Shown piece after piece: positions 1 to 51,785 of a stretch of DNA of 51,785 bases. Below the pieces are notes generated by a model. The model did not search any database. It was given only the letters and a program-made list of their open reading frames with translations, and was not told where the DNA came from. The translations under genes and the position numbers were made by a program. Positions within the stretch are counted from its first letter, which is position 1. The number at the start of each line of letters is the position of its first letter. The stretch comes from Minisyncoccota bacterium (lineage in GTDB: Bacteria; Patescibacteriota; Minisyncoccia; Phycocordibacterales; UBA9973), in assembly GCA_031413715.1 (NCBI GenBank), contig JANOFO010000001.1, positions 1 to 51,785 on the forward strand, in the 5' to 3' direction.

Positions 1-278
1 TGGAGTGCCGCCCATGAGCTGATATATGAGGGCGTGCGAATGACATTGGCAAGGTAAAATGAGTAGGAAACATCGCTCCTATTTTTGTCGAAAAAATCAG
101 CGGAAACATACAACCCATTTTTAAGTCGATAAATTTCCTTATACTTCAAGAACCGGCTAATGTAAACATTAACCGTAGAGTCCTTGAGCCCCAACTGCTT
201 ACCAAGCTGAAATACAGTATTTTTACCGAAATGGGGCAGGGATTTAAGCTGTTCTAACAGATTACTCTTGCTTTTCAT
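1..278 (-). CDS. AbiEi-like antitoxin/transcriptional regulator (type IV TA/abortive infection); 3' end runs off the window
   Basis: Not in the ORF track. Manual translation from ATG 278: MKSKSNLLEQLKSLPHFGKNTVFQ...EIYRLKNGLYV...FYLANVIRTPSYISSWAAL. The RLKNGLY wing motif and LANxxxxPSYISxxxAL are typical of AbiEi-like proteins. Confidence 0.7.
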   Translation of the reverse strand, partial: MKSKSNLLEQLKSLPHFGKNTVFQLGKQLGLKDSTVNVYISRFLKYKEIYRLKNGLYVSADFFDKNRSDVSYSFYLANVIRTPSYISSWAAL

Positions 279-284
279 AATGTA

Positions 285-319
285 ACAGAAGTGTATCATA
301 TCAGAAACACCTCTGTCAA
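285..319 (-). promoter_or_regulatory. Sigma70 promoter with overlapping inverted-repeat operator
   Basis: Minus strand TTGACA (319-314), 18 nt, TACACT (295-290). Arms ACAGAAGTGTATC (285-297) and GAAACACCTCTGT (304-316) are 11/13 complementary. Confidence 0.6.
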
Positions 320-415
320 TTTTAAATTATTCCGTAATTACACGATCGTGGTGTTATGGTATAATTAGATTATGGTCAAAGCTAAAACAGTTAATCAATA
401 ATCCAAATTCTACTT

Positions 416-487
416 TGCCCCCGCGAGGAATCGAACCTCGAATAGCGGCTTAGAAGTCCGCAGTTATATCCATTTAACTACAGGGGC
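416..487 (-). tRNA. tRNA-Arg(TCT)
   Basis: Reverse complement GCCCCTGTAGTTAAATGGATATAAC...CTTCTAA...GGTTCGATTCC...GGGGGCA forms a cloverleaf; CCA not encoded. Confidence 0.95.
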
Positions 488-559
488 ATTTCGTGTATAA
501 CATCCTTAAGATAGCATTTTAGGCTTATTTTAGAAAGGAAAGAGCCGGGCCGGGATTAA

Positions 560-687
560 TTGACATTATAACCTAAATATGACATAATCCACGCGATAAA
601 TGTTCCTTGTCACTTTGTTTGATTGGGAAGGAAATTAAGATAACTCAGAGTAATTAAGCTTTGATTTTTCTGAGTTATCGTAATTTC
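560..687 (+). promoter_or_regulatory. Sigma70 promoter plus long 5' leader hairpin
   Basis: TTGACA 560-565, 17 nt, CATAAT 583-588. Hairpin arms 631-649 and 669-687 (18/19 paired). Confidence 0.6.
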
Positions 688-712
688 TAAAACTAAAAAA
701 ACAATAAATACC

Positions 713-1387
713 ATGAAAAAGATCAATTACTTATTCGTTATTATAGGGTTTGCCCTATTTTTGGCCTCTTGCGCTACCGAAAAATCGACTGTTACAACTA
801 CAGATGCTCCTGCGGATTCAAAAGTTCTCATGACTCAACAAGGATTGGAATCCCTGGGAGAAGGTAAATACTTGAGCGATGAGTTTATTAAGAACCATGT
901 TCATGTATATAATTCACAACCCGTAGATTACAATCCGGAAGGAAATGGTTCGGTTACGACCGAAGCCGAATCATCTAACGGCGGAATAAGAGTGAAAGAA
1001 AGTATCGTTAGATTGCGTGGATCATTACCTGGGGGGACCGAAGGACAAATTGATAGCATTGTGAGATATAACACTAAGAACATAAGCAGGTTCAGAGTGA
1101 GATACCTTACTGAAAGATTCGGATTTGTCTATATCTGGTATTACCGGAAAACTGCTCTTAATAATACATATTATTGGGCATCAAACGGTAACCAAAATGT
1201 AACTATCGGCGGATTGCCATTTGTCCGGACAACCTTCGATAATCGATTAAAGTGGGACTATGGTTTAGCCTCCAGCATTAAAGATGAGTTCTTCCTTGTT
1301 AAATCACCATTTGGTTCCAGTAGTTCAAACAAAACACCTCCTGACCCTAAGAAAAACCCGGTAGAAGAGGAAGAAAAAGAAAATTAA
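713..1387 (+). CDS. Hypothetical lipoprotein-like protein
   Basis: 224 aa; signal peptide ending in lipobox LASC; own promoter and terminator. Confidence 0.7.
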   Translation: MKKINYLFVIIGFALFLASCATEKSTVTTTDAPADSKVLMTQQGLESLGEGKYLSDEFIKNHVHVYNSQPVDYNPEGNGSVTTEAESSNGGIRVKESIVRLRGSLPGGTEGQIDSIVRYNTKNISRFRVRYLTERFGFVYIWYYRKTALNNTYYWASNGNQNVTIGGLPFVRTTFDNRLKWDYGLASSIKDEFFLVKSPFGSSSSNKTPPDPKKNPVEEEEKEN

Positions 1388-1413
1388 AAGTAATTTTTGA
1401 TCAGTAGCCAAAT

Positions 1414-1454
1414 AAAAGACCGTGTGAACAAATGTTCCGCGGTTTTTCTTTTTT
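1414..1454 (+). terminator. Intrinsic terminator
   Basis: ACCGTG-TGAACA/TGTTC-CGCGGT stem followed by T-rich tail. Confidence 0.55.
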
Positions 1455-1545
1455 ATCCACATTTCATTTCAGTACTTTAATAATTTTTTAATTCACCACT
1501 GATATATTGATATTACTTTATTAAGTGCTTTATTTCATATAAAAT

Positions 1546-4125
1546 ATGCAAAAAAATCTTTTAGCTTTTGTTGTTCTCGCAAGTCTTCTTGCTGGCTTTA
1601 ACATAGTACAAGCCATAATAATTCCGTCAATTTTCACTATCAATATAACCCAGCATTCTATCGGAGCCGATGGGGAATTTAGTTTCCACCTTGCGGAAGA
1701 TACAAGCCCTACTGACATCACACCTATTCCACTTGAGGATTTCTCTATTACTACTGTAGATGGAATCGGTTCTTATGCTGCTGGCGGTCCCAGTGGCGAT
1801 GGGACTCGCTTTACGCTTAGACAAGATAAAGCTTTAAACTGGCAAGACTCGACTTTTGTCTGTACAAGCAGCGATCCCCTGGTAACTACAACTCCTTTTA
1901 ATAATGGTGTTACTATACACGGCCAAGGGTTTAGCTCTATTGATTGTGATGTTACGAATATAAAAACTCCTCCTACGCCAACATGCTGTTCTAGTGTACT
2001 TTTCTTGCCAGGGATTAAAGGCAGCGTTCTAAAAAAAGGTTCTGACACGCTTTGGCCCCCAACTCCACTGAGCTTTAACGATATCTCTCAATTGGCGCTT
2101 GCAGCCAATGGCGAAAGTATTAATGATATTCACACTAACGGCATCCTAAATACATTTCTTGGTACTCCTATATACGCTCCATTTTCAAACTTTATGGATA
2201 GCCTCACTGCTGATGAAACCATAGAGGAGTGGGTACCGCTTGCGTATGATTGGAGATTTTCTCCGGAGAGAGTACTTGAAGATGGCATCAAAACATCAAA
2301 TGGAGTTCTTGATGTCATAGAAGAAATAGAAAAACTTGCGGAACATTCAGAAAACGGAAAAGTTGCAATAGTCGCCCATTCTATGGGAGGTCTCTTTGGA
2401 AAGGCAATTATCAAAAAACTCACGGAAGAAGGTAAGGGTGACCTTATTGACTCTTTCGTTATGATTGGTACGCCTCAACTTGGAACTCCGCAAACGATAG
2501 GTGCGATGCTTCACGGTGATAGTGAAGGAATTCTTCCTGTCTTTATCGCTCATCCAGCTGACATGCGTGCAATAGCGCAGAATATGCCAAGTGCTTATAA
2601 TCTTCTGCCATCTCCGCGATATTTTGATGCAGTATCAGACCCAGCTATCACGTTTGATCCAGACGCTGTATTCACAGAAGCGTGGAGAAATTTCTGGGGG
2701 TTAGCTATAAACACATACACCAAATTCTCTTCGTTTATGACAGGAACAGGTGTAACGCGTATTAAGCCAGCAGAAGGTATTTTACAGGATCCAGAAGTGT
2801 TGAATACTCAATTAATGATAAATGCCGCTAATTTTCATAACCAATATGATGACTATCAATTTCCATCGCATATTCGTGTTGTACAAGTTGCAGGCTGGGG
2901 CAGTCCTACGATCAAAGCAGTGAATTATAAAAATAACCACGGGATTCCTGGGTATAAGACAACTCCTACTGTAGAAGGAGACAACACTGTAGTATATCAA
3001 AGTGCAATTTCATCAGTAGCCGACGAGTCTTACTTTTTCGATTTAGCAATATATAATTCTCTTGAAAATATTCCTAATTCCCAACATAGAAGTCTTTTAA
3101 GTGCTTCACCAGTTCAAGATATGGTTAAAGATATAATAGAAGAAAAAAATGTTTTAGAAACTTCTTTTATTAGAACGACTAAACCTAATCCAGGAAGTCT
3201 CGAGGATCAACTTATTGTAAGCACCCATTCTCCTGTAATTCTTGGCGCATATGACCAGATTGGAAATTTCACCGGTATTGAACCGAACCAAGATCTTTCT
3301 GCTGGTATTCTCTCTATCAAAGAAGATATACCAGGAAGTACTTTTCTTTATACAAATGAGAGTCAATATATATTCCTTCCCAAAGAAGGGTTATACAACT
3401 TTTTGTATAAAGGAACTGGTAGTGGCCCCACTACAGTTACCGTTGAAAATTTTAAGTCTGATACTGTAACCCCGGTAGCTTCTTATACGGATATTCCAAC
3501 AACATCAAACACTGCTGCAAGATTTACTGTAGAGAGTGCAACTCCAGAGAATACTACAATAGCAGTTGATGTGAATGGTGATGGGCAGACAGATGAGGTA
3601 ATTCACGCAGACGATAGTACTGACGCATCTCTTAATGAACTCATCGCCCTTATTAAAGGAAAAATTGTTACACTTGTAGCTAAAGAAAAATTGAAACAGA
3701 ATCTCTTAAAGCAGATATCAAACTTAGAAAAGAGGATTGAAAATAAAAAGCAAAGGAATGCCAAGATCCTTACTAATCTGCAAAGGAAAATATCCAATCA
3801 AGAAATGAAAGGGAAGATAACTGCCGCTGATGCTGCAGGAATTATAAGCCTGCTTGATTTTCTTGAGACACAGGGAGAAAATATTGCATTTGATTCCGTA
3901 ATACTTGCTGATCTAAAGAGTAAAATACAATCTCTTAGTATAAAGATAAATTTGAAGAACGAGTTGTTGAAGCGAATAGAAAATCTTGAAAAGAAACAAG
4001 GGCTTGTTAAAACTTTATCTTATATATCAAAGAATATACTGCAAAAAGCAGATAAAGGTAAAATAGCTGATGGAGATGCGCAAGCACTTATTAATCTACT
4101 TAATCAAATTGAGGCTGTGATATAA
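1546..4125 (+). CDS. Secreted alpha/beta hydrolase (LCAT/PGAP1-like lipase-acyltransferase) with C-terminal helical repeats
   Basis: Signal peptide; motifs FLPGIKGS, YDWR, AHSMGG nucleophile elbow, IGTPQLG, GDNTV; DVNGDGQTD Ca-loop-like motif. Confidence 0.85.
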   Translation: MQKNLLAFVVLASLLAGFNIVQAIIIPSIFTINITQHSIGADGEFSFHLAEDTSPTDITPIPLEDFSITTVDGIGSYAAGGPSGDGTRFTLRQDKALNWQDSTFVCTSSDPLVTTTPFNNGVTIHGQGFSSIDCDVTNIKTPPTPTCCSSVLFLPGIKGSVLKKGSDTLWPPTPLSFNDISQLALAANGESINDIHTNGILNTFLGTPIYAPFSNFMDSLTADETIEEWVPLAYDWRFSPERVLEDGIKTSNGVLDVIEEIEKLAEHSENGKVAIVAHSMGGLFGKAIIKKLTEEGKGDLIDSFVMIGTPQLGTPQTIGAMLHGDSEGILPVFIAHPADMRAIAQNMPSAYNLLPSPRYFDAVSDPAITFDPDAVFTEAWRNFWGLAINTYTKFSSFMTGTGVTRIKPAEGILQDPEVLNTQLMINAANFHNQYDDYQFPSHIRVVQVAGWGSPTIKAVNYKNNHGIPGYKTTPTVEGDNTVVYQSAISSVADESYFFDLAIYNSLENIPNSQHRSLLSASPVQDMVKDIIEEKNVLETSFIRTTKPNPGSLEDQLIVSTHSPVILGAYDQIGNFTGIEPNQDLSAGILSIKEDIPGSTFLYTNESQYIFLPKEGLYNFLYKGTGSGPTTVTVENFKSDTVTPVASYTDIPTTSNTAARFTVESATPENTTIAVDVNGDGQTDEVIHADDSTDASLNELIALIKGKIVTLVAKEKLKQNLLKQISNLEKRIENKKQRNAKILTNLQRKISNQEMKGKITAADAAGIISLLDFLETQGENIAFDSVILADLKSKIQSLSIKINLKNELLKRIENLEKKQGLVKTLSYISKNILQKADKGKIADGDAQALINLLNQIEAVI

Positions 4126-4135
4126 TATCATTAAT

Positions 4136-4564
4136 ATGAATACAAAAAAAATAACATTTTGGTTACTAATTCTATGTTTTATTGGTTTAGGAGCTGGATT
4201 TATTTTAACTAATTCTATTAAGTTTGATATATGTGTCGTAAACGAAGTAACTACTGATGCGTCATGTATCAACTTTTATGAAAGGATCGGTAATCCGCTT
4301 TTTTATGGCATGTCCGTATTGGCTCTTGTATTTCTTGTTCTCACATTTGTACCGCAAGCCTTCTCTGCTTGGAAAAAATTCGCAGTTTGGTTCATACCTA
4401 TTGCTGCTCTACTTTTTATTTTTTATCCAGATCCAGGATCTGGAGATTATTTCTCCCCTTATCCTGAGCAGATATTTCAATGGGTAAGCATTCTGTATAT
4501 CGTAATCTCTGTTGTGATTATTGGGAGGAGTTTAGTTGGGAAAGGGAAGAAAAAAACCAGTTAG
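4136..4564 (+). CDS. Small multi-pass membrane protein
   Basis: 142 aa, about four hydrophobic segments, 10 nt after the hydrolase stop. Confidence 0.7.
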   Translation: MNTKKITFWLLILCFIGLGAGFILTNSIKFDICVVNEVTTDASCINFYERIGNPLFYGMSVLALVFLVLTFVPQAFSAWKKFAVWFIPIAALLFIFYPDPGSGDYFSPYPEQIFQWVSILYIVISVVIIGRSLVGKGKKKTS

Positions 4565-4574
4565 TATTTATTCT

Positions 4575-4709
4575 GGTCACAAATAATTTCGTCTCGTCAG
4601 TCGAAATTTTCGCGACCCCACCTCGCGGTTTTATGTGTTCATAAAACATCACTCCGGTTCGCACATAATACAAAAGAGTACCGCAGGGTACTCTTTTGTA
4701 TTATGTGCG
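4575..4709 (-). other. Three-hairpin structured trailer 3' of tRNA-Val
   Basis: Perfect 23-bp stem 4660-4682/4687-4709; 8-bp stem 4628-4647; bulged stem 4575-4617 with G-U pairs only on the minus strand. Confidence 0.6.
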
Positions 4710-4778
4710 CGATGCAAGACTCGAACTTGCGACCTTCCCAGTGTAAATGGGTTGCTCTACCAACTGAGCTAATCGCGC
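4706..4778 (-). tRNA. tRNA-Val(TAC)
   Basis: Reverse complement GCGCGATTAGCTCAGTTGGTAGAGC...TTTACAC...GTTCGAGTC...TCGCGCA. Confidence 0.95.
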
Positions 4779-4919
4779 AGCAATATACCTACTTGCCGAA
4801 TAATATCATATTTTCTATATATTTCAACCCGGTAGTAGATTTTGGCGAAGTTTTGTAAACACGCTTTGCGTATCGCCAAAATTCACTATCCGGGTCAATC
4901 TCATGCTAAGATCAGAGAT

Positions 4920-5729
4920 ATGAAGGTCCCCATACTATTTGAAGATAAAAACTTACTTGTACTAAACAAGCCGGCTGGCATGGCTGTACACCCGTCCGAA
5001 CGATCTATCCGGGCGGATGCCGATGGCAAAAATAACAAAGAAGAGACAGTCTCTGATTTTATACTTGCGTATGATAAATCTATTGCTAAAGTTGGCGAGC
5101 CGATGGAAGTGGAACACGAAGGTAAAAAAATAAAGATTGCACGCCCTGGCATTGTACACCGCCTCGATAAAGAAACATCGGGGGTCTTGATTGTAGCAAA
5201 AAATCAAAAAACTTTTCTTGCACTCAAAGAGCAATTTCAAAATCATACGATCAAGAAAGTTTATAGGGCATTCGTTTATGGATTTGTCTCTGACCCGAAA
5301 GCTTCGCTTGCGACAGGCAGGCGGGGAGTCATCAATGTGCCTATCGGCCGTAGTCCAAAAGATATCCGCATGTGGACAGCCGGTCGTGGCGCTCGGCCGC
5401 CGCTTCGCGATGCAACAACCGAATACATTGTACTTGATCGATTCGTTGATTCGAAAAGCAAAAAAACTGAAACAGAACACCAATTTTCATACATAGAAGC
5501 GTATCCTAAAACTGGTCGAACCCATCAGATTCGCGTGCATATGCGCTATATCAACCACCCAGTTGTATCAGACCCTCTATATAGTGGCGCTAAAGAAAAA
5601 TCTCTTGGCATGAAACGGCTAGCATTACATGCTTATTCAATAACCTTCCGCTTGTCTAATGGAGAACTAAAAACCATCGAAGCCCCTCTGCCAGCTGATT
5701 TTAAAAAGGTCATTACAACGTATCTCTAA
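4920..5729 (+). CDS. RluA/RluD-family pseudouridine synthase
   Basis: NKPAG, HRLDKETSG, TGRTHQIRVH, LHAY motifs. Start moved to ATG 4920. Confidence 0.95.
   Translation: MKVPILFEDKNLLVLNKPAGMAVHPSERSIRADADGKNNKEETVSDFILAYDKSIAKVGEPMEVEHEGKKIKIARPGIVHRLDKETSGVLIVAKNQKTFLALKEQFQNHTIKKVYRAFVYGFVSDPKASLATGRRGVINVPIGRSPKDIRMWTAGRGARPPLRDATTEYIVLDRFVDSKSKKTETEHQFSYIEAYPKTGRTHQIRVHMRYINHPVVSDPLYSGAKEKSLGMKRLALHAYSITFRLSNGELKTIEAPLPADFKKVITTYL
4991..5017. repeat. In-frame palindromic insertion in rluA (27 nt)
   Basis: CCCGTCCGAACGATCTATCCGGGCGGA; shares CCCGYCCGAAYGA...CGGGC with 47695-47730. Confidence 0.6.
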
Positions 5730-5797
5730 GTCTTGATATTTCGCTATTATAGAGCCCTTTCTTGCGTAAAATAGCCATATATGATAAAGTGGGCGCT

Positions 5798-6232
5798 ATG
5801 ACAACAGCAGAATTGACTCAAGAATTATCTAAAGCAAAATTTACCCCAGTAGAACAGTCAAGCCGTAAAAAGCTTATTTTTAAAGCCGGTGATACTATAC
5901 GAGTATGGAGTAAAATTTTAGAAAAAGGTAAAACTCGCCTACAGGCATTTGAAGGTCTCGTCCTTGCGCGCAAGCATGGAACAGAGAGCGGAGCTACATT
6001 TACAGTACGAAAAGTTGCTTCGGGTGTGGGCGTTGAGCGTATCTTCCCATTATTTTCTCCAAACATTGATAAAATAGAAGTTCTCCGCCATTCCAAGACT
6101 CGTCGAAGCAAGCTTTATTACATACGTACGAAAGCTGTAAAAGAAGTGAAGAAGAGATTGAAGAGTGTGACTCTTTCAAAAAGAGATTCAGACGAAGCAT
6201 CAACGAAAAGTACAGAAACCGCCGCAGAATAA
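5798..6232 (+). CDS. rplS: 50S ribosomal protein L19
   Basis: [39 protein letters not shown]. Start moved to ATG 5798. Confidence 0.97.
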
Positions 6233-6300
6233 CACAAAGCCCGCACTATGCGGGGTTTGTGTTGAAAAAAAGGGATAAATAATGTATACATATAAGACCT

Positions 6301-6382
6301 GCGCGAGTGGCGGAACTGGTATACGCGTACGATTGAGGTTCGTATGGAGCAATCCTTGGAGGTTCAAGTCCTCTCTCGCGCA
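6301..6382 (+). tRNA. tRNA-Leu(GAG)
   Basis: GCGCGAGTGGCGGAACTGGTATACGC; anticodon arm TACGA-TTGAGGT-TCGTA; long variable arm; GGTTCAAGTCC. Confidence 0.95.
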
Positions 6383-6392
6383 CATTTAAAGA

Positions 6393-6422
6393 AAGAAAAT
6401 CCGACAATTGTCGGATTTTCTT
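6393..6422. terminator. 30-bp perfect palindrome after tRNA-Leu, probable terminator
   Basis: AAGAAAATCCGACAATTGTCGGATTTTCTT. Confidence 0.55.
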
Positions 6423-6438
6423 GTATACTATAAAATAT

Positions 6439-6975
6439 ATGTCTAAAGCTATTTTCGCCGGTGGGTGCTTCTGGTGTATAGAGCATGATTTTCATGAAGC
6501 TATTGGAGTTGTGAATGTAGTATCGGGATATTCAGGCGGGACAAAAAATAGTCCTACATATGAGAATCATGGTGATCATCGCGAAGTCGTAGAAGTAGAA
6601 TACGATCCAAATAAAACTTCATTCAAGAAGCTCATCCAATTTTTCCTAGATCATATTGATCCGACAGACACTGGTGGGCAGTTCGGAGACCGAGGTGGAT
6701 CGTATCAGACTGCGATTTATTACAAAATGAACAATGAGAAAGAAATTGCCGAGAATCTCTTACGAGAACTCGATGAAAGTGGTATATATGATAAACCTCA
6801 TGCAGTAGAAATTCTCCCCGCTACAACTTTCTATAAAGCTGAAGAATATCACCAAAATTATGCTGAAAAGAATCCCGAGCATTATTCTTTATATCGCAAG
6901 GGTTCTGGCCGCGAGGATTTCGTTAATCGTACTTGTACTATACGAGAAGAAAAACATATAAATTGGCAAGAATAA
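6439..6975 (+). CDS. msrA: Peptide methionine sulfoxide reductase A
   Basis: FAGGCFWC, GYSGG, FYKAEEYHQNY. Start moved to ATG 6439. Confidence 0.96.
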   Translation: MSKAIFAGGCFWCIEHDFHEAIGVVNVVSGYSGGTKNSPTYENHGDHREVVEVEYDPNKTSFKKLIQFFLDHIDPTDTGGQFGDRGGSYQTAIYYKMNNEKEIAENLLRELDESGIYDKPHAVEILPATTFYKAEEYHQNYAEKNPEHYSLYRKGSGREDFVNRTCTIREEKHINWQE

Positions 6976-6993
6976 TGATATACTATATATCAT

Positions 6994-8964
6994 ATGATAA
7001 CTGAGGATTTGATTCTCTATATACAAGAGCAGCGCCGAAAAAATATTTCCGATACGATGATCAACTTGCGGCTCACAAATGCTGGCTGGCACAGTGATGA
7101 TGTCGCGGAAGCATTTCGCAAACTCGCACCCATTGTCTCTCCTGTATCAAAACCAAAACCTCCAATTCCTGCGCTTACACCCACTACTCCATATATTGCA
7201 AAAGAGAAACTCGAGAAAGATCTGTATCGCGAATCGCCTAGGATAAAAGATGAGCCAAAAGTTATAATAGAAAAGCCAAAAACTCCGGTATTTGTGCCCA
7301 AAGCAAGACCAGAGACTCGCTTGGAAGTTCGCAGCGAAGAACTCATGCCGGCGCTAGTTCCGAAAGCTCCCCAAACTTCTACACCCTCATCTACAATACC
7401 TCGAGTATCTTCTTTACCGCAAGAGGAGCGTGCAGTTTCTAATTTTAGTGAACCACGGACTCCGAGTAAAATTGTAGATAATTTGCCCAAAGGCGCTATC
7501 CTTCACTCCTACCAGCAAGCATTATCGTCTATGACAGAGGCAAATCGCGCGTTGTCAAACAGAACAAAGAATACATTACGCAAGGTTCTTGTTGCCGTCG
7601 TTATCATCATAGTGCTTGGTGGAATCACTTTTGCTTTTACACAAGGTTATATCAAACTCCCGTCTATTAATATTCCTTTTATAAAAAAAGATCCAAAACT
7701 CCTCCTACAAAAAGCCCCAATGGTTCTCGATGGATTGAAATCCTATAAAATAGAAACTACCGCCGTGATTTCGATGCCGCTTGTTGCTGATATCACCTCA
7801 GGACTTTGGAGTGGGCAGTCTGTGTCGTCGCTTGATCGTGACTTTATCTCTCTTTCTGCAAAAGGGATAGTGAATAATATCAAGCCTACGCCTGTTTTTG
7901 ATTATCAAGCCACGATTCAAAGTTCACTTTTGCCTGATACACTCGTTGCTGATCTGAAATACGCTGAAGGAACATCGTTTGTCACTATTCCTGATCTTAG
8001 CAGTGTCCTCGGTCCCAATGCTCCCGATGCAAGTGTCGTTTCTCTGCCCGAGATGTCCTTTGATTCGTTGGCTACTTTTTTACCTACCTTCATGCAAAAC
8101 ATAATTAGAAAAGTTAACGCGGATAAATTTCTATCGACTATAGTCCCGTCATATGTAAGCAGTGAAATTGCTTCCATTCTTAAAGATTTTGTAATAAGCG
8201 GAGATATCGTAGAAAAAGAACCTGAAGATATCCGCGGAGAACTTGCATATCATTATGAGCTTGTTGCTTCTCGCCAAGCGACCAAGGAATTCCTGCAAAA
8301 ATTCGTTGCAGCTTTTACCATAAATATTTCTGCCGAAGAAAAGGCAAATCTCGACAGCAAACTCGGGTCAATTACCATGGATTCATTTGAAATCTGGATA
8401 GGAAAAAATGATAGCAACATCCACCAGTATAAATTTACCCTCACTGCTCCGCTCTCCAAAGTGATAGGGCTTGAAGACAAAGGAATTGCCGGCAGTGATG
8501 TCAGTTTGAGCTTCCAAACTAGCTATTATGATTTTGACGTTCCTAACATTGTTATACTTCCTACGAGCTCGATTAGTCTGAATGACTTTGCAATGAGAAT
8601 ACATGATATGAAAATTAAAAACTCAATTTCTTCGTTCAAATCCATTGCTGGCAATTTGCGCAATAATCTGGGGAACTACGGCAAACGCAGCAACCCGACA
8701 GGTAGTTGTACGAATCCTAATTTGGGCTCTTTGTTCTCGCCGGTTGGCCATACAAAAGGCGCAAGCGCAAGTGTGGGAGCGATCGCAGGCTTGATGACCG
8801 AATTGCTCACGACTACAAACGGCGCCCTTTCATGCTACTCTACACCGGGGGCATGGGCATTATCTGCTCCACTTGCAAGCGATCCAGCCCAGTCATTTTG
8901 CGCTGATAGTACCGGCGCTATTCTCACCCTCGCATCTCCGCTTGCAGGCACTGTATGTAAATAA
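6994..8964 (+). CDS. Single-pass membrane protein with Pro-rich linker and Cys-containing pilin-like C-terminus
   Basis: N-terminal helical domain (YIQEQR...LTNAGW), Pro-rich region, TM near aa 198-216, C-terminal CYS...WALSAPL...FCADSTG. Confidence 0.75.
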   Translation: MITEDLILYIQEQRRKNISDTMINLRLTNAGWHSDDVAEAFRKLAPIVSPVSKPKPPIPALTPTTPYIAKEKLEKDLYRESPRIKDEPKVIIEKPKTPVFVPKARPETRLEVRSEELMPALVPKAPQTSTPSSTIPRVSSLPQEERAVSNFSEPRTPSKIVDNLPKGAILHSYQQALSSMTEANRALSNRTKNTLRKVLVAVVIIIVLGGITFAFTQGYIKLPSINIPFIKKDPKLLLQKAPMVLDGLKSYKIETTAVISMPLVADITSGLWSGQSVSSLDRDFISLSAKGIVNNIKPTPVFDYQATIQSSLLPDTLVADLKYAEGTSFVTIPDLSSVLGPNAPDASVVSLPEMSFDSLATFLPTFMQNIIRKVNADKFLSTIVPSYVSSEIASILKDFVISGDIVEKEPEDIRGELAYHYELVASRQATKEFLQKFVAAFTINISAEEKANLDSKLGSITMDSFEIWIGKNDSNIHQYKFTLTAPLSKVIGLEDKGIAGSDVSLSFQTSYYDFDVPNIVILPTSSISLNDFAMRIHDMKIKNSISSFKSIAGNLRNNLGNYGKRSNPTGSCTNPNLGSLFSPVGHTKGASASVGAIAGLMTELLTTTNGALSCYSTPGAWALSAPLASDPAQSFCADSTGAILTLASPLAGTVCK

Positions 8965-8965
8965 T

Positions 8966-9385
8966 ATGCATATCTTACTCATCAATTTTATAGTCTTGCT
9001 TGCTCTTTTTGGATTTTCAATTTCTTTCTACATTTACAATAAGAAAAAGAAAAAAAAGAAGATGATTTGCCCGATGCGCTCAAACTGTGAAACAGTCATA
9101 CATTCCGATTATTCTCGCATTATCGGTATTCCGGTTGAAGCCTTGGGTATGATGTATTATGCGTCTATCGGTATTGCATACAGCTTTGTATTTATTTTAA
9201 ATTTATGGTCCCTGCCAGCAGCTCAAATACTTCTTGGAATAAGCGGATGCTCAGTTCTTTTCTCTCTCTACCTTGTCTCTATTCAGGTACTAATCATTCG
9301 GCAATTGTGCGCCTGGTGTTTGATGTCTGCGGCCACTTCTCTCATTATTTTCATCTTGTCGTATATCCACATAATCTCATATTAA
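8966..9385 (+). CDS. Vitamin K epoxide reductase (VKOR) family protein
   Basis: C-x4-C-xxVxxSxYS-xxxGIP loop and CAWC active site. Start moved to ATG 8966. Confidence 0.9.
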   Translation: MHILLINFIVLLALFGFSISFYIYNKKKKKKKMICPMRSNCETVIHSDYSRIIGIPVEALGMMYYASIGIAYSFVFILNLWSLPAAQILLGISGCSVLFSLYLVSIQVLIIRQLCAWCLMSAATSLIIFILSYIHIISY

Positions 9386-9508
9386 ATCTATCCGCACCTC
9401 CTGGATTTATAAGCCATTTTCTGGTATAACAGGGTAATCGATCCGATTTCTATTGGATCATGATATGGTACCTATTCACCACAACAAAGAGATAGAGAAA
9501 AAATTTAT

Positions 9509-9583
9509 GGAGGCATTGGTGTAGCGGTAACACTACAGATTGTGGATCTGTCATCGTGGGTTCGATCCCCACATGCCTCCCCA
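9509..9583 (+). tRNA. tRNA-His(GTG)
   Basis: Anticodon arm ACAGA-TTGTGGA-TCTGT; encoded G-1 pairing with C73; encoded CCA. Confidence 0.95.
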
Positions 9584-9619
9584 GATAAAACTACTAAAGG
9601 ATCAAAATTCTCAGTATGT

Positions 9620-10587
9620 TACACGGAATTGAACTGATATAATGGCATGTAATGATCCCATATTTAAATGATATTTTAATTTTTCTGTTAGGTATTACTG
9701 GAGGAATTGTCGGCAGTATATCTGGTGGCTATGGATTAGTAACTGTACCAGCCCTACTTCTTTTTGGATTGCCTCCCCACGTTGCCTTAGGAGTTTCTAA
9801 TTTTAGTGGTATTGGATTTCGAACAGGGAACTTTATAAAAATTTCTCAACATAAAAATCTTGGAATAAAATGGAAAGATGTCCTTATCCTCACATTAATT
9901 TCTGTTCCAGCGACAATAATCGGAGCAAAACTGGTTATTGCAGTTGATTCTAAAACTTTAACCAAGATTATGGGAGTTGTATTGTTGATATTGCTCCCAC
10001 TCATGTTCAGTAAAAGAGATTTGGGGGTAAAAGAAAATCGAGCAAAGGGAGCAAAAAGATTCGGAGCTCATGTTTTATTCTTCTTGTGTCGAGTATGGTC
10101 AGGGTTTTTCAGTCCAGGTTCAGGCTTACTTGAAACTTATATAAAAATGAAGGCGTATGGTTATACAATTCTCCAAGGTAAGGCAGTAACCAGAATCCCT
10201 CATATACTAGCTGACCTTGGAGGAGTCATAGTTTTTATAATAGCTGGATTCATGAATTGGCGATATGCAATAATCATGTTTGTAGGAATGCTCATAGGTG
10301 GTTACTTTGGAATGGGATATGCAATCAAGAAAGGAGATGCGTGGCTTAAACCCCTCGTTGGCGTAATAATTGTTATTACAGCAGTAAAAATGATTTTCTT
10401 TGGATAAGTTAGTTTATTTCCTCTTTCTGCATAGCCTTGATAAATAGGAGTTTATTATATAGACTTTCCATACAATCCTGCTGTTCAAGAACTGTTATAA
10501 TTAAATTTGGATAGTGACCCCACGTTTTCATCATTAATCTGCAAGGGTCGAATTTTTATACCCTACACGGATTCGAACTGATATAAT
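9620..10587 (+). repeat. 24-bp direct repeats (9620-9643, 10564-10587) bracketing the TauE gene
   Basis: TACACGGAATTGAACTGATATAAT vs TACACGGATTCGAACTGATATAAT, 22/24 identical. Confidence 0.75.
9652..10407 (+). CDS. TauE/SafE (TSUP) family transporter
   Basis: GGIVGSISGGYGLVTVP, GFFSPGSG, about eight TM segments. Confidence 0.88.
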   Translation: MIPYLNDILIFLLGITGGIVGSISGGYGLVTVPALLLFGLPPHVALGVSNFSGIGFRTGNFIKISQHKNLGIKWKDVLILTLISVPATIIGAKLVIAVDSKTLTKIMGVVLLILLPLMFSKRDLGVKENRAKGAKRFGAHVLFFLCRVWSGFFSPGSGLLETYIKMKAYGYTILQGKAVTRIPHILADLGGVIVFIIAGFMNWRYAIIMFVGMLIGGYFGMGYAIKKGDAWLKPLVGVIIVITAVKMIFFG

Positions 10588-10593
10588 AAAATT

Positions 10594-11253
10594 ATGAATA
10601 GAGAAAAATTTTGGGAATCAAAAAAGATAATAGAACAAGCCACAAGAAAAGAAATCTCAAATGCTTTAAACAATAAAGAGTATGGGGATGAATCAATTTC
10701 TCAAGAAGTTATAGAAAATGATATATTGCAAAATACTAAAAATCTCATAGAAAATAATCCAGAATTACCAGAAGAAATCTATGTATGGTATAAAAACGCA
10801 ATAGAACGAAGAGATAGGGAGGCGCTTGAAGAAGGAAGATTTATTTACCATTTTTTTGAAGGAGGCAGTTTAGATGAAACATATTCTTTTGGCGACACAG
10901 AAAAAGGTTTTCTTCTTGGATATAAAAAACAAGGGGTATTTATCCCTACTCATTTTGCACCAAAGACAATGCGTGGCGGATATGAGCTTATAAAAGAATT
11001 AGGAGAAGGTCACCGTACACCAGCAGTAATGTCCGTTACTCCTGATTTAACTGATACGATTTCGAAAATATCTTCATGGCACGTTGTAGACCTTAGTTTC
11101 CTGTCTCAATTTCGTGGTGAAGCTTTAGAAAAAGAATTTGTATATAATAGTCATCCAGACACTAAGAAATTATTACCACTTCTTGTAAATGAATTTATAG
11201 AAGAAAGTAATTCTGAAATATATGCTGAACAAGATGGAAGAATTTACTCGTGA
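10594..11253 (+). CDS. Hypothetical acidic protein
   Basis: 219-aa ORF with extended -10 just upstream; no motif recognised. Confidence 0.7.
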   Translation: MNREKFWESKKIIEQATRKEISNALNNKEYGDESISQEVIENDILQNTKNLIENNPELPEEIYVWYKNAIERRDREALEEGRFIYHFFEGGSLDETYSFGDTEKGFLLGYKKQGVFIPTHFAPKTMRGGYELIKELGEGHRTPAVMSVTPDLTDTISKISSWHVVDLSFLSQFRGEALEKEFVYNSHPDTKKLLPLLVNEFIEESNSEIYAEQDGRIYS

Positions 11254-11300
11254 ATATTAGGAATGTAATACGAATCTTCCCAATATGCTAAAATATCACT

Positions 11301-13940
11301 ATGGAAATTACACCGCCATGGTCAATCGCAAGTTTGGAACTCATTGCTAATCTAAAAACTGTATCCACTGGGTTAACTGACAAGGAGGCGGAAATTCGGA
11401 TAGCCAAATATGGTACAAACACTTTTCATAATAAAGAAAAGGCAAATGCCGTCTTTCTTTTTTTAAAACAATTCTTAAGTCCTCTCATATTTTTGCTTAT
11501 TGGTGCGGCAGTTCTTACGAGTATTCTAGGGGAATGGATCAATACAGGAGTGATTGCTTTTGCTGTTTTACTTAACGTTATTATCGGTTTTTACCAAGAA
11601 TTTCATGCTGAGAACACGCTTGAAAAACTGACAACATATATAAAAGATCGAGCTCGCGTTATTCGCGATGGTAAAGAAGAAGAAATCGACTCCACGCTTC
11701 TCGTGCCTGGAGATATTGTAAAACTCTCATATGGGATGCGAATACCGGCCGATGCGCGAATCCTTTCTATTAATAATTTTCAAGTGGATGAAGCGATTCT
11801 TACCGGCGAACCCATTCCCGTTTCAAAGGGAGAGGATGTTTTGCCTCTTTCTGCTCTTGTTGCTGAGCGCAAAAACATCGCTCATGCAGGCACGCTTGTG
11901 GTGCAAGGGTATGCGACAGCTCTTGTCTATGCGACGGGGGACTTTACTGAGATAGGCAAGATCGCGGGAATTGTCTCGGCAACCAAAAGATCGGCAACTC
12001 CGCTCCAGAAGGGAATCACTCACTTGGCTTGGCTCGTGTTTTCTGTTGTGATTGTTATTGTACTTGGAATTTTGATCTTGGGAATTTTGCATGGAGAGCC
12101 TATTCTTCCAATGCTCGTGCTTTCTGCTGCTGTTGCTGTAGGAGCTGTTCCAGAGGCTTTGCCGATCACTCTTACAGTTATTTTGGCAGTTGGGGCTCTC
12201 CGCATAGCGCGCAAGAAGGGAATCATACGAAAACTCTCTGCGGCAGAAACGCTTGGCTCTACTACACTCATCATGACTGACAAAACAGGGACGCTGACAC
12301 TCGCTGACATGCAGCTAGTCGGCATACATACAAAAGATTCTCTGATTGTAAATGGGGCGAGTATCGGGGAATCGAAAGCCTTTTCTCCCGAGCAAAAGCG
12401 CCTGCTTGAACTTGCGCTCCTAAACATTGATGTGTCTATTGAGAATCAAGAAAAAGATAAAAAGGAATGGACATTCCGCGGTAAGCCCTTTGAGATCAAT
12501 ATCGCCAAAGCAGGTCTTGATCATAATATCTCGCTTGATCCGATACTCTCAACATCTTCATTCTTAATTTTACCCTTTAATTCGACGAATAAATTTTCGA
12601 TTGCCGAAAAAGATGGTCTCTATATAGTCATGGGAGCTCCGGATATTTTACTCAAGCGTTCAAATATTTCCAAAGAAGAATATCTCAAACTTGAAGAATG
12701 GATTGAAGCGACAAGCCGGAATGGGAAGAGGCTTATAGGGCTCGCAACTTTTAAAAATAAAAATCCAGGGAAGCATATCGCACTTGAAAATGCGGAAAAC
12801 CTCGATTTTGCCGGGATGCTTGTATTTTATGATCCGATACGTCCTGAAGTTCCAAATGCTATAAGCGTAATTGAATCTCATGGGATCAAGATAGTGCTCG
12901 TGACAGGCGACTTGAAAGGTACCGCTATCTCAGTAGCGAAGAGCTTGAATTGGAATGTGACTGAAAACGAAGTGCTTGTGGGTAGCGAACTGCGGACTCT
13001 CTCTGATGAGGAACTTCTTTCAGCGCTTCCCCGAATGAAAATTTTTGCGAGAGTTACTCCCGAAGACAAGCTTCGAATCGGACAGCTCTATCAAAAACTC
13101 GGGGAAGTGGTGGCTATGACCGGGGATGGAGTCAATGACGCGCCAGCGCTCAAAGCGATGGATATCGGTATCTCGCTTGGCTCCGGATCCGATGTGGCGA
13201 AAAGTGCAGCCGATCTGGTTCTCCTAGATGATAATTTTGAAACGATCAGTCTTGCTATCGACGAAGGCCACCGAATCTTGGCAAATGTCAGGAAGACGGT
13301 CGTGTATCTTATGTCCAATTCCCTTGATGAAGTTTTCGTCATCGGCGGAAGTTTGATCATGGGGCTTGCGCTTCCATTGACTGCTCTACAGATTATCTGG
13401 GTTAACCTCTTTACGGGATCCTTGCCTGCACTTGCTTTTGCCTTTGACGAGAATATGGATCGAAAAAAATATTTCAAAAAGGAATCCAAGCGTATTTTTA
13501 CTAAGGAAGTCAAAGTGCTGACTTTCAGCATTGGCATCCTCAGTTCTTTCTTCCTTTTCCTTCTCTACTACTTACTGCTAAAAAATATTTCAGATATCAA
13601 AGAGGCTCACTCAATATTCTTTGTATGTTTCGCTGCGTATATTCTTGCAGTTTCATTCTCTTTCCGAAGTTTGTATAATCCGCTCTTTTCTTATGCGATG
13701 TTCTCAAATAAGAAACTCAATTGGAGTATTGTCATAGCTTTCGTCATCTTGATCTTAACAATGACTATTCCTTTCGTTAGGAATATTTTTGAGCTCGCTC
13801 CGCTACCACTAACATCCCTCCCACTCGTTTTATTCTGGCTTCTATTCAATATCCTCTTGGTTGAAGCTGCAAAGTATATTTTGCGCAAGAAGCACCATAT
13901 CCGCTCGGGATTCGGTCGGTTGAAACTTTTATTCAGATAG
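11301..13940 (+). CDS. Cation-transporting P-type ATPase (type II-like)
   Basis: TGE, PEALP, DKTGTLT, TGD, MTGDGVNDAPAL. Confidence 0.96.
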   Translation: MEITPPWSIASLELIANLKTVSTGLTDKEAEIRIAKYGTNTFHNKEKANAVFLFLKQFLSPLIFLLIGAAVLTSILGEWINTGVIAFAVLLNVIIGFYQEFHAENTLEKLTTYIKDRARVIRDGKEEEIDSTLLVPGDIVKLSYGMRIPADARILSINNFQVDEAILTGEPIPVSKGEDVLPLSALVAERKNIAHAGTLVVQGYATALVYATGDFTEIGKIAGIVSATKRSATPLQKGITHLAWLVFSVVIVIVLGILILGILHGEPILPMLVLSAAVAVGAVPEALPITLTVILAVGALRIARKKGIIRKLSAAETLGSTTLIMTDKTGTLTLADMQLVGIHTKDSLIVNGASIGESKAFSPEQKRLLELALLNIDVSIENQEKDKKEWTFRGKPFEINIAKAGLDHNISLDPILSTSSFLILPFNSTNKFSIAEKDGLYIVMGAPDILLKRSNISKEEYLKLEEWIEATSRNGKRLIGLATFKNKNPGKHIALENAENLDFAGMLVFYDPIRPEVPNAISVIESHGIKIVLVTGDLKGTAISVAKSLNWNVTENEVLVGSELRTLSDEELLSALPRMKIFARVTPEDKLRIGQLYQKLGEVVAMTGDGVNDAPALKAMDIGISLGSGSDVAKSAADLVLLDDNFETISLAIDEGHRILANVRKTVVYLMSNSLDEVFVIGGSLIMGLALPLTALQIIWVNLFTGSLPALAFAFDENMDRKKYFKKESKRIFTKEVKVLTFSIGILSSFFLFLLYYLLLKNISDIKEAHSIFFVCFAAYILAVSFSFRSLYNPLFSYAMFSNKKLNWSIVIAFVILILTMTIPFVRNIFELAPLPLTSLPLVLFWLLFNILLVEAAKYILRKKHHIRSGFGRLKLLFR

Positions 13941-13964
13941 GGAATTACAAAACATGCTGGGGGT

Positions 13965-14005
13965 AAAAAAATACACCGAGACGAATAAAAAGTCTCGGTG
14001 TATTT
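13965..14005 (-). terminator. Terminator between convergent genes
   Basis: AAATACACCGAGAC / GTCTCGGTGTATTT 14-bp stem with A/T tails. Confidence 0.65.
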
Positions 14006-14023
14006 CCATGAGTCTACTTTCAA

Positions 14024-14479
14024 TCAACTCGAATATAGCTGCACGTATTCAAGCATATATCCTTTAAGAAGTGGCGCTTCTCTGCAGGGCAGATAGCCAT
14101 CTTCAAAACATATATATTGCTCTCGCGTGATTCCATACTTTTCTAACAAGCGCTCCTTCTTTTCTTGTTCATGGTCGCAAAGAACAAAAAACAGACATTC
14201 TTTCTTGTCTCTAAAAGAAACGCATGCAAGATCAATGATTGTAAGCGCTCCGGAAGTTTCCTTGCCAGCAAAAATAATAACTCGCTTGAGACTTTTTTTA
14301 TACTTCATCAATAAAAGCCAATTACTGTCGCCAGGCACGACACTTTCGGGCCCCTTCGGATTAAAACTTTTAGGCAAGAATAGTACATTCCTACCTTCCA
14401 CCGTTACGATGCCTCTTTTATATGGAAGACATTCGTTGTAGGTTACTACTGCTACGGTGACACTGCTTTTGATGTCCAT
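14024..14479 (-). CDS. Hypothetical protein divergent from the response regulator
   Basis: 151-aa ORF filling the gap, with terminator and TACTAT -10 (14537-14532). Confidence 0.65.
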   Translation of the reverse strand: MDIKSSVTVAVVTYNECLPYKRGIVTVEGRNVLFLPKSFNPKGPESVVPGDSNWLLLMKYKKSLKRVIIFAGKETSGALTIIDLACVSFRDKKECLFFVLCDHEQEKKERLLEKYGITREQYICFEDGYLPCREAPLLKGYMLEYVQLYSS

Positions 14480-14617
14480 AGGAATCTCATTTAGAAGGTG
14501 AAGAACAACTTAACAAAAGTGTATATCAAGCATAGTAAAGAAATTTTAAATTAAAGTTAAATTCTCTCCGTCGATTTGTTTCTTAAGTTTTTGAAAACTT
14601 GCTATAATATGACACAT

Positions 14618-15283
14618 ATGAAGATTCTGGTAATAGAAGATGAACATGCGATTGCTACCTTTATAAAGCGGGGACTCGAGGCGGAGCTTTGTATTGTTGA
14701 ACTTGCGTCTACAGGGGCTCGAGGTATTGCGCTCGCCCAGATGAACACCTACGATGTAATTGTTCTCGATTTTCATTTACCGGATATGATAGGTACCGAG
14801 ATCTCAGCCGAGATTCGGAAATCCAAACCATCAATACCGATTTTGGTTCTCTCTGTTGAAGCCGATATGGATATCAAGCTCGGGATGCTCTCGGTCTGTG
14901 ATGATTATATGATAAAGCCTTTCTCACTTCGGGAACTTACAGTGAGGTTGCGGGCACTCAATCGTCGTGGAGAAGTATTGCATGACAATATCCTTGAGAT
15001 CGGCGGTCTTATTCTTGACTCTATGAAGTACGTTGTTAAGCTCGATGGAAAAGTGATTCCACTTCGCAATAAGGAGTTCGCTCTTCTTGAATACTTGATG
15101 CGAAACGAAGGCATCGTTCTTTCCCGAGAGATGATGCTTGAACATGTGTGGGATATGAATACAGATCCCTTTACTAACACTGTCGATACCCATATTCGTC
15201 TATTGCGAAAGAAATTAGAGAATAAAAATCATGCTTTCATCCAAACAGTACCAAAGCGAGGTTATTTCTTCTCAGCTTCCTAA
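14618..15283 (+). CDS. OmpR/PhoB-family response regulator
   Basis: MKILVIEDE, phospho-Asp in VLD, KPF, winged-helix VDTHIRLLRKKL...TVPKRGY. Start probably 14618. Confidence 0.95.
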   Translation: MKILVIEDEHAIATFIKRGLEAELCIVELASTGARGIALAQMNTYDVIVLDFHLPDMIGTEISAEIRKSKPSIPILVLSVEADMDIKLGMLSVCDDYMIKPFSLRELTVRLRALNRRGEVLHDNILEIGGLILDSMKYVVKLDGKVIPLRNKEFALLEYLMRNEGIVLSREMMLEHVWDMNTDPFTNTVDTHIRLLRKKLENKNHAFIQTVPKRGYFFSAS

Positions 15284-15381
15284 TTTATAAATATTTTAAC
15301 TTGGGTTTAGGAATTAATTATCTTATTTTGATTAAAATATAATCGATATTCACTCTTTGTTCATTTAAAAAACTAAAGATT

Positions 15382-16350
15382 ATGAAACGGAAAGATTACC
15401 TTGTCCTGCCGGATGTTGTCCCGGAAGGCATTGCGCTTTGTTTATTGCCGCGTGACGACCGCGGTTTTTATCTTGAACGCACCGATAGGAATATCGGATG
15501 GATTACACCAGAGGAACAAGATCTTCTTGAAAATTCTACCATTGGCATCGCCGGTTGTGGAGGTATGGGAGGCCTTACTGCTGCTACACTCCTGCGGCTT
15601 GGTGTGAAAGAAATCCGCATCGCTGATAATGAAAATTTTGACGTCTCAAACCTCAATCGCCAATTTGGAGCTACGATGGCAACTATCGGAAAATCAAAAG
15701 CGGTCGAAACTGCACGAATGCTCCGCGCTATCGCTGACGATACTACTATTGTCGTGTATCCGGAAGGTATTAATGAAAAGACAGCTGATTCGTTTGTAGA
15801 TGGGTGTGACATTATCTGTGATGAGATCGAGTTCTGGGCTGTTGGCTCACGGATTCTTCTCCATAAAATTATGCGTGAAAAAGGTAGCATTATTCTTAAC
15901 TCCCCGACCGTCGGACATCGAGTTTATCTGACGAAATTCACTCCGGATTCTGTCACCATGGAAGAGGCTCTCTCTATGACATATGAAGAGGCAGTAATAC
16001 TTCAGAGAAAAATCGCTCTTAAAGAAGCAAGCGTAGAAGAAGTAAAAAGGGTCATGAATCAAATGCTTAATTTTGCCGCTCCGGAAATCCCCGAGTATTC
16101 TTCTGATATCTCGGTATATAGCACCGTCCAGCGATTAAGCGAGAGGTTCTTCCATGAAGGGAAAGCTTCGATTATAGCGACCAATCCTCCTATGGCAAGT
16201 GGCTTCCTGTCTAACCAAGTGCTCTTTCATCTTTTGGCTAAATCATCGATACGAAGAAACTTTGAATTATGTCCAAAAATGCCAGCTTATTTGATGTTTG
16301 ATGCTGCCCACATGACTTCCACTATCGCGAAATTTGAGATCCCATGGTAA
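15382..16350 (+). CDS. ThiF/E1-like adenylyltransferase (RNIGWIT..EQ subtype, no CxxC zinc motifs)
   Basis: IAGCGGMGG nucleotide loop, D...FDVSNLNRQ, GKSK. Confidence 0.9.
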   Translation: MKRKDYLVLPDVVPEGIALCLLPRDDRGFYLERTDRNIGWITPEEQDLLENSTIGIAGCGGMGGLTAATLLRLGVKEIRIADNENFDVSNLNRQFGATMATIGKSKAVETARMLRAIADDTTIVVYPEGINEKTADSFVDGCDIICDEIEFWAVGSRILLHKIMREKGSIILNSPTVGHRVYLTKFTPDSVTMEEALSMTYEEAVILQRKIALKEASVEEVKRVMNQMLNFAAPEIPEYSSDISVYSTVQRLSERFFHEGKASIIATNPPMASGFLSNQVLFHLLAKSSIRRNFELCPKMPAYLMFDAAHMTSTIAKFEIPW

Positions 16351-16889
16351 ATGATGGAATCATCTGTCGTCTGGTAAAGACTGACCATGATCGCATAAAG
16401 GCTCTCCAATTTATCGAAGAATGGTTCTTAAAATGGAACAAGTGTTCACCACCTGTTTCCATGGGGGACATATTAATAGCATGCAAGAATCAAGAGATAG
16501 TCGGCGCGGTTAATCTTGATTTTCGTGATGAAGCGACAACTTTTCCACTTGAAGACTTATACGATTTTTCTTCTCTATATGATTACTTTCCTGATTTTAA
16601 CAGGAAACAAATTGTACAGGGAGGTCGATGGTCTGGATCTATTCCTGGGGTTTCGAAGCTTCTCTTGCACGGCATTGCCCACCACTGCATACCTCGAGGA
16701 ATACGATATATGATAGGGGAGGTAAAGCCGAGCTCTATAAGCCGACTCGAGGAGCTCGGCGTGAAATTCATCATGTTGTATGGAGTTTCTCCTTGCTTTG
16801 AGACTCTTCCCATGGAAAAGCAAAAATACTATCTTGAGCCGCCGCCACTTCGCCTTATGATCATACGAATGGAGAATCTATTATGCTAA
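16344..16889 (+). CDS. GNAT-fold acyltransferase resembling N-acyl amino acid synthase (FeeM) / thermostable-hemolysin type
   Basis: IVGAVNL, FPLEDLY, RKQIVQGGRW, terminal YY; overlaps the ThiF stop by 7 nt. Confidence 0.55.
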   Translation: MVNDGIICRLVKTDHDRIKALQFIEEWFLKWNKCSPPVSMGDILIACKNQEIVGAVNLDFRDEATTFPLEDLYDFSSLYDYFPDFNRKQIVQGGRWSGSIPGVSKLLLHGIAHHCIPRGIRYMIGEVKPSSISRLEELGVKFIMLYGVSPCFETLPMEKQKYYLEPPPLRLMIIRMENLLC

Positions 16890-16896
16890 GAAGTAC

Positions 16897-16923
16897 AAGG
16901 GCAGCCCGGTCTGCCCTTTTTTT
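16897..16923 (+). terminator. Intrinsic terminator
   Basis: AAGGGCAG-cccggt-CTGCCCTT followed by a T run. Confidence 0.75.
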
Positions 16924-16940
16924 ATCCTACGATATATAAT

Positions 16941-18914
16941 ATGGATATAACCTTTCAAACATTTTCACTCTTGCTTGCGATGGTCGCGAGTATTGCCATA
17001 GGAATCTACGTAATCGTAAGCAACCGAAGGAGCTTTATGCACCGCTCATTCGGCTTTTTGGCGTTCGGACTTTCTATATGGGGTATTTCGATTGCTCTAC
17101 TGTATCTCACACGCTCCCATAAATTCTTATTCAATAGTCTGATATTCATGAGTGGGTCCGCTTGGTTCGTAGGGCTTCTTCTTTTTTCATATTCATTTCC
17201 TACCAATAAAATTCCGCCCAAACGATTTTATCTCTGGATTATTCCGGCCGGCATCATATTTATTTTGGCGCCGTTTCGATCTTTCGTCTCGAACTTTTCC
17301 ACTAATAAAACAGGGTATCTCGAGCCAGTTAACAACAAGTTCTTTTTCATACCTTTCATGATAATCTTTCTTTCTTATATCGTGTATTCAATGATACTAG
17401 TATATCGAAATTACCAAAAATACAAACACAATTCAATATATCGTATGCAGTTCCTTTACCTTTTTACCGGCCTGAGTGTTTTCATATTTTCAATAGTAGT
17501 TTTCGACACTATCTTACCTGTACTTGGGATCTATCGCTTTAATATGCTCGGACCTGATGCTGGAATAATATTTTTTATTTGTGCAGGTTATGCGATCGTG
17601 CGACACTCACTTCTTGATATCCGCGTGGTGATACAAAAAGGACTCATTTACCTTTCTCTTTTTATTGTGATCTTGGGCATTTATATCGCGAGTCTGCAAC
17701 TCCTTGGATATATTCTGCATCGAATCACCAACACCAATGTGATCATAAGTGCCGGACTTGTCATGGTGCTCGGCATCTTGTTCTTCAGACCGCTAGAGAA
17801 CTACTTCAGAAAAATAACCGACCCCATATTTTTCAAAGACCGATATGATTATGCGGAAGTGCTTCATCAGTTGAGTAAGATACTCCATACAAACGTCAGC
17901 ACTGCTGATATTATAGAAAATTCTTCTGCTCTTCTCAGAAATATATTCAAAACAGATGAAGTACATTTCAGATTACAGACTAGTGAAGAAGAAAAGAGAG
18001 ATCCAAGCAAAGCGGTATCAATCAATATTGTCTTCGAAGGCAGACAGACTGGGATTCTCGAACTCGGCCCAAAGAAATCAGGAGATGAATATACCCCCTT
18101 AGATAGAAAGCTTCTGGGGACATTTGCTTACCAAGCTGCGGTCGCGCTTGAGAAGGGAAGGCTCTACGAGAGAGTCAAAGAATACAATTTTCATCTTGAG
18201 GAGCTTGTAGAACAACGGACTCTTGAGATCAAGAAATTACAGGAAGACCAAAAGCAGGCGATGATTGATATTTCTCATAATCTTCAAACACCGCTTGCTA
18301 TTATCAAGGGTGATCTTGAGCTTTTATCTGCGATGCCTGTTCACGCTGAAAAAATAAAAAACGTGAAGCGATCTATTCATCAAGTTTCGCTGTTTATCCG
18401 ACAGCTTCTCCATTTAGCCAAATTGGATCATTCAGCATTTAATGTAGACTTTGCACCGGTTGATCTTTCCGCGCTTATGCTCGGAGAAATAGAATACTTT
18501 GAAGTCATGGCAGCTGAGAAAAAAGTTCGTATGACTGCTTCGATAACAAAGAAATTAATTATCATGGGAAATAAGCGATTGCTCGGAGAACTTCTCAATA
18601 ATTTAATTAGTAATGCTATAAAATATCGTCGGAAAAGTACTGAGGAAAGTAATATTAATATTTCTCTTTCCGAAGACGGCGAGAATGCTCACTTGATTGT
18701 CACTGATAACGGAATTGGAATCTCTCCAGAAGATTTGCCGGATATATTTGTTCGGTTCTATCGCGGCTCACGCAAATCCAATATTACTGGAACTGGTCTT
18801 GGGCTCGCAATCTGCAAAAAGATAGTTGAGAAACATGGAGGTACCATTACAGCTACAAGCAGTTCTGGAGAGCGAACTTCTCTTACGGTCATACTTCCTC
18901 TTTATAATAAGTAA
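16941..18914 (+). CDS. Multi-TM sensor histidine kinase (7TM-type input, GAF-like segment, HisKA, HATPase)
   Basis: About nine TM segments; ISHNLQTPL H-box; NLISNAIKY, DNGIGI, FYRG, GTGLGL. Confidence 0.93.
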   Translation: MDITFQTFSLLLAMVASIAIGIYVIVSNRRSFMHRSFGFLAFGLSIWGISIALLYLTRSHKFLFNSLIFMSGSAWFVGLLLFSYSFPTNKIPPKRFYLWIIPAGIIFILAPFRSFVSNFSTNKTGYLEPVNNKFFFIPFMIIFLSYIVYSMILVYRNYQKYKHNSIYRMQFLYLFTGLSVFIFSIVVFDTILPVLGIYRFNMLGPDAGIIFFICAGYAIVRHSLLDIRVVIQKGLIYLSLFIVILGIYIASLQLLGYILHRITNTNVIISAGLVMVLGILFFRPLENYFRKITDPIFFKDRYDYAEVLHQLSKILHTNVSTADIIENSSALLRNIFKTDEVHFRLQTSEEEKRDPSKAVSINIVFEGRQTGILELGPKKSGDEYTPLDRKLLGTFAYQAAVALEKGRLYERVKEYNFHLEELVEQRTLEIKKLQEDQKQAMIDISHNLQTPLAIIKGDLELLSAMPVHAEKIKNVKRSIHQVSLFIRQLLHLAKLDHSAFNVDFAPVDLSALMLGEIEYFEVMAAEKKVRMTASITKKLIIMGNKRLLGELLNNLISNAIKYRRKSTEESNINISLSEDGENAHLIVTDNGIGISPEDLPDIFVRFYRGSRKSNITGTGLGLAICKKIVEKHGGTITATSSSGERTSLTVILPLYNK

Positions 18915-18981
18915 ATTCCTAAAGAAAAAGCCTCCAGCATTAATTTGTTAGAAGCTTTTTAATACGATTTTGGTTTTAATT

Positions 18982-19299
18982 TTAAGAAAATTTTTTAACT
19001 GGAAAGTTTGATAATACAATATCACGGATCTTCTGAAGAATTTCTTCAGACAAAGCATGATGATTTTCATTCTTTGCCTGTTCGTACTCATGAGTGAGTT
19101 TTCTCAGCTCACTTTCCTCTGCTACTTTTTTCAGATTATCATATGTATGATTAGCGTAAAAATTCCTACCCCGCCCCCTTTCTTGGGTTTCGGGTGAATA
19201 AATTACGTTAATCACATCTTCATGAGGTCGTATGCCTAAACCTTCCAAAACTTTAGTAACAGTAAACAGTGTTCCTACTTTTTTGATGCCGTCGGTCAT
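18982..19299 (-). CDS. Orphan hypothetical protein
   Basis: 105 aa, perfect consensus promoter upstream, hairpin near 18926-18959 downstream. Confidence 0.7.
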   Translation of the reverse strand: MTDGIKKVGTLFTVTKVLEGLGIRPHEDVINVIYSPETQERGRGRNFYANHTYDNLKKVAEESELRKLTHEYEQAKNENHHALSEEILQKIRDIVLSNFPVKKFS

Positions 19300-19343
19300 G
19301 GGTTAATATAATTTTCTTTTTACAATGTATATACTCGGGAAGT

Positions 19344-19372
19344 ATTATAGTTAGATTTATAATTTTTGTCAA
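19344..19372 (-). promoter_or_regulatory. Perfect consensus sigma70 promoter
   Basis: TTGACA (19372-19367), 17 nt, TATAAT (19349-19344). Confidence 0.85.
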
Positions 19373-19412
19373 ATCGGTGTACATGGCCTATTTTGCTTGA
19401 TATAATAAGCGT

Positions 19413-19814
19413 ATGCTTAAAGAATTTAAACAATTTTTACTAAGAGGGAATGTAGTCGATCTAGCAGTCGGTGTGGTTGTAGGAGCAGCTTTTGGAACTA
19501 TTGTTTCTGCTCTCGTCACTGACTTACTCACTCCTTTAGTTGCCGCTATTGCAAAGATTCCTGATTTTGGAGGACTGTCATTTGCCATCAATGGCAGTAA
19601 GTTTATGTACGGACACTTTATAAATGCCCTCATATCTTTTCTTCTTGTTGCCAGCGCCGTATTCTTCTTTATCGTTAAACCTATGAATATACTGATTGCT
19701 CGATCAAAGAAAGAAGCTCCACTTGATCCATCTACTAAGAAATGTCCTGAATGCAGGAGTGAGATAGCTATTGATGCTAAGCGATGCGCGCACTGTACAT
19801 CGGTGTTTGCTTAA
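19413..19814 (+). CDS. mscL: Large-conductance mechanosensitive channel with C-terminal zinc ribbon
   Basis: EFKQFLLRGNVVDLAVGVVVGAAF; terminal CPEC...CAHC. Confidence 0.95.
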   Translation: MLKEFKQFLLRGNVVDLAVGVVVGAAFGTIVSALVTDLLTPLVAAIAKIPDFGGLSFAINGSKFMYGHFINALISFLLVASAVFFFIVKPMNILIARSKKEAPLDPSTKKCPECRSEIAIDAKRCAHCTSVFA

Positions 19815-19821
19815 ATTCTAA

Positions 19822-20454
19822 ATGATTTCTCGAATAATCATCCCCAAAAAAGTTCTCATTCTTCTTGCTCTGTGTGCCGGACTTGCGCTTATTCGCATTC
19901 CGCTCTTCGGCTCGACAAACCATCTCTATATTTTATGGAATTTATTTCTAGCATTTTTGCCATTCGCCGTGAGCGCAATCCTGCTTTTCTATAAAGAAAG
20001 AGAGAAGCTGGCAGAACCCCTTCTTATCGGCGGCGGCATCCTCTGGCTTCTTCTTATCCCGAATGCTCCATATGTCGTTACTGATCTTATCCATATCGCT
20101 CGAGGCAAGGCTGCGCTCTATGATACATTTTTCTTCTTCAGTGCGGCATGGGTGGGGCTTCTTTTAGGGATGCATTCTATCTCGCATATTGAAAAAATTC
20201 TTCGGATGAAATATAACGCAAAGATAGTTTCATTGATGATTGCTTTTATCACACTCTTGATCGGATTCGGAATCTATCTCGGGCGATTTATGCGCTGGAA
20301 CAGCTGGGATATATTGACCAATCCCTCTCCGCTCTTTGGCGATATATGGGAAGCGTTCTTATCACCAACGGACCATGTTCTCCTCTATGTAGGATTGTTT
20401 TCTATATTTACTTATCTTTCGTACCAAGCTTGGAAAATAGATCGCAAGAGCTAA
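19822..20454 (+). CDS. DUF1361-like membrane protein
   Basis: LWNLFLAFLP, WLLLIPNAPYVVTDLIH, GIYLGRFMRWNSWD. Confidence 0.85.
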   Translation: MISRIIIPKKVLILLALCAGLALIRIPLFGSTNHLYILWNLFLAFLPFAVSAILLFYKEREKLAEPLLIGGGILWLLLIPNAPYVVTDLIHIARGKAALYDTFFFFSAAWVGLLLGMHSISHIEKILRMKYNAKIVSLMIAFITLLIGFGIYLGRFMRWNSWDILTNPSPLFGDIWEAFLSPTDHVLLYVGLFSIFTYLSYQAWKIDRKS

Positions 20455-20553
20455 ACCTCCAAAGATTTTTTATTGACAAAGCTATTTTTGAGTGCTAGGA
20501 TATTTAGCATATTTACTGGTCTTTCCATTTTTAACTCATTAAAGCTCATATCT

Positions 20554-20661
20554 ATGGCTCAACCAAGAAGTTTTACACTGTACGAAGAAGAAAAGTTGGC
20601 TAAACTGACTTATGAAGAATTGCCTAAAAGCCTGCAGACTATCTACAATTCCTGGGCCTAA
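20554..20661 (+). CDS. Candidate 35-aa small protein
   Basis: MAQPRSFTLYEEEKLAKLTYEELPKSLQTIYNSWA downstream of TTGACA (20473), 17 nt, TG-extended TAGGAT (20496). Confidence 0.5.
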   Translation: MAQPRSFTLYEEEKLAKLTYEELPKSLQTIYNSWA

Positions 20662-20702
20662 GTCAACTAAAGTGTTGGTCAAGATTTTTGATGCTACTTT
20701 TT

Positions 20703-21620
20703 TTATGCAATAATAGCCCTTTTTGATTTCAAGAAGAAGTAGCCGATGATCACGAAGGTGACGACAGGGGAGACGAGTGCGGGAATATGTACTCCGAATC
20801 CATCGGCAACCATAATTGCGCCAAGCGCAAAGATGGAATACATCGCACCATTCTTGAGGAATATATATTTTTTAATACGATCAATGTTGCCGATAGTAAG
20901 CTTTCGTAGGACGAACGCACCGATGCCATTACCAACTAAGATGAGCGGGATAGAGAGAGTGAAGGCGAATGCGCCAAGAACGCCATCGATCGAGAATGTC
21001 GCATCGATGATTTCAAGGTAGAGGATCTTGGACATATCGGATAGTCCGCTTGTTCCTGCGACGAGTTCACGTTCCACCTTCTCGGCATTTTCTTTAAATC
21101 CGTGAGTGATGAAGAATGCAGTCGAGCCGATAACCGCTCCGAAGGCGAGCATCGGACTTATCTTGAGCGCGTACCAGACAATTGTCGCAAGTATGATAGA
21201 TACAGTAGCGAAGAACCAAACTCCATGGCGATGAAAGAATTTTTCACCCCTGAGGCCATAATTCTTCTTCTCGAGGAAGAGCCAATGAAAAAAAAGGAAC
21301 ACAAGGAAGACTCCGCCACCCATAAGAAGTATTGGCGCTGCAGATTCGATAGCTCGGCTTACTGCTGGATCATTAGAAAATGTTGCAGTAAGAGCGCCCA
21401 TTGGTCCGATGCCAGGCGTCGCTCCCCAGATAATCGCCCATGGCAGGAGTCCGCGAACTAAAAAGACAGCGATAAAGAAGCCCCATATCAGGAACCAGCG
21501 GCGGGCTTTTTTGCCCATCGTGCTTAGCACTTCAGCATTGATGACCGCGTTGTCGATACTCGAAACAATCTCAAAAAGACAAAGCCCGAGTACTGTTGCT
21601 ATCATTGTTCCCCATTCCAT
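20703..21620 (-). CDS. DUF475 / TerC-like membrane protein
   Basis: FEIVSSIDNAVINA, YLEIIDATFSIDGVLGAFAFT. Confidence 0.88.
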   Translation of the reverse strand: MEWGTMIATVLGLCLFEIVSSIDNAVINAEVLSTMGKKARRWFLIWGFFIAVFLVRGLLPWAIIWGATPGIGPMGALTATFSNDPAVSRAIESAAPILLMGGGVFLVFLFFHWLFLEKKNYGLRGEKFFHRHGVWFFATVSIILATIVWYALKISPMLAFGAVIGSTAFFITHGFKENAEKVERELVAGTSGLSDMSKILYLEIIDATFSIDGVLGAFAFTLSIPLILVGNGIGAFVLRKLTIGNIDRIKKYIFLKNGAMYSIFALGAIMVADGFGVHIPALVSPVVTFVIIGYFFLKSKRAIIA

Positions 21621-21693
21621 ACCGTACAGTATACATATTTTGCCATCATCTTGCCATTGTTTTAACCCATAGAATATATATACTATATATAGT

Positions 21694-23382
21694 ATGAATA
21701 CAGAGTCCCGAATATGTCAGAACTGTAATAACTCCTTTATAATCGAACAGGTTGATTTTGATCTATATAATAAAATTGGAGTCCCGCCAGCGGATAAATG
21801 TTTTCAATGTCGAATGCAGCACTTGTATGCTTTTCGCAATGAAAGGAGATTATATCGAAGAAACTGCGATTTATGCAGTAAAAGTATGGTCACAATTTAT
21901 TCTCCTAATAAGCCTTTTAAGGTATATTGCCCCTCGTGCTTTTGGAGTGATAATTGGGACGCTAAAGATTACGCACAGGAGTTCGATTTCGCTAAACCTT
22001 TTTTTGAACAGTTTCGCGAGTTGCAGTTAAAAGTACCTCGAATGGCGCTTTTGACTAAAAATAGCGTTAACTCAGAATACACTAATCACTCTGCGGACAA
22101 TAAAAATTGTTACCTATCTTTTGCCACATTTGTGTCTGAGAATGTTCTCTATTCCTCAGATATATGGAATCGCGGGCAAGACGTAATTGATTGCTCTATG
22201 ATAACGGATCAAGCCACTCTCTGTTATGAATGTGTAGATTGCGAAAAGATAAACAGTTGTCAGTATTGTTTCTTGGTCAAAGAATCAAGTGATTGTCTCT
22301 ATTCGTATGATCTTCGAAATTGCAGTGACTGTTTTTTATGCTTCAACCTGCGTAATCAGAAATATTGCATATTGAATCAGCAATATTCAAAAGAAGAATA
22401 TATAAAGAAAATTGAAAAGTATAATCTCGGAGAACGTGGTAATAGAAAGTCATTTTATGAAACATTTTTAGATATTATAAAAAATAAAGCAATACATAAA
22501 GAATCAATCGTAGAACGGTCTGTAAAAAGTACTGGTAACACATTATATAATTGTAAGAATGCATATTACTATTTTGATGCAGAGGATGTTGAAGATTCTC
22601 GCTACTCAGTACAAAGTCCTCATGTAAAAGATTCTATCGACAATTATCATGTTGGCCTGCCGGTTAGTCAGCTTATATATAGTTCGCACGGTATTGTTCG
22701 ATCTACAAATATTACCTGCTGCCATCTTTCATACGACAATACTTTTATGTCTTACTGTGATAGTTGCCACAATAGCAATAATCTTTTTGGTTGTATTTCA
22801 ATCAAGAAAGGTTCGTACTGTATTTTGAATAAGCAATACTCCAAGGAAGAATACGAGCCTCTCCGAGATAAGATGATAGAATATATGAAAACAACAGGGG
22901 AATGGGGTTCGTTTTTCCCAAAAAATATTGCTCCAGTTGCATACAACGAAACTCAAGCTCAGATACATATCCCGCTTTCAAAAAAAGAAGCGTTGTCAGC
23001 TGGTTTTACATGGCAAGATGATTTAAGTGGTACATATGGAAAGGAAACTCTTATCCAAATTCCAAATACTTCAGACGATTCTATCCTCAAAGAAGTTCTT
23101 AAGTGTTTAGAGTGTGCAAAGAATTACAATATAGTTCAAGCTGAGCTTGAGCTATATCAAAGAATGAATATCCCGATACCTGATCGTTGCCCTGATTGTA
23201 GATATGTAGAGAGAATATCTTTACGCCTGCCGTATCGACTCTGGCACAGGCCCTGTACATGCTCCCAAACCAGTCATTTTCACTCGAGGAATCCTTGTCC
23301 AAACGAATTTGAGACGAGTTATGCACCAGATCGGCCTGAGAAGGTCTACTGTGAGCAGTGCTACCAGGCAGAGGTGCTATAA
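21694..23382 (+). CDS. Cys-rich protein, paralogue 1 (terminal CxxC zinc-ribbon motifs)
   Basis: CQNC/CxxC N-terminus, duplicated YCILNxQYSKEEY block, C-terminal CPNEFETSY...YCEQCY. Confidence 0.85.
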   Translation: MNTESRICQNCNNSFIIEQVDFDLYNKIGVPPADKCFQCRMQHLYAFRNERRLYRRNCDLCSKSMVTIYSPNKPFKVYCPSCFWSDNWDAKDYAQEFDFAKPFFEQFRELQLKVPRMALLTKNSVNSEYTNHSADNKNCYLSFATFVSENVLYSSDIWNRGQDVIDCSMITDQATLCYECVDCEKINSCQYCFLVKESSDCLYSYDLRNCSDCFLCFNLRNQKYCILNQQYSKEEYIKKIEKYNLGERGNRKSFYETFLDIIKNKAIHKESIVERSVKSTGNTLYNCKNAYYYFDAEDVEDSRYSVQSPHVKDSIDNYHVGLPVSQLIYSSHGIVRSTNITCCHLSYDNTFMSYCDSCHNSNNLFGCISIKKGSYCILNKQYSKEEYEPLRDKMIEYMKTTGEWGSFFPKNIAPVAYNETQAQIHIPLSKKEALSAGFTWQDDLSGTYGKETLIQIPNTSDDSILKEVLKCLECAKNYNIVQAELELYQRMNIPIPDRCPDCRYVERISLRLPYRLWHRPCTCSQTSHFHSRNPCPNEFETSYAPDRPEKVYCEQCYQAEVL

Positions 23383-23385
23383 AAT

Positions 23386-23413
23386 AGTAGAAAGTAGTTA
23401 GTAGTAAGAAGAA
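23386..23413 (+). repeat. Degenerate heptamer tandem repeat x4
   Basis: AGTAGAA AGTAGTT AGTAGTA AGAAGAA. Confidence 0.6.
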
Positions 23414-23683
23414 AGGGGAAGAAAAACTCAGAAAAATTTCCTATTTTTTATCAGTTTTCTAAACTCAATTTTTATGTCAATTTTTATCCGAAAATAGCTT
23501 CCAGGGGAACGATTTTTTGGGATTTTTTCTTTTGGGTGTTGACGGATAGTCGAGCCTTTTACATAGTGCTAATTTCTGCTGTTATGCACTTGTTATGTTT
23601 TAAAAATTGGAGGATAATGTATTCCCAGATACAAGAGCAAGCTCCAAAACCATTATCAACGTGTCGTAAAAAATTAAAAAAGT

Positions 23684-26323
23684 ATGACGATTACTATCAC
23701 TAAAAGAGACGGAACAAAAGCATCATTCAATGCGGACCGGATTAATAAATCTATCGAGCGTGCATGCCGTGGCATGACCGATCCGATATCAAAAGTGATT
23801 CAGATCGCAACCGAAACACGTCTCACACTCTATGATGGTATTACAACAGAAGAGCTCGACCTCGCGACGATCAATGCAGCGCTTCAGAATACTCAATACG
23901 ACCTTGAATTTGATAAAATTGCCACTCGACTACTCCTAAAAGTCATATATAAGAAGGTTATGGGGGATTATGACCCTGATAATGAAGCAGCAGTAATTAC
24001 ACAAGAAGAGTTTGATAAGCTTCACGCAGCGCACTTCAAAGAATATATAAAAGATGCAGTTGATCGCAAGCTTCTTGATCCACGCATGTTCACTGCATTT
24101 GATCTTGATGTACTTTCAAGTGCGCTCAAAGTCGAAAATGATGAACTTTACAAATATTCCGGACTCTCAACAATGCTCAATCGTTATCTCATGAAAGATG
24201 AGAATCAATCTCCACTCGAGACCCCGCAATATTTCTGGATGAGAGTGGCGATGGGCATGTCACTCTCTGAAGCTGATCCAACAGCTTGGGCGCAAAAATT
24301 TTATGCGAAGATGTCTGCCCTCGAATATCTTTCTGCCGGTTCTTCTAATATCGGCGCTGGCACTCCTCATCCAAAACTTTCAAACTGCTTCCTTATGGAA
24401 ATTCACGACGACATGGAGCATATCGGCAAAACTGTTTCCGATGTTCTTCTTCTTTCTAAAGCAACTGGCGGAATTGGAATGTCTGTCACGAAACTTCGCG
24501 CAGAGGGATCACTACTCAAATCCAACAACACCGTATCGTCTGGACCAATTCCATTCATGCATATCATTGACTCTGCTGTTCGCGCAGTACAGCGTGGTGG
24601 CAAGAAGAAAGGCGCTCTATGTTTCTACATGGAGAACTGGCATTTAAACTTCCAGGACTTCCTTGATCTAAAGCAGAACAATGGTGACGACTATCGCCGT
24701 GCCCGTACTGCCAATACTGCTGTCTATATATCAGATGAGTTCATGAAGAGAGTGCTAGCCGGGGATGACTGGTATTTGTTTGATCCAAAAGAGGTTGCAG
24801 ACCTAAATGAGCTTTACGGCAAGGAATTCTCCAAGCGCTATAACGAATACGTACAAATGGCAAAAGCCGGCAAAATCAAGCTCTACAACGTCATTCCAGC
24901 TCGTCAGCAGTATAAGAACATCCTCGTATCTCTTCAGACTACTTCACACCCATGGCTTACTTGGAAGGATACTATAAATGTACGCGCGCTCAACAACAAC
25001 ACTGGTACTATCCACTGTTCAAATCTTTGTACTGAAGTTACACTTCCAACTGACCGCGACAATGTTGCTGTCTGTAACTTGATCTCAATCAATATTGCGC
25101 GCCATATTATAAACGGTCAGATTGATTGGCATCGTTTGGAAGAAAGTACTCGCCTGGCTATTCGTCAGCTCGATAACTTGGTAGATATCAATGAGCTTCC
25201 AATTCCCGAAGCTCGCCGTGCTGACTCTGAGAATCGCGCAGTAGGTTTGGGACTCATGGGATTTTCTGATGCGATCGAACAGCTTGGCTACTCGTACGAA
25301 GACAAAGAAGCTTTCGACTTCTCCGATCAAGTATTTGAATTCATCTCATACATGGCAATTGATGAAAGCGCTGACCTAGCCGAAGAGCGCGGTCCATACA
25401 AAAATTTCAAAGGTTCAGAGTGGGCCAAAGGTCATGTGCCGATAGATACAATGGATAAGCTCGAGCGCGAACGTGATCGAGAACTTCTAACCAAAAAAGA
25501 TTCTGCTAAAATTCTTCCTGCTCTTGATTGGGATCGCGTACGGGCAAAAGTAAAGAAAGGTATGCGCAATGCGACACTTCTTGCTATTGCTCCGAATGCA
25601 AACATCGGTCTTGTTGCTGGTACTAGCCCGGGTATTGATCCGCGCTTTGCGCAGATGTTCTCTCGCAATAAGATCTCTGGCAAGTACCTTGAAATCAATC
25701 CGAACCTCGTTGCTGCACTCCAGAGAGAAAAGATCTGGGAAAAAGTTCGCGAGCAGATTCTCGAGCACCATGGCAACATCGAAGAAATAGCCGAGATTCC
25801 AGATACGATCAAGCGTATTTACAAAACATCATTCTCAGTTTCTCCTTATGGATACATCGAAGTTGCTGCACGCGCGCAGAAATGGGTAGACATGGGAATC
25901 TCTCGAAACATGTATCTCGATATCCGTGATATTGATGAGATCATGAATATCTACACGAGCGCATGGGATAGGGGACTCAAGACTACGTATTATCTCCACA
26001 TGAAGCCTCGCCACTCGGCTGAGCAGTCCACAGTGCGTGTCAATAAATCCGAGGCGATGGGTCGCCGGGGATTTGCAGCACTCAAAGATAAATCGGCAAG
26101 CAAGCAAGCGGAAGAACAAACCGTCAAAGAAGAAGTTGCAACAACAAAAGAAGACGTCTTAAACCCTACAATGGTAAGCATGCTTTCGCCACTCAGCCCA
26201 TTGCCAAAAGGGGAGAGTCTCGCCGATGTAGCCCAGATTCCAACGAAAGAAGCCGAAGAAGCCTCACACATCTGCCTGCCAGAAGACCCAAATGATAAAT
26301 TTTTGTGTGAAAGTTGTCAGTAA
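23684..26323 (+). CDS. nrdA: Ribonucleotide reductase class I alpha subunit with ATP cone
   Basis: ITKRDG ATP cone, SNC, SNLCTE, IAPNA, KTTYY, terminal CESCQ. Confidence 0.96.
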   Translation: MTITITKRDGTKASFNADRINKSIERACRGMTDPISKVIQIATETRLTLYDGITTEELDLATINAALQNTQYDLEFDKIATRLLLKVIYKKVMGDYDPDNEAAVITQEEFDKLHAAHFKEYIKDAVDRKLLDPRMFTAFDLDVLSSALKVENDELYKYSGLSTMLNRYLMKDENQSPLETPQYFWMRVAMGMSLSEADPTAWAQKFYAKMSALEYLSAGSSNIGAGTPHPKLSNCFLMEIHDDMEHIGKTVSDVLLLSKATGGIGMSVTKLRAEGSLLKSNNTVSSGPIPFMHIIDSAVRAVQRGGKKKGALCFYMENWHLNFQDFLDLKQNNGDDYRRARTANTAVYISDEFMKRVLAGDDWYLFDPKEVADLNELYGKEFSKRYNEYVQMAKAGKIKLYNVIPARQQYKNILVSLQTTSHPWLTWKDTINVRALNNNTGTIHCSNLCTEVTLPTDRDNVAVCNLISINIARHIINGQIDWHRLEESTRLAIRQLDNLVDINELPIPEARRADSENRAVGLGLMGFSDAIEQLGYSYEDKEAFDFSDQVFEFISYMAIDESADLAEERGPYKNFKGSEWAKGHVPIDTMDKLERERDRELLTKKDSAKILPALDWDRVRAKVKKGMRNATLLAIAPNANIGLVAGTSPGIDPRFAQMFSRNKISGKYLEINPNLVAALQREKIWEKVREQILEHHGNIEEIAEIPDTIKRIYKTSFSVSPYGYIEVAARAQKWVDMGISRNMYLDIRDIDEIMNIYTSAWDRGLKTTYYLHMKPRHSAEQSTVRVNKSEAMGRRGFAALKDKSASKQAEEQTVKEEVATTKEDVLNPTMVSMLSPLSPLPKGESLADVAQIPTKEAEEASHICLPEDPNDKFLCESCQ

Positions 26324-26327
26324 AACG

Positions 26328-26433
26328 GGTTACAGGTAGTAGGTTTTAGGTTGTAGTAAAACAATTATAATTAATTTTTTTGGGTTTTGTTTATGGGTTT
26401 TTCTATAACCTATACGCTATAACCTATACCCTA
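26328..26433. repeat. Two mutually inverted heptamer arrays between nrdA and nrdB
   Basis: GGTTACA GGTAGTA GGTTTTA GGTTGTA (26328-26355) and CTATAAC CTATACG CTATAAC CTATACC (26403-26430). Confidence 0.7.
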
Positions 26434-26437
26434 GTTT

Positions 26438-27457
26438 ATGATTTTAGGAAAAGCATCGCCGGAGGACATGAATCTTCACCCCATGCATTATAAATGGGCT
26501 TATGAACTGTATAACCAATCAGTCCGCAACACTTGGTTCCCGCATGAGATCGCCCTTGGCGAAGACCTCGTAGACTGGAAAGCTATGACTGAGGATGAAC
26601 GCTACGCTGTCGAGTTCCTGATGGCATTTTTCAATCCAGCAGAACTTATCGTGAATAGATCGCTTGCCCTCGGAGTGTATCCTTATGTTAAGAGTCCAGA
26701 GTGTCATCTCTACTTGGCGAAGCAGATGTTTGAAGAAGCCAATCATTGTGTCGCATTTGAATATGTGCTTGAAACCTTCCCGCTCGATCGTGAAAAAGTG
26801 TATTCTGTCCACTTGAATCTTGAATCAATGAAGAGAAAAGAAGACTTCATCAAGAAATATCTTTTGCGTATGACTGAAGATACACTAGATATTGAGACCG
26901 AAGAAGGAAAGAAGGATTTCGTGCGTAATCTTGTCGCGACAAATATCGTCATGGAAGGTATCTGGTTCTATTCCGGATTCATGGTGGCTCTTTCATTCCG
27001 TCAGCGTAATCAGCTCAGGAACTTAGGGAGTATGATCAATTGGGTCATCCGTGATGAGAGCCTACATTTGAAGTTTGGTATCAATTTGATACACACAATT
27101 TTAGAAGAGAATCATGAGATTCTTACCGAATCTTTTGCGAATGAAATTCGCGACATCGTTATCGAGGGAGTCAGTCTAGAGGTTGATTACAACAAAGACA
27201 TGTTCCCGAAGGGAATCCTTGGACTAAATGCAGACTATGTGAATCAATATGTTCAATACGTGGCTGACCGCCGGCTCGAAGAGCTCGGACTCCCGGTGCA
27301 TTTCAATGTTACCAACCCAGCTAAATGGATGGCGACCTCGACAGACGTGTATGAACTCGTGAATTTCTTCGAAGCTCAGAATACTGCCTATGAAGTCGAT
27401 GCCCATGGCCATAGTAATGAAAAGAAGAAAGATGACAAAGTTAAGGAAGAGGAGTAA
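26438..27457 (+). CDS. nrdB: Ribonucleotide reductase beta subunit, class Ic-type signature
   Basis: FFNPAE, EEANHCVAF, MEGIWFYSGF, RDESLH, NFFE. Confidence 0.95.
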   Translation: MILGKASPEDMNLHPMHYKWAYELYNQSVRNTWFPHEIALGEDLVDWKAMTEDERYAVEFLMAFFNPAELIVNRSLALGVYPYVKSPECHLYLAKQMFEEANHCVAFEYVLETFPLDREKVYSVHLNLESMKRKEDFIKKYLLRMTEDTLDIETEEGKKDFVRNLVATNIVMEGIWFYSGFMVALSFRQRNQLRNLGSMINWVIRDESLHLKFGINLIHTILEENHEILTESFANEIRDIVIEGVSLEVDYNKDMFPKGILGLNADYVNQYVQYVADRRLEELGLPVHFNVTNPAKWMATSTDVYELVNFFEAQNTAYEVDAHGHSNEKKKDDKVKEEE

Positions 27458-27466
27458 AATAAATCT

Positions 27467-28033
27467 ATGAAATCCAAATTTATAATTTTTGTTGTTATTG
27501 CAGTATTATTTGTTATTGCCCTTGGAGTTTTTACTAATAAGAGCGGGACAACTGCTCCAAACAAGTATGATGATTTTGCTAAAGCTTTAACGACGCGAGG
27601 TGCTCAGTTTTATGGAGCTTTCTGGTGTCCACATTGTCAGGATCAAAAAGCACTGTTTGGCAGTGCTAAGCAATATTTGCCATACATCGAGTGTTCCAAG
27701 CCTGACCAGACACCGACACAAGTTTGTCTTGATAAAAAAATAGAAAGCTATCCGACATGGATGTTTGCAAATGGTATCAACATAAGTTCAGCTGGTAGTC
27801 CGACTGTTTGTACAGCAAAGCCTGGAGTTCCCGGGGAGGCATCCGTTTGTGCACAAATTTCTTCCCAATATTACAAAACATGGCTTTTCCCGGAATACAA
27901 GTTTTCTATCAAGAGCCCGACAGATCCAATCATGAAAGATGGTATCTGGCAATTTGAGTCAGGCGCTCAAATCCAAGGAGAGGCATCACTCGAATTTCTT
28001 GCAGCTCAGATAGGTTTTACACTTCCAGAATAA
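27467..28033 (+). CDS. Membrane-anchored thioredoxin-fold oxidoreductase
   Basis: N-terminal TM, FYGAFWCPHCQDQK, YIEC, cis-Pro YPTW. Confidence 0.85.
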   Translation: MKSKFIIFVVIAVLFVIALGVFTNKSGTTAPNKYDDFAKALTTRGAQFYGAFWCPHCQDQKALFGSAKQYLPYIECSKPDQTPTQVCLDKKIESYPTWMFANGINISSAGSPTVCTAKPGVPGEASVCAQISSQYYKTWLFPEYKFSIKSPTDPIMKDGIWQFESGAQIQGEASLEFLAAQIGFTLPE

Positions 28034-28034
28034 T

Positions 28035-28586
28035 ATGCCCGCGTACGTAGAAACATTAAACTATATCCTTGCTCTTGGGACTATTGGAACTCAAGTAGCT
28101 ATACTCCTAATCGTAATCAATCTTGTTTTTAATAGATCAGCGAATAATTCCGTACTTAACTTTTTTTATAAGTACGGTTTTTATTTTGCATTTTTTGTTT
28201 CACTTTCGTCACTCGCACTATCTCTGTTTTATTCTGAAGTTTTAGGATATGCTGCTTGTGAACTCTGTATCATCCAGCGATTCTTCATCTATCCGCAAGT
28301 ACTTCTTCTCGGCATAACACTCTTTAAGAAAAAGAAATTATTGATTACACTCAGTGCGGTACTCGCGTTCCTTGGAATGCTTGTCTCTATTTATCACGTA
28401 TACATAGAGAATGGAGGTTCGTCGGGCCTTGCCTGTGCGACTGGTGCTGTTGGGATTGTCACCTGCGCCGCCCGGTATGTTTACGAATTTGGCTACATCA
28501 CTATTCCGGTCATGGCGCTCTCTGCTCAGCTCTTTATTCTCGTTATCTGGAGTAATCATAAATACATATCTCGAAAACTTAGATAG
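28035..28586 (+). CDS. dsbB: DsbB/BdbC-family disulfide bond formation protein
   Basis: CELCIIQR, second Cys pair, GYITIPVMAL; multi-TM. Confidence 0.85.
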   Translation: MPAYVETLNYILALGTIGTQVAILLIVINLVFNRSANNSVLNFFYKYGFYFAFFVSLSSLALSLFYSEVLGYAACELCIIQRFFIYPQVLLLGITLFKKKKLLITLSAVLAFLGMLVSIYHVYIENGGSSGLACATGAVGIVTCAARYVYEFGYITIPVMALSAQLFILVIWSNHKYISRKLR

Positions 28587-28631
28587 CAGACCCTCCTTGT
28601 AAAAGACAAAATCAAGGCGTATCATAATAGT

Positions 28632-29060
28632 ATGCTAGTAGAGAAAATAGATCCAAAAGAAAAGCGCATAGTATTTGTCTACACAACCTGTCCTTCTTTG
28701 GACCAGGCTAGGTCTATGGGCCTTTCGGCTATTAATGAAAAACTTGCAGCCTGCGTGGATTACTGGTCTATCGGCTCTATCTACCCCTGGAACGGCGTTA
28801 TTCAAGACGTCGAGCAATATATGCTCATGCTCACAACCGAGAGAAATGTATCTGAGAAACTTGTAAAGTATATCGGCGGACTTCATCCTTATAGTACTCC
28901 TATGATTGCACGAATGGATACAGCATATATAAATCAAACATACAGTTTCTGGGTAGATAATATATTTAATACTAAAGGAGAATACATATCAGAACTCCAG
29001 GCGGAAGAAGAAGCAATCAGCGAAGCGGAAGACGGATACCACTTTGGCAAACTCAAATAG
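28632..29060 (+). CDS. cutA: Divalent-cation tolerance protein CutA
   Basis: VYTTCP, KLAAC, SIYPWNG, HPYSTP. Confidence 0.9.
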   Translation: MLVEKIDPKEKRIVFVYTTCPSLDQARSMGLSAINEKLAACVDYWSIGSIYPWNGVIQDVEQYMLMLTTERNVSEKLVKYIGGLHPYSTPMIARMDTAYINQTYSFWVDNIFNTKGEYISELQAEEEAISEAEDGYHFGKLK

Positions 29061-30995
29061 TATAATCAGCATAAGCGATCGCTTGCATTGATTATAATCA
29101 TATGAACTCCGAAACAAAAAAATGCCAGAATTGTAAAAATAACTTCACAATAGAACCTGAAGATTTTTCATTTTACGAAAAAATAAAAGTTCCTCCACCG
29201 ACATTTTGCTCAGAGTGTAGATTACAAAGACGATTGGCTTCTTATAATATTCGTACTCTCTATAGGCGAAATTGTACTAAATGTGACAAATCAATAGTGT
29301 CTATATATGCGGGCGATTCTGAATCAAAAGTATACTGTACTGAATGTTATTTTAACGATGATCTGGATCCATTTTCATATGGTAGAGATTATGATTTCTC
29401 TCGTCCATTTTTTGAACAATTTGCCCAATTAAGGAAAGACGTGCCCCAGTTGCATGTAAGACACTCAAACAATAATGGCGAAGGTTGCGAGTACGCGAAT
29501 TCCTCTTCAAACTCTTCCCATGTCTATCTTTCATATGGAGTTGTAGGATCAGAGCATATTTATTATGGGTATCTTATCAATAAAGCCAATCGAATGTGTG
29601 TTGATTGTTTAAATATTAAAAAAAATGAAATAGGGTATGAACTTGTAAATTCAACAGGTAATTTTCAGTGTTCTTACCTGACTGATTCTCTTCAATGTAT
29701 CGATTCGTCTTTTCTATTTAACTGCTTCAATTGTCAGAATTGTTTTATGAGTAGTAATTTGCGTAACAAAATTTATTGTTTCAAGAACGAACAACTTTCA
29801 AAGGAAGAATATCATAAAAAAGTGGCGGAATTAAAAACTGGGAATATTGATAACTTTGAAAATCTTGTGAGTGAATATACTGAAATGCTCATGAAAGCTA
29901 TTCACTGCTATGCAACAATAATAAAATCTGAAGATTGCACAGGGGATATGATAGAGAATTGTAGCAATGTAAAATATTCTTTTAATGTGTGGGGTTGTCA
30001 AAACTTAAAATATACAGCATTTTTAATGAATTTAAATTCAGATTCTTATGATCTAACAGTCTCTGGAAAAGGAGAAAGGACATACGAATTAGTTACGAGT
30101 GGTGGGGGTAATTTTGATTCTAAATTTTGTCATAGGGCACAAGGTGGATCAAATGTAGAGTATAGCGATACCTGTAAAGGGGTAAATAGTTTGTTTGGAT
30201 GTGTTGGAATTCGAAATAAAGATTATTGTATTTTAAATAAACAGTATGCAAAGGAAGAATTTGAGATACTTCGAAAAAAAATCATTGCGCACATGATTGA
30301 AATGCCCTACGTAGATAAAATAGGTAGAACATATGCTTATGGAGAATATTTCCCAATAGAAATTTCTCAAGCGGCTTATAACGAAACCTTAGCAATAGAA
30401 CAATTTCCACTTTCAAAAGAAGAGGCTCTACAGCAAGGGTATAAATGGCGCGATATGATAAATAAAGATCATGAGACTACTATCGATACTACGCAATTAG
30501 AGAAAGATATAAAAGATGTTACAGATGGTATTTTTAAACACACTATTTTGTGTCGACATGAAGGTGTATGTGGTCACCAATGTACAAGGGGATATAGGAT
30601 AATAAAAGAGGAACTTGATTTTTATAGACAAATGAATTTACCTCTTCCAAGATTTTGTCCTAATTGTCGCTATCATGAAAGGTTGAAAAGGAGAAATCCA
30701 TGGAAGCTCTGGAAAAGATCTTGCATGTGTACGCTATTAAATCATACTCATGAAAGCAAGTGTCATAATGAATTTGAAACAGCATATAGCCCAGAGAGTA
30801 AAGTGTTAATTTTTTGTAAAAGTTGTTATCAACAAGAAGTAATCTAATATAATCAACACAAGCGATCGCTTGCATTGATTATAATCATATGAACTCCGAA
30901 ACAAAAAAATGCCAGAATTGTAAAAATAACTTCACAATAGAGCCTGAAGATTTTTCATTTTACGAAAAAATAAAAGTTCCTCCACCGACGTTTTG
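29061..30995 (+). repeat. 148-bp direct repeat (29061-29208, 30848-30995) starting with a 36-bp imperfect palindrome
   Basis: Four mismatches by manual alignment; core AAGCGATCGCTT flanked by TATAATCA/TGATTATA. Confidence 0.92.
29102..30847 (+). CDS. Cys-rich protein, paralogue 2
   Basis: Same architecture as 21694-23382. Confidence 0.85.
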   Translation: MNSETKKCQNCKNNFTIEPEDFSFYEKIKVPPPTFCSECRLQRRLASYNIRTLYRRNCTKCDKSIVSIYAGDSESKVYCTECYFNDDLDPFSYGRDYDFSRPFFEQFAQLRKDVPQLHVRHSNNNGEGCEYANSSSNSSHVYLSYGVVGSEHIYYGYLINKANRMCVDCLNIKKNEIGYELVNSTGNFQCSYLTDSLQCIDSSFLFNCFNCQNCFMSSNLRNKIYCFKNEQLSKEEYHKKVAELKTGNIDNFENLVSEYTEMLMKAIHCYATIIKSEDCTGDMIENCSNVKYSFNVWGCQNLKYTAFLMNLNSDSYDLTVSGKGERTYELVTSGGGNFDSKFCHRAQGGSNVEYSDTCKGVNSLFGCVGIRNKDYCILNKQYAKEEFEILRKKIIAHMIEMPYVDKIGRTYAYGEYFPIEISQAAYNETLAIEQFPLSKEEALQQGYKWRDMINKDHETTIDTTQLEKDIKDVTDGIFKHTILCRHEGVCGHQCTRGYRIIKEELDFYRQMNLPLPRFCPNCRYHERLKRRNPWKLWKRSCMCTLLNHTHESKCHNEFETAYSPESKVLIFCKSCYQQEVI

Positions 30996-32625
30996 TCCGG
31001 AATGCTCGCATCAGCGCCGATTTGCGTGGCGTAATACACATGCACTTTACCATCGAAAAGATTCGATAACCGGAAAAGATATAGTATCGATCTATCATCC
31101 CGATACGAAGATGAATGTCGTAGATCAAAAATATTGGTGGAGTGACGAATGGGATCCTTTTGATTATTCGAGAGAGTATGATTTCTCAAGACCATTTTTC
31201 ACTCAATGGAAAGAATTACGAGATACCATTCCTTTTCAAGCACTTTCTAATTCAAAAGCAGTGAATAGCGAATATTGTAACGTAGCCGAAGAAAGTTATG
31301 ATTGTTACCTTATTTCTGCTTGTTGGAAGAATGAACGTGTAATGTATTCAGATTCAGTACTAGAAGTTAAAGATTCTTCTGATTTATATATAGTTCAAAA
31401 AAGCGAATTTTGTTATGAAGACATGTATTGCACTAATTCGTCAAATATTTTTTATTGTGAACAAACAAACTCTTCTATTGACTCATACTTTCTCTATGAT
31501 TGTCATGGATGTGTAAATTGTTTTATGTCTTCAAATTTACATAATAAAAGTTATATGTTTGAGAATGTACAATATTCAAAAGAAGATTATTTTAAAAAAT
31601 TATCTCAATATAATCTTGGAAGTTATAAAACCATAGAAGTATTAAAAGAACAGTTTAAAATCCTGAAATTAAAATCATTACACAAATACGCTACAATTAT
31701 AAAAAGTAATAATGTAACGGGGGATCATCTAAGTAACGTTGTGGATAGTCAATATATTTTTGATGGATCAAATAATGTTAAAAACTGTAAGTATCTTTTT
31801 TGGGTAACTTATAATATTTTTGATTGTTATTATTGTAATGCAATTGGAATGCTTGAAAATAGTTTTGAAATGAATGACTCTGGAGTAGGAGGATCAAATT
31901 GTAATTTTTCGAGCGTAGTCTACGATTCTAGAAGTATTGAATATTCTTTCAATTGTTATAATAGTAATGATTTATTTGGATGTATTGGCTTGCGTAATAA
32001 ATCTTATTGCATTTTAAATAAACAATATTCAAAAGAAGAATATTTTAAATTATTGCCTAAAATTATAGAACATATGAATAATATGCCATATTTTGACAAA
32101 TTAAAGAGAGTATATAAATATGGTGAATTTTTCCCAATTGAACTTTCTCCATTTGCATATAATGAGACATTAGCCAATAATTTTTTTCCACTCACAAAGG
32201 AACAAATAAAAGAGAAAGGCTTTTTGTATAGAGACAAGGAAGAAAAGCAGTATATGCCAACTTTAACTACTGACAATATTCCAGATCAAATTTCAGACAT
32301 AGAAGATTCGATACTTGATCAGGTTATTTCATGTGATACACTCCCAGACTCAGATCGTTGCACGATAGCTTTTAAGATCATTAAAGATGAGCTTATCTTT
32401 TATAAGAGGTTTAATATACCAATTCCACGACAATGTTACCAATGCCGACACAAAGCTCGGTTTAATAAAAGAACGCCTCTTGAACTCTGGCACAGATCTT
32501 GTATGTGCGATAAAGAAGGTCATGTCCACATGGGGAAGTGTACAAATGAATTTGAAACTAGTTATTCTCCCGAGAGGCCGGAGATTATATACTGTGAAAA
32601 GTGCTATCAAGCAGAAGTCATGTGA
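30889..32625 (+). CDS. Cys-rich protein, paralogue 3
   Basis: Same architecture; first 36 aa identical to paralogue 2. Confidence 0.85.
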   Translation: MNSETKKCQNCKNNFTIEPEDFSFYEKIKVPPPTFCPECSHQRRFAWRNTHALYHRKDSITGKDIVSIYHPDTKMNVVDQKYWWSDEWDPFDYSREYDFSRPFFTQWKELRDTIPFQALSNSKAVNSEYCNVAEESYDCYLISACWKNERVMYSDSVLEVKDSSDLYIVQKSEFCYEDMYCTNSSNIFYCEQTNSSIDSYFLYDCHGCVNCFMSSNLHNKSYMFENVQYSKEDYFKKLSQYNLGSYKTIEVLKEQFKILKLKSLHKYATIIKSNNVTGDHLSNVVDSQYIFDGSNNVKNCKYLFWVTYNIFDCYYCNAIGMLENSFEMNDSGVGGSNCNFSSVVYDSRSIEYSFNCYNSNDLFGCIGLRNKSYCILNKQYSKEEYFKLLPKIIEHMNNMPYFDKLKRVYKYGEFFPIELSPFAYNETLANNFFPLTKEQIKEKGFLYRDKEEKQYMPTLTTDNIPDQISDIEDSILDQVISCDTLPDSDRCTIAFKIIKDELIFYKRFNIPIPRQCYQCRHKARFNKRTPLELWHRSCMCDKEGHVHMGKCTNEFETSYSPERPEIIYCEKCYQAEVM

Positions 32626-32637
32626 TATAATATCCTT

Positions 32638-34392
32638 ATGCATGTTGATGAGAAAAGTATCATAGATCTTCTAAATAGTTCGGGGCTCGTCAGTAAAACT
32701 GATGTGGCCATGGCGCTCAAAAAATCAAAAGAGATGAGCCAATCCATCGGCTCGATACTTGTGAGCGACGGTAAACTCACAGAAAAGGATTGGAATAGTA
32801 TGCAAGCGGTCTCGCTCGGCATTCCTTTTGTGAGTCTAAAAGGCGAGAAGATTGATCCAGAAGTGCTCTTGCTAATACCTGAGCCGATTGCTCGCAACAA
32901 TAATATCATTGCTTACAAGAAGAGTAAGGCTGGCCTCGAAGTGGCTATGCTTGATGTGGACAATCTGTCGGTCATAGACTTTATCAAGAAAAAAGTTGGC
33001 GCAAAGATTCTACCTCGCCTGACAAGCTCGGATTCTATAAAGGAAGCACTTGGTCAATACAAGAAAAGCCTACAAGCTGACTTTGAAGATATCATTAAAA
33101 AAGAGAGTTCTTCCATCAAGCCCGTTTCAGAAGGGGGCACTGGGGAGGAAAAATCAGCAAAAGAACTACAGGCGCTTGCCGAAGATCTACCGATCGTCAA
33201 AATTGTCGATACCCTTATCTCTCACGCGATTCTCCAAGGCGCATCCGATGTCCATATAGAACCAGGGGAGACATCGCTCATAGTCCGATATCGTATTGAC
33301 GGCATTCTCCACGATGCCATGGTCTTGCCGAAAGACACGGCTTCTGGAATAGTTGCTCGTATCAAGGTGCTTTCAAATCTGAAGCTCGACGAGAAAAGAT
33401 TGCCGCAAGACGGACGTTTTAAGATTTCAAATGATGATGGCAATGTATCCTTCCGTGTATCGACACTGCCAACCTATTTCGGAGAGAAGACGGTTATCCG
33501 TATTTTGAGAGAAAACTCTAAAGGATTTTCACTCGAGACACTTGGCTTTCATGGCGAGGCTCTAGAGCGAATTCACGACGGCATGAAACAACGCATCGGA
33601 ATGCTTCTCTGTGCAGGGCCTACTGGTTCGGGTAAGACGACGACACTCTATACAGTCCTCGATATCTTGAATACTCCAGATGTGAACATTTCCACAGTAG
33701 AGGATCCGATCGAGTACCAGATGGCGCGCATCAACCAGACTCAAACAAAAGCAGAAATAGGACTTACATTCGCTAATGGGCTTCGCACACTTCTTCGTCA
33801 GGATCCTGATATCATCATGGTGGGAGAGATCCGTGATGGCGAGACGGCCGGCCTTGCAGTCAATGCTGCGCTCACCGGTCACCTGGTTCTCTCTACAATA
33901 CATACGAACTCAGCAGCTGGAGCGATCCCCCGCATGATAGATATGGGAGTCGAGCCTTTTCTTATCGTCTCAACAGTCAAAACTGTTATCGCCCAGCGCT
34001 TGGTCCGAGTCCTTGCTCCTAATAAAGAGAAATATTTCCTCTCAGATGCTGAGAAGAAATCTCTCGAGAAGCTGATAGATTTGGGTCGCATGCTTGAAAT
34101 ATTAAAGAAAGAAAAAATAGTGCCTAATGATGCCACATGGGCGACGATACCGTTCTATAAACCAGTACCAAACGAAGAATTTGAATCTGGTTACAAGGGC
34201 CGTTTGGGTATACATGAAGTAATGAAAGTGACTTCAACACTTAAAGAACTGATATTGAAGGGCGCGCCAATGGACACAATAGAAAAACAAGCCAAAGAAG
34301 AGGGTATGATGACGATGCTTGAAGACGGTATATTCCTCGCTTGCCAAGGCAGGACTTCCACTGAAGAAGTTTTGCGCGTGGTTTCCGAGTAG
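32638..34392 (+). CDS. pilB: Type IV pilus assembly ATPase PilB/GspE
   Basis: ASDVHIEP, RLPQDGR, GPTGSGKTT, LRQDPDIIMVGEIRD, GHLVLSTIHTN. Confidence 0.95.
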   Translation: MHVDEKSIIDLLNSSGLVSKTDVAMALKKSKEMSQSIGSILVSDGKLTEKDWNSMQAVSLGIPFVSLKGEKIDPEVLLLIPEPIARNNNIIAYKKSKAGLEVAMLDVDNLSVIDFIKKKVGAKILPRLTSSDSIKEALGQYKKSLQADFEDIIKKESSSIKPVSEGGTGEEKSAKELQALAEDLPIVKIVDTLISHAILQGASDVHIEPGETSLIVRYRIDGILHDAMVLPKDTASGIVARIKVLSNLKLDEKRLPQDGRFKISNDDGNVSFRVSTLPTYFGEKTVIRILRENSKGFSLETLGFHGEALERIHDGMKQRIGMLLCAGPTGSGKTTTLYTVLDILNTPDVNISTVEDPIEYQMARINQTQTKAEIGLTFANGLRTLLRQDPDIIMVGEIRDGETAGLAVNAALTGHLVLSTIHTNSAAGAIPRMIDMGVEPFLIVSTVKTVIAQRLVRVLAPNKEKYFLSDAEKKSLEKLIDLGRMLEILKKEKIVPNDATWATIPFYKPVPNEEFESGYKGRLGIHEVMKVTSTLKELILKGAPMDTIEKQAKEEGMMTMLEDGIFLACQGRTSTEEVLRVVSE

Positions 34393-34395
34393 ATT

Positions 34396-35607
34396 ATGAA
34401 ATTTAAATACAAAACACAAACAAAAGATCGAGGTATCATTGAAGGTATAAAAGAATCACCTGACAAATTTACGCTTGCCCGCGAGCTTCGAGATCAAGGC
34501 GACATACCCCTGTCTATAGTGGAAGCTAGTGATAAAAAAAAGTTTTCTCTGAAAATAAATTTGTTCAGTCATGTTTCTCTCAGGGAGAAGATAGTATTTA
34601 CCAATAACCTTGGCGGCATGCTCACTGCAGGTCTGTCTTTGACTCGCGCACTCTCTATCTTGGAAAAGCAAACCAAGAATCCCTCGCTTACAAAAGTCCT
34701 CACAAGCATCATCGATGATATCAATCGCGGTAATACCTTATCAGATGGGATGAAGAAGTTTCCCAAAGTATTCTCTGGACTCTTTGTCTCCATGGTCCAT
34801 TCTGGCGAAGAATCCGGGGGATTACCGCAAGCACTTTCTGAGGTTGGGCTTAACCTAAAGAAATCGTACGACTTAAACAAGAAAATCAAAGGAGCCCTCA
34901 TGTATCCGTCAATTATCCTAGTCGCTATTTTCTTGATTGGAATACTTATGATGATATTTGTTGTACCAACGCTAACAAAAACATTTAAAGATCTAGGAGG
35001 AGAACTTCCTAGTTCTACCAAGTTCGTCATTTGGCTCTCGGACACAATAAGTCAGCATACGCTTCTTTTCCTATTTGTTATCGGATGTATTGTTGGCTTC
35101 TTTGTACTTTTTGCTAGACTTGAGATTACCCGTAAATATTTTGATTACATAGTTTTACGCTTACCTATCGTCGGTGGGATTGCCAAGGAGGTCAACACTG
35201 CTCGTACTGCTCGAACGCTATCCTCACTCCTCTCCTCGGGAGTCAATCTCTCTCGAGCTCTTAACATAACCGAGGAAGTTCTCCAAAATCTTTATTATAA
35301 AAGGCTGATTCGCCAAGCGATTGTATCAATTGAGAAAGGATCCGCCCTTTCAGCATCTTTCAAAGGCGATACCTTTCTTTATCCTGTCATGATGGGGGAG
35401 ATGATCGAGGTGGGCGAAGAAACGGGAAATCTCTCCAAAATGCTTCTTGATATTGCAGTATTTTATGAATCCGAAGTCGATAACAAGACAAAAGATCTCT
35501 CTACTATCATAGAGCCTGTACTTATGGTTTTCATCGGTGGGGCTGTTGGATTCTTCGCTGTCTCGATGATCTCGCCTATGTATTCGGTTATGAACGCTAT
35601 CAAATAA
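34396..35607 (+). CDS. pilC: Type IV pilus platform protein PilC/GspF
   Basis: GEESGGL, ALMYP, GEETGNL, IIEP. Confidence 0.95.
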   Translation: MKFKYKTQTKDRGIIEGIKESPDKFTLARELRDQGDIPLSIVEASDKKKFSLKINLFSHVSLREKIVFTNNLGGMLTAGLSLTRALSILEKQTKNPSLTKVLTSIIDDINRGNTLSDGMKKFPKVFSGLFVSMVHSGEESGGLPQALSEVGLNLKKSYDLNKKIKGALMYPSIILVAIFLIGILMMIFVVPTLTKTFKDLGGELPSSTKFVIWLSDTISQHTLLFLFVIGCIVGFFVLFARLEITRKYFDYIVLRLPIVGGIAKEVNTARTARTLSSLLSSGVNLSRALNITEEVLQNLYYKRLIRQAIVSIEKGSALSASFKGDTFLYPVMMGEMIEVGEETGNLSKMLLDIAVFYESEVDNKTKDLSTIIEPVLMVFIGGAVGFFAVSMISPMYSVMNAIK

Positions 35608-35610
35608 GAA

Positions 35611-35952
35611 TCACTGTTTCTTTTTGAGTTTTATATACGCAAAGATGAATATAATAATCGTTAAAGGAATGATTATCCACCAGAGAAAAGACGATGAACC
35701 GCGCTCTGGCTGATCATCAGTAGAAGACTCCTGTATAGGCATTATTTGATCGATCGGTTCCTCTATGGATGTCGGAGCAGAAGGATCCACGGTAGAGTTC
35801 ACATTACCAGAAACATTGGGATATGCATTTTGAGGTATTGGTTGGAGTGATTTGCTGTCTGGGAATATAGCTCTCTTTGCTGCCAAAGTGGGCGTACTAT
35901 TGATGGTAAAAATTCCTAGTAAAATTATTATAACCGAAAGTATTTTTTTCAT
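35611..35952 (-). CDS. Small exported protein with C-terminal TM anchor
   Basis: Signal peptide, Pro/Ser linker, TM plus KKKQ tail. Confidence 0.65.
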   Translation of the reverse strand: MKKILSVIIILLGIFTINSTPTLAAKRAIFPDSKSLQPIPQNAYPNVSGNVNSTVDPSAPTSIEEPIDQIMPIQESSTDDQPERGSSSFLWWIIIPLTIIIFIFAYIKLKKKQ

Positions 35953-35964
35953 GCCTCATTATTA

Positions 35965-37368
35965 TTAATTGCTAATCCAGCTTAATTGCTTGTAACCTGC
36001 AGACGAGAGAGGGAAGCTCGGAGGTGGAGCGTAGAGAAGATTGTTATCGTACGTGCTGATAGTATTCGTAAATCCTGATACATTATTACCACTACCATTT
36101 ACCCAAGTCCATGTCCATTGTCCGAAGGTCATGATAGATCCATATATCGTAATACTATTTTTTATTGGCGGATTGGTCTTGTAGAGAAGAAATTGAGTAC
36201 TTCCATTCTGTGAGATAAGCGCAGCATCGATTTCTAAATTTGTCGGAGCACTTGGAGTAACAATAATATCTTTCTGAGAGAGGAGTCCTAGAACATGAGT
36301 GCCATCTTTAGCAAGGTAGGTGAGATTTTTTGGTAAATATATATTTGGCGCTGTTGTTGCTATATAAGGAAGTTTAGCCGCTGCAACCATAACCCTGCCA
36401 TTGACTGTGCCTTCTACCCACGTATTATCTTCTATATACATAATGCCGTTAGCAGGCATTGCTACAGTGTATTGAAGACTTCTGTTGTTGTAATCAATAT
36501 TTTCATTATGAGCTATATTATTCACATCCCAGCCAGTCGGAGTATCTATGAGAGAGGTAACTTTATAGATTGAAACGGTTCCGGCACTGTTGAATACCAA
36601 TGAATAGCCGTTGGTATTTGATGGCGGTAAATATATTCCACCAGCTAGGGCCAGTGTTTTCATATTAGCCAAGTTTGAAGTAAGGGCTGAGAAATCTACA
36701 GCTGGTACGGGGAACTGCCAAAAATTCTTGACCGCCTGAGTAGCGGAACCCCAGATTCCATTCCTCGTTGCAGGACAAGGGCTGCCTTGGCTAGACGGAC
36801 ATGTATATGTGGACTTTACAGATCCTATTGGGGCGTTGCCCATTCCGTCAAAGCGTATGCCGTTGTTGGATTGCATTTGACCATTAACTGTCTCACTTGA
36901 GCCGATCCAGATGACGTCATTAGAAAGGAATGAGTATACAGCCAAAGATGGAATACCATATCTGGCTGTAATTGTCCGTTTAGCTGAAGGATTGAGTGTA
37001 GTCCAGCCTGTGGATTCGATCATGACTATTGTAGAACCATTAGTCGGTTGCGTTATAACAAGAGAGTACTGGCCGACTACAGCTTGAGTGTCTGTATCTA
37101 TATAGTTGTGAACATACGGTCCACTGGCGCCCGTCCCGTCTTTATAATCAGTAGGATAGTGAGCCAAGTGCCACTGATAGTAGTTGATTCCAGCCTCAGC
37201 GATCTGTAAGGCCTGCTCTCTAACCGCATTTACTTTTATAGATTTACTTACTAACGCAACCCAATTGATGATAGGGAACATCGTTACAGAAAAAATAAAA
37301 ATAATAAAAAGCAGAAGTAGTATTACTTGCCCACTATTTGATTTCTTCGTTTTGGTATTCATTTTCAT
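35965..37368 (-). CDS. PilX-like minor pilin
   Basis: SG|QVILLLL prepilin-like site; QALQIAEAGI. Confidence 0.8.
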   Translation of the reverse strand: MKMNTKTKKSNSGQVILLLLFIIFIFSVTMFPIINWVALVSKSIKVNAVREQALQIAEAGINYYQWHLAHYPTDYKDGTGASGPYVHNYIDTDTQAVVGQYSLVITQPTNGSTIVMIESTGWTTLNPSAKRTITARYGIPSLAVYSFLSNDVIWIGSSETVNGQMQSNNGIRFDGMGNAPIGSVKSTYTCPSSQGSPCPATRNGIWGSATQAVKNFWQFPVPAVDFSALTSNLANMKTLALAGGIYLPPSNTNGYSLVFNSAGTVSIYKVTSLIDTPTGWDVNNIAHNENIDYNNRSLQYTVAMPANGIMYIEDNTWVEGTVNGRVMVAAAKLPYIATTAPNIYLPKNLTYLAKDGTHVLGLLSQKDIIVTPSAPTNLEIDAALISQNGSTQFLLYKTNPPIKNSITIYGSIMTFGQWTWTWVNGSGNNVSGFTNTISTYDNNLLYAPPPSFPLSSAGYKQLSWISN

Positions 37369-37371
37369 TGA

Positions 37372-38019
37372 TTAGTTTCCTAAATTAGTTTTCAAGTTTC
37401 TAATCGCTGCTCCTCCGCTAATCGTAAATGTACTGGTCGAAGCGGCAGCAGCTTGCTTGAGCACAATCAGATTCATCTTTATGAATTTAACCTGATTGAT
37501 ATTGACTGGCTGAGTAATAGGGTTCCCTGATCCATTATAATTCCCATCGTAATAATAAAATAGCGGACTTACTCCGAGCGACATATCAGTAATAAGCTTA
37601 GTGATGACCTCGGTTCCATTATATGATAGGGGATTACCCGACGGATCAGTTACTCCCTTATAGAGTGCACCAGAAGATATATAGTATCTCACCTTCGATA
37701 CTACTCCGTTTCCTTTGGGTGAAGTTGAAAAAAATATTATCTGAGTATCACCAGCTGAAGCCACCGGGTAAGCTCCATTTATGCCATAAGCTCCGTTGCG
37801 GAGTTCATTCATAAAAGTATTAGCTACTCTCTTTGCCTGATCTATGTTGTTGAGTACCAATCCTTGTTGCTTGCTAAATGTGAGGATATTTTTCATCAAT
37901 AGTGTTGTTCCCATCATTAAAATTCCCGAGACAAATATGACCACGAGAGTTTCTGCAAGGGTAAATCCTCCCTGGCGCGAGCCGCGGCTTCCGTATTTTG
38001 TTTTTAGGAATTTATTCAT
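37372..38019 (-). CDS. Prepilin-type (PilW/PulJ-like) minor pilin
   Basis: G|FTLAE methylation motif. Confidence 0.85.
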   Translation of the reverse strand: MNKFLKTKYGSRGSRQGGFTLAETLVVIFVSGILMMGTTLLMKNILTFSKQQGLVLNNIDQAKRVANTFMNELRNGAYGINGAYPVASAGDTQIIFFSTSPKGNGVVSKVRYYISSGALYKGVTDPSGNPLSYNGTEVITKLITDMSLGVSPLFYYYDGNYNGSGNPITQPVNINQVKFIKMNLIVLKQAAAASTSTFTISGGAAIRNLKTNLGN

Positions 38020-38023
38020 AATG

Positions 38024-39847
38024 TTAATTAGACGTTAGTGATATTGATAGTGTTTGATATCCGTCCACATCTAGATCGGTAATCGTCTTTGTCAGGTAAC
38101 CGGGCATACTTATATCTAGTTGATAATTCGATGACGAAGCGATTCCAGGGAAAATCACTTGTCCTGGAGTGAAACATCCTGAAACGTAATTTATGCCTAT
38201 GCTCGTGAGCGTTGGGTTTTTAGATGTATCAGTCGTAGATAGGTAAGCCTTGTACCGCACGTATCTGTTTGAATTGTGGGCACTACTAATAGTTATTCCT
38301 GGTGTTGTATAGTATGTTGTACCCGTTCCGTCTGGACCAATAAAATTCCAGGTTTCATTATCATTGTTACTAGCGATTTGAAATTTTACCTCTGTTGCAG
38401 GATCCTGAGAGGTTGGTTGCCAATTGAGCGTGGTATACGAAGTGAGAGAACTTCCTGTATCGAACGTGGAAGATGTGAGTGATCCGCTGTTGACCAAGGT
38501 AGTACCGTTGCTGTTTACCAATCGTACAGCTAGTGGCGTGTCGGTAGTACTTATCCCTCCATCATCTGACCAGTATTTTAGAATATTACTCCAATCAGCT
38601 TGCCCGGAACCGCTACTCCACTCTTCTTGATTCCAAAGACTTCCACCTGTTATCAAACTAGTATCAAAAGTTAACCCCGGATTTGTTAATTGAACGGTTG
38701 CCCCCTCTATAGGATTGCCGGTTGAGCCATCTTTAACGATTATAAGTAAACTATGTGCGGTGTTATCACCTAAAATTAAATTGAATGTCTGAGTAGTGTT
38801 TGGCAAGAGGTTGATCTGTTGGATCGGAGAAGATCCATAAATCATATACGTAGTGCCAGTAAGAGCCGGAGTATAATTATCCCACTCGGTATTGCTGAGT
38901 TGTATCTGTCCGCTACTATTTGATGTATATGTATTATCGAACTTCAAAACATTTGGAGTACCGATTAGTTTCGCTCCTTTTATCCCAAGCCCTACTGATC
39001 CTATAGCAGTGCATGTTTGATTGAGAGTATTGAATGTCAAACCACTCGTTTGATCTATGGCGAAACTGATTTGGGTGACTTGACCATCCAATATTGTGGC
39101 ATCTGGCTTGGTTGGATTTGGATTTGAAACACTTGTTGGATACGTCTGATCAGATGAATGACCGGCCTTCGTAACGGTTATGTGATAACTATTTGGACTA
39201 TCAGGAAGTCCGACTTCTATCCATCTACCCTGGGAGTCGCTTGTTCTTGTTAGGTTGATGCTTGGATTGATAGCTGTGTTTGTAATATTAATACTTGCTC
39301 CCGGTACTGGCTGACCGACAGCATTTATGATACTAAGCGACAGCGCCCCACCACTCGTCATGTTCTCAAGTCCAGTTGGTACAATATTTGTGACGAAATT
39401 TGTAATTACACTTGTCGTCGTATTTTTTACTGAGAGCTTGACTTGTTTGTAATCATTCGGCGCCGGATCTGTACCCAAGATTATCGTACCATCGGCTGGG
39501 TCATCAAAATAGGTAACCTCATAATAAATCTGATATGGTATAGCGCTTACTGTGACAGTTCCCGGGTTAGCAGAGTCCGGTAAAGTGCCATTCGGATTTC
39601 CTTGGGCTGTTCCGATCTGGGCGTATGCCACATTACGAGCAATTTCCAAATATTGACTGGCGAGATTAGATACTGTGGTGCTCTCCCAATTTTCTGTAGC
39701 TCCTTTTGAAACTATGGAAAATGTCTCATAGACGACACCTGCAAGCATGGCAAAAATAGCAATACCAATCATAGTCTCTATAAGTGTAAAACCTGCCTGC
39801 CAACAATGATAGTCTCTTGCACTCTCTATTTTTAAGAATTTGCTCAT
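38024..39847 (-). CDS. Large prepilin-type protein with carboxypeptidase-regulatory-like beta domains
   Basis: G|FTLIE; GQPVPGASI and TGNPIEGATV repeats. Start 39847 (or 39871). Confidence 0.82.
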   Translation of the reverse strand: MSKFLKIESARDYHCWQAGFTLIETMIGIAIFAMLAGVVYETFSIVSKGATENWESTTVSNLASQYLEIARNVAYAQIGTAQGNPNGTLPDSANPGTVTVSAIPYQIYYEVTYFDDPADGTIILGTDPAPNDYKQVKLSVKNTTTSVITNFVTNIVPTGLENMTSGGALSLSIINAVGQPVPGASINITNTAINPSINLTRTSDSQGRWIEVGLPDSPNSYHITVTKAGHSSDQTYPTSVSNPNPTKPDATILDGQVTQISFAIDQTSGLTFNTLNQTCTAIGSVGLGIKGAKLIGTPNVLKFDNTYTSNSSGQIQLSNTEWDNYTPALTGTTYMIYGSSPIQQINLLPNTTQTFNLILGDNTAHSLLIIVKDGSTGNPIEGATVQLTNPGLTFDTSLITGGSLWNQEEWSSGSGQADWSNILKYWSDDGGISTTDTPLAVRLVNSNGTTLVNSGSLTSSTFDTGSSLTSYTTLNWQPTSQDPATEVKFQIASNNDNETWNFIGPDGTGTTYYTTPGITISSAHNSNRYVRYKAYLSTTDTSKNPTLTSIGINYVSGCFTPGQVIFPGIASSSNYQLDISMPGYLTKTITDLDVDGYQTLSISLTSN

Positions 39848-39892
39848 AAGAATCTCTCTAAATTCTATCATATTTCATGGTATACTTACCAC

Positions 39893-40660
39893 ATGAATAA
39901 GCTCATTATTGGTAATTGGAAGATGAATCCGCGATCTCTTAAGGAAGCGGAGATTCTTTTTAAGAGCATAAGTCGTGCTGTAAAAACCGCCAAAAATACA
40001 GACATAGTAATCTGCCCACCATTTCTCTTTATGTCCGATCTGAAAAAGTTGAAAAGCAGAAAACTATCTCTTGGAGCTCAGGATGTATTTTATGAATCAA
40101 CGGGTGCGTATACCGGCGCAGTCTCACCACTCATGCTTAGAGATATGGGGGTAACATATGTTATTATCGGTCACTCTGAACGAAGGTCTATGGGTGAGAC
40201 AGATGAACTTATCAATAAAAAGTTACATGCGACAATCCGAGCCAAACTCACTCCGATACTCTGCATAGGGGAATCTGTTCGCACTCACGACGCTTCATAT
40301 CTGGCGACTGTTAAAAGCCAGCTCACTTCATGCCTCGAAGGAGTTAGTAAAAATTCTATAAAGCAGATTGTTATCGCCTACGAACCAGTTTGGGCGCTTT
40401 CCACAACAATCAATCGTCATGATGCCACCCCTCACGATTTTGAAGAGATGAAGATATATATTCGTAAAATTCTCTCTGACATGTTTGGTATGACCACAGC
40501 TTCTTCGGTACGCATTATATATGGTGGGTCAGCGAACAAAGATAATGCAGAATCATTCTTACATGCCGGAGCGGACGGTCTTTTGCCAGGGAAAGCAAGT
40601 CTTGATCCAAAGAATTTCGGAATAGTTGTTCAAATTGCTAGTAATATAAAAAATAAATAA
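39893..40660 (+). CDS. tpiA: Triosephosphate isomerase
   Basis: GNWKMN, GHSERR, AYEPVWA, YGGS. Confidence 0.96.
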   Translation: MNKLIIGNWKMNPRSLKEAEILFKSISRAVKTAKNTDIVICPPFLFMSDLKKLKSRKLSLGAQDVFYESTGAYTGAVSPLMLRDMGVTYVIIGHSERRSMGETDELINKKLHATIRAKLTPILCIGESVRTHDASYLATVKSQLTSCLEGVSKNSIKQIVIAYEPVWALSTTINRHDATPHDFEEMKIYIRKILSDMFGMTTASSVRIIYGGSANKDNAESFLHAGADGLLPGKASLDPKNFGIVVQIASNIKNK

Positions 40661-40661
40661 T

Positions 40662-41783
40662 ATGAAATCAATAAAAGATATAGGTAGCTTGTCGGGGGTG
40701 AGAGTGCTCGTGCGAGTCGACTTTAACCTGCCTATGAAAGATGGTAAAGTTCTTGATGATTTTCGTATAAAGAAATCTATTCCGACTATAGAATATTTGC
40801 ATAAAAAGGGAGCAATAGTCATACTTTTGGCTCACTTGGGTGATGACGGCAAAGCAAGTTTGAAGCCAGTGGCTCTCAAGCTTAAAAAATATTTACCAAA
40901 AGCTCATTTTATCAGTACGCCTATTTTCTCAAATGAGACTGAAGATTTGATTGCGAAACTAAAGAAAGGGGATATAGTCTTACTTGAAAATCTGCGCAGT
41001 GAAACAGGTGAGAAGAATAACTCCCCATCATTCGCAAGAGCTCTTTCTCGCTATGGCAAGGTATTTGTAAACGAAGCTTTCTCAGTATCACATCGCCTGC
41101 ACGCTTCAATCGTAGGTATTACAAAATATCTGCCTGGATATGCTGGACTTCAGCTTGAGCAAGAAGTGAAGAGTTTGTCTCATGCATTTAAATCTGAACA
41201 CCCATTCCTTTTTATACTAGGTGGTGCAAAATTTGAGACCAAGATCCCGCTTATTAAGAAATTCTTAAATACAGCGGACCAAGTTTTCATAGGAGGAGCG
41301 ATCGCGAACGATTTCTTTCAGGCTCGTGGATATGAGATCGGCCAGTCACTTGTAGATATTGGTAATTTCCAGCTCCCATCTTTGATGAAACACAAGAACT
41401 TTATGCTCCCGGCTGATGTAGAAGTGGCAAAGAATTCCAAGCGTAGATTTGTAAAACCTGACGCTGTAGCAAAAGATGAGAGTATTGTAGATATTGGTCC
41501 TAACGCAGTAGCGCAACTAAAAGGATTAATCGAAAAATCTAAATTTATTCTTTGGAATGGTCCGCTTGGTAAATATGAAAATGGTTTCGGTGGTTCGACT
41601 GAACAAATACTTAAAATTATAGCTAAATCTAGCGCCGAAACTATCGTTGGTGGGGGGGATACAGTTGCTATAATCTCCAAATTAAAACTTGAAAACAAAC
41701 TCGGTTTCGTATCTACTGGTGGCGGAGCAACTCTCGATTTCCTAGTCAAAGGCACTCTCCCGGGGATCAAAGTCTTGAAATAA
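40662..41783 (+). CDS. pgk: Phosphoglycerate kinase
   Basis: RVDFN, LLENLR, GGAK, WNGPLG, GGGDT, STGGGA. Confidence 0.96.
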   Translation: MKSIKDIGSLSGVRVLVRVDFNLPMKDGKVLDDFRIKKSIPTIEYLHKKGAIVILLAHLGDDGKASLKPVALKLKKYLPKAHFISTPIFSNETEDLIAKLKKGDIVLLENLRSETGEKNNSPSFARALSRYGKVFVNEAFSVSHRLHASIVGITKYLPGYAGLQLEQEVKSLSHAFKSEHPFLFILGGAKFETKIPLIKKFLNTADQVFIGGAIANDFFQARGYEIGQSLVDIGNFQLPSLMKHKNFMLPADVEVAKNSKRRFVKPDAVAKDESIVDIGPNAVAQLKGLIEKSKFILWNGPLGKYENGFGGSTEQILKIIAKSSAETIVGGGDTVAIISKLKLENKLGFVSTGGGATLDFLVKGTLPGIKVLK

Positions 41784-41802
41784 ACCTGTGAATAACGACA
41801 GA

Positions 41803-41904
41803 TTGACAAGATTATTATTCTGTGTATTATAACTACATGTATTTAGTCCGTTTTTATGATGACTAAAGATGATTAGTTTAGTCTTTTTTAGTCATCATAA
41901 AAAC
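41803..41904 (+). promoter_or_regulatory. Promoter and 18-bp perfect leader stem
   Basis: TTGACA 41803-41808, TATTAT 41825-41830; arms 41850-41867 and 41887-41904. Confidence 0.6.
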
Positions 41905-41913
41905 CCTTAAAAA

Positions 41914-42207
41914 ATGAACAAGGACACTTTGTTAGCAGCGCTGAATGAAGTTTTAAAGGATATTCATCCATCCAACCTGCCTGTAAAAACTGTTGCCCAA
42001 AAAACAATTGAGGCGATCTTTACCGAAGAGAAGGAAGAGTATGAGATCAAAATGGATAAAACCGAAGCAGATTACTTTTTCCCGAAAGATCCCTGGGATA
42101 CAATAGGAATATTTAATTCGGTTTTCGATGCAATCGGCATGAAAGCACACATTGCGACGGGCAACAAAGGAGGAGTCGAATACATCACAGTTAAGATAGC
42201 GGCTTAA
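41914..42207 (+). CDS. Orphan hypothetical protein
   Basis: 97 aa with own promoter and terminator. Confidence 0.65.
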   Translation: MNKDTLLAALNEVLKDIHPSNLPVKTVAQKTIEAIFTEEKEEYEIKMDKTEADYFFPKDPWDTIGIFNSVFDAIGMKAHIATGNKGGVEYITVKIAA

Positions 42208-42224
42208 CATTCTTATTTAAGGTA

Positions 42225-42261
42225 ACCTGAATTGAAAATCAATTCAGGTCCTTTTTATTTT
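42225..42261 (+). terminator. Intrinsic terminator
   Basis: ACCTGAATTGA-aaa-TCAATTCAGGT followed by a T-rich tail. Confidence 0.7.
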
Positions 42262-42268
42262 CCTCGCC

Positions 42269-43494
42269 AATAGCTATTCGAACATCCTCCCAAATCCGGA
42301 GCATTGATAAAATTGCTTATTAATAGTATCGTTTATATATGAAAAAATATCTAATAATATTGCTTTTAGCTACTCTTATTATACCTTCAGTAGCCCTTGC
42401 CTCTTGGTGGAATCCATTTAGTTGGTTTAATAATTGGACTTTTGATAAAAGAGAAACCTCTGTTGTTCAACAGCAACTTATAAAAGAAATCAAAGAGGAT
42501 GGCACAAAAAAAGAAACTGATACTGTTCACAAAAAAGGTGGGCCTGAAGTAATTATTATTCCTTCAAAAACAGAAAAAGCTAGCAGTGCTTCTTTAAATA
42601 AAAGCAACTCAGCGGCTAAACAGGAAAATATTGAGTTATCATCGATAAACAATTTAACTGGGGCTAGCATTTCAACTAGTAAATTAAATTATACTCAAGG
42701 AGAAAATATAGCAGTCAATATTGAATTACCGGAAGATAGGTTTTCATCTTGCCAGTTTGCCTTAATTGATCCAAATGGAAAAAATATCGCAATGGGTGAA
42801 GGTGGTTGTGTCGCAGGAATAATAACACACTTTGATTCAAGGTATATGCAAGAGCCAGTTGATATCTATGTACCTAAAGGAGAGGTAATGTCGTTCCTTT
42901 CTTCAGGTGTATCTGACGGAATTGAGTATGGTAAACTTGCAGATAATTTTGGTATTTGGACATTAAGAATACTGACAGAAAAGAACTCAGGAGTTACGCA
43001 TGTACTTGAAACAAAATTTGATTATGAAAAAAATAGTTCAATGTTTAAACAAGTAACACCAAGCAAAGTAACTCCTGCTCAAAAGAAAATTATTCTAGAG
43101 GAATTAGTTAAATTTGATGGAAGTGCTGGAATGTTTACAGCACAGTCTTATGGACTTTCTTCAATTAACGTCTATGTGTCCGTTATAGGAGGTGATACTG
43201 ATCATCAATATATTCTTGGATCAATGATTCTAAAAAACAAAGATAGTAACGGTCTTCAGACATGGACACTTTCAGCTTATACAAAAATTGGTAATGATTC
43301 TCCTATGAAATTGGGTACATATCCTGAAGGTACAAGTATCTATGCTGTTGGTTATGCAGGTTATGGGGCTGAGAGAAAGGAACAAAACAAAATATATTAT
43401 CCTTATAAAGATAACAGTGATATATACAAAAACCTCTATTAAAATTTCTAGTTTCTTTTAATACTTACTCGAACTTCGTCCCAAGTTCGGAGCA
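42269..43494 (+). repeat. 35-bp imperfect direct repeats (42269-42303, 43460-43494) bracketing one gene
   Basis: Core TCGAACATCCTCCCAAATCCGGAGCA vs TCGAACTTCGTCCCAAGTTCGGAGCA (22/26); 28/35 overall. Confidence 0.7.
42339..43442 (+). CDS. Secreted hypothetical protein with SWWNPFSW motif
   Basis: Signal peptide ALA|SWWNPFSW; AT-rich. Confidence 0.75.
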   Translation: MKKYLIILLLATLIIPSVALASWWNPFSWFNNWTFDKRETSVVQQQLIKEIKEDGTKKETDTVHKKGGPEVIIIPSKTEKASSASLNKSNSAAKQENIELSSINNLTGASISTSKLNYTQGENIAVNIELPEDRFSSCQFALIDPNGKNIAMGEGGCVAGIITHFDSRYMQEPVDIYVPKGEVMSFLSSGVSDGIEYGKLADNFGIWTLRILTEKNSGVTHVLETKFDYEKNSSMFKQVTPSKVTPAQKKIILEELVKFDGSAGMFTAQSYGLSSINVYVSVIGGDTDHQYILGSMILKNKDSNGLQTWTLSAYTKIGNDSPMKLGTYPEGTSIYAVGYAGYGAERKEQNKIYYPYKDNSDIYKNLY

Positions 43495-43523
43495 CATATC
43501 ACTTTTATGGTACAATCGGTGGT

Positions 43524-45233
43524 ATGTCGAATCATGTCGAATTCCTTGAACTTCTCTTAAAAAACCGCAGTATCGCGCCCGAAGATAGAGAGCGTTTTCT
43601 CAATCCATCTTATAAAGATGATCTCTACAATCCGTATCTCATGAAAGATATGGAGCGTGCAATTGTCCGAATATTTGAAGCTACCGAAGCAAAAGAAAAA
43701 ATAGTTATATATAGCGACTATGACTGCGATGGGATCCCAGCTGCGGTTATCATGCATGATTTCTTTAAGAAAATTGGATACGAAAACTTTTCGATATATA
43801 TTCCGGATCGGCATGACGAAGGCTACGGACTCCACAAAGATGCAATAGAAGAATTTATAAAAACAGGAGTCAAACTGCTCGTGACATTTGATCTAGGCAT
43901 CACTGCGGTAGACGAAGTAGCGCAAGCACAAAGCGCTGGTATGGATGTGATCATTACTGATCACCATCTTGTTCCGCGTAGCTCGGATAAGAGCGAAGTG
44001 GGATTGCCAGAACAAATCTTACCACCAGCCTTCGCTATTATAAATCCCAAGCAAAGTGATTGCGAATATCCTGATAAAAATCTATGCGGAGCAGGCCTCG
44101 CTTACAAGCTTGTCCAAGCTCTTATAAAAAAATACGGCGAATATTGGAAAATACAGGAAGGGTGGGATAAATGGCTTCTTGATATGGCCGGACTTGCAAC
44201 ACTTGCCGATCAAGTCCCGCTCCTTGGCGAGAACCGAGTGCTTGCTTACTACGGCCTTAAAGTTTTACAAAAAGCGCGTCGCCCTGGACTCTTGGAGCTT
44301 TTCCGCAAAGCAGGAGTTGATATAAGTAAAATCTCAGAAGAAGATATTACTTTTACATTGGCCCCTAGACTCAATGCCGCTTCGCGTATGGGAAGCCCGA
44401 TGGATGCATTCCTCGTACTTGCTACTAGTGATGCGGTAGAAGCCAAAACTATTGCTGATCATTTAGCCAAGATTAATGATGAGCGCAAGCAGATTGTGGC
44501 GCATATTATGAAAGATGTAAAGAAAACTCTAACTAAAAGAGAAGAGAAATCTCTTATTGTTATTGGTAACCCAAATTGGAGAGTTGGTATACTAGGACTA
44601 GTAGCTTCAAAAATTGCTGAGGAATACAAGAAGCCAGCCTTCGTCTGGGGATCGGAAGGTAGCGATACAATTCGAGGGTCATGTCGCCTGCCTGCGCAGG
44701 TAGGGGGATGGGGAAATATAAACTTAGTATCTCTTATGACAAGTTTGCCAGAGAATAGCTTGCTTGCTTTTGGTGGGCATGTTAGTGCTGGGGGATTCTC
44801 TGTTTCTCACGACGAAGTTCATTTCTTGGAAGAAAGACTCCTTGCCGTTTTTGATGGGATAAAAGACACAAAAGAAAATGCGGAAGCTCAAGCCATCGAT
44901 GCCACAATCACGATGGACGATGTGACTATGGAGAACTATTCTGTGATAGAGAAACTTGCACCTTATGGCACAGGGAATCCGAAGCCGACATTTATGTTTA
45001 GCGATGTTCCTATAACAGCAGTCAAGGAATTCGGCAAGGAAAAAAACCATCTTGAGCTTATGTTTACTAATAGTCGCGGGCGTCCAGTCAAAGCTATTAC
45101 TTTCTTTAAAGATCGTACGAGCTTCAATCGATCAATTTCTGCTGGTGAGCGGATAAATCTGACCGCTACATTTGATAAAAGCACATTCGGCGGTCGCACC
45201 GAACTCCGACTTCGAATTGTTGATATAATATAG
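43524..45233 (+). CDS. recJ: ssDNA exonuclease RecJ
   Basis: DYDCDG, ITDHH, PRLNAASR, GGH, PYGTGNPKP. Confidence 0.95.
   Translation: MSNHVEFLELLLKNRSIAPEDRERFLNPSYKDDLYNPYLMKDMERAIVRIFEATEAKEKIVIYSDYDCDGIPAAVIMHDFFKKIGYENFSIYIPDRHDEGYGLHKDAIEEFIKTGVKLLVTFDLGITAVDEVAQAQSAGMDVIITDHHLVPRSSDKSEVGLPEQILPPAFAIINPKQSDCEYPDKNLCGAGLAYKLVQALIKKYGEYWKIQEGWDKWLLDMAGLATLADQVPLLGENRVLAYYGLKVLQKARRPGLLELFRKAGVDISKISEEDITFTLAPRLNAASRMGSPMDAFLVLATSDAVEAKTIADHLAKINDERKQIVAHIMKDVKKTLTKREEKSLIVIGNPNWRVGILGLVASKIAEEYKKPAFVWGSEGSDTIRGSCRLPAQVGGWGNINLVSLMTSLPENSLLAFGGHVSAGGFSVSHDEVHFLEERLLAVFDGIKDTKENAEAQAIDATITMDDVTMENYSVIEKLAPYGTGNPKPTFMFSDVPITAVKEFGKEKNHLELMFTNSRGRPVKAITFFKDRTSFNRSISAGERINLTATFDKSTFGGRTELRLRIVDII
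43968..44003. repeat. Probable in-frame hairpin insertion (36 nt) right after the DHH motif of recJ
   Basis: TTCCGC-GTA-GCTC-GGATAA-GAGC-GAA-GTGGGA, encoding LVPRSSDKSEVG. Confidence 0.55.
44687..44704. repeat. In-frame 18-nt palindrome in recJ
   Basis: CCTGCCTGCGCAGGTAGG (LPAQVG), 17/18 identical to 45440-45457. Confidence 0.8.
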
Positions 45234-45236
45234 CTT

Positions 45237-45716
45237 ATGAGTAAGGCAATCGAAATATATACTGACGGATCATCACTAGGCAATCCAGGCCCGGGTGGGT
45301 GGGGGGTAGTGGTTACAGATGGCAAGGAAATCCTAAAAGAAATTGGTGGTTGCGATAAACATACGACAAATAATCGCATGGAACTTTTGTCGGTAATCTC
45401 AGCTTTAAAATATATATTAGAATATCATAAAGATAGTGGCCTGCCTGCGCAGGCAGGAGTCATAATACATGCTGATTCTACATATGTTCTTGGGGGAGTG
45501 ACGACATGGATAGAAAACTGGGAAAAGAACGGCTGGAAGACTGCTAACAAAAAACAGGTCCTGAATCAGGATTTATGGCAGGAACTTATCGCTCTTGTGC
45601 GTTCGTATACTGGAAAGCTCTCTTGGCAGAAAGTCAAAGGCCATGCTGGCGTGCTTCATAATGAGCGTGCTGATGAGATTGCTACTAAATGCTCATCACT
45701 ACAGAAAAACTATTAA
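45237..45716 (+). CDS. rnhA: Ribonuclease HI
   Basis: YTDGS, GNPGPGGWG, TTNNRMEL, DSTYV, VKGHAG, NERAD. Confidence 0.96.
   Translation: MSKAIEIYTDGSSLGNPGPGGWGVVVTDGKEILKEIGGCDKHTTNNRMELLSVISALKYILEYHKDSGLPAQAGVIIHADSTYVLGGVTTWIENWEKNGWKTANKKQVLNQDLWQELIALVRSYTGKLSWQKVKGHAGVLHNERADEIATKCSSLQKNY
45440..45457. repeat. In-frame perfect 18-nt palindrome in rnhA
   Basis: CCTGCCTGCGCAGGCAGG (LPAQAG). Confidence 0.85.
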
Positions 45717-45755
45717 TTTTATAATTATTTTAATTCTTTATTTTATACTTGGATT

Positions 45756-47060
45756 GTGATTTCCAAGAAAGAAATTATTGCAATAATCATTCTTGTCTTG
45801 ATCGCTCTTGTGCGGTTTTTCTTTTTCTTGCCAAAAACGCCAGACTATACAAATGCAGTAGGGAATAAAGTGACTGTGGAAGGAATAGTAACAAGACCTC
45901 CTGATGTGAGGCTTAACAATATTCACCTTACTATTACTCCCAAGAATCAAGAAGCAAATATCTTGGTCATTACAAGCGATCTCTATCAAGATGATAAAGC
46001 AGAATACGGCGACTTTGTGAAAGTTGTAGGCGTATTGGAATCACCAGAGAATTTTGTTACGACATCTGGCAAGGAATTTAATTATGAACGCTACTTAGCC
46101 AACCAAGATATTTATTTTATTATCAAAAACACAGAAGTTGAAATCCTGTCAAAGGGTAATGGCAATAAAATAAAATCCGTCTTATACAAATTCAGAGATA
46201 AATTTATATCGCATGTCGAGGAAATCATCGATCCGCCAGAGAGTGATCTTGCGAGTGGTTTAGTCTTAGGTACTCGAGGTGGTTTCGACAATGCTACACG
46301 CGATGAATTTATATCTACCGGCACTATTCATATTGTGGCACTCTCAGGCTACAATGTAACTATTGTAGCCGAGGGCGTCATGAGAATCTTGGGACTAATC
46401 CTTGCGCAAAGTGCTTCCATCGTCTTTGGTATTATTGTCATAGTTCTGTTTATCATAATGGCAGGTGCATCTTCTACTGCTATTCGTGCAGGAGTTATGG
46501 CTACAATTTTACTCTTTGCTCGAATGACAGGGCGCACTTATAGTGCAGGCAGGGCTCTCGTTATTGCGGGACTTGTCATGATCGCTTATGACCCTCGTGT
46601 TCTTACAGATATATCTTTCCAGCTTTCATTTCTGGCTACAGGGGGAGTACTCTTTATAACTCCCAAAGTCATACGATGGGTTAGATTCTTGCCTATGCAA
46701 TTTGGCTTTCGCGAGCTCGTATCTTCTACTATCGGAGCGACTATTGCTGTACTTCCACTTTTGCTCTATACAACAGGAATACTCTCAATAGTATCTCTTC
46801 CTGCCAACATCCTGATACTGCCACTTATTCCGATCACTATGCTATTTGTATTTCTCACAGGCATGCTCGGATTTATATCTACTGTCATTGCTTTGCCTTT
46901 TGCCTATATATCCCACCTGCTACTTTCGTATATACTCTCTATGATTCACTTCTTTGCATCTTTGCCGTTTACAAGTGTCACAATACAAACATTTCCACTA
47001 ATTCTGACTATAGTTTTGTACGGGCTCCTCATCTGGTGGGTGCTTATAAAAAGGTCTTGA
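45756..47060 (+). CDS. comEC: ComEC/Rec2 competence channel (OB plus competence domains)
   Basis: FNYERYL, HIVALSGYNV, AIRAGVM, SFQLSFLAT. Confidence 0.92.
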   Translation: MISKKEIIAIIILVLIALVRFFFFLPKTPDYTNAVGNKVTVEGIVTRPPDVRLNNIHLTITPKNQEANILVITSDLYQDDKAEYGDFVKVVGVLESPENFVTTSGKEFNYERYLANQDIYFIIKNTEVEILSKGNGNKIKSVLYKFRDKFISHVEEIIDPPESDLASGLVLGTRGGFDNATRDEFISTGTIHIVALSGYNVTIVAEGVMRILGLILAQSASIVFGIIVIVLFIIMAGASSTAIRAGVMATILLFARMTGRTYSAGRALVIAGLVMIAYDPRVLTDISFQLSFLATGGVLFITPKVIRWVRFLPMQFGFRELVSSTIGATIAVLPLLLYTTGILSIVSLPANILILPLIPITMLFVFLTGMLGFISTVIALPFAYISHLLLSYILSMIHFFASLPFTSVTIQTFPLILTIVLYGLLIWWVLIKRS

Positions 47061-47212
47061 CATGGTTTTTGATAGGTATACTATTTTAAATAAGGATTAA
47101 ATGTATCCCCTTTCGCTAGAAGGCCTACAAGCCCTTTATGACTAACCGTTATGTCAAAAAGCTCTTAAGCTACCCCTATCTAGGGGACGTTCAATGTTTT
47201 TTCAAGAATTAC

Positions 47213-47246
47213 ATTAGCCCGGAAAAGCAGCCGGGCTAATTTTTTT
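47213..47246. terminator. Terminator hairpin
   Basis: ATTAGCCCGG-aaaagcag-CCGGGCTAAT followed by a T run on +. Confidence 0.7.
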
Positions 47247-47874
47247 ATTGCGCCTTCTTAAAATTTTCTTCTATTACTTCCCAGTTGAGATTTGCGAAAA
47301 ATTCTTCTATGTATTTTTTCTTTTCACTTGTTGGATAGTCGTATACATACGCATGTTCCCACATATCAAGACATAGAACAGGGGAGAGCCCTGTAAGTTG
47401 TCCCAGATGCTGCTCTTCTACCCATTGGGTCAATAGATGGCCGCTTTGTTTATCAAAGTAGAGCATTGCCCAGCCCACACCTCGGGTCATAGCTATAGCT
47501 TTGAATCTATCAATAAAGTTGTCCACTTTACCCCATTCTTTCTCTAGAGCAAAAGTAAGGGTGTTTCCAAAAGGTAGACGTGCGGGACCTTTTTCGAGTG
47601 ATGCAAAATAGTATTCGTGGTTGCGCATACCGTCAAACTCAAAAGCGAATCTGCGCTGAAGTTCTCCTAATACGTATGCATTTGTCTCGCTGTCCCCGCC
47701 CGAATGACCGGAATCATCCGGTCGGGCAGGCTTCGCATATTCGTTGATTTTATTTAAAATCAGATTTGCATTCTTAACATAGCCCTCGTAGAGCTTTATA
47801 TGCTCTTCGATATTTTTTTTACTAATACCAGTAAGGTCTGGGATATTAAATGTTTTAGGTAGAAATGTTTCCAT
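47245..47874 (-). CDS. Fe/Mn superoxide dismutase family protein
   Basis: EHIKLYEGYV, NHEYYF, GVGW, LDMWEHAY. Confidence 0.92.
   Translation of the reverse strand: METFLPKTFNIPDLTGISKKNIEEHIKLYEGYVKNANLILNKINEYAKPARPDDSGHSGGDSETNAYVLGELQRRFAFEFDGMRNHEYYFASLEKGPARLPFGNTLTFALEKEWGKVDNFIDRFKAIAMTRGVGWAMLYFDKQSGHLLTQWVEEQHLGQLTGLSPVLCLDMWEHAYVYDYPTSEKKKYIEEFFANLNWEVIEENFKKAQ
47695..47730. repeat. In-frame 36-nt nested hairpin in the SOD gene
   Basis: Coding strand CCTGCCCGACCGGATGATTCCGGTCATTCGGGCGGG = PARPDDSGHSGG. Confidence 0.8.
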
Positions 47875-47937
47875 ATTTTTAGAAAAATTTTATCTTTTGA
47901 TAAGATTTACAATAAATAATAATGCTAATATTATACC

Positions 47938-48807
47938 ATGAAAAACTTCCGCAAATATTTACCGTATGTCTTAATTCTTGCTCTCTTTATATCTCTACTC
48001 TATATATGGCAATTGGCATACACCCGCTCGCACACTAGTAACTTGCTGAAAGTCGCATTTCTCGATATCGGCCAAGGCGACGCTATCTTTATAGAAGCGC
48101 CAAACGGTCGCCAGATGCTTGTAGATGCTGGTCCTGGGCCAATAATTTTGCAAAAACTCGCCTCCGTTATGCCTTTCGGTGATCGATCTATCGATGTCAT
48201 CCTTGCTACTCATACAGATGCTGATCATATCGGCGGATTCCCAGCCGTGCTTGATCGTTACAAAGTCGGACAAATTATTGAGAATGGCGGATCATCAGAG
48301 ACAGAGATATATGAGAATTTTGAGGACCAAATATTGAAGCACAAAGTAGGGAAAGTTATCGCTACTCGCGGAACACGCGTTGTGCTCGACAATAAATACA
48401 ATATTTATTTTGATGTCCTATTCCCGGATAGAGATGTATCCGGTTTCATAGAGACCAATGATGGATCAATAGTAGGGAAGCTTATATATGGGAGTCAGTC
48501 TTTTATGCTCACAGGAGATGGAACAAAATATACAGAGAACTTGATCATACATAATGAAACTACTGACACTCTTCATTCCCAAGTGCTAAAGCTTGGTCAT
48601 CATGGCTCGCATACTTCCACCACTGAACTATGGCTTGAAAAAGTTCATCCCGATATCGCTATCATCTCCGCCGGCAAAAAGAATCGCTATGGCCATCCGC
48701 ACAAAGATGTCCTCGATCTATTATCAAAGCTTGGCATCCCATATCTTGCTACCTATCAAAAAGGGACAATCGTACTTAAAACTGATGGGACAAGGCTTTT
48801 TCAATAG
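47938..48807 (+). CDS. ComEC-type metallo-beta-lactamase-fold nuclease (stand-alone)
   Basis: LDIGQGDA, THTDADHIGG, LTGD, LKLGHHGS, NRYGHPH. Confidence 0.92.
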   Translation: MKNFRKYLPYVLILALFISLLYIWQLAYTRSHTSNLLKVAFLDIGQGDAIFIEAPNGRQMLVDAGPGPIILQKLASVMPFGDRSIDVILATHTDADHIGGFPAVLDRYKVGQIIENGGSSETEIYENFEDQILKHKVGKVIATRGTRVVLDNKYNIYFDVLFPDRDVSGFIETNDGSIVGKLIYGSQSFMLTGDGTKYTENLIIHNETTDTLHSQVLKLGHHGSHTSTTELWLEKVHPDIAIISAGKKNRYGHPHKDVLDLLSKLGIPYLATYQKGTIVLKTDGTRLFQ

Positions 48808-48875
48808 TTTCGCACCTAGCTCTTTACAAGCAGATAGTATTTGGCTAGACTGTCAGCGAAACAAACTATTTATAT

Positions 48876-49385
48876 ATGGAAAAGCAAATGCTCGATATCT
48901 TATTTAAGCCTGTAACAAATAAAGATATCCTTATAAAATTCTTTTTAAATAATGATATGATTTCGCTTAACAAAGGAGCCGAAGTCTTATTAAGAAAGAT
49001 CTTTGAGAAAAACGGCTTCACGAACCGATCAGTCGTGGCAATTAGGATAGAAATAGAAAGTCCAAGCACCTTAGAGAAAATACAGGAGTATTACAATCAA
49101 AAGTACATATCCTTAGTTTCCGAAGATGTAAATTTTCGAAACCTCATACTGTTAAAACAGGTTATCGAAAATAGAGATATACATTCGAATGGCCTCGGTA
49201 ATATTATGGGTTGGTACTCGAATGTTGAGCTTGAATCTGGGTTGGCGAAAGGAGTGCTGTGTGCATATAAGAGCGTTATTACATGCTCTGATAGCCCTCT
49301 TGTATTAGAGGATGTTATACGAATTGATTTTTTCACCGAATTAGAGACTGTTGGTCCGGGAGTTGGAGTCTTCGAGTTCTCATAG
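48876..49385 (+). CDS. Orphan hypothetical protein
   Basis: 169-aa ORF followed by a hairpin near 49406-49445. Confidence 0.6.
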   Translation: MEKQMLDILFKPVTNKDILIKFFLNNDMISLNKGAEVLLRKIFEKNGFTNRSVVAIRIEIESPSTLEKIQEYYNQKYISLVSEDVNFRNLILLKQVIENRDIHSNGLGNIMGWYSNVELESGLAKGVLCAYKSVITCSDSPLVLEDVIRIDFFTELETVGPGVGVFEFS

Positions 49386-49437
49386 TAATTACTTTAAAAG
49401 CAAACAAAAAATATCTTTCCGAGATGGAAAGGTATTT

Positions 49438-49683
49438 TTATTTTATGATTCCAGCTTTTTTGAGAACTGCGTAGGCGCCGTGTTTGTTGATTGTTTTGAT
49501 CGCGCCGGTCGAGAGGGTGAGAGGGTAGTACTTTTTGAGTTCAGGTACGTATACGCGCTTCTTCTGAAGGTTCGCATATTTGCGGACTTTGCCGGTCGGG
49601 TTGAATTTGGTAGCACGAACTACATTTGAGTAGCCACCACCCATCATTGAACCCTTTTTAGTTATCGCGCAAACTTTTGCCAT
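49438..49683 (-). CDS. rpmB: 50S ribosomal protein L28
   Basis: MAKVCAITKK...ANLQKKRVYVPE...LSTGAIKTINKHG. Start moved to 49683. Confidence 0.9.
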   Translation of the reverse strand: MAKVCAITKKGSMMGGGYSNVVRATKFNPTGKVRKYANLQKKRVYVPELKKYYPLTLSTGAIKTINKHGAYAVLKKAGIIK

Positions 49684-49717
49684 ATGTGACCCCCATGCTA
49701 TCATATAGGACATACAT

Positions 49718-50359
49718 ATGCAAGCGATTGATGGAATATTCTATGTAGTTATCCTTATCATGTCGGTCGTAGTCCATGAATTCGCTCATGGCTACGCGGC
49801 GTATCTTCTCGGCGACAATACCGCTCGGTTGTCTGGTCGCTTGACGCTCAATCCACTCAAGCATCTGGATCTCTTCGGTTCAGTTATCTTACCACTTTTT
49901 CTCATCATCTCGAGCGCAGGCTTTGTTATCGGCTGGGCCAAGCCAGTGCCGTACAATCCAAATAATTTACGAAACAAAAAGTCAGGCACTGTACTCGTCT
50001 CGATTGCTGGAATTTTAGCCAATATCTTAATTGCAATCATATTCGGCTTACTGATACGTTTTGCTCCACATTTTGGTCTACCTTTATACACCGCAGACTC
50101 AATGTTGCTTCATCCATTTTATAAAATCAGCTCAATCATAGTCCTTACCAACCTGGTATTGGCTTTGTTTAATCTCATTCCAATTCCTCCGCTTGACGGC
50201 TCTAAAATTCTATTCTCATTCTTGCCGTCCAAGCTCCTATACATAGAGAATTTGCTGGAGCGGTGGGGAATATTTGTTCTGCTTTTCTTCATTATTTTTC
50301 TCTGGAGCTACTTCTCACCGCTTATATTTATAGCCTTCTCTTTTATAACTGGCGTTTAG
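49718..50359 (+). CDS. Site-2 protease (peptidase M50)
   Basis: HEFAHG, FNLIPIPPLDGSK. Confidence 0.95.
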   Translation: MQAIDGIFYVVILIMSVVVHEFAHGYAAYLLGDNTARLSGRLTLNPLKHLDLFGSVILPLFLIISSAGFVIGWAKPVPYNPNNLRNKKSGTVLVSIAGILANILIAIIFGLLIRFAPHFGLPLYTADSMLLHPFYKISSIIVLTNLVLALFNLIPIPPLDGSKILFSFLPSKLLYIENLLERWGIFVLLFFIIFLWSYFSPLIFIAFSFITGV

Positions 50360-50417
50360 TATTAAAGTCCTAACTCCTACGCTTATTGACCAATTTAATT
50401 ATATGGTATAATTATGC

Positions 50418-51785
50418 ATGATGGCTTTCAATAAAAAAAGAAAGTTTAGATTTTACTATCCAAAACTCCTTTCAGTTATCTTTTTTGTTTTACTTTTTAC
50501 CGCTTATGCCTACACCTTGGCTAGTCCGCCAGGTTCTCCTTATCAATCTGGATTTACGCTGGATCCTACTTGTGCTCCTGGAAGTTTAAATTGTTTTGTT
50601 CAAATAATTCCTGATCAAACTGGGAACTCGGGTAAATTCCTAACTACTGACGGTACAGTAACAAGCTGGGCAACAGTCTCTGGCGGCAGCCCAGCGCTCT
50701 CTTCACTGAGCGCAGCGATTGCTACAAATACCATCAACAACGCAAATTTTGCGCAAGAATGGCAATGGAATTCTCTTTCTAGCAATAGCGGGCTTAAACT
50801 TAGCTCAAGCTCAACCGCCGCCGCATCAAATACACAAAAACTTTTTGAACTCTCGCTCTCTGGTGTAAATGCAACATCAAGTCAAACTACATACGCATCA
50901 TATATTTCAAATGCGCACACAGGCACGTCAGCTACAAACTATGCTGGGTATTTCACCGCAACAGGTACCAGTAATACAAGAAACATTGGTCTCTATGCTA
51001 CTGCAACAGGCGCGACGAATAATTATGCGGCGATTTTTGAAGCAGGGGAAGTCTTGGTTGGTTCAGCAACCGACAATGGAACTTATATTCTTCAAGTAAC
51101 TGGTGACATAAATCATAATGGAGATATGGTTTTTCCAAATGCTGGTGGAGTATATGAAATCAAAGCAGACCTCACTGTTTCTCCGGAAGGACAAAATATT
51201 ACTCTCTCGGCTGGTGATGGTTCTAGTGGATTTGGAGCCACAGGAGGAGATGTTACTTTGACTGCTGGAAATGGAACTGGAGCCGGCACAGTATTGGGTG
51301 GCGATATTTATCTAAATCCTGGAACTGGAAATACTGCAAATGGATATGTATATATTGATCCTACGAGTATTGGCGAAGTTCTTATTTCTACTAGTACTGA
51401 TGCCGGGGCTTTCAAGCTACAAGTAAATGGAAACTCTTATTTATCCGGCTCCATTTCTGCCGCTACCGCCATCACTGCATCTGGCGCCATCACATTCTCT
51501 GGGCTCTCCACCACAGGGATTGTTCACAACTCTTCTGCTGGAGTACTCTCCACTTCTCTCATCGCTCTCGGTGATCTCTTAACCCAAGGTACAGCAACAG
51601 ATGAATTCTGTCTGACTTCTGAGACGGGCGGCGGCGCACTTCTTGCCTGGCAAGCATGCGGCGGCGCACTCTCAGATACCGACTATGGAGATATCGTCGT
51701 CAGTGGTTCTGGTACTGTAATGACAATTGATACAGATGTCATTGATTTCGCAGATATAGCTGACTCTCTTTCTCTTGATGCAGCA
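50418..51785 (+). CDS. Large G/S/T/A-rich surface or fibre-like protein; runs off the window
   Basis: Not in the ORF track (no stop). MMAFNKKRK...signal/TM...LDPTCAPGSLNC...PDQTGNSGKFLTTDGTVTSW; frame read as open. Confidence 0.8.
   Translation, partial: MMAFNKKRKFRFYYPKLLSVIFFVLLFTAYAYTLASPPGSPYQSGFTLDPTCAPGSLNCFVQIIPDQTGNSGKFLTTDGTVTSWATVSGGSPALSSLSAAIATNTINNANFAQEWQWNSLSSNSGLKLSSSSTAAASNTQKLFELSLSGVNATSSQTTYASYISNAHTGTSATNYAGYFTATGTSNTRNIGLYATATGATNNYAAIFEAGEVLVGSATDNGTYILQVTGDINHNGDMVFPNAGGVYEIKADLTVSPEGQNITLSAGDGSSGFGATGGDVTLTAGNGTGAGTVLGGDIYLNPGTGNTANGYVYIDPTSIGEVLISTSTDAGAFKLQVNGNSYLSGSISAATAITASGAITFSGLSTTGIVHNSSAGVLSTSLIALGDLLTQGTATDEFCLTSETGGGALLAWQACGGALSDTDYGDIVVSGSGTVMTIDTDVIDFADIADSLSLDAA

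Follow-up and report, generated by a model that had tools for sequence, protein, structure and literature searches.

A lineage-specific insertion, a shared gene head and a putative mini-PaaX operator in a Cys-rich gene array of a Minisyncoccota bacterium

The outer-membrane genes of Helicobacter form paralogue families with conserved ends and are an example of partial gene conversion and concerted evolution. PaaX is a GntR-type repressor whose central domain is described by the Pfam model PaaX_M. Patescibacteria have tiny genomes and no genetics, and to our knowledge almost no regulators are known in them. Cysteine-rich paralogues of H. pylori have also been described (PMC3608669). Here we analyze a locus in a Minisyncoccota bacterium (GCA_031413715.1, a metagenome-type assembly of an 839-kb genome in 12 contigs and the single assembly of its strain, cluster size 1) that joins a huge uncharacterised protein family, a probable recombination event that alters array content and would be both visible and datable here, and a candidate regulator-operator pair. 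We consider it probable that one joint explanation, comprising the insertion of a gene together with palindrome-bearing spacers, a recombined gene head and an operator for a small PaaX-like protein, accounts for the locus as a whole.

The cutA-pilB array and its additional gene

The window, by which we mean the whole 51,785-nt stretch of DNA that was analyzed, contains an array of Cys-rich genes whose neighbours by Pfam annotation are RNR, trx, dsbB, cutA, pilB and pilC. Its relevant features are as follows.

21694..23382, + strand: paralogue 1, same family, with neither palindrome nor shared head
28632..29060, + strand: cutA (CutA1 family; Pfam CutA1, 6.7e-22), directly 5' of B in relatives
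29061..29096, no strand: palindrome copy 1, TATAATCA GCAT AAGCGATCGCTT GCAT TGATTATA, within the 41-nt spacer 29061-29101
29061..29208, + strand: head copy 1, the spacer plus codons 1-36 of A
29102..30847, + strand: gene A, an ORF of 581 aa, Cys-rich zinc-finger/beta-solenoid family; lineage-specific insertion
30848..30883, no strand: palindrome copy 2, TATAATCA ACAC AAGCGATCGCTT GCAT TGATTATA, within the 41-nt spacer 30848-30888
30848..30995, + strand: head copy 2, the spacer plus codons 1-36 of B
30889..32625, + strand: gene B, 578 aa, resident paralogue conserved at the cutA-pilB locus
32623..32640, + strand: leaderless-type promoter of pilB, TGATATAAT-N6-ATG, directly after the B stop; conserved right border of the locus

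In three species of the same genus (G102, G075 and G046), which have the order trx-dsbB-cutA-B-pilB-pilC, only 1 nt separates the cutA stop from the ATG of B, and the block made up of A and its two spacers (29061-30888) is therefore a lineage-specific insertion. Gene A is absent at the orthologous site in six relatives, and B is syntenic between cutA/dsbB and pilB in six of the seven loci compared. The junction with pilB (identified by Pfam T2SSE, 6.5e-121) is identical in G102 and G046, and G075 has a TATACT variant of the promoter. Two further relatives (G024 and G072) have one gene in a different order, and in another (G076) a pair of unrelated paralogues separates cutA from B, such that the number of unrelated paralogues in the cutA-B slot is 0, 1 or 2 depending on the species. 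This comparison of array content, which the initial annotation had proposed, thus reveals that species differ and that A entered a conserved cutA-B-pilB arrangement. A search of genome contigs for related loci returned only relatives at 29-44%, which were useless for synteny.

As the initial annotation surmised, the two genes are not a simple recent duplication, since the identity of A to B is only 45%, whereas separate orthologues of the two genes reach 69-76% (70-76% for B). The database orthologues of A (P0002-P0005) are 69-73% identical to it, with none found in 60 genomes of the genus (the best A-like match being 52-53%) or in 400 genomes of the order (no match reaching E<=1e-215), while those of B, at 59-76% identity, occur in 10 of 92 other genomes of the genus. 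The closest paralogue of A is C10a (C10:4351-6099), and neither a second copy of A nor an empty donor site was seen in the genome. Both genes belong to a large unnamed zinc-finger/beta-solenoid family of Patescibacteria that has 14 copies in this genome and takes up about 3% of it. At threshold, no Pfam or NCBIfam family matched A, B or paralogue 1, and the Pfam treble-clef zinc fingers zf_Tbcl and zf_Tbcl_2 matched neither A nor B at E<=10 and scored 15.5-26.2 bits against the homologues P0017 and P0011, under their cut-offs of 24-27. Profile and sequence searches of the PDB gave no match, and a Foldseek search of the PDB with the AF2 model of A (pLDDT 84) gave weak left-handed beta-helix rows only (best E 0.075). 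GC content was rejected as a mark of foreign origin for A, since A and B are both at 31-33% and the B orthologue is low too.

The shared head and its origin

Both intergenic gaps are 41 nt long, and the first base after the upstream stop codon (TAG at 29058-60, TAA at 30845-47) already belongs to the sequence TATAATCA-N4-AAGCGATCGCTT-GCAT-TGATTATA, to which ATCAT-ATG is joined. The left N4 reads GCAT before A and ACAC before B, and the starts of the two genes are 1787 nt apart. An ungapped comparison of 29061-29208 with 30848-30995 gave 144 identical positions of 148, versus 25% identity over the preceding 60 nt and 48% over the 148 nt that follow. The initial annotation had described precisely this gap structure, together with identity that runs through about 36 codons with four mismatches and then collapses, and it was accurate on both counts, as it was in stating that paralogue 1 (21694) lacks the head: over the first 36 codons its nucleotide identity to A is 60%, and it is not preceded by a palindrome. 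The four mismatches are at window positions 29069, 29072, 29155 and 29203, two of them in the left N4 and the other two at synonymous third positions (GAA/GAG, ACA/ACG), so residues 1-36 of the two proteins, the first half of an N-terminal CxxC...CxxC zinc finger, are identical. Third-codon-position identity is 0.92 in codons 1-36 versus a body mean of 0.43, and the lineage-specific residues of A and B reappear at codons 37-40. A chance origin is excluded, as the probability of at least 105 of the 107 coding bases being identical is 2e-12 if the head identity of 0.73 that is usual for other paralogue pairs is assumed.

From the sequences, the shared head is best read as the product of recent homologous recombination or gene conversion, as it shows sharply bounded near-identity that includes synonymous sites, and A and B predate the tract. 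Concerted evolution confined to the head is general in the family and was seen across six genomes, with A-B as its extreme case, ranking first of 311 within-genome pairs. When the 87-nt head is compared, 27 of 60 genes have their nearest neighbour within their own genome, versus six of 60 for the body, where 10.5 would be expected by chance. Adjacent pairs have a head-minus-body excess of 0.10 versus 0.02 (Mann-Whitney p=0.01, the pairs not being independent), and three pairs of the G076 array, at the orthologous site, have third-position identities of 0.67-0.78 in the first window of the gene versus body means of 0.39-0.45. In this family a recurrent process may thus homogenise the 5' heads alone within a genome, with the A-B head as its youngest product, and phylogenies of the Cys-rich family must allow for it.

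We propose that A was inserted, together with the 41-nt palindrome-bearing spacers that flank it, into the 1-nt gap between cutA and B, and that the two stretches of 148 bases would be nearly the same because A slotted in beside B and the gene starts were recently copied across. This could have taken place by a short gene-conversion tract between the 5' regions of A and B, or the 148 bp could be the duplicated crossover segment left by A integrating through head homology. A conversion tract normally requires homology on both sides, and the only homology common to A and B on the left of the head is the 41-nt spacer. The order and direction of recombination we infer; A-type and B-type orthologues have heads so similar that the shared head would fit either type, and its identity of 0.77 to B orthologues is barely above the paralogue baseline of 0.72-0.73. 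Excision of the 1787-bp unit between the 97% identical 148-bp direct repeats would be plausible. Of the earlier proposal that a variable gene body entered by recombination at a constant head, the insertion of A and the recombined head are retained but a dedicated recombination system is not, as the window encodes no integrase.

Two explanations that dispense with recombination have to be weighed here. In a metagenome-type assembly of 12 contigs, with no second assembly of these exact proteins, the tandem or one of the heads might come from strain-variant reads that were mis-joined at a shared repeat, but we regard such an artefact as very improbable given that the head copies differ at four positions, that A and B are both intact, that B retains the conserved pilB junction on its right and cutA its position on the left, and that a 148-bp repeat with distinct flanks gives rise to a branch in the assembly graph rather than to a tandem join. 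That the nucleotide sequence of the head is itself under constraint, whether for its RNA structure or because it forms an extended operator, is scarcely credible: although no protein segment of the family is more conserved than the one encoded by the head, the heads of other paralogues, including that of the palindrome-led C10a, are only 72-73% identical, with third-position identities of 0.47-0.50, and the head of the B orthologue is only 77% identical to that of B.

The palindrome and the mini-PaaX gene

A search of the genome for the 36-bp palindrome, a check suggested together with the first description of the locus, revealed 8 dispersed copies, and the full palindrome pattern occurs at 7 genome sites versus 0 for a reversed control. 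Its 12-nt core is found twice in the window where 0.21 occurrences are expected (5 of 100 shuffles reach 2). The palindrome consists of dyad-symmetric conserved blocks separated by variable 4-nt spacers, as shown by the mismatches to the half-site consensus, which number 8 of 128 in the arms and 5 of 96 in the core versus 33 of 64 in the spacers (Fisher 1e-15). It was found in none of the genomes of 40 relatives, and an exact scan of JGI metagenomes gave 0 matches; a looser pattern gave two, one apparently in coding-like sequence and the other an unrelated-looking hairpin. The copies outside the window are located as follows.

C11:79992-80026: overlaps the start of a PaaX_M-domain gene
C11:80508-80543: 10 nt after the stop of the PaaX_M-domain gene, between convergent genes
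C11:86211: a perfect copy between convergent genes, with A-tract/T-tract flanks typical of terminators in this genome
42 nt upstream of grpE: solo copy
45 nt upstream of ruvA: solo copy
Between ruvX and C10a (C10:4351-6099)

The gene at C11:80019-80498 encodes a 159-residue wHTH plus Cas2-like protein, which we term mini-PaaX, and is bracketed by two copies of the palindrome. The protein matches PaaX_M at 2.8e-14 (53.4 bits, cut-off 24), and at E<=1 only PaaX_M, CRISPR_Cas2 and a weak CggR_N were recovered, with neither the PaaX N-terminal wHTH nor the PaaX_C domain and no sequence relative in the PDB at that threshold. The other three PaaX_M-domain genes of the genome have their own private palindromes, two of them on both sides and one upstream only, and these palindromes are specific to each paralogue, with CGATCG, CCATGG or CTATAG as their central core and a few solo copies elsewhere. 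Across the genus, palindromes lie on both sides at 12 of 24 loci of such genes and on one side at six, and at the 71% orthologue in G024 the palindrome variant has changed mainly in symmetric pairs. Our literature search found no description of mini-PaaX cassettes.

The palindrome is therefore most likely an operator-type recognition site for the C11:80019 mini-PaaX protein, a link that is made by adjacency, and the suggestion in the initial annotation that it may be an operator gains support from the conserved-block motif and from the two copies that bracket the gene of a wHTH plus Cas2-like regulator. If the palindrome is the recognition site of mini-PaaX, then A and B are most likely under its control, and while binding and regulation are what we infer from sequence, the regulator could act at the A and B copies by promoter occlusion or as a roadblock to read-through from cutA. 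The palindrome copies may also provide part of the homology for recombination. Six copies are solo copies outside the mini-PaaX cassette; four of these copies adjoin genes of the Cys-rich family and two of the four flank the inserted A, and the distances of the grpE and ruvA copies from their genes are typical of cassette operators. The candidate target set of mini-PaaX is thus small, consisting of three Cys-rich genes, grpE, ruvA-mutM and its own gene. In a promoter scan the TATAAT of the left arm of copy 2 pairs with a -35-like TTATCA, and copy 1 is without such a partner. Some observations count against the proposed operator: the TATAAT beside the start codons of A and B begins at -9 versus the canonical -12, where TATAAT peaks genome-wide; five relatives have no solo palindromes, there of another type, adjoining Cys-rich genes; and for the two copies between convergent genes (C11:80508 and C11:86211) only a terminator-like role is sensible. 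Readings of the palindrome as a Fur/Zur/PerR, CIRCE, LexA or parS site, a DNA-uptake sequence or a CRISPR repeat were considered and dropped because motif, copy number or spacing did not appear to fit their consensus sequences.

The alternatives to an operator concern either the RNA or the mobility of the DNA. A REP-like or terminator-like RNA hairpin with no dedicated DNA-binding protein, whose presence before A and B is incidental, would fit with the five of eight copies that begin 0-10 nt after a stop codon, with the two between convergent genes and the terminator-like flanks of C11:86211, and with spacer pairing that is retained in four of eight copies (3-4 of 4 pairs); four copies are predicted to fold very stably at -20 to -31 kcal/mol. 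However, the weakest hairpins are those before A, B and C10a, with copy 1 at -11.9 kcal/mol, weakened by a 2x2 internal loop, and copy 2 at -14.2 kcal/mol, and a terminator scan marks only the inner 5-bp stem of copy 2, which has a poor tail. Both window copies have ATCATATG on their 3' side, no U-run follows the A and B copies, T-tract flanks are present only at C11:86211, a separate canonical terminator adjoins the C7 copy, and Rfam gave only a sub-threshold speF (16.5 bits versus a gathering score of 37). An RNA hairpin would also leave unexplained both the invariant arms and core beside freely varying spacers and the separate palindrome at each of the four mini-PaaX genes, and we consider it unlikely. 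Somewhat less doubtful, but still rather unlikely, is cassette mobility, with the palindrome as a recombination site and palindrome-A-palindrome or a 1787-bp circle portable between such sites. The bracketing of A by two copies just as in the mini-PaaX gene, the precise filling of the cutA-B junction, the variable content of that slot and the third copy between ruvX and the closest paralogue of A all point this way. The array and its surroundings are, however, without a recombinase; the single tyrosine recombinase of the genome (PF00589, C11:68056) is on another contig, and the Y1 (RAYT) transposase PF01797 has 0 matches in the genome, with control matches in 6 of 14 reference genomes. Moreover, the duplication of 107 nt of coding sequence is not an outcome to be expected of site-specific insertion, the genome shows neither another A nor a vacated donor site, and the G076 array is without such palindromes. 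It is quite unlikely, but conceivable, that palindrome pairs are portable brackets, such that any gene between two copies (the regulator, A or a C11 island ending with C11c-C11d) is looped out and re-inserted at another copy by RecA-driven, integrase-free homologous recombination; if true, portable brackets and a conserved head would shuffle the 14-copy Cys-rich family of this ultra-small bacterium between regulated slots.

Comparison with described systems

With the operator reading and the recombined head that we favour, the locus can be compared with several known types. As in partial gene conversion and concerted evolution, sharply bounded near-identity that includes synonymous sites is seen in old paralogues and is recurrent and stronger between neighbours, but here only the 5' ~110 nt and the upstream spacer are homogenised, rather than both ends or a central cassette, and the tract adjoins a palindrome that is a candidate protein site, unlike those of Helicobacter-type systems. 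The Cys-rich family is intracellular-looking and without known function, so antigenic variation is not implied. Short dispersed extragenic palindromes, often just after stop codons, are shared with REP/RAYT and Rickettsia palindromic elements, as is a sister palindrome type in frame inside two genes of the genome. Those systems differ in that there are only 8 copies here, made of conserved blocks and variable spacers with no Y1/RAYT transposase, and in that the intragenic sites bring no change in length; alignments led us to reject the type-5 palindromes in miaA and the M24 peptidase as 12-codon insertions. The array also resembles integron cassettes with attC sites in having co-oriented genes, each with an imperfect palindrome, and a content that varies among relatives. 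Unlike in an integron, the array has no integron integrase next to it, the palindrome is located 5' of the genes, and the site is a symmetric palindrome of the same type as dispersed, operator-like sites outside the array; the duplicated segment includes coding sequence and hence argues for homologous rather than site-specific recombination. Finally, mini-PaaX differs from PaaX in consisting of 159 residues without the terminal Pfam domains, and the locus goes beyond the mini-PaaX cassette layout in that two solo copies of the palindrome take part in a 148-bp duplication.

Genes A and B and the slot beside cutA

The neighbouring Cys-rich paralogues A and B are each preceded by a 41-nt gap that starts directly 3' of the preceding stop codon and reads TATAATCA-N4-AAGCGATCGCTT-GCAT-TGATTATA-ATCAT-ATG.

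Window 29102-30847, co-oriented with B: gene A, ORF of 581 aa
Window 30889-32625, co-oriented with A: gene B, ORF of 578 aa

Counted ungapped from the first base of the palindrome, the two heads (spacer plus first 36 codons) differ at 4 of 148 nt, two in the left N4 and two at synonymous third positions, and identity is 48% in the following 148 nt and 25% in the 60 nt upstream. The initial annotation had described the gaps, the head and the collapse of identity accurately, and was also right that paralogue 1 (21694-23382) has neither palindrome nor shared head. The match between the A and B heads far exceeds chance (binomial 2e-12 at the head identity usual for the family). The proteins are identical over residues 1-36 and ~45% identical over their whole length. 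The 36 codons of the head encode the first half of the N-terminal CxxC...CxxC finger. At codons 37-40 the two lineages part again: A and its orthologues read CRLQRRLASYN, B and its orthologues CSHQRRFAWRN. Homogenisation between A and B covers only the spacer and the first 36 codons.

Ten of the 92 other genomes in the genus have an orthologue of B (59-76%), and seven of these loci were compared. In three (G102, G075 and G046) the order is trx-dsbB-cutA-B-pilB-pilC, with one base between the cutA stop codon and the ATG of B; in G024 and G072 a single family gene is located before cutA; on the G053 contig B alone is visible; and in the closest relative, G076, two more paralogues (X1 and X2), with no orthologue among the 14 family copies of the genome under study, lie between cutA and B. 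Given the 1-nt gap in relatives, the block of spacer, A and spacer at window 29061-30888 fills what is elsewhere a mere junction, and A is an insertion. The initial annotation had named a fixed two-gene arrangement in relatives as a result that would count against it; the compared loci show none, the cutA-B slot holding different paralogues in different species. No orthologue of A was found in 60 genomes of the genus (best A-like matches 52-53%), and 400 genomes of the order gave no A-like match that passed E 1e-215; a large protein collection does contain proteins with 69-73% identity to A.

Six or more species of the genus share a conserved neighbourhood of a thioredoxin-like gene, dsbB, cutA, one Cys-rich gene, pilB and pilC (window 27467-35607; loci L053-L058), and a second cutA paralogue lies within the Cys-rich array of contig C9 (C9:93738-94031). 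The cutA/dsbB/pil neighbourhood hints at a link of the Cys-rich family with thiol or metal handling and type IV pilus genes.

The Cys-rich family and its 5' ends

The genome (839 kb, 40% G+C, 12 contigs, the window being contig C1) carries 14 family copies that are pairwise 29-51% identical. Those database homologues of A that carry an organism name belong to Paceibacterota, Nomurabacteria and other Patescibacteria, and the family is very large, with more than 6000 of 8000 scored candidates significant in each of two homologue searches. The searches with A and B returned no functional name among family members, and no member examined reaches threshold with Pfam or NCBIfam models; treble-clef zinc-finger models give sub-threshold matches at both ends of some homologues. 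The AlphaFold2 model of A (pLDDT 84, pTM 0.87) predicts small zinc-finger-like modules at either end and, between them, a block rich in beta-strands; Foldseek with this model gave nothing beyond weak matches to left-handed beta-helices. Within each paralogue a segment is duplicated, its copies lying ~150 codons from each other (motif ...LFGC...YCILNKQYSKEEY), so two repeated modules make up the central solenoid.

Window 29759-29830 and 30185-30260: internal duplication, A
Window 31537-31608 and 31966-32061: internal duplication, B
Window 22324-22419 and 22777-22852: internal duplication, paralogue 1

For 60 family genes drawn from six genomes in the genus, the 87-nt Cys-to-Cys head has its nearest neighbour in the same genome in 27 genes, the body in only 6 (chance expectation 10.5), and residues upstream of the first cysteine carry partly genome-typical signatures. 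The A-B pair ranks first of 311 within-genome pairs, and ranks 2-3 fall in the G076 array at the orthologous site. Adjacent pairs exceed others both in the identical-codon fraction of the head (0.63 vs 0.54, p 7e-4) and in the head-minus-body excess (0.10 vs 0.02, p 0.01), p-values that are rough because pairs are not independent. Head homogenisation is thus not confined to A and B, and the same-genome head neighbours together with the adjacent-pair excess argue for recurrent 5'-end-limited recombination in the family, of which A-B would be the most recent product. The Cys-rich pair C11c-C11d has an 86-nt head in common (89.5% identity).

Two routes are compatible with the A-B head. A unit of palindrome, A and palindrome could have been inserted first, a conversion tract then beginning in the shared spacer and extending 107 nt into the homeologous head; or a molecule carrying spacer, head and A could have integrated by a single crossover at the pre-existing spacer and head of B, which would leave the crossover segment duplicated.

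A dispersed palindrome and the mini-PaaX genes

The genome search for the palindrome proposed in the initial annotation revealed dispersed copies. The pattern matched seven sites (0 for the reversed control) and a profile search added a degenerate copy, giving eight in total; none was found in the genomes of 40 relatives, and JGI metagenomes held no exact match. The solo copies are located as follows.

Copies 1-2: before A and B
Solo copy: between ruvX and the 5' end of C10:4351-6099, the paralogue closest to A (52% identity)
Solo copy: after the Cys-rich gene C11d
Solo copy: 42 nt upstream of grpE, past the rpsI terminator
Solo copy: 45 nt upstream of ruvA-mutM, with a canonical TATAAT-N6-ATG between

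Four of the six adjoin the Cys-rich family, to which about 3% of the genome belongs; those upstream of Cys-rich genes, three in number, may not be independent. Across the 16 half-sites the arms depart from consensus at 8 of 128 positions, seven of these eight at the outermost base, and mismatches number 5/96 in the core and 33/64 in the 4-nt spacers (Fisher 1e-15). Such conserved blocks would be expected from sequence-specific recognition, not from neutral decay or a pairing requirement alone. Of the two roles suggested initially, operator or recombination site, the block pattern supports the operator. Hairpins are weakest before Cys-rich genes (-9 to -14 kcal/mol) and reach -20 to -31 kcal/mol at terminator-like positions, so an RNA-level role of some copies is possible.

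Of 498 long ORFs in the genome, 20 have a TATAAT that begins exactly 12 nt upstream of the ATG (40 have TAnAAT at this position), and the upstream regions show no enrichment of the Shine-Dalgarno motifs GGAG, AGGA or GAGG, so most mRNAs are probably leaderless. A repressor would act at a site overlapping the start or just upstream. At A and B TATAAT begins at -9, not at the genome peak of -12.

Window 32623-32640: example leaderless-type promoter, pilB, TGATATAAT-N6-ATG

A 159-aa gene (C11:80019-80498) is bracketed by two copies, the eighth overlapping its start codon and C11:80508 located 10 nt 3' of its stop. Its product matches PaaX_M (Cas2-like) at 2.8e-14 and, weakly, a winged helix in the N-terminal part. 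Three more such mini-PaaX genes in the genome each have their own distinct palindrome of the same build, on both sides in two and upstream only in one, and among 24 loci from the genus's other species 12 are flanked on both sides by matching palindromes and 6 on one side. In the G024 orthologue (71%) of the C11:80019 gene the palindrome varies mainly by paired, symmetric changes. The palindrome before A and B matches this cassette layout, and we propose it as a candidate operator that the C11:80019 protein is predicted to bind. A literature search found no paper on PaaX/Cas2-like palindrome cassettes.

The palindrome type of A and B also delimits a 6.3-kb stretch (C11:79992-86246) that contains the mini-PaaX gene, a regulator of the TrmB family convergent to it, an unknown gene of 389 aa and C11c-C11d. 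Mini-PaaX genes are multi-copy across the genus (up to 12 matches, in G078), about 15 of the matches listed are no more than 500 nt from a contig end, and the genes may reside in DNA that is repeated or varies between strains. A sister palindrome type, TATACTCA..ACGATCGT..TGAGTATA, has three copies and no cognate gene was found for it in the genome.

C9:114400-114435: sister palindrome, in frame inside miaA
C4:10115-10150: sister palindrome, in frame inside an M24 peptidase gene
C9:99055-99090: sister palindrome

Both host genes are essential-looking and unchanged in length relative to orthologues. In G021, miaA carries at this position another palindrome, centred on CGATCG, and in G058 it carries that genome's CCATGG-type palindrome elsewhere in the gene. 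A solo CCATGG-type copy (G058:C4:32148-32173, L142) lies 6 nt 3' of one ORF and within the first codons of the next, which we take to be uvrA and uvrC from a reading without a family scan. With ruvA-mutM and grpE, this pair suggests that solo sites repeatedly neighbour repair and stress genes. G076, which has no copy of the palindrome found before A and B, has its own dispersed heptamer repeat, AATTACG/AATTACT (54 matches, 1 in the control), also present in Cys-rich array spacers (L052, G076:C11); two copies in inverted orientation separate B from pilB.

Comparison with known systems

The reading given in the initial annotation is partly supported: insertion and array content that varies between species are borne out, recombination is the best explanation of the head, and cassette stacking by a dedicated recombination system finds no support. 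The array resembles integron cassettes but no integrase adjoins it. Likewise, the palindrome resembles a REP element but the genome has no RAYT gene and only eight copies. The A-B head behaves as in classical partial gene conversion between paralogues, and the palindrome layout is that of mini-PaaX cassettes, although the C11:80019 protein falls short of a complete PaaX. The novelty lies in the combination of solo candidate operators recruited before members of a single expanding family, an insertion that they bracket, and family-wide concerted evolution limited to the head.

Follow-up and report, generated by a model that had tools for sequence, protein, structure and literature searches.

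Why do recJ and rnhA, two neighbouring genes of a patescibacterial genome, carry almost the same 18-nt palindrome, and how did it come to lie in both? We addressed this question in the whole stretch of DNA in which the two genes were found (51,785 nt, hereafter the window) and in comparisons reaching well beyond it. The palindrome, which we will refer to as PAL, has a GC content of 78% in a window of 39.9% GC. The original prediction held that rnhA contains a perfect copy and recJ a 17/18 copy, that both are read in a common phase (LPAQAG in rnhA, LPAQVG in recJ) and that deleting either is frame-neutral. Both copies are indeed present (Table 1), the phase is the same, and excising the 18 nt preserves the frame in recJ as well as in rnhA.

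Allowing up to three mismatches on both strands, we found exactly two matches to PAL in the window, those in recJ and rnhA, and none of 100 dinucleotide-preserving shuffles of the window gave any match. PAL is also the window's only perfect palindrome of at least 16 nt with a GC content above 0.5. As single-stranded DNA it is predicted to form a hairpin of -7.3 kcal/mol, in which the single mismatch of the recJ copy gives a G.T pair (a G.U-compatible change in RNA). The exact 18-mer has a stop codon in none of its six frames, meaning that a gene receiving it gains six residues and stays in frame. The recJ product has homologues named RecJ at 67–80% identity. As had been proposed, the recJ copy comes straight after the GSxR motif of the DHHA1 domain, being preceded by RGSCR and lying within a DHHA1 match that scores 25.6 bits against a cut-off of 25.9 bits.

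Table 1. Positions (nt, within the window) of the PAL copies, the related hairpin and their host genes
Feature	Position	Strand	Description
recJ, host of the 17/18 copy	43524..45233	+	569 aa; Pfam DHH, DHHA1, RecJ_OB
PAL, 17/18 copy inside recJ	44687..44704		CCTGCCTGCGCAGGTAGG; 1 mismatch; reads LPAQVG, residues 389-394
rnhA, host of the perfect copy	45237..45716	+	159 aa; Pfam RNase_H; homologues named ribonuclease HI
PAL, perfect 18-nt palindrome inside rnhA	45440..45457		CCTGCCTGCGCAGGCAGG; 0 mismatches; reads LPAQAG, residues 69-74
sodA, host of the 36-nt element	47245..47874	-	209 aa against the usual 197; Pfam Sod_Fe_C
36-nt composite hairpin inside sodA	47695..47730	-	reads PARPDDSGHSGG; - strand CCTGCCCGACCGGATGATTCCGGTCATTCGGGCGGG

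With the composite hairpin in sodA, the window contains three elements in a span of 3.1 kb. Its predicted stability (-11.8 kcal/mol, z = -3.9) was equalled in 0 of 200 shuffles, and its 12 residues are missing in 115 of 120 SOD homologues. Judged by its sequence, it is a second element related to PAL, with which it has the CCTGCC start in common. Sibling hairpins were also seen at loci from the genome scan described below, namely CCTGCCGGCAGG at L015 and L018 and CCTGCCGGTAGGCAGG at L019, which have the stem base CCTGCC...GGCAGG in common, and PARLDDPSHSGG is present in the RecJ homologue P0131, where its site is unrelated.

Other candidates in the window were rejected as copies. There are five matches to 9-nt half-sites of PAL (0.11 expected), two of them outside the PAL copies. 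The half-site at 46545 is native sequence that aligns without gaps to 80 homologues of comEC, a gene that adjoins the PAL copies; the one at 39792, left uncounted, falls by our reading of the DNA within a pilin-like ORF that carries an N_methyl motif, in its N-terminal region. Matches with 5–6 mismatches were not convincing (8 observed with up to six mismatches vs. 3.5 in shuffles; the site at 34336, for example, does not fold). A stretch of 12 extra residues after the DHH motif of RecJ (43968-44003) does not stand out as a hairpin (z = -0.19 against shuffles), and 34 other homologues have extra residues in this variable region.

Insertion sites in homologues and predicted structures

The residues encoded by PAL are absent at the window site from 119 of 119 RNase HI homologues and from 120 of 120 RecJ homologues, each set showing a clean 6-aa gap. 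This goes against one condition that would have refuted the original prediction, namely that orthologues have the same residues. A gap at the PAL residues also appears when RnhA is aligned to E. coli RNase HI, a 6-residue gap right after GS[AC]R separates the window RecJ from RecJ 8y30, and a PAL-carrying DHFR shows a clean 6-aa gap against solved DHFRs. Among the matches of the genome scan listed, a flanking direct repeat was entirely absent at 73 of the 100 low-GC loci (defined below), and a 7-nt repeat was found at only 2. At the level of aligned sequence, PAL inserts as an exact 18-bp unit with no target-site duplication.

PAL-type inserts occupy five different sites in RecJ, and the window RecJ and its sister P0139 carry theirs at differing sites. 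The site after ‘GSD’ has 11 carriers, which require nine gains or losses on a FastTree tree; if only its well-supported branches are considered, the minimum is two events for the 6-aa type and one for the 7-aa type. Recombinational allele exchange or repeated loss could account for these scattered carriers instead of repeated insertion. The RnhA homologue P0087 has LSAQAG at a site other than the window's, and a loop of SOD holds LPAQAG in P0258 and P0342 and variants of it in other homologues. Forms of the peptide found in frame in orthologues (LSAQAG, LPAQTG, LSTQIG) show older PAL copies decaying as ordinary sequence does. No movement event, and no filled-versus-empty polymorphism between near-identical genomes, was seen in these comparisons, in which identity to the nearest RnhA homologue reaches only 77%.

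In AF2 models the PAL peptides sit in loops, in line with the proposal that the palindrome adds peptide loops. Specifically, the RnhA insert belongs to a coil (residues 67–74) between helix 45–66 and strand 75–79, in the block of lowest pLDDT, and the RecJ insert forms a low-confidence coil after strand 382–388. LPAQAG is a small, uncharged peptide.

Genomic spread, flanks and reading frame

We scanned 185,579 species genomes (a 596-Gb collection) for the exact 18-mer and found it at no fewer than 125 loci, compared with a chance expectation at 40% GC of 0.8 loci across the whole collection; locus counts given here are lower bounds, and proportions among the matches listed may be biased. The original prediction would have fallen had the genome pair stood alone, and instead PAL recurs in other genomes, where most of its flanks are unrelated (all but eight small clusters of the listed loci). 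GC content is at most 0.52 at 100 of the 125 listed loci (the low-GC loci); the 25 loci above it may be chance matches. According to their record titles, 75 of the 125 matches listed are Patescibacteria of many classes and some are Bacteroidota, and ten are titled uncultured Gammaproteobacteria or Pseudomonadales (the RecJ at L043 is 35% identical to our RecJ set). PAL is found in isolate genomes too (Litoribacter ruber, Rosettibacter primus). Perfect copies number three on a 599-kb contig and one on an 840-kb contig, or roughly 1–5 per Mb. Among the matches listed, 5 of the 13 assemblies with at least two perfect copies have a pair no more than 5.7 kb apart, and a second copy with one mismatch was found at 4 of the 80 loci having 2-kb flanks. 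These matches show PAL at numerous unrelated sites, in a wide range of Patescibacteria as well as some Bacteroidota. The earlier picture of a mobile element is supported with adjustments: the palindrome extends beyond this one genome, is low-copy, and its mobility is something we infer.

Host genes of PAL include those for TopA, PolA, DnaG, UvrC, tRNA synthetases, ribosomal proteins, SOD and DHFR. With crude ORF calls (longest ORF, greedy), an ORF of at least 60 aa spans PAL in 89 of the 125 listed loci, 54 of these ORFs having Pfam families; when only spanning ORFs of at least 100 aa are considered, 54 of 76 among the matches listed have families of the housekeeping type. A spanning ORF of at least 100 aa is lacking at 42 of the 100 listed low-GC loci, as against about 8% of non-ORF DNA in the window, meaning that non-coding copies are about five-fold over-represented among the matches listed. 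The idea that PAL colonises coding DNA where intergenic space is scarce agrees with the 92% ORF coverage of the window and needs adjusting for the roughly 42% of low-GC copies that are non-coding. Runs of T follow some non-coding copies.

Among the matches listed, about 80% of flanks show a purine at position -1 or, correspondingly, a pyrimidine at +1, and this preference also holds for the listed non-coding copies (63 of 84). We looked for a longer element or an extended palindrome around PAL at Patescibacteria loci and rejected both, as 66 of the 100 low-GC loci lack a complementary flank base; a single Sphingobacteriales MAG has PAL as part of larger repeats. The reading frame is strongly biased: at Pfam-confirmed low-GC loci among the matches listed, 35 copies read LPAQAG, 6 PACAGR and 2 CLRRQ (chi-square p = 1.5e-10), when the flank preference predicts a share of only about 33% for the LPAQAG phase. 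Since target preference leaves this bias unexplained, PAL is probably translated, with selection on the peptide deciding which insertions persist. Most coding insertions outside the LPAQAG phase would then have been purged, which would explain the excess of non-coding copies.

Putative mobilisation and competing explanations

Being too short and encoding nothing, PAL is unable to move by itself. No transposase, HUH or GIY-YIG domain was found by Pfam among the 47 window ORFs, in keeping with the earlier remark that no mobilising enzyme is visible there. The original prediction had suggested looking for an HUH/RAYT or GIY-YIG gene flanked by copies: GIY-YIG ORFs occur at two loci, and the 119 ORFs within 1.3 kb of the listed non-coding copies include no Y1/HUH transposase (RAYT). 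The GIY-YIG ORFs belong to a group of five of the 125 listed loci (L029, L040, L041, L045 and L114) that share one PAL position: the element follows nt 10 and precedes nt 11 of a tRNA-Gln sequence, either a fragment or a second copy, that adjoins an intact tRNA-Gln. A small GIY-YIG ORF adjoins PAL at L029 (Pfam E = 3e-14) and L041 (E = 4e-13), and L114 has a similar adjacent ORF, but with an in-frame stop; the ORF at L040 has no family, and at L045 no ORF separates PAL from the tRNA. The ORFs at these tRNA-Gln loci received no name from NCBIfam. In the set of 119 ORFs neighbouring the matches listed, GIY-YIG is the only nuclease beside any PAL copy, and only at tRNA-Gln loci. DDE transposase genes lie 130–380 nt from PAL at L013 and L074, in one Sphingobacteriales MAG, with nothing similar at the Patescibacteria loci among the matches listed.

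Our preferred reading, to which we assign a probability of about 0.7, is that the recJ and rnhA sequences are copies of a non-autonomous, non-coding 18-bp palindromic mini-element that is mobilised in trans and filtered as a peptide. A hairpin-recognising enzyme, from the host or from a mobile element, would copy PAL; our guess at the mechanism is that the hairpin transposes as a single strand in the manner of IS200/IS605-RAYT, which would fit the hairpin itself, the missing duplication, the clustering of copies and the siblings built on the CCTGCC...GGCAGG stem base. Each insertion in a gene would add a six-residue surface loop, with the LPAQAG phase mostly surviving and other coding insertions mostly purged. 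Several observations sit awkwardly with this reading, among them that the low copy number of PAL is unusual for a selfish repeat and that the identity of the 18-mer over deeply diverged classes ill fits neutral parasitic DNA, as it would need either insertion ongoing everywhere or selection on the sequence itself.

One explanation without a transposon, which we consider unlikely, is that PAL is a break-repair filler: a GIY-YIG or other nuclease would cut the DNA and the hairpin would be copied in from another PAL, so that copies mark past cleavage sites. The shared position at the five tRNA-Gln loci and the GIY-YIG ORFs at two of them speak for this, and the missing target-site duplication and local clustering would fit repair tracts. 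Nevertheless, among the 119 neighbouring ORFs the nuclease was confined to these tRNA-Gln loci, it was not found among the 47 window ORFs, two of those loci offer either no intervening ORF (L045) or one without a family (L040), and their common position could represent a single old insertion travelling with a mobile cassette.

Less probable still is that PAL is a recognition sequence under selection (a DNA-uptake signal, protein-binding site or terminator hairpin) whose spread reflects its function. Such a role would account for an identical 18-mer in very distant lineages and for the many genome-maintenance hosts (recJ, rnhA, topA, polA, dnaG, uvrC, a uvrD-like gene and exonucleases), and both the adjoining comEC and the T runs would suit it. 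The uptake sequences DUS and USS of Neisseria and Pasteurellaceae are likewise short fixed sequences that occur within genes, favour certain frames and are enriched in genome-maintenance genes; they arise from substitution and uptake bias and number about one per kb. PAL resembles them as an intragenic fixed sequence in a preferred frame but comes as a whole 18-nt insertion, not by point substitution, and is rare per genome, its density on the two large contigs being far below theirs; its coding copies also decay in orthologues.

We regard as very improbable an element acting in RNA, with the hairpin excised or bypassed in the mRNA and the six residues never made: the hairpin is stable in the RNA sense strand too and the recJ mismatch is G.U-compatible, but the phase bias exceeds what flank preference predicts, the element's length divides evenly by three and no frame contains a stop, and decayed copies remain in frame. 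That PAL is a sequencing or assembly artefact, or an ordinary lineage-specific loop that merely looks inserted, is barely credible even though most records are metagenome-assembled genomes, given several assemblers and studies, the two isolates, the in-frame decayed variants, the phase bias and the recurrence of identical nucleotides, synonymous positions included, in unrelated genes.

Known palindromic repeats and implications

In the literature searched, we found neither the exact 18-mer nor the peptide LPAQAG, and nothing relevant on palindromic insertions in Patescibacteria or the Candidate Phyla Radiation. Rickettsia palindromic elements (RPEs), as described in a MITE review, are about 150 bp long and known from Rickettsia (PMC10969869). 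There they appear, like PAL, as palindromic selfish DNA lying in frame in housekeeping genes that are unrelated to one another, in a genome that is reduced, and translated as an added, fold-compatible peptide, with a mobilising enzyme that is unknown (PMC10969869); PAL differs from them in having 18 bp and six residues and in extending over a whole superphylum and beyond. REPs are described as extragenic, imperfect palindromes of 20–40 bp with high copy number and a GTAG or CGTC end tag (PMC3733652; PMC3116915). PAL shares with REPs and REPINs a short GC-rich hairpin, no coding capacity and no target duplication, but is a perfect 18-mer, low-copy and mostly inside genes, with no RAYT nearby (119 flanking and 47 window ORFs); neither tag occurs in the perfect 18-mer, whose flank offers only the purine at -1. 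REPs and REPINs are thought to be moved in trans by RAYT as single-strand hairpins. Of the two analogies drawn originally, RPEs match the in-frame behaviour but not the size or hosts, and REPs the hairpin but not the location, copy number or tag.

Other systems show similar partial likenesses. Compared with a MITE, the whole of PAL is one inverted repeat and there is no target-site duplication; compared with the IS200/IS605 type, hairpin and lack of duplication agree, but the target signal is limited to the purine at -1 and the pyrimidine at +1. Elhai and colleagues reportedly described in 2008 small dispersed repeats of cyanobacteria, about 21–27 nt long, hairpin-forming, mobile-like and sometimes inside genes. 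These are lineage-specific and high-copy in Nostoc, whereas PAL is shorter and found in more than one phylum. Yeast mitochondrial GC clusters are GC-rich palindromic sequences spread through an AT-rich genome, including the coding gene var1, by a mover that is unknown; they are organellar and of several classes, some with short flanking repeats, whereas PAL is bacterial, shorter and without a flanking repeat.

By its appearance, PAL ranks with the smallest selfish DNA elements yet known. A bolder version of the preferred reading, which we offer tentatively and consider less likely than not, is that PAL is the smallest mobile element reported and represents a new way of moving DNA: an 18-bp hairpin served by a trans-acting enzyme conserved across Patescibacteria and some Bacteroidota, still hopping locally and continually writing six-residue loops into proteins essential for replication, repair and translation, with only the LPAQAG phase kept and the tRNA-Gln/GIY-YIG loci perhaps holding the source copy or the enzyme. 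This raises the question of which enzyme places an exact 18-mer without duplication in anciently diverged lineages. In practical terms, PAL-type inserts depress domain scores and may misguide alignments (as for DHHA1 of the window RecJ), they provide a natural map of six-residue tolerance in RecJ, RNase HI, SOD, DHFR, polymerases and tRNA synthetases, and PAL is a marker by which the recombination and descent of uncultured Patescibacteria can be followed. If the preferred reading is confirmed, the size floor for mobile-element-like DNA would drop to 18 bp, and selfish DNA would be seen to keep remodelling proteins that are essential to the most streamlined of known bacteria.

The palindrome as an insert in recJ and rnhA

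We found two copies of the 18-nt palindrome (PAL) in the window, one perfect and one in which the single mismatch forms a G.T pair (see table), and no further match on either strand at up to three mismatches. PAL-like matches occurred in 0 of 100 dinucleotide-preserving shuffles of the window (GC content 39.9%), and PAL is the only perfect palindrome of at least 16 nt there with GC above 0.5. The two host genes are adjacent, the copies are spaced 753 nt apart, and both are read in a common phase (LPAQVG in recJ, immediately preceded by RGSCR, and LPAQAG in rnhA). As single-stranded DNA, the rnhA copy is predicted to fold into a hairpin (-7.3 kcal/mol) in which 7 bp of stem close a 4-nt loop. 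All frames of PAL are free of stop codons and, being a palindrome, it yields the same three peptides (PACAGR, LPAQAG and CLRRQ) from either strand.

The original prediction that orthologues would show clean six-residue gaps at these positions was borne out by the alignments. The nearest homologues of the window RnhA and RecJ come from Patescibacteria (deposited as Patescibacteria group, Paceibacterota and Nomurabacteria). All 119 RNase HI homologues have a clean 6-column gap at KDSG-LPAQAG-VIIH, and all 120 RecJ homologues lack residues at RGSCR-LPAQVG-GWG. At the rnhA site the solved structure of E. coli RNase HI shows a gap, RecJ structure 8y30 has a 6-residue gap directly past GSAR, and without the 18 nt both genes return to their usual spacing. 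PAL enters as a whole unit. The searched sets contained no RnhA relative above 80% protein identity in which to read a DNA-level empty site. In the AlphaFold2 model of RNase HI (mean pLDDT 90.2), residues 67-74 are predicted as a coil leading from helix 45-66 to strand 75-79, with the insert coil in the lowest-confidence block (72). The RecJ model (mean pLDDT 76.4) shows a low-confidence coil at the insert, after strand 382-388; as this model is poor across the whole insert region, placement in a loop is tentative there.

The window also contains two 9-nt PAL half-sites, one of them within the N-terminal part of a pilin-like ORF (as read from the DNA). The other, in comEC, which directly follows rnhA, was rejected as a PAL copy, being native sequence with no gap relative to 80 homologues. 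A type IV pilus-like set lies upstream and, with comEC, looks like a competence-type toolkit beside the palindrome cluster. Elsewhere, a 160-nt direct repeat (94% identical) spans the upstream regions of two tandem ORFs together with their 5' ends; the ORFs are a tandem gene duplication with short palindromes common to their upstream regions, and a perfect 30-nt AT-rich palindrome just 3' of tRNA-Leu, abutting the msrA ORF start, is probably a terminator.

Coordinates of features (positions in the window unless a scan locus, L-number, is named)
Feature	Coordinates	Strand	Evidence or context
PAL, perfect copy CCTGCCTGCGCAGGCAGG	45440-45457		in rnhA; sequence match, 0 mismatches
PAL, 17/18 copy CCTGCCTGCGCAGGTAGG	44687-44704		in recJ; sequence match, 1 mismatch
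recJ	43524..45233	+	DHH, DHHA1, RecJ_OB domains (Pfam)
rnhA	45237..45716	+	RNase_H domain (Pfam)
Extra residues in recJ LVPRSSDKSEVG	43968-44003		12 residues immediately after DHH motif
PAL half-sites	39792-39800; 46545-46553		9 nt each
comEC	45756..47060		
Pilus-like set	32638-39871		T2SSE ATPase, T2SSF platform protein, two N_methyl pilin-like ORFs
sodA	47245..47874	-	host of 36-nt hairpin
36-nt two-stem GC-rich hairpin, read as PARPDDSGHSGG	47695-47730	-	inside sodA
160-nt direct repeat	29058-29217; 30845-31004		
Tandem ORFs	29102..30847; 30889..32625		581 and 578 aa; no Pfam family
tRNA-Leu	6301-6383		
AT-rich palindrome	6393-6422		
msrA ORF start	6421		
Obg stretch with PAL	L057 1974-2093		
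tRNA-Gln/PAL arrangements	L029 1724-2104; L041 1940-2400; L114 173-318; L040 1990-2473; L045 1990-2115		

Recurrent insertion and related elements

Similar inserts stand at other sites in the homologues (P-numbers denote aligned sequences). In RecJ, LPAQAG lies right behind the DHH motif in P0139, and in P0149 and P0156 it follows 'GSD', 7 residues upstream of the window site. Nine more homologues carry LPAQTG, LSAQAG, LSTQIG (two), LPADEAG, LSDNEVG, LSVDAGG, LSAEQAG or VSDDTER at the 'GSD' site, and these forms are decayed or longer PAL versions; old copies decay. P0140 and P0176 have LPAGEAG or LPTGQAG after residue 448, and in RecJ at L043, a locus of the genome scan, the exact 18-mer is present at residue 338, a fifth site. 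Among 120 aligned RNase HI sequences, P0087 is unique in having LSAQAG at a different site.

In a quick FastTree phylogeny of 121 RecJ sequences, built with the insert columns omitted, the window protein, P0139 and P0133 form one group (support 96); the PAL sites of the window RecJ and P0139 differ, and P0133 has no insert. The 11 'GSD'-site carriers are scattered on this tree, requiring 9 gains or losses; well-supported branches alone demand at least two events for the 6-residue type and one for the 7-residue type. The simplest reading is repeated insertion at a favoured site; the scatter may instead reflect recombinational allele exchange, or repeated loss. The spot behind the DHH motif is itself variable, with 12 extra residues in the window recJ, where the DNA folds no better than shuffles, and 1-22 in 34 other homologues.

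PAL has sibling elements, i.e., hairpins sharing its stem base: CCTGCCGGCAGG at loci L015 and L018, CCTGCCGGTAGGCAGG at L019 and two 20-nt forms at L034. The sodA hairpin, a longer relative of PAL, folds at -11.8 kcal/mol (z = -3.9), a stability reached by 0 of 200 shuffles, and adds 12 residues that are missing in 115 of 120 SOD homologues. Related 12-mers occupy the same place in three homologues (PARTTDGVQSGG in two, PARPHESSGAGG in the third), in P0245 the insert columns contain 8 unrelated residues, and P0258 and P0342 have LPAQAG a few residues off, with variants in others. Since a related 12-mer (PARLDDPSHSGG) occurs at an unrelated site in RecJ homologue P0131, the sodA hairpin represents a second in-frame insert family.

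The three window elements (in recJ, rnhA and sodA) lie within 3.1 kb. Among the matches listed, 5 of 13 assemblies with at least two perfect copies have a pair 1.5-5.7 kb apart, and 4 of 80 loci with 2-kb flanks have a second, one-mismatch copy; by contrast, a 599-kb contig carries three perfect copies and an 840-kb contig one. This clustering is suggestive of local hopping or repair tracts.

Distribution, insertion sites and reading phase

A scan for the exact 18-mer in one genome per species (185,579 species, 596 Gb) gave at least 125 loci, all derived counts being lower bounds (flanks: 2 kb for 80 loci, 300 nt for the remainder). By a hand count of record titles, with depositors' labels, at least 75 loci belong to Patescibacteria lineages, at least 17 to Bacteroidota (including the isolate Litoribacter ruber) counted together with one Rosettibacter, at least 10 to uncultured Gammaproteobacteria or Pseudomonadales (titles that may not give the real affiliation; the L043 RecJ is 35% identical to the RecJ set), at least 8 to 'bacterium' only and at least 15 to other phyla. 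Patescibacteria titles among the matches listed are WWE3, Microgenomates, Paceibacterota and Gottesman-, Woese-, Beckwith-, Shapiro-, Dojka-, Sacchari-, Kaiser-, Nomura-, Yonath-, Zambryski-, Uhr-, Magasanik-, Wildermuth- and Staskawiczbacteria. Chance would yield 0.8 matches if the collection were 40% GC and 13 at 52% GC; at least 100 of the listed loci are low-GC (GC <=0.52), and the 25 listed above 0.52 may well be chance matches. With the palindrome masked, 200-nt flanks of the matches listed form just 8 small similarity clusters and are otherwise unrelated; PAL occupies many independent sites. In one Sphingobacteriales MAG (seven loci: L013, L035, L036, L074, L080, L086, L106) and two more Bacteroidota MAGs (L109/L116; L005/L046), PAL is part of larger intergenic repeats that are themselves dense in further GC-rich hairpins, some followed by T runs.

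At the 100 listed low-GC loci, a flanking direct repeat is absent in 73, 1-3 nt long in 25 and 7 nt in 2, i.e., PAL inserts without target-site duplication, and the palindrome stops at the PAL ends in 66. The sole flank signal is a purine before PAL and a pyrimidine after it (about 80% of 200 flanks). As this rule also holds in copies lacking a spanning ORF (63 of 84 flanks), it belongs to the element or its target, not to codons.

Using a crude ORF caller, we placed 89 of the 125 matches listed inside an ORF of at least 60 aa; 54 of the 76 spanning ORFs of at least 100 aa among them had a Pfam family (E <=1e-5). Hosts act in replication and repair (TopA, PolA, UvrD/PD-(D/E)XK helicase-nuclease, UvrC, DnaG, RNase T-type exonuclease, RecJ), translation and tRNA metabolism (ribosomal L15, S19 and L17; PheT, CysS, ArgS, class I and II synthetases, EF-Ts, GatB, TruB, TrmD, Obg), envelope and secretion (FtsW/RodA, SecD/F, Mur ligases, Ddl) and elsewhere (GrpE, SHMT, DHFR, SOD twice). 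The DHFR insert (L082) corresponds to a clean 6-residue gap in solved DHFRs. In Obg (L057), PAL is read as PACAGR and forms part of a larger insert, a Gly/Glu/Lys-rich stretch of about 30 residues for which solved Obg proteins have no counterpart. No ORF of at least 100 aa spans 42 of the 100 listed low-GC loci, whereas only about 8% of window DNA lies outside ORFs; such a roughly fivefold non-coding excess is expected if most coding insertions are lost, and we infer that most have been purged.

Coding copies are filtered by phase. Listed Pfam-confirmed low-GC hosts read PAL as LPAQAG in 35 cases, PACAGR in 6 and CLRRQ in 2 (chi-square p = 1.5e-10). The flank preference was rejected as the source of this bias: at purine/pyrimidine-flanked sites in window genes the CLRRQ phase is commonest (40-45%) and LPAQAG accounts for about 33%, an expectation from which the observed phases depart (p = 4e-11). 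The bias is best explained by selection on the peptide, with the small, uncharged reading kept and the Cys/Arg readings mostly lost. Such selection implies that the mRNA retains the 18 nt, and PAL would therefore be translated.

Candidate movers and comparison with known elements

Consistent with the original prediction that the window shows no mobilising enzyme, Pfam detected no transposase, HUH or GIY-YIG domain in its 47 ORFs, 15 of which lack a Pfam family. Among the matches listed, the 119 ORFs within 1.3 kb of copies without a long spanning ORF are ordinary genes, with two exceptions. DDE transposase genes lie 130-380 nt from PAL at L013 and L074 of the Sphingobacteriales MAG. At five listed loci (L029, L040, L041, L045, L114), a tRNA-Gln 5' fragment or second copy lies alongside an intact tRNA-Gln and is interrupted by PAL between its nt 10 and 11. 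A small GIY-YIG ORF adjoins PAL at L029 and L041 (where dnaX lies upstream) and a similar ORF with an in-frame stop at L114; the ORF at L040 has no family, and L045 has no ORF there. These loci could point to the enzyme or to a source copy, or go back to one old insertion carried by a mobile cassette.

We infer that PAL is moved in trans. By analogy with IS200/IS605 and REP/RAYT, it would move as a single-strand hairpin, the route that fits the anatomy best; PAL lacks the end tag of those systems, and their enzyme was found neither in the window nor among the 119 ORFs near listed copies. The main rival is that a nuclease cut and its repair place PAL, the tRNA-Gln/GIY-YIG loci being the only nuclease link among the matches listed. 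A lesser rival, given the low density of PAL and its arrival by insertion, is that it would serve as a recognition sequence under selection.

Cyanobacterial small dispersed repeats and yeast mitochondrial GC clusters offer further comparisons. The closest described case is that of the Rickettsia palindromic elements (RPEs), which a review describes as about 150 bp long and inserted in frame in unrelated genes (PMC10969869); REPs are described as extragenic repeats of 20-40 bp with a GTAG or CGTC tag (PMC3733652). PAL works like RPEs, REPs and MITEs but fails the tested defining features of each, as it does those of uptake sequences. In the searchable literature (subscription journals and supplements excluded), 0 papers contained the exact 18-mer, 0 contained LPAQAG, and topic searches returned nothing relevant. 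Whole-unit insertion, independent sites and phase filtering support the proposal of a minimal palindrome that colonises coding DNA and adds peptide loops, and PAL is an extreme form among the known kinds of element.
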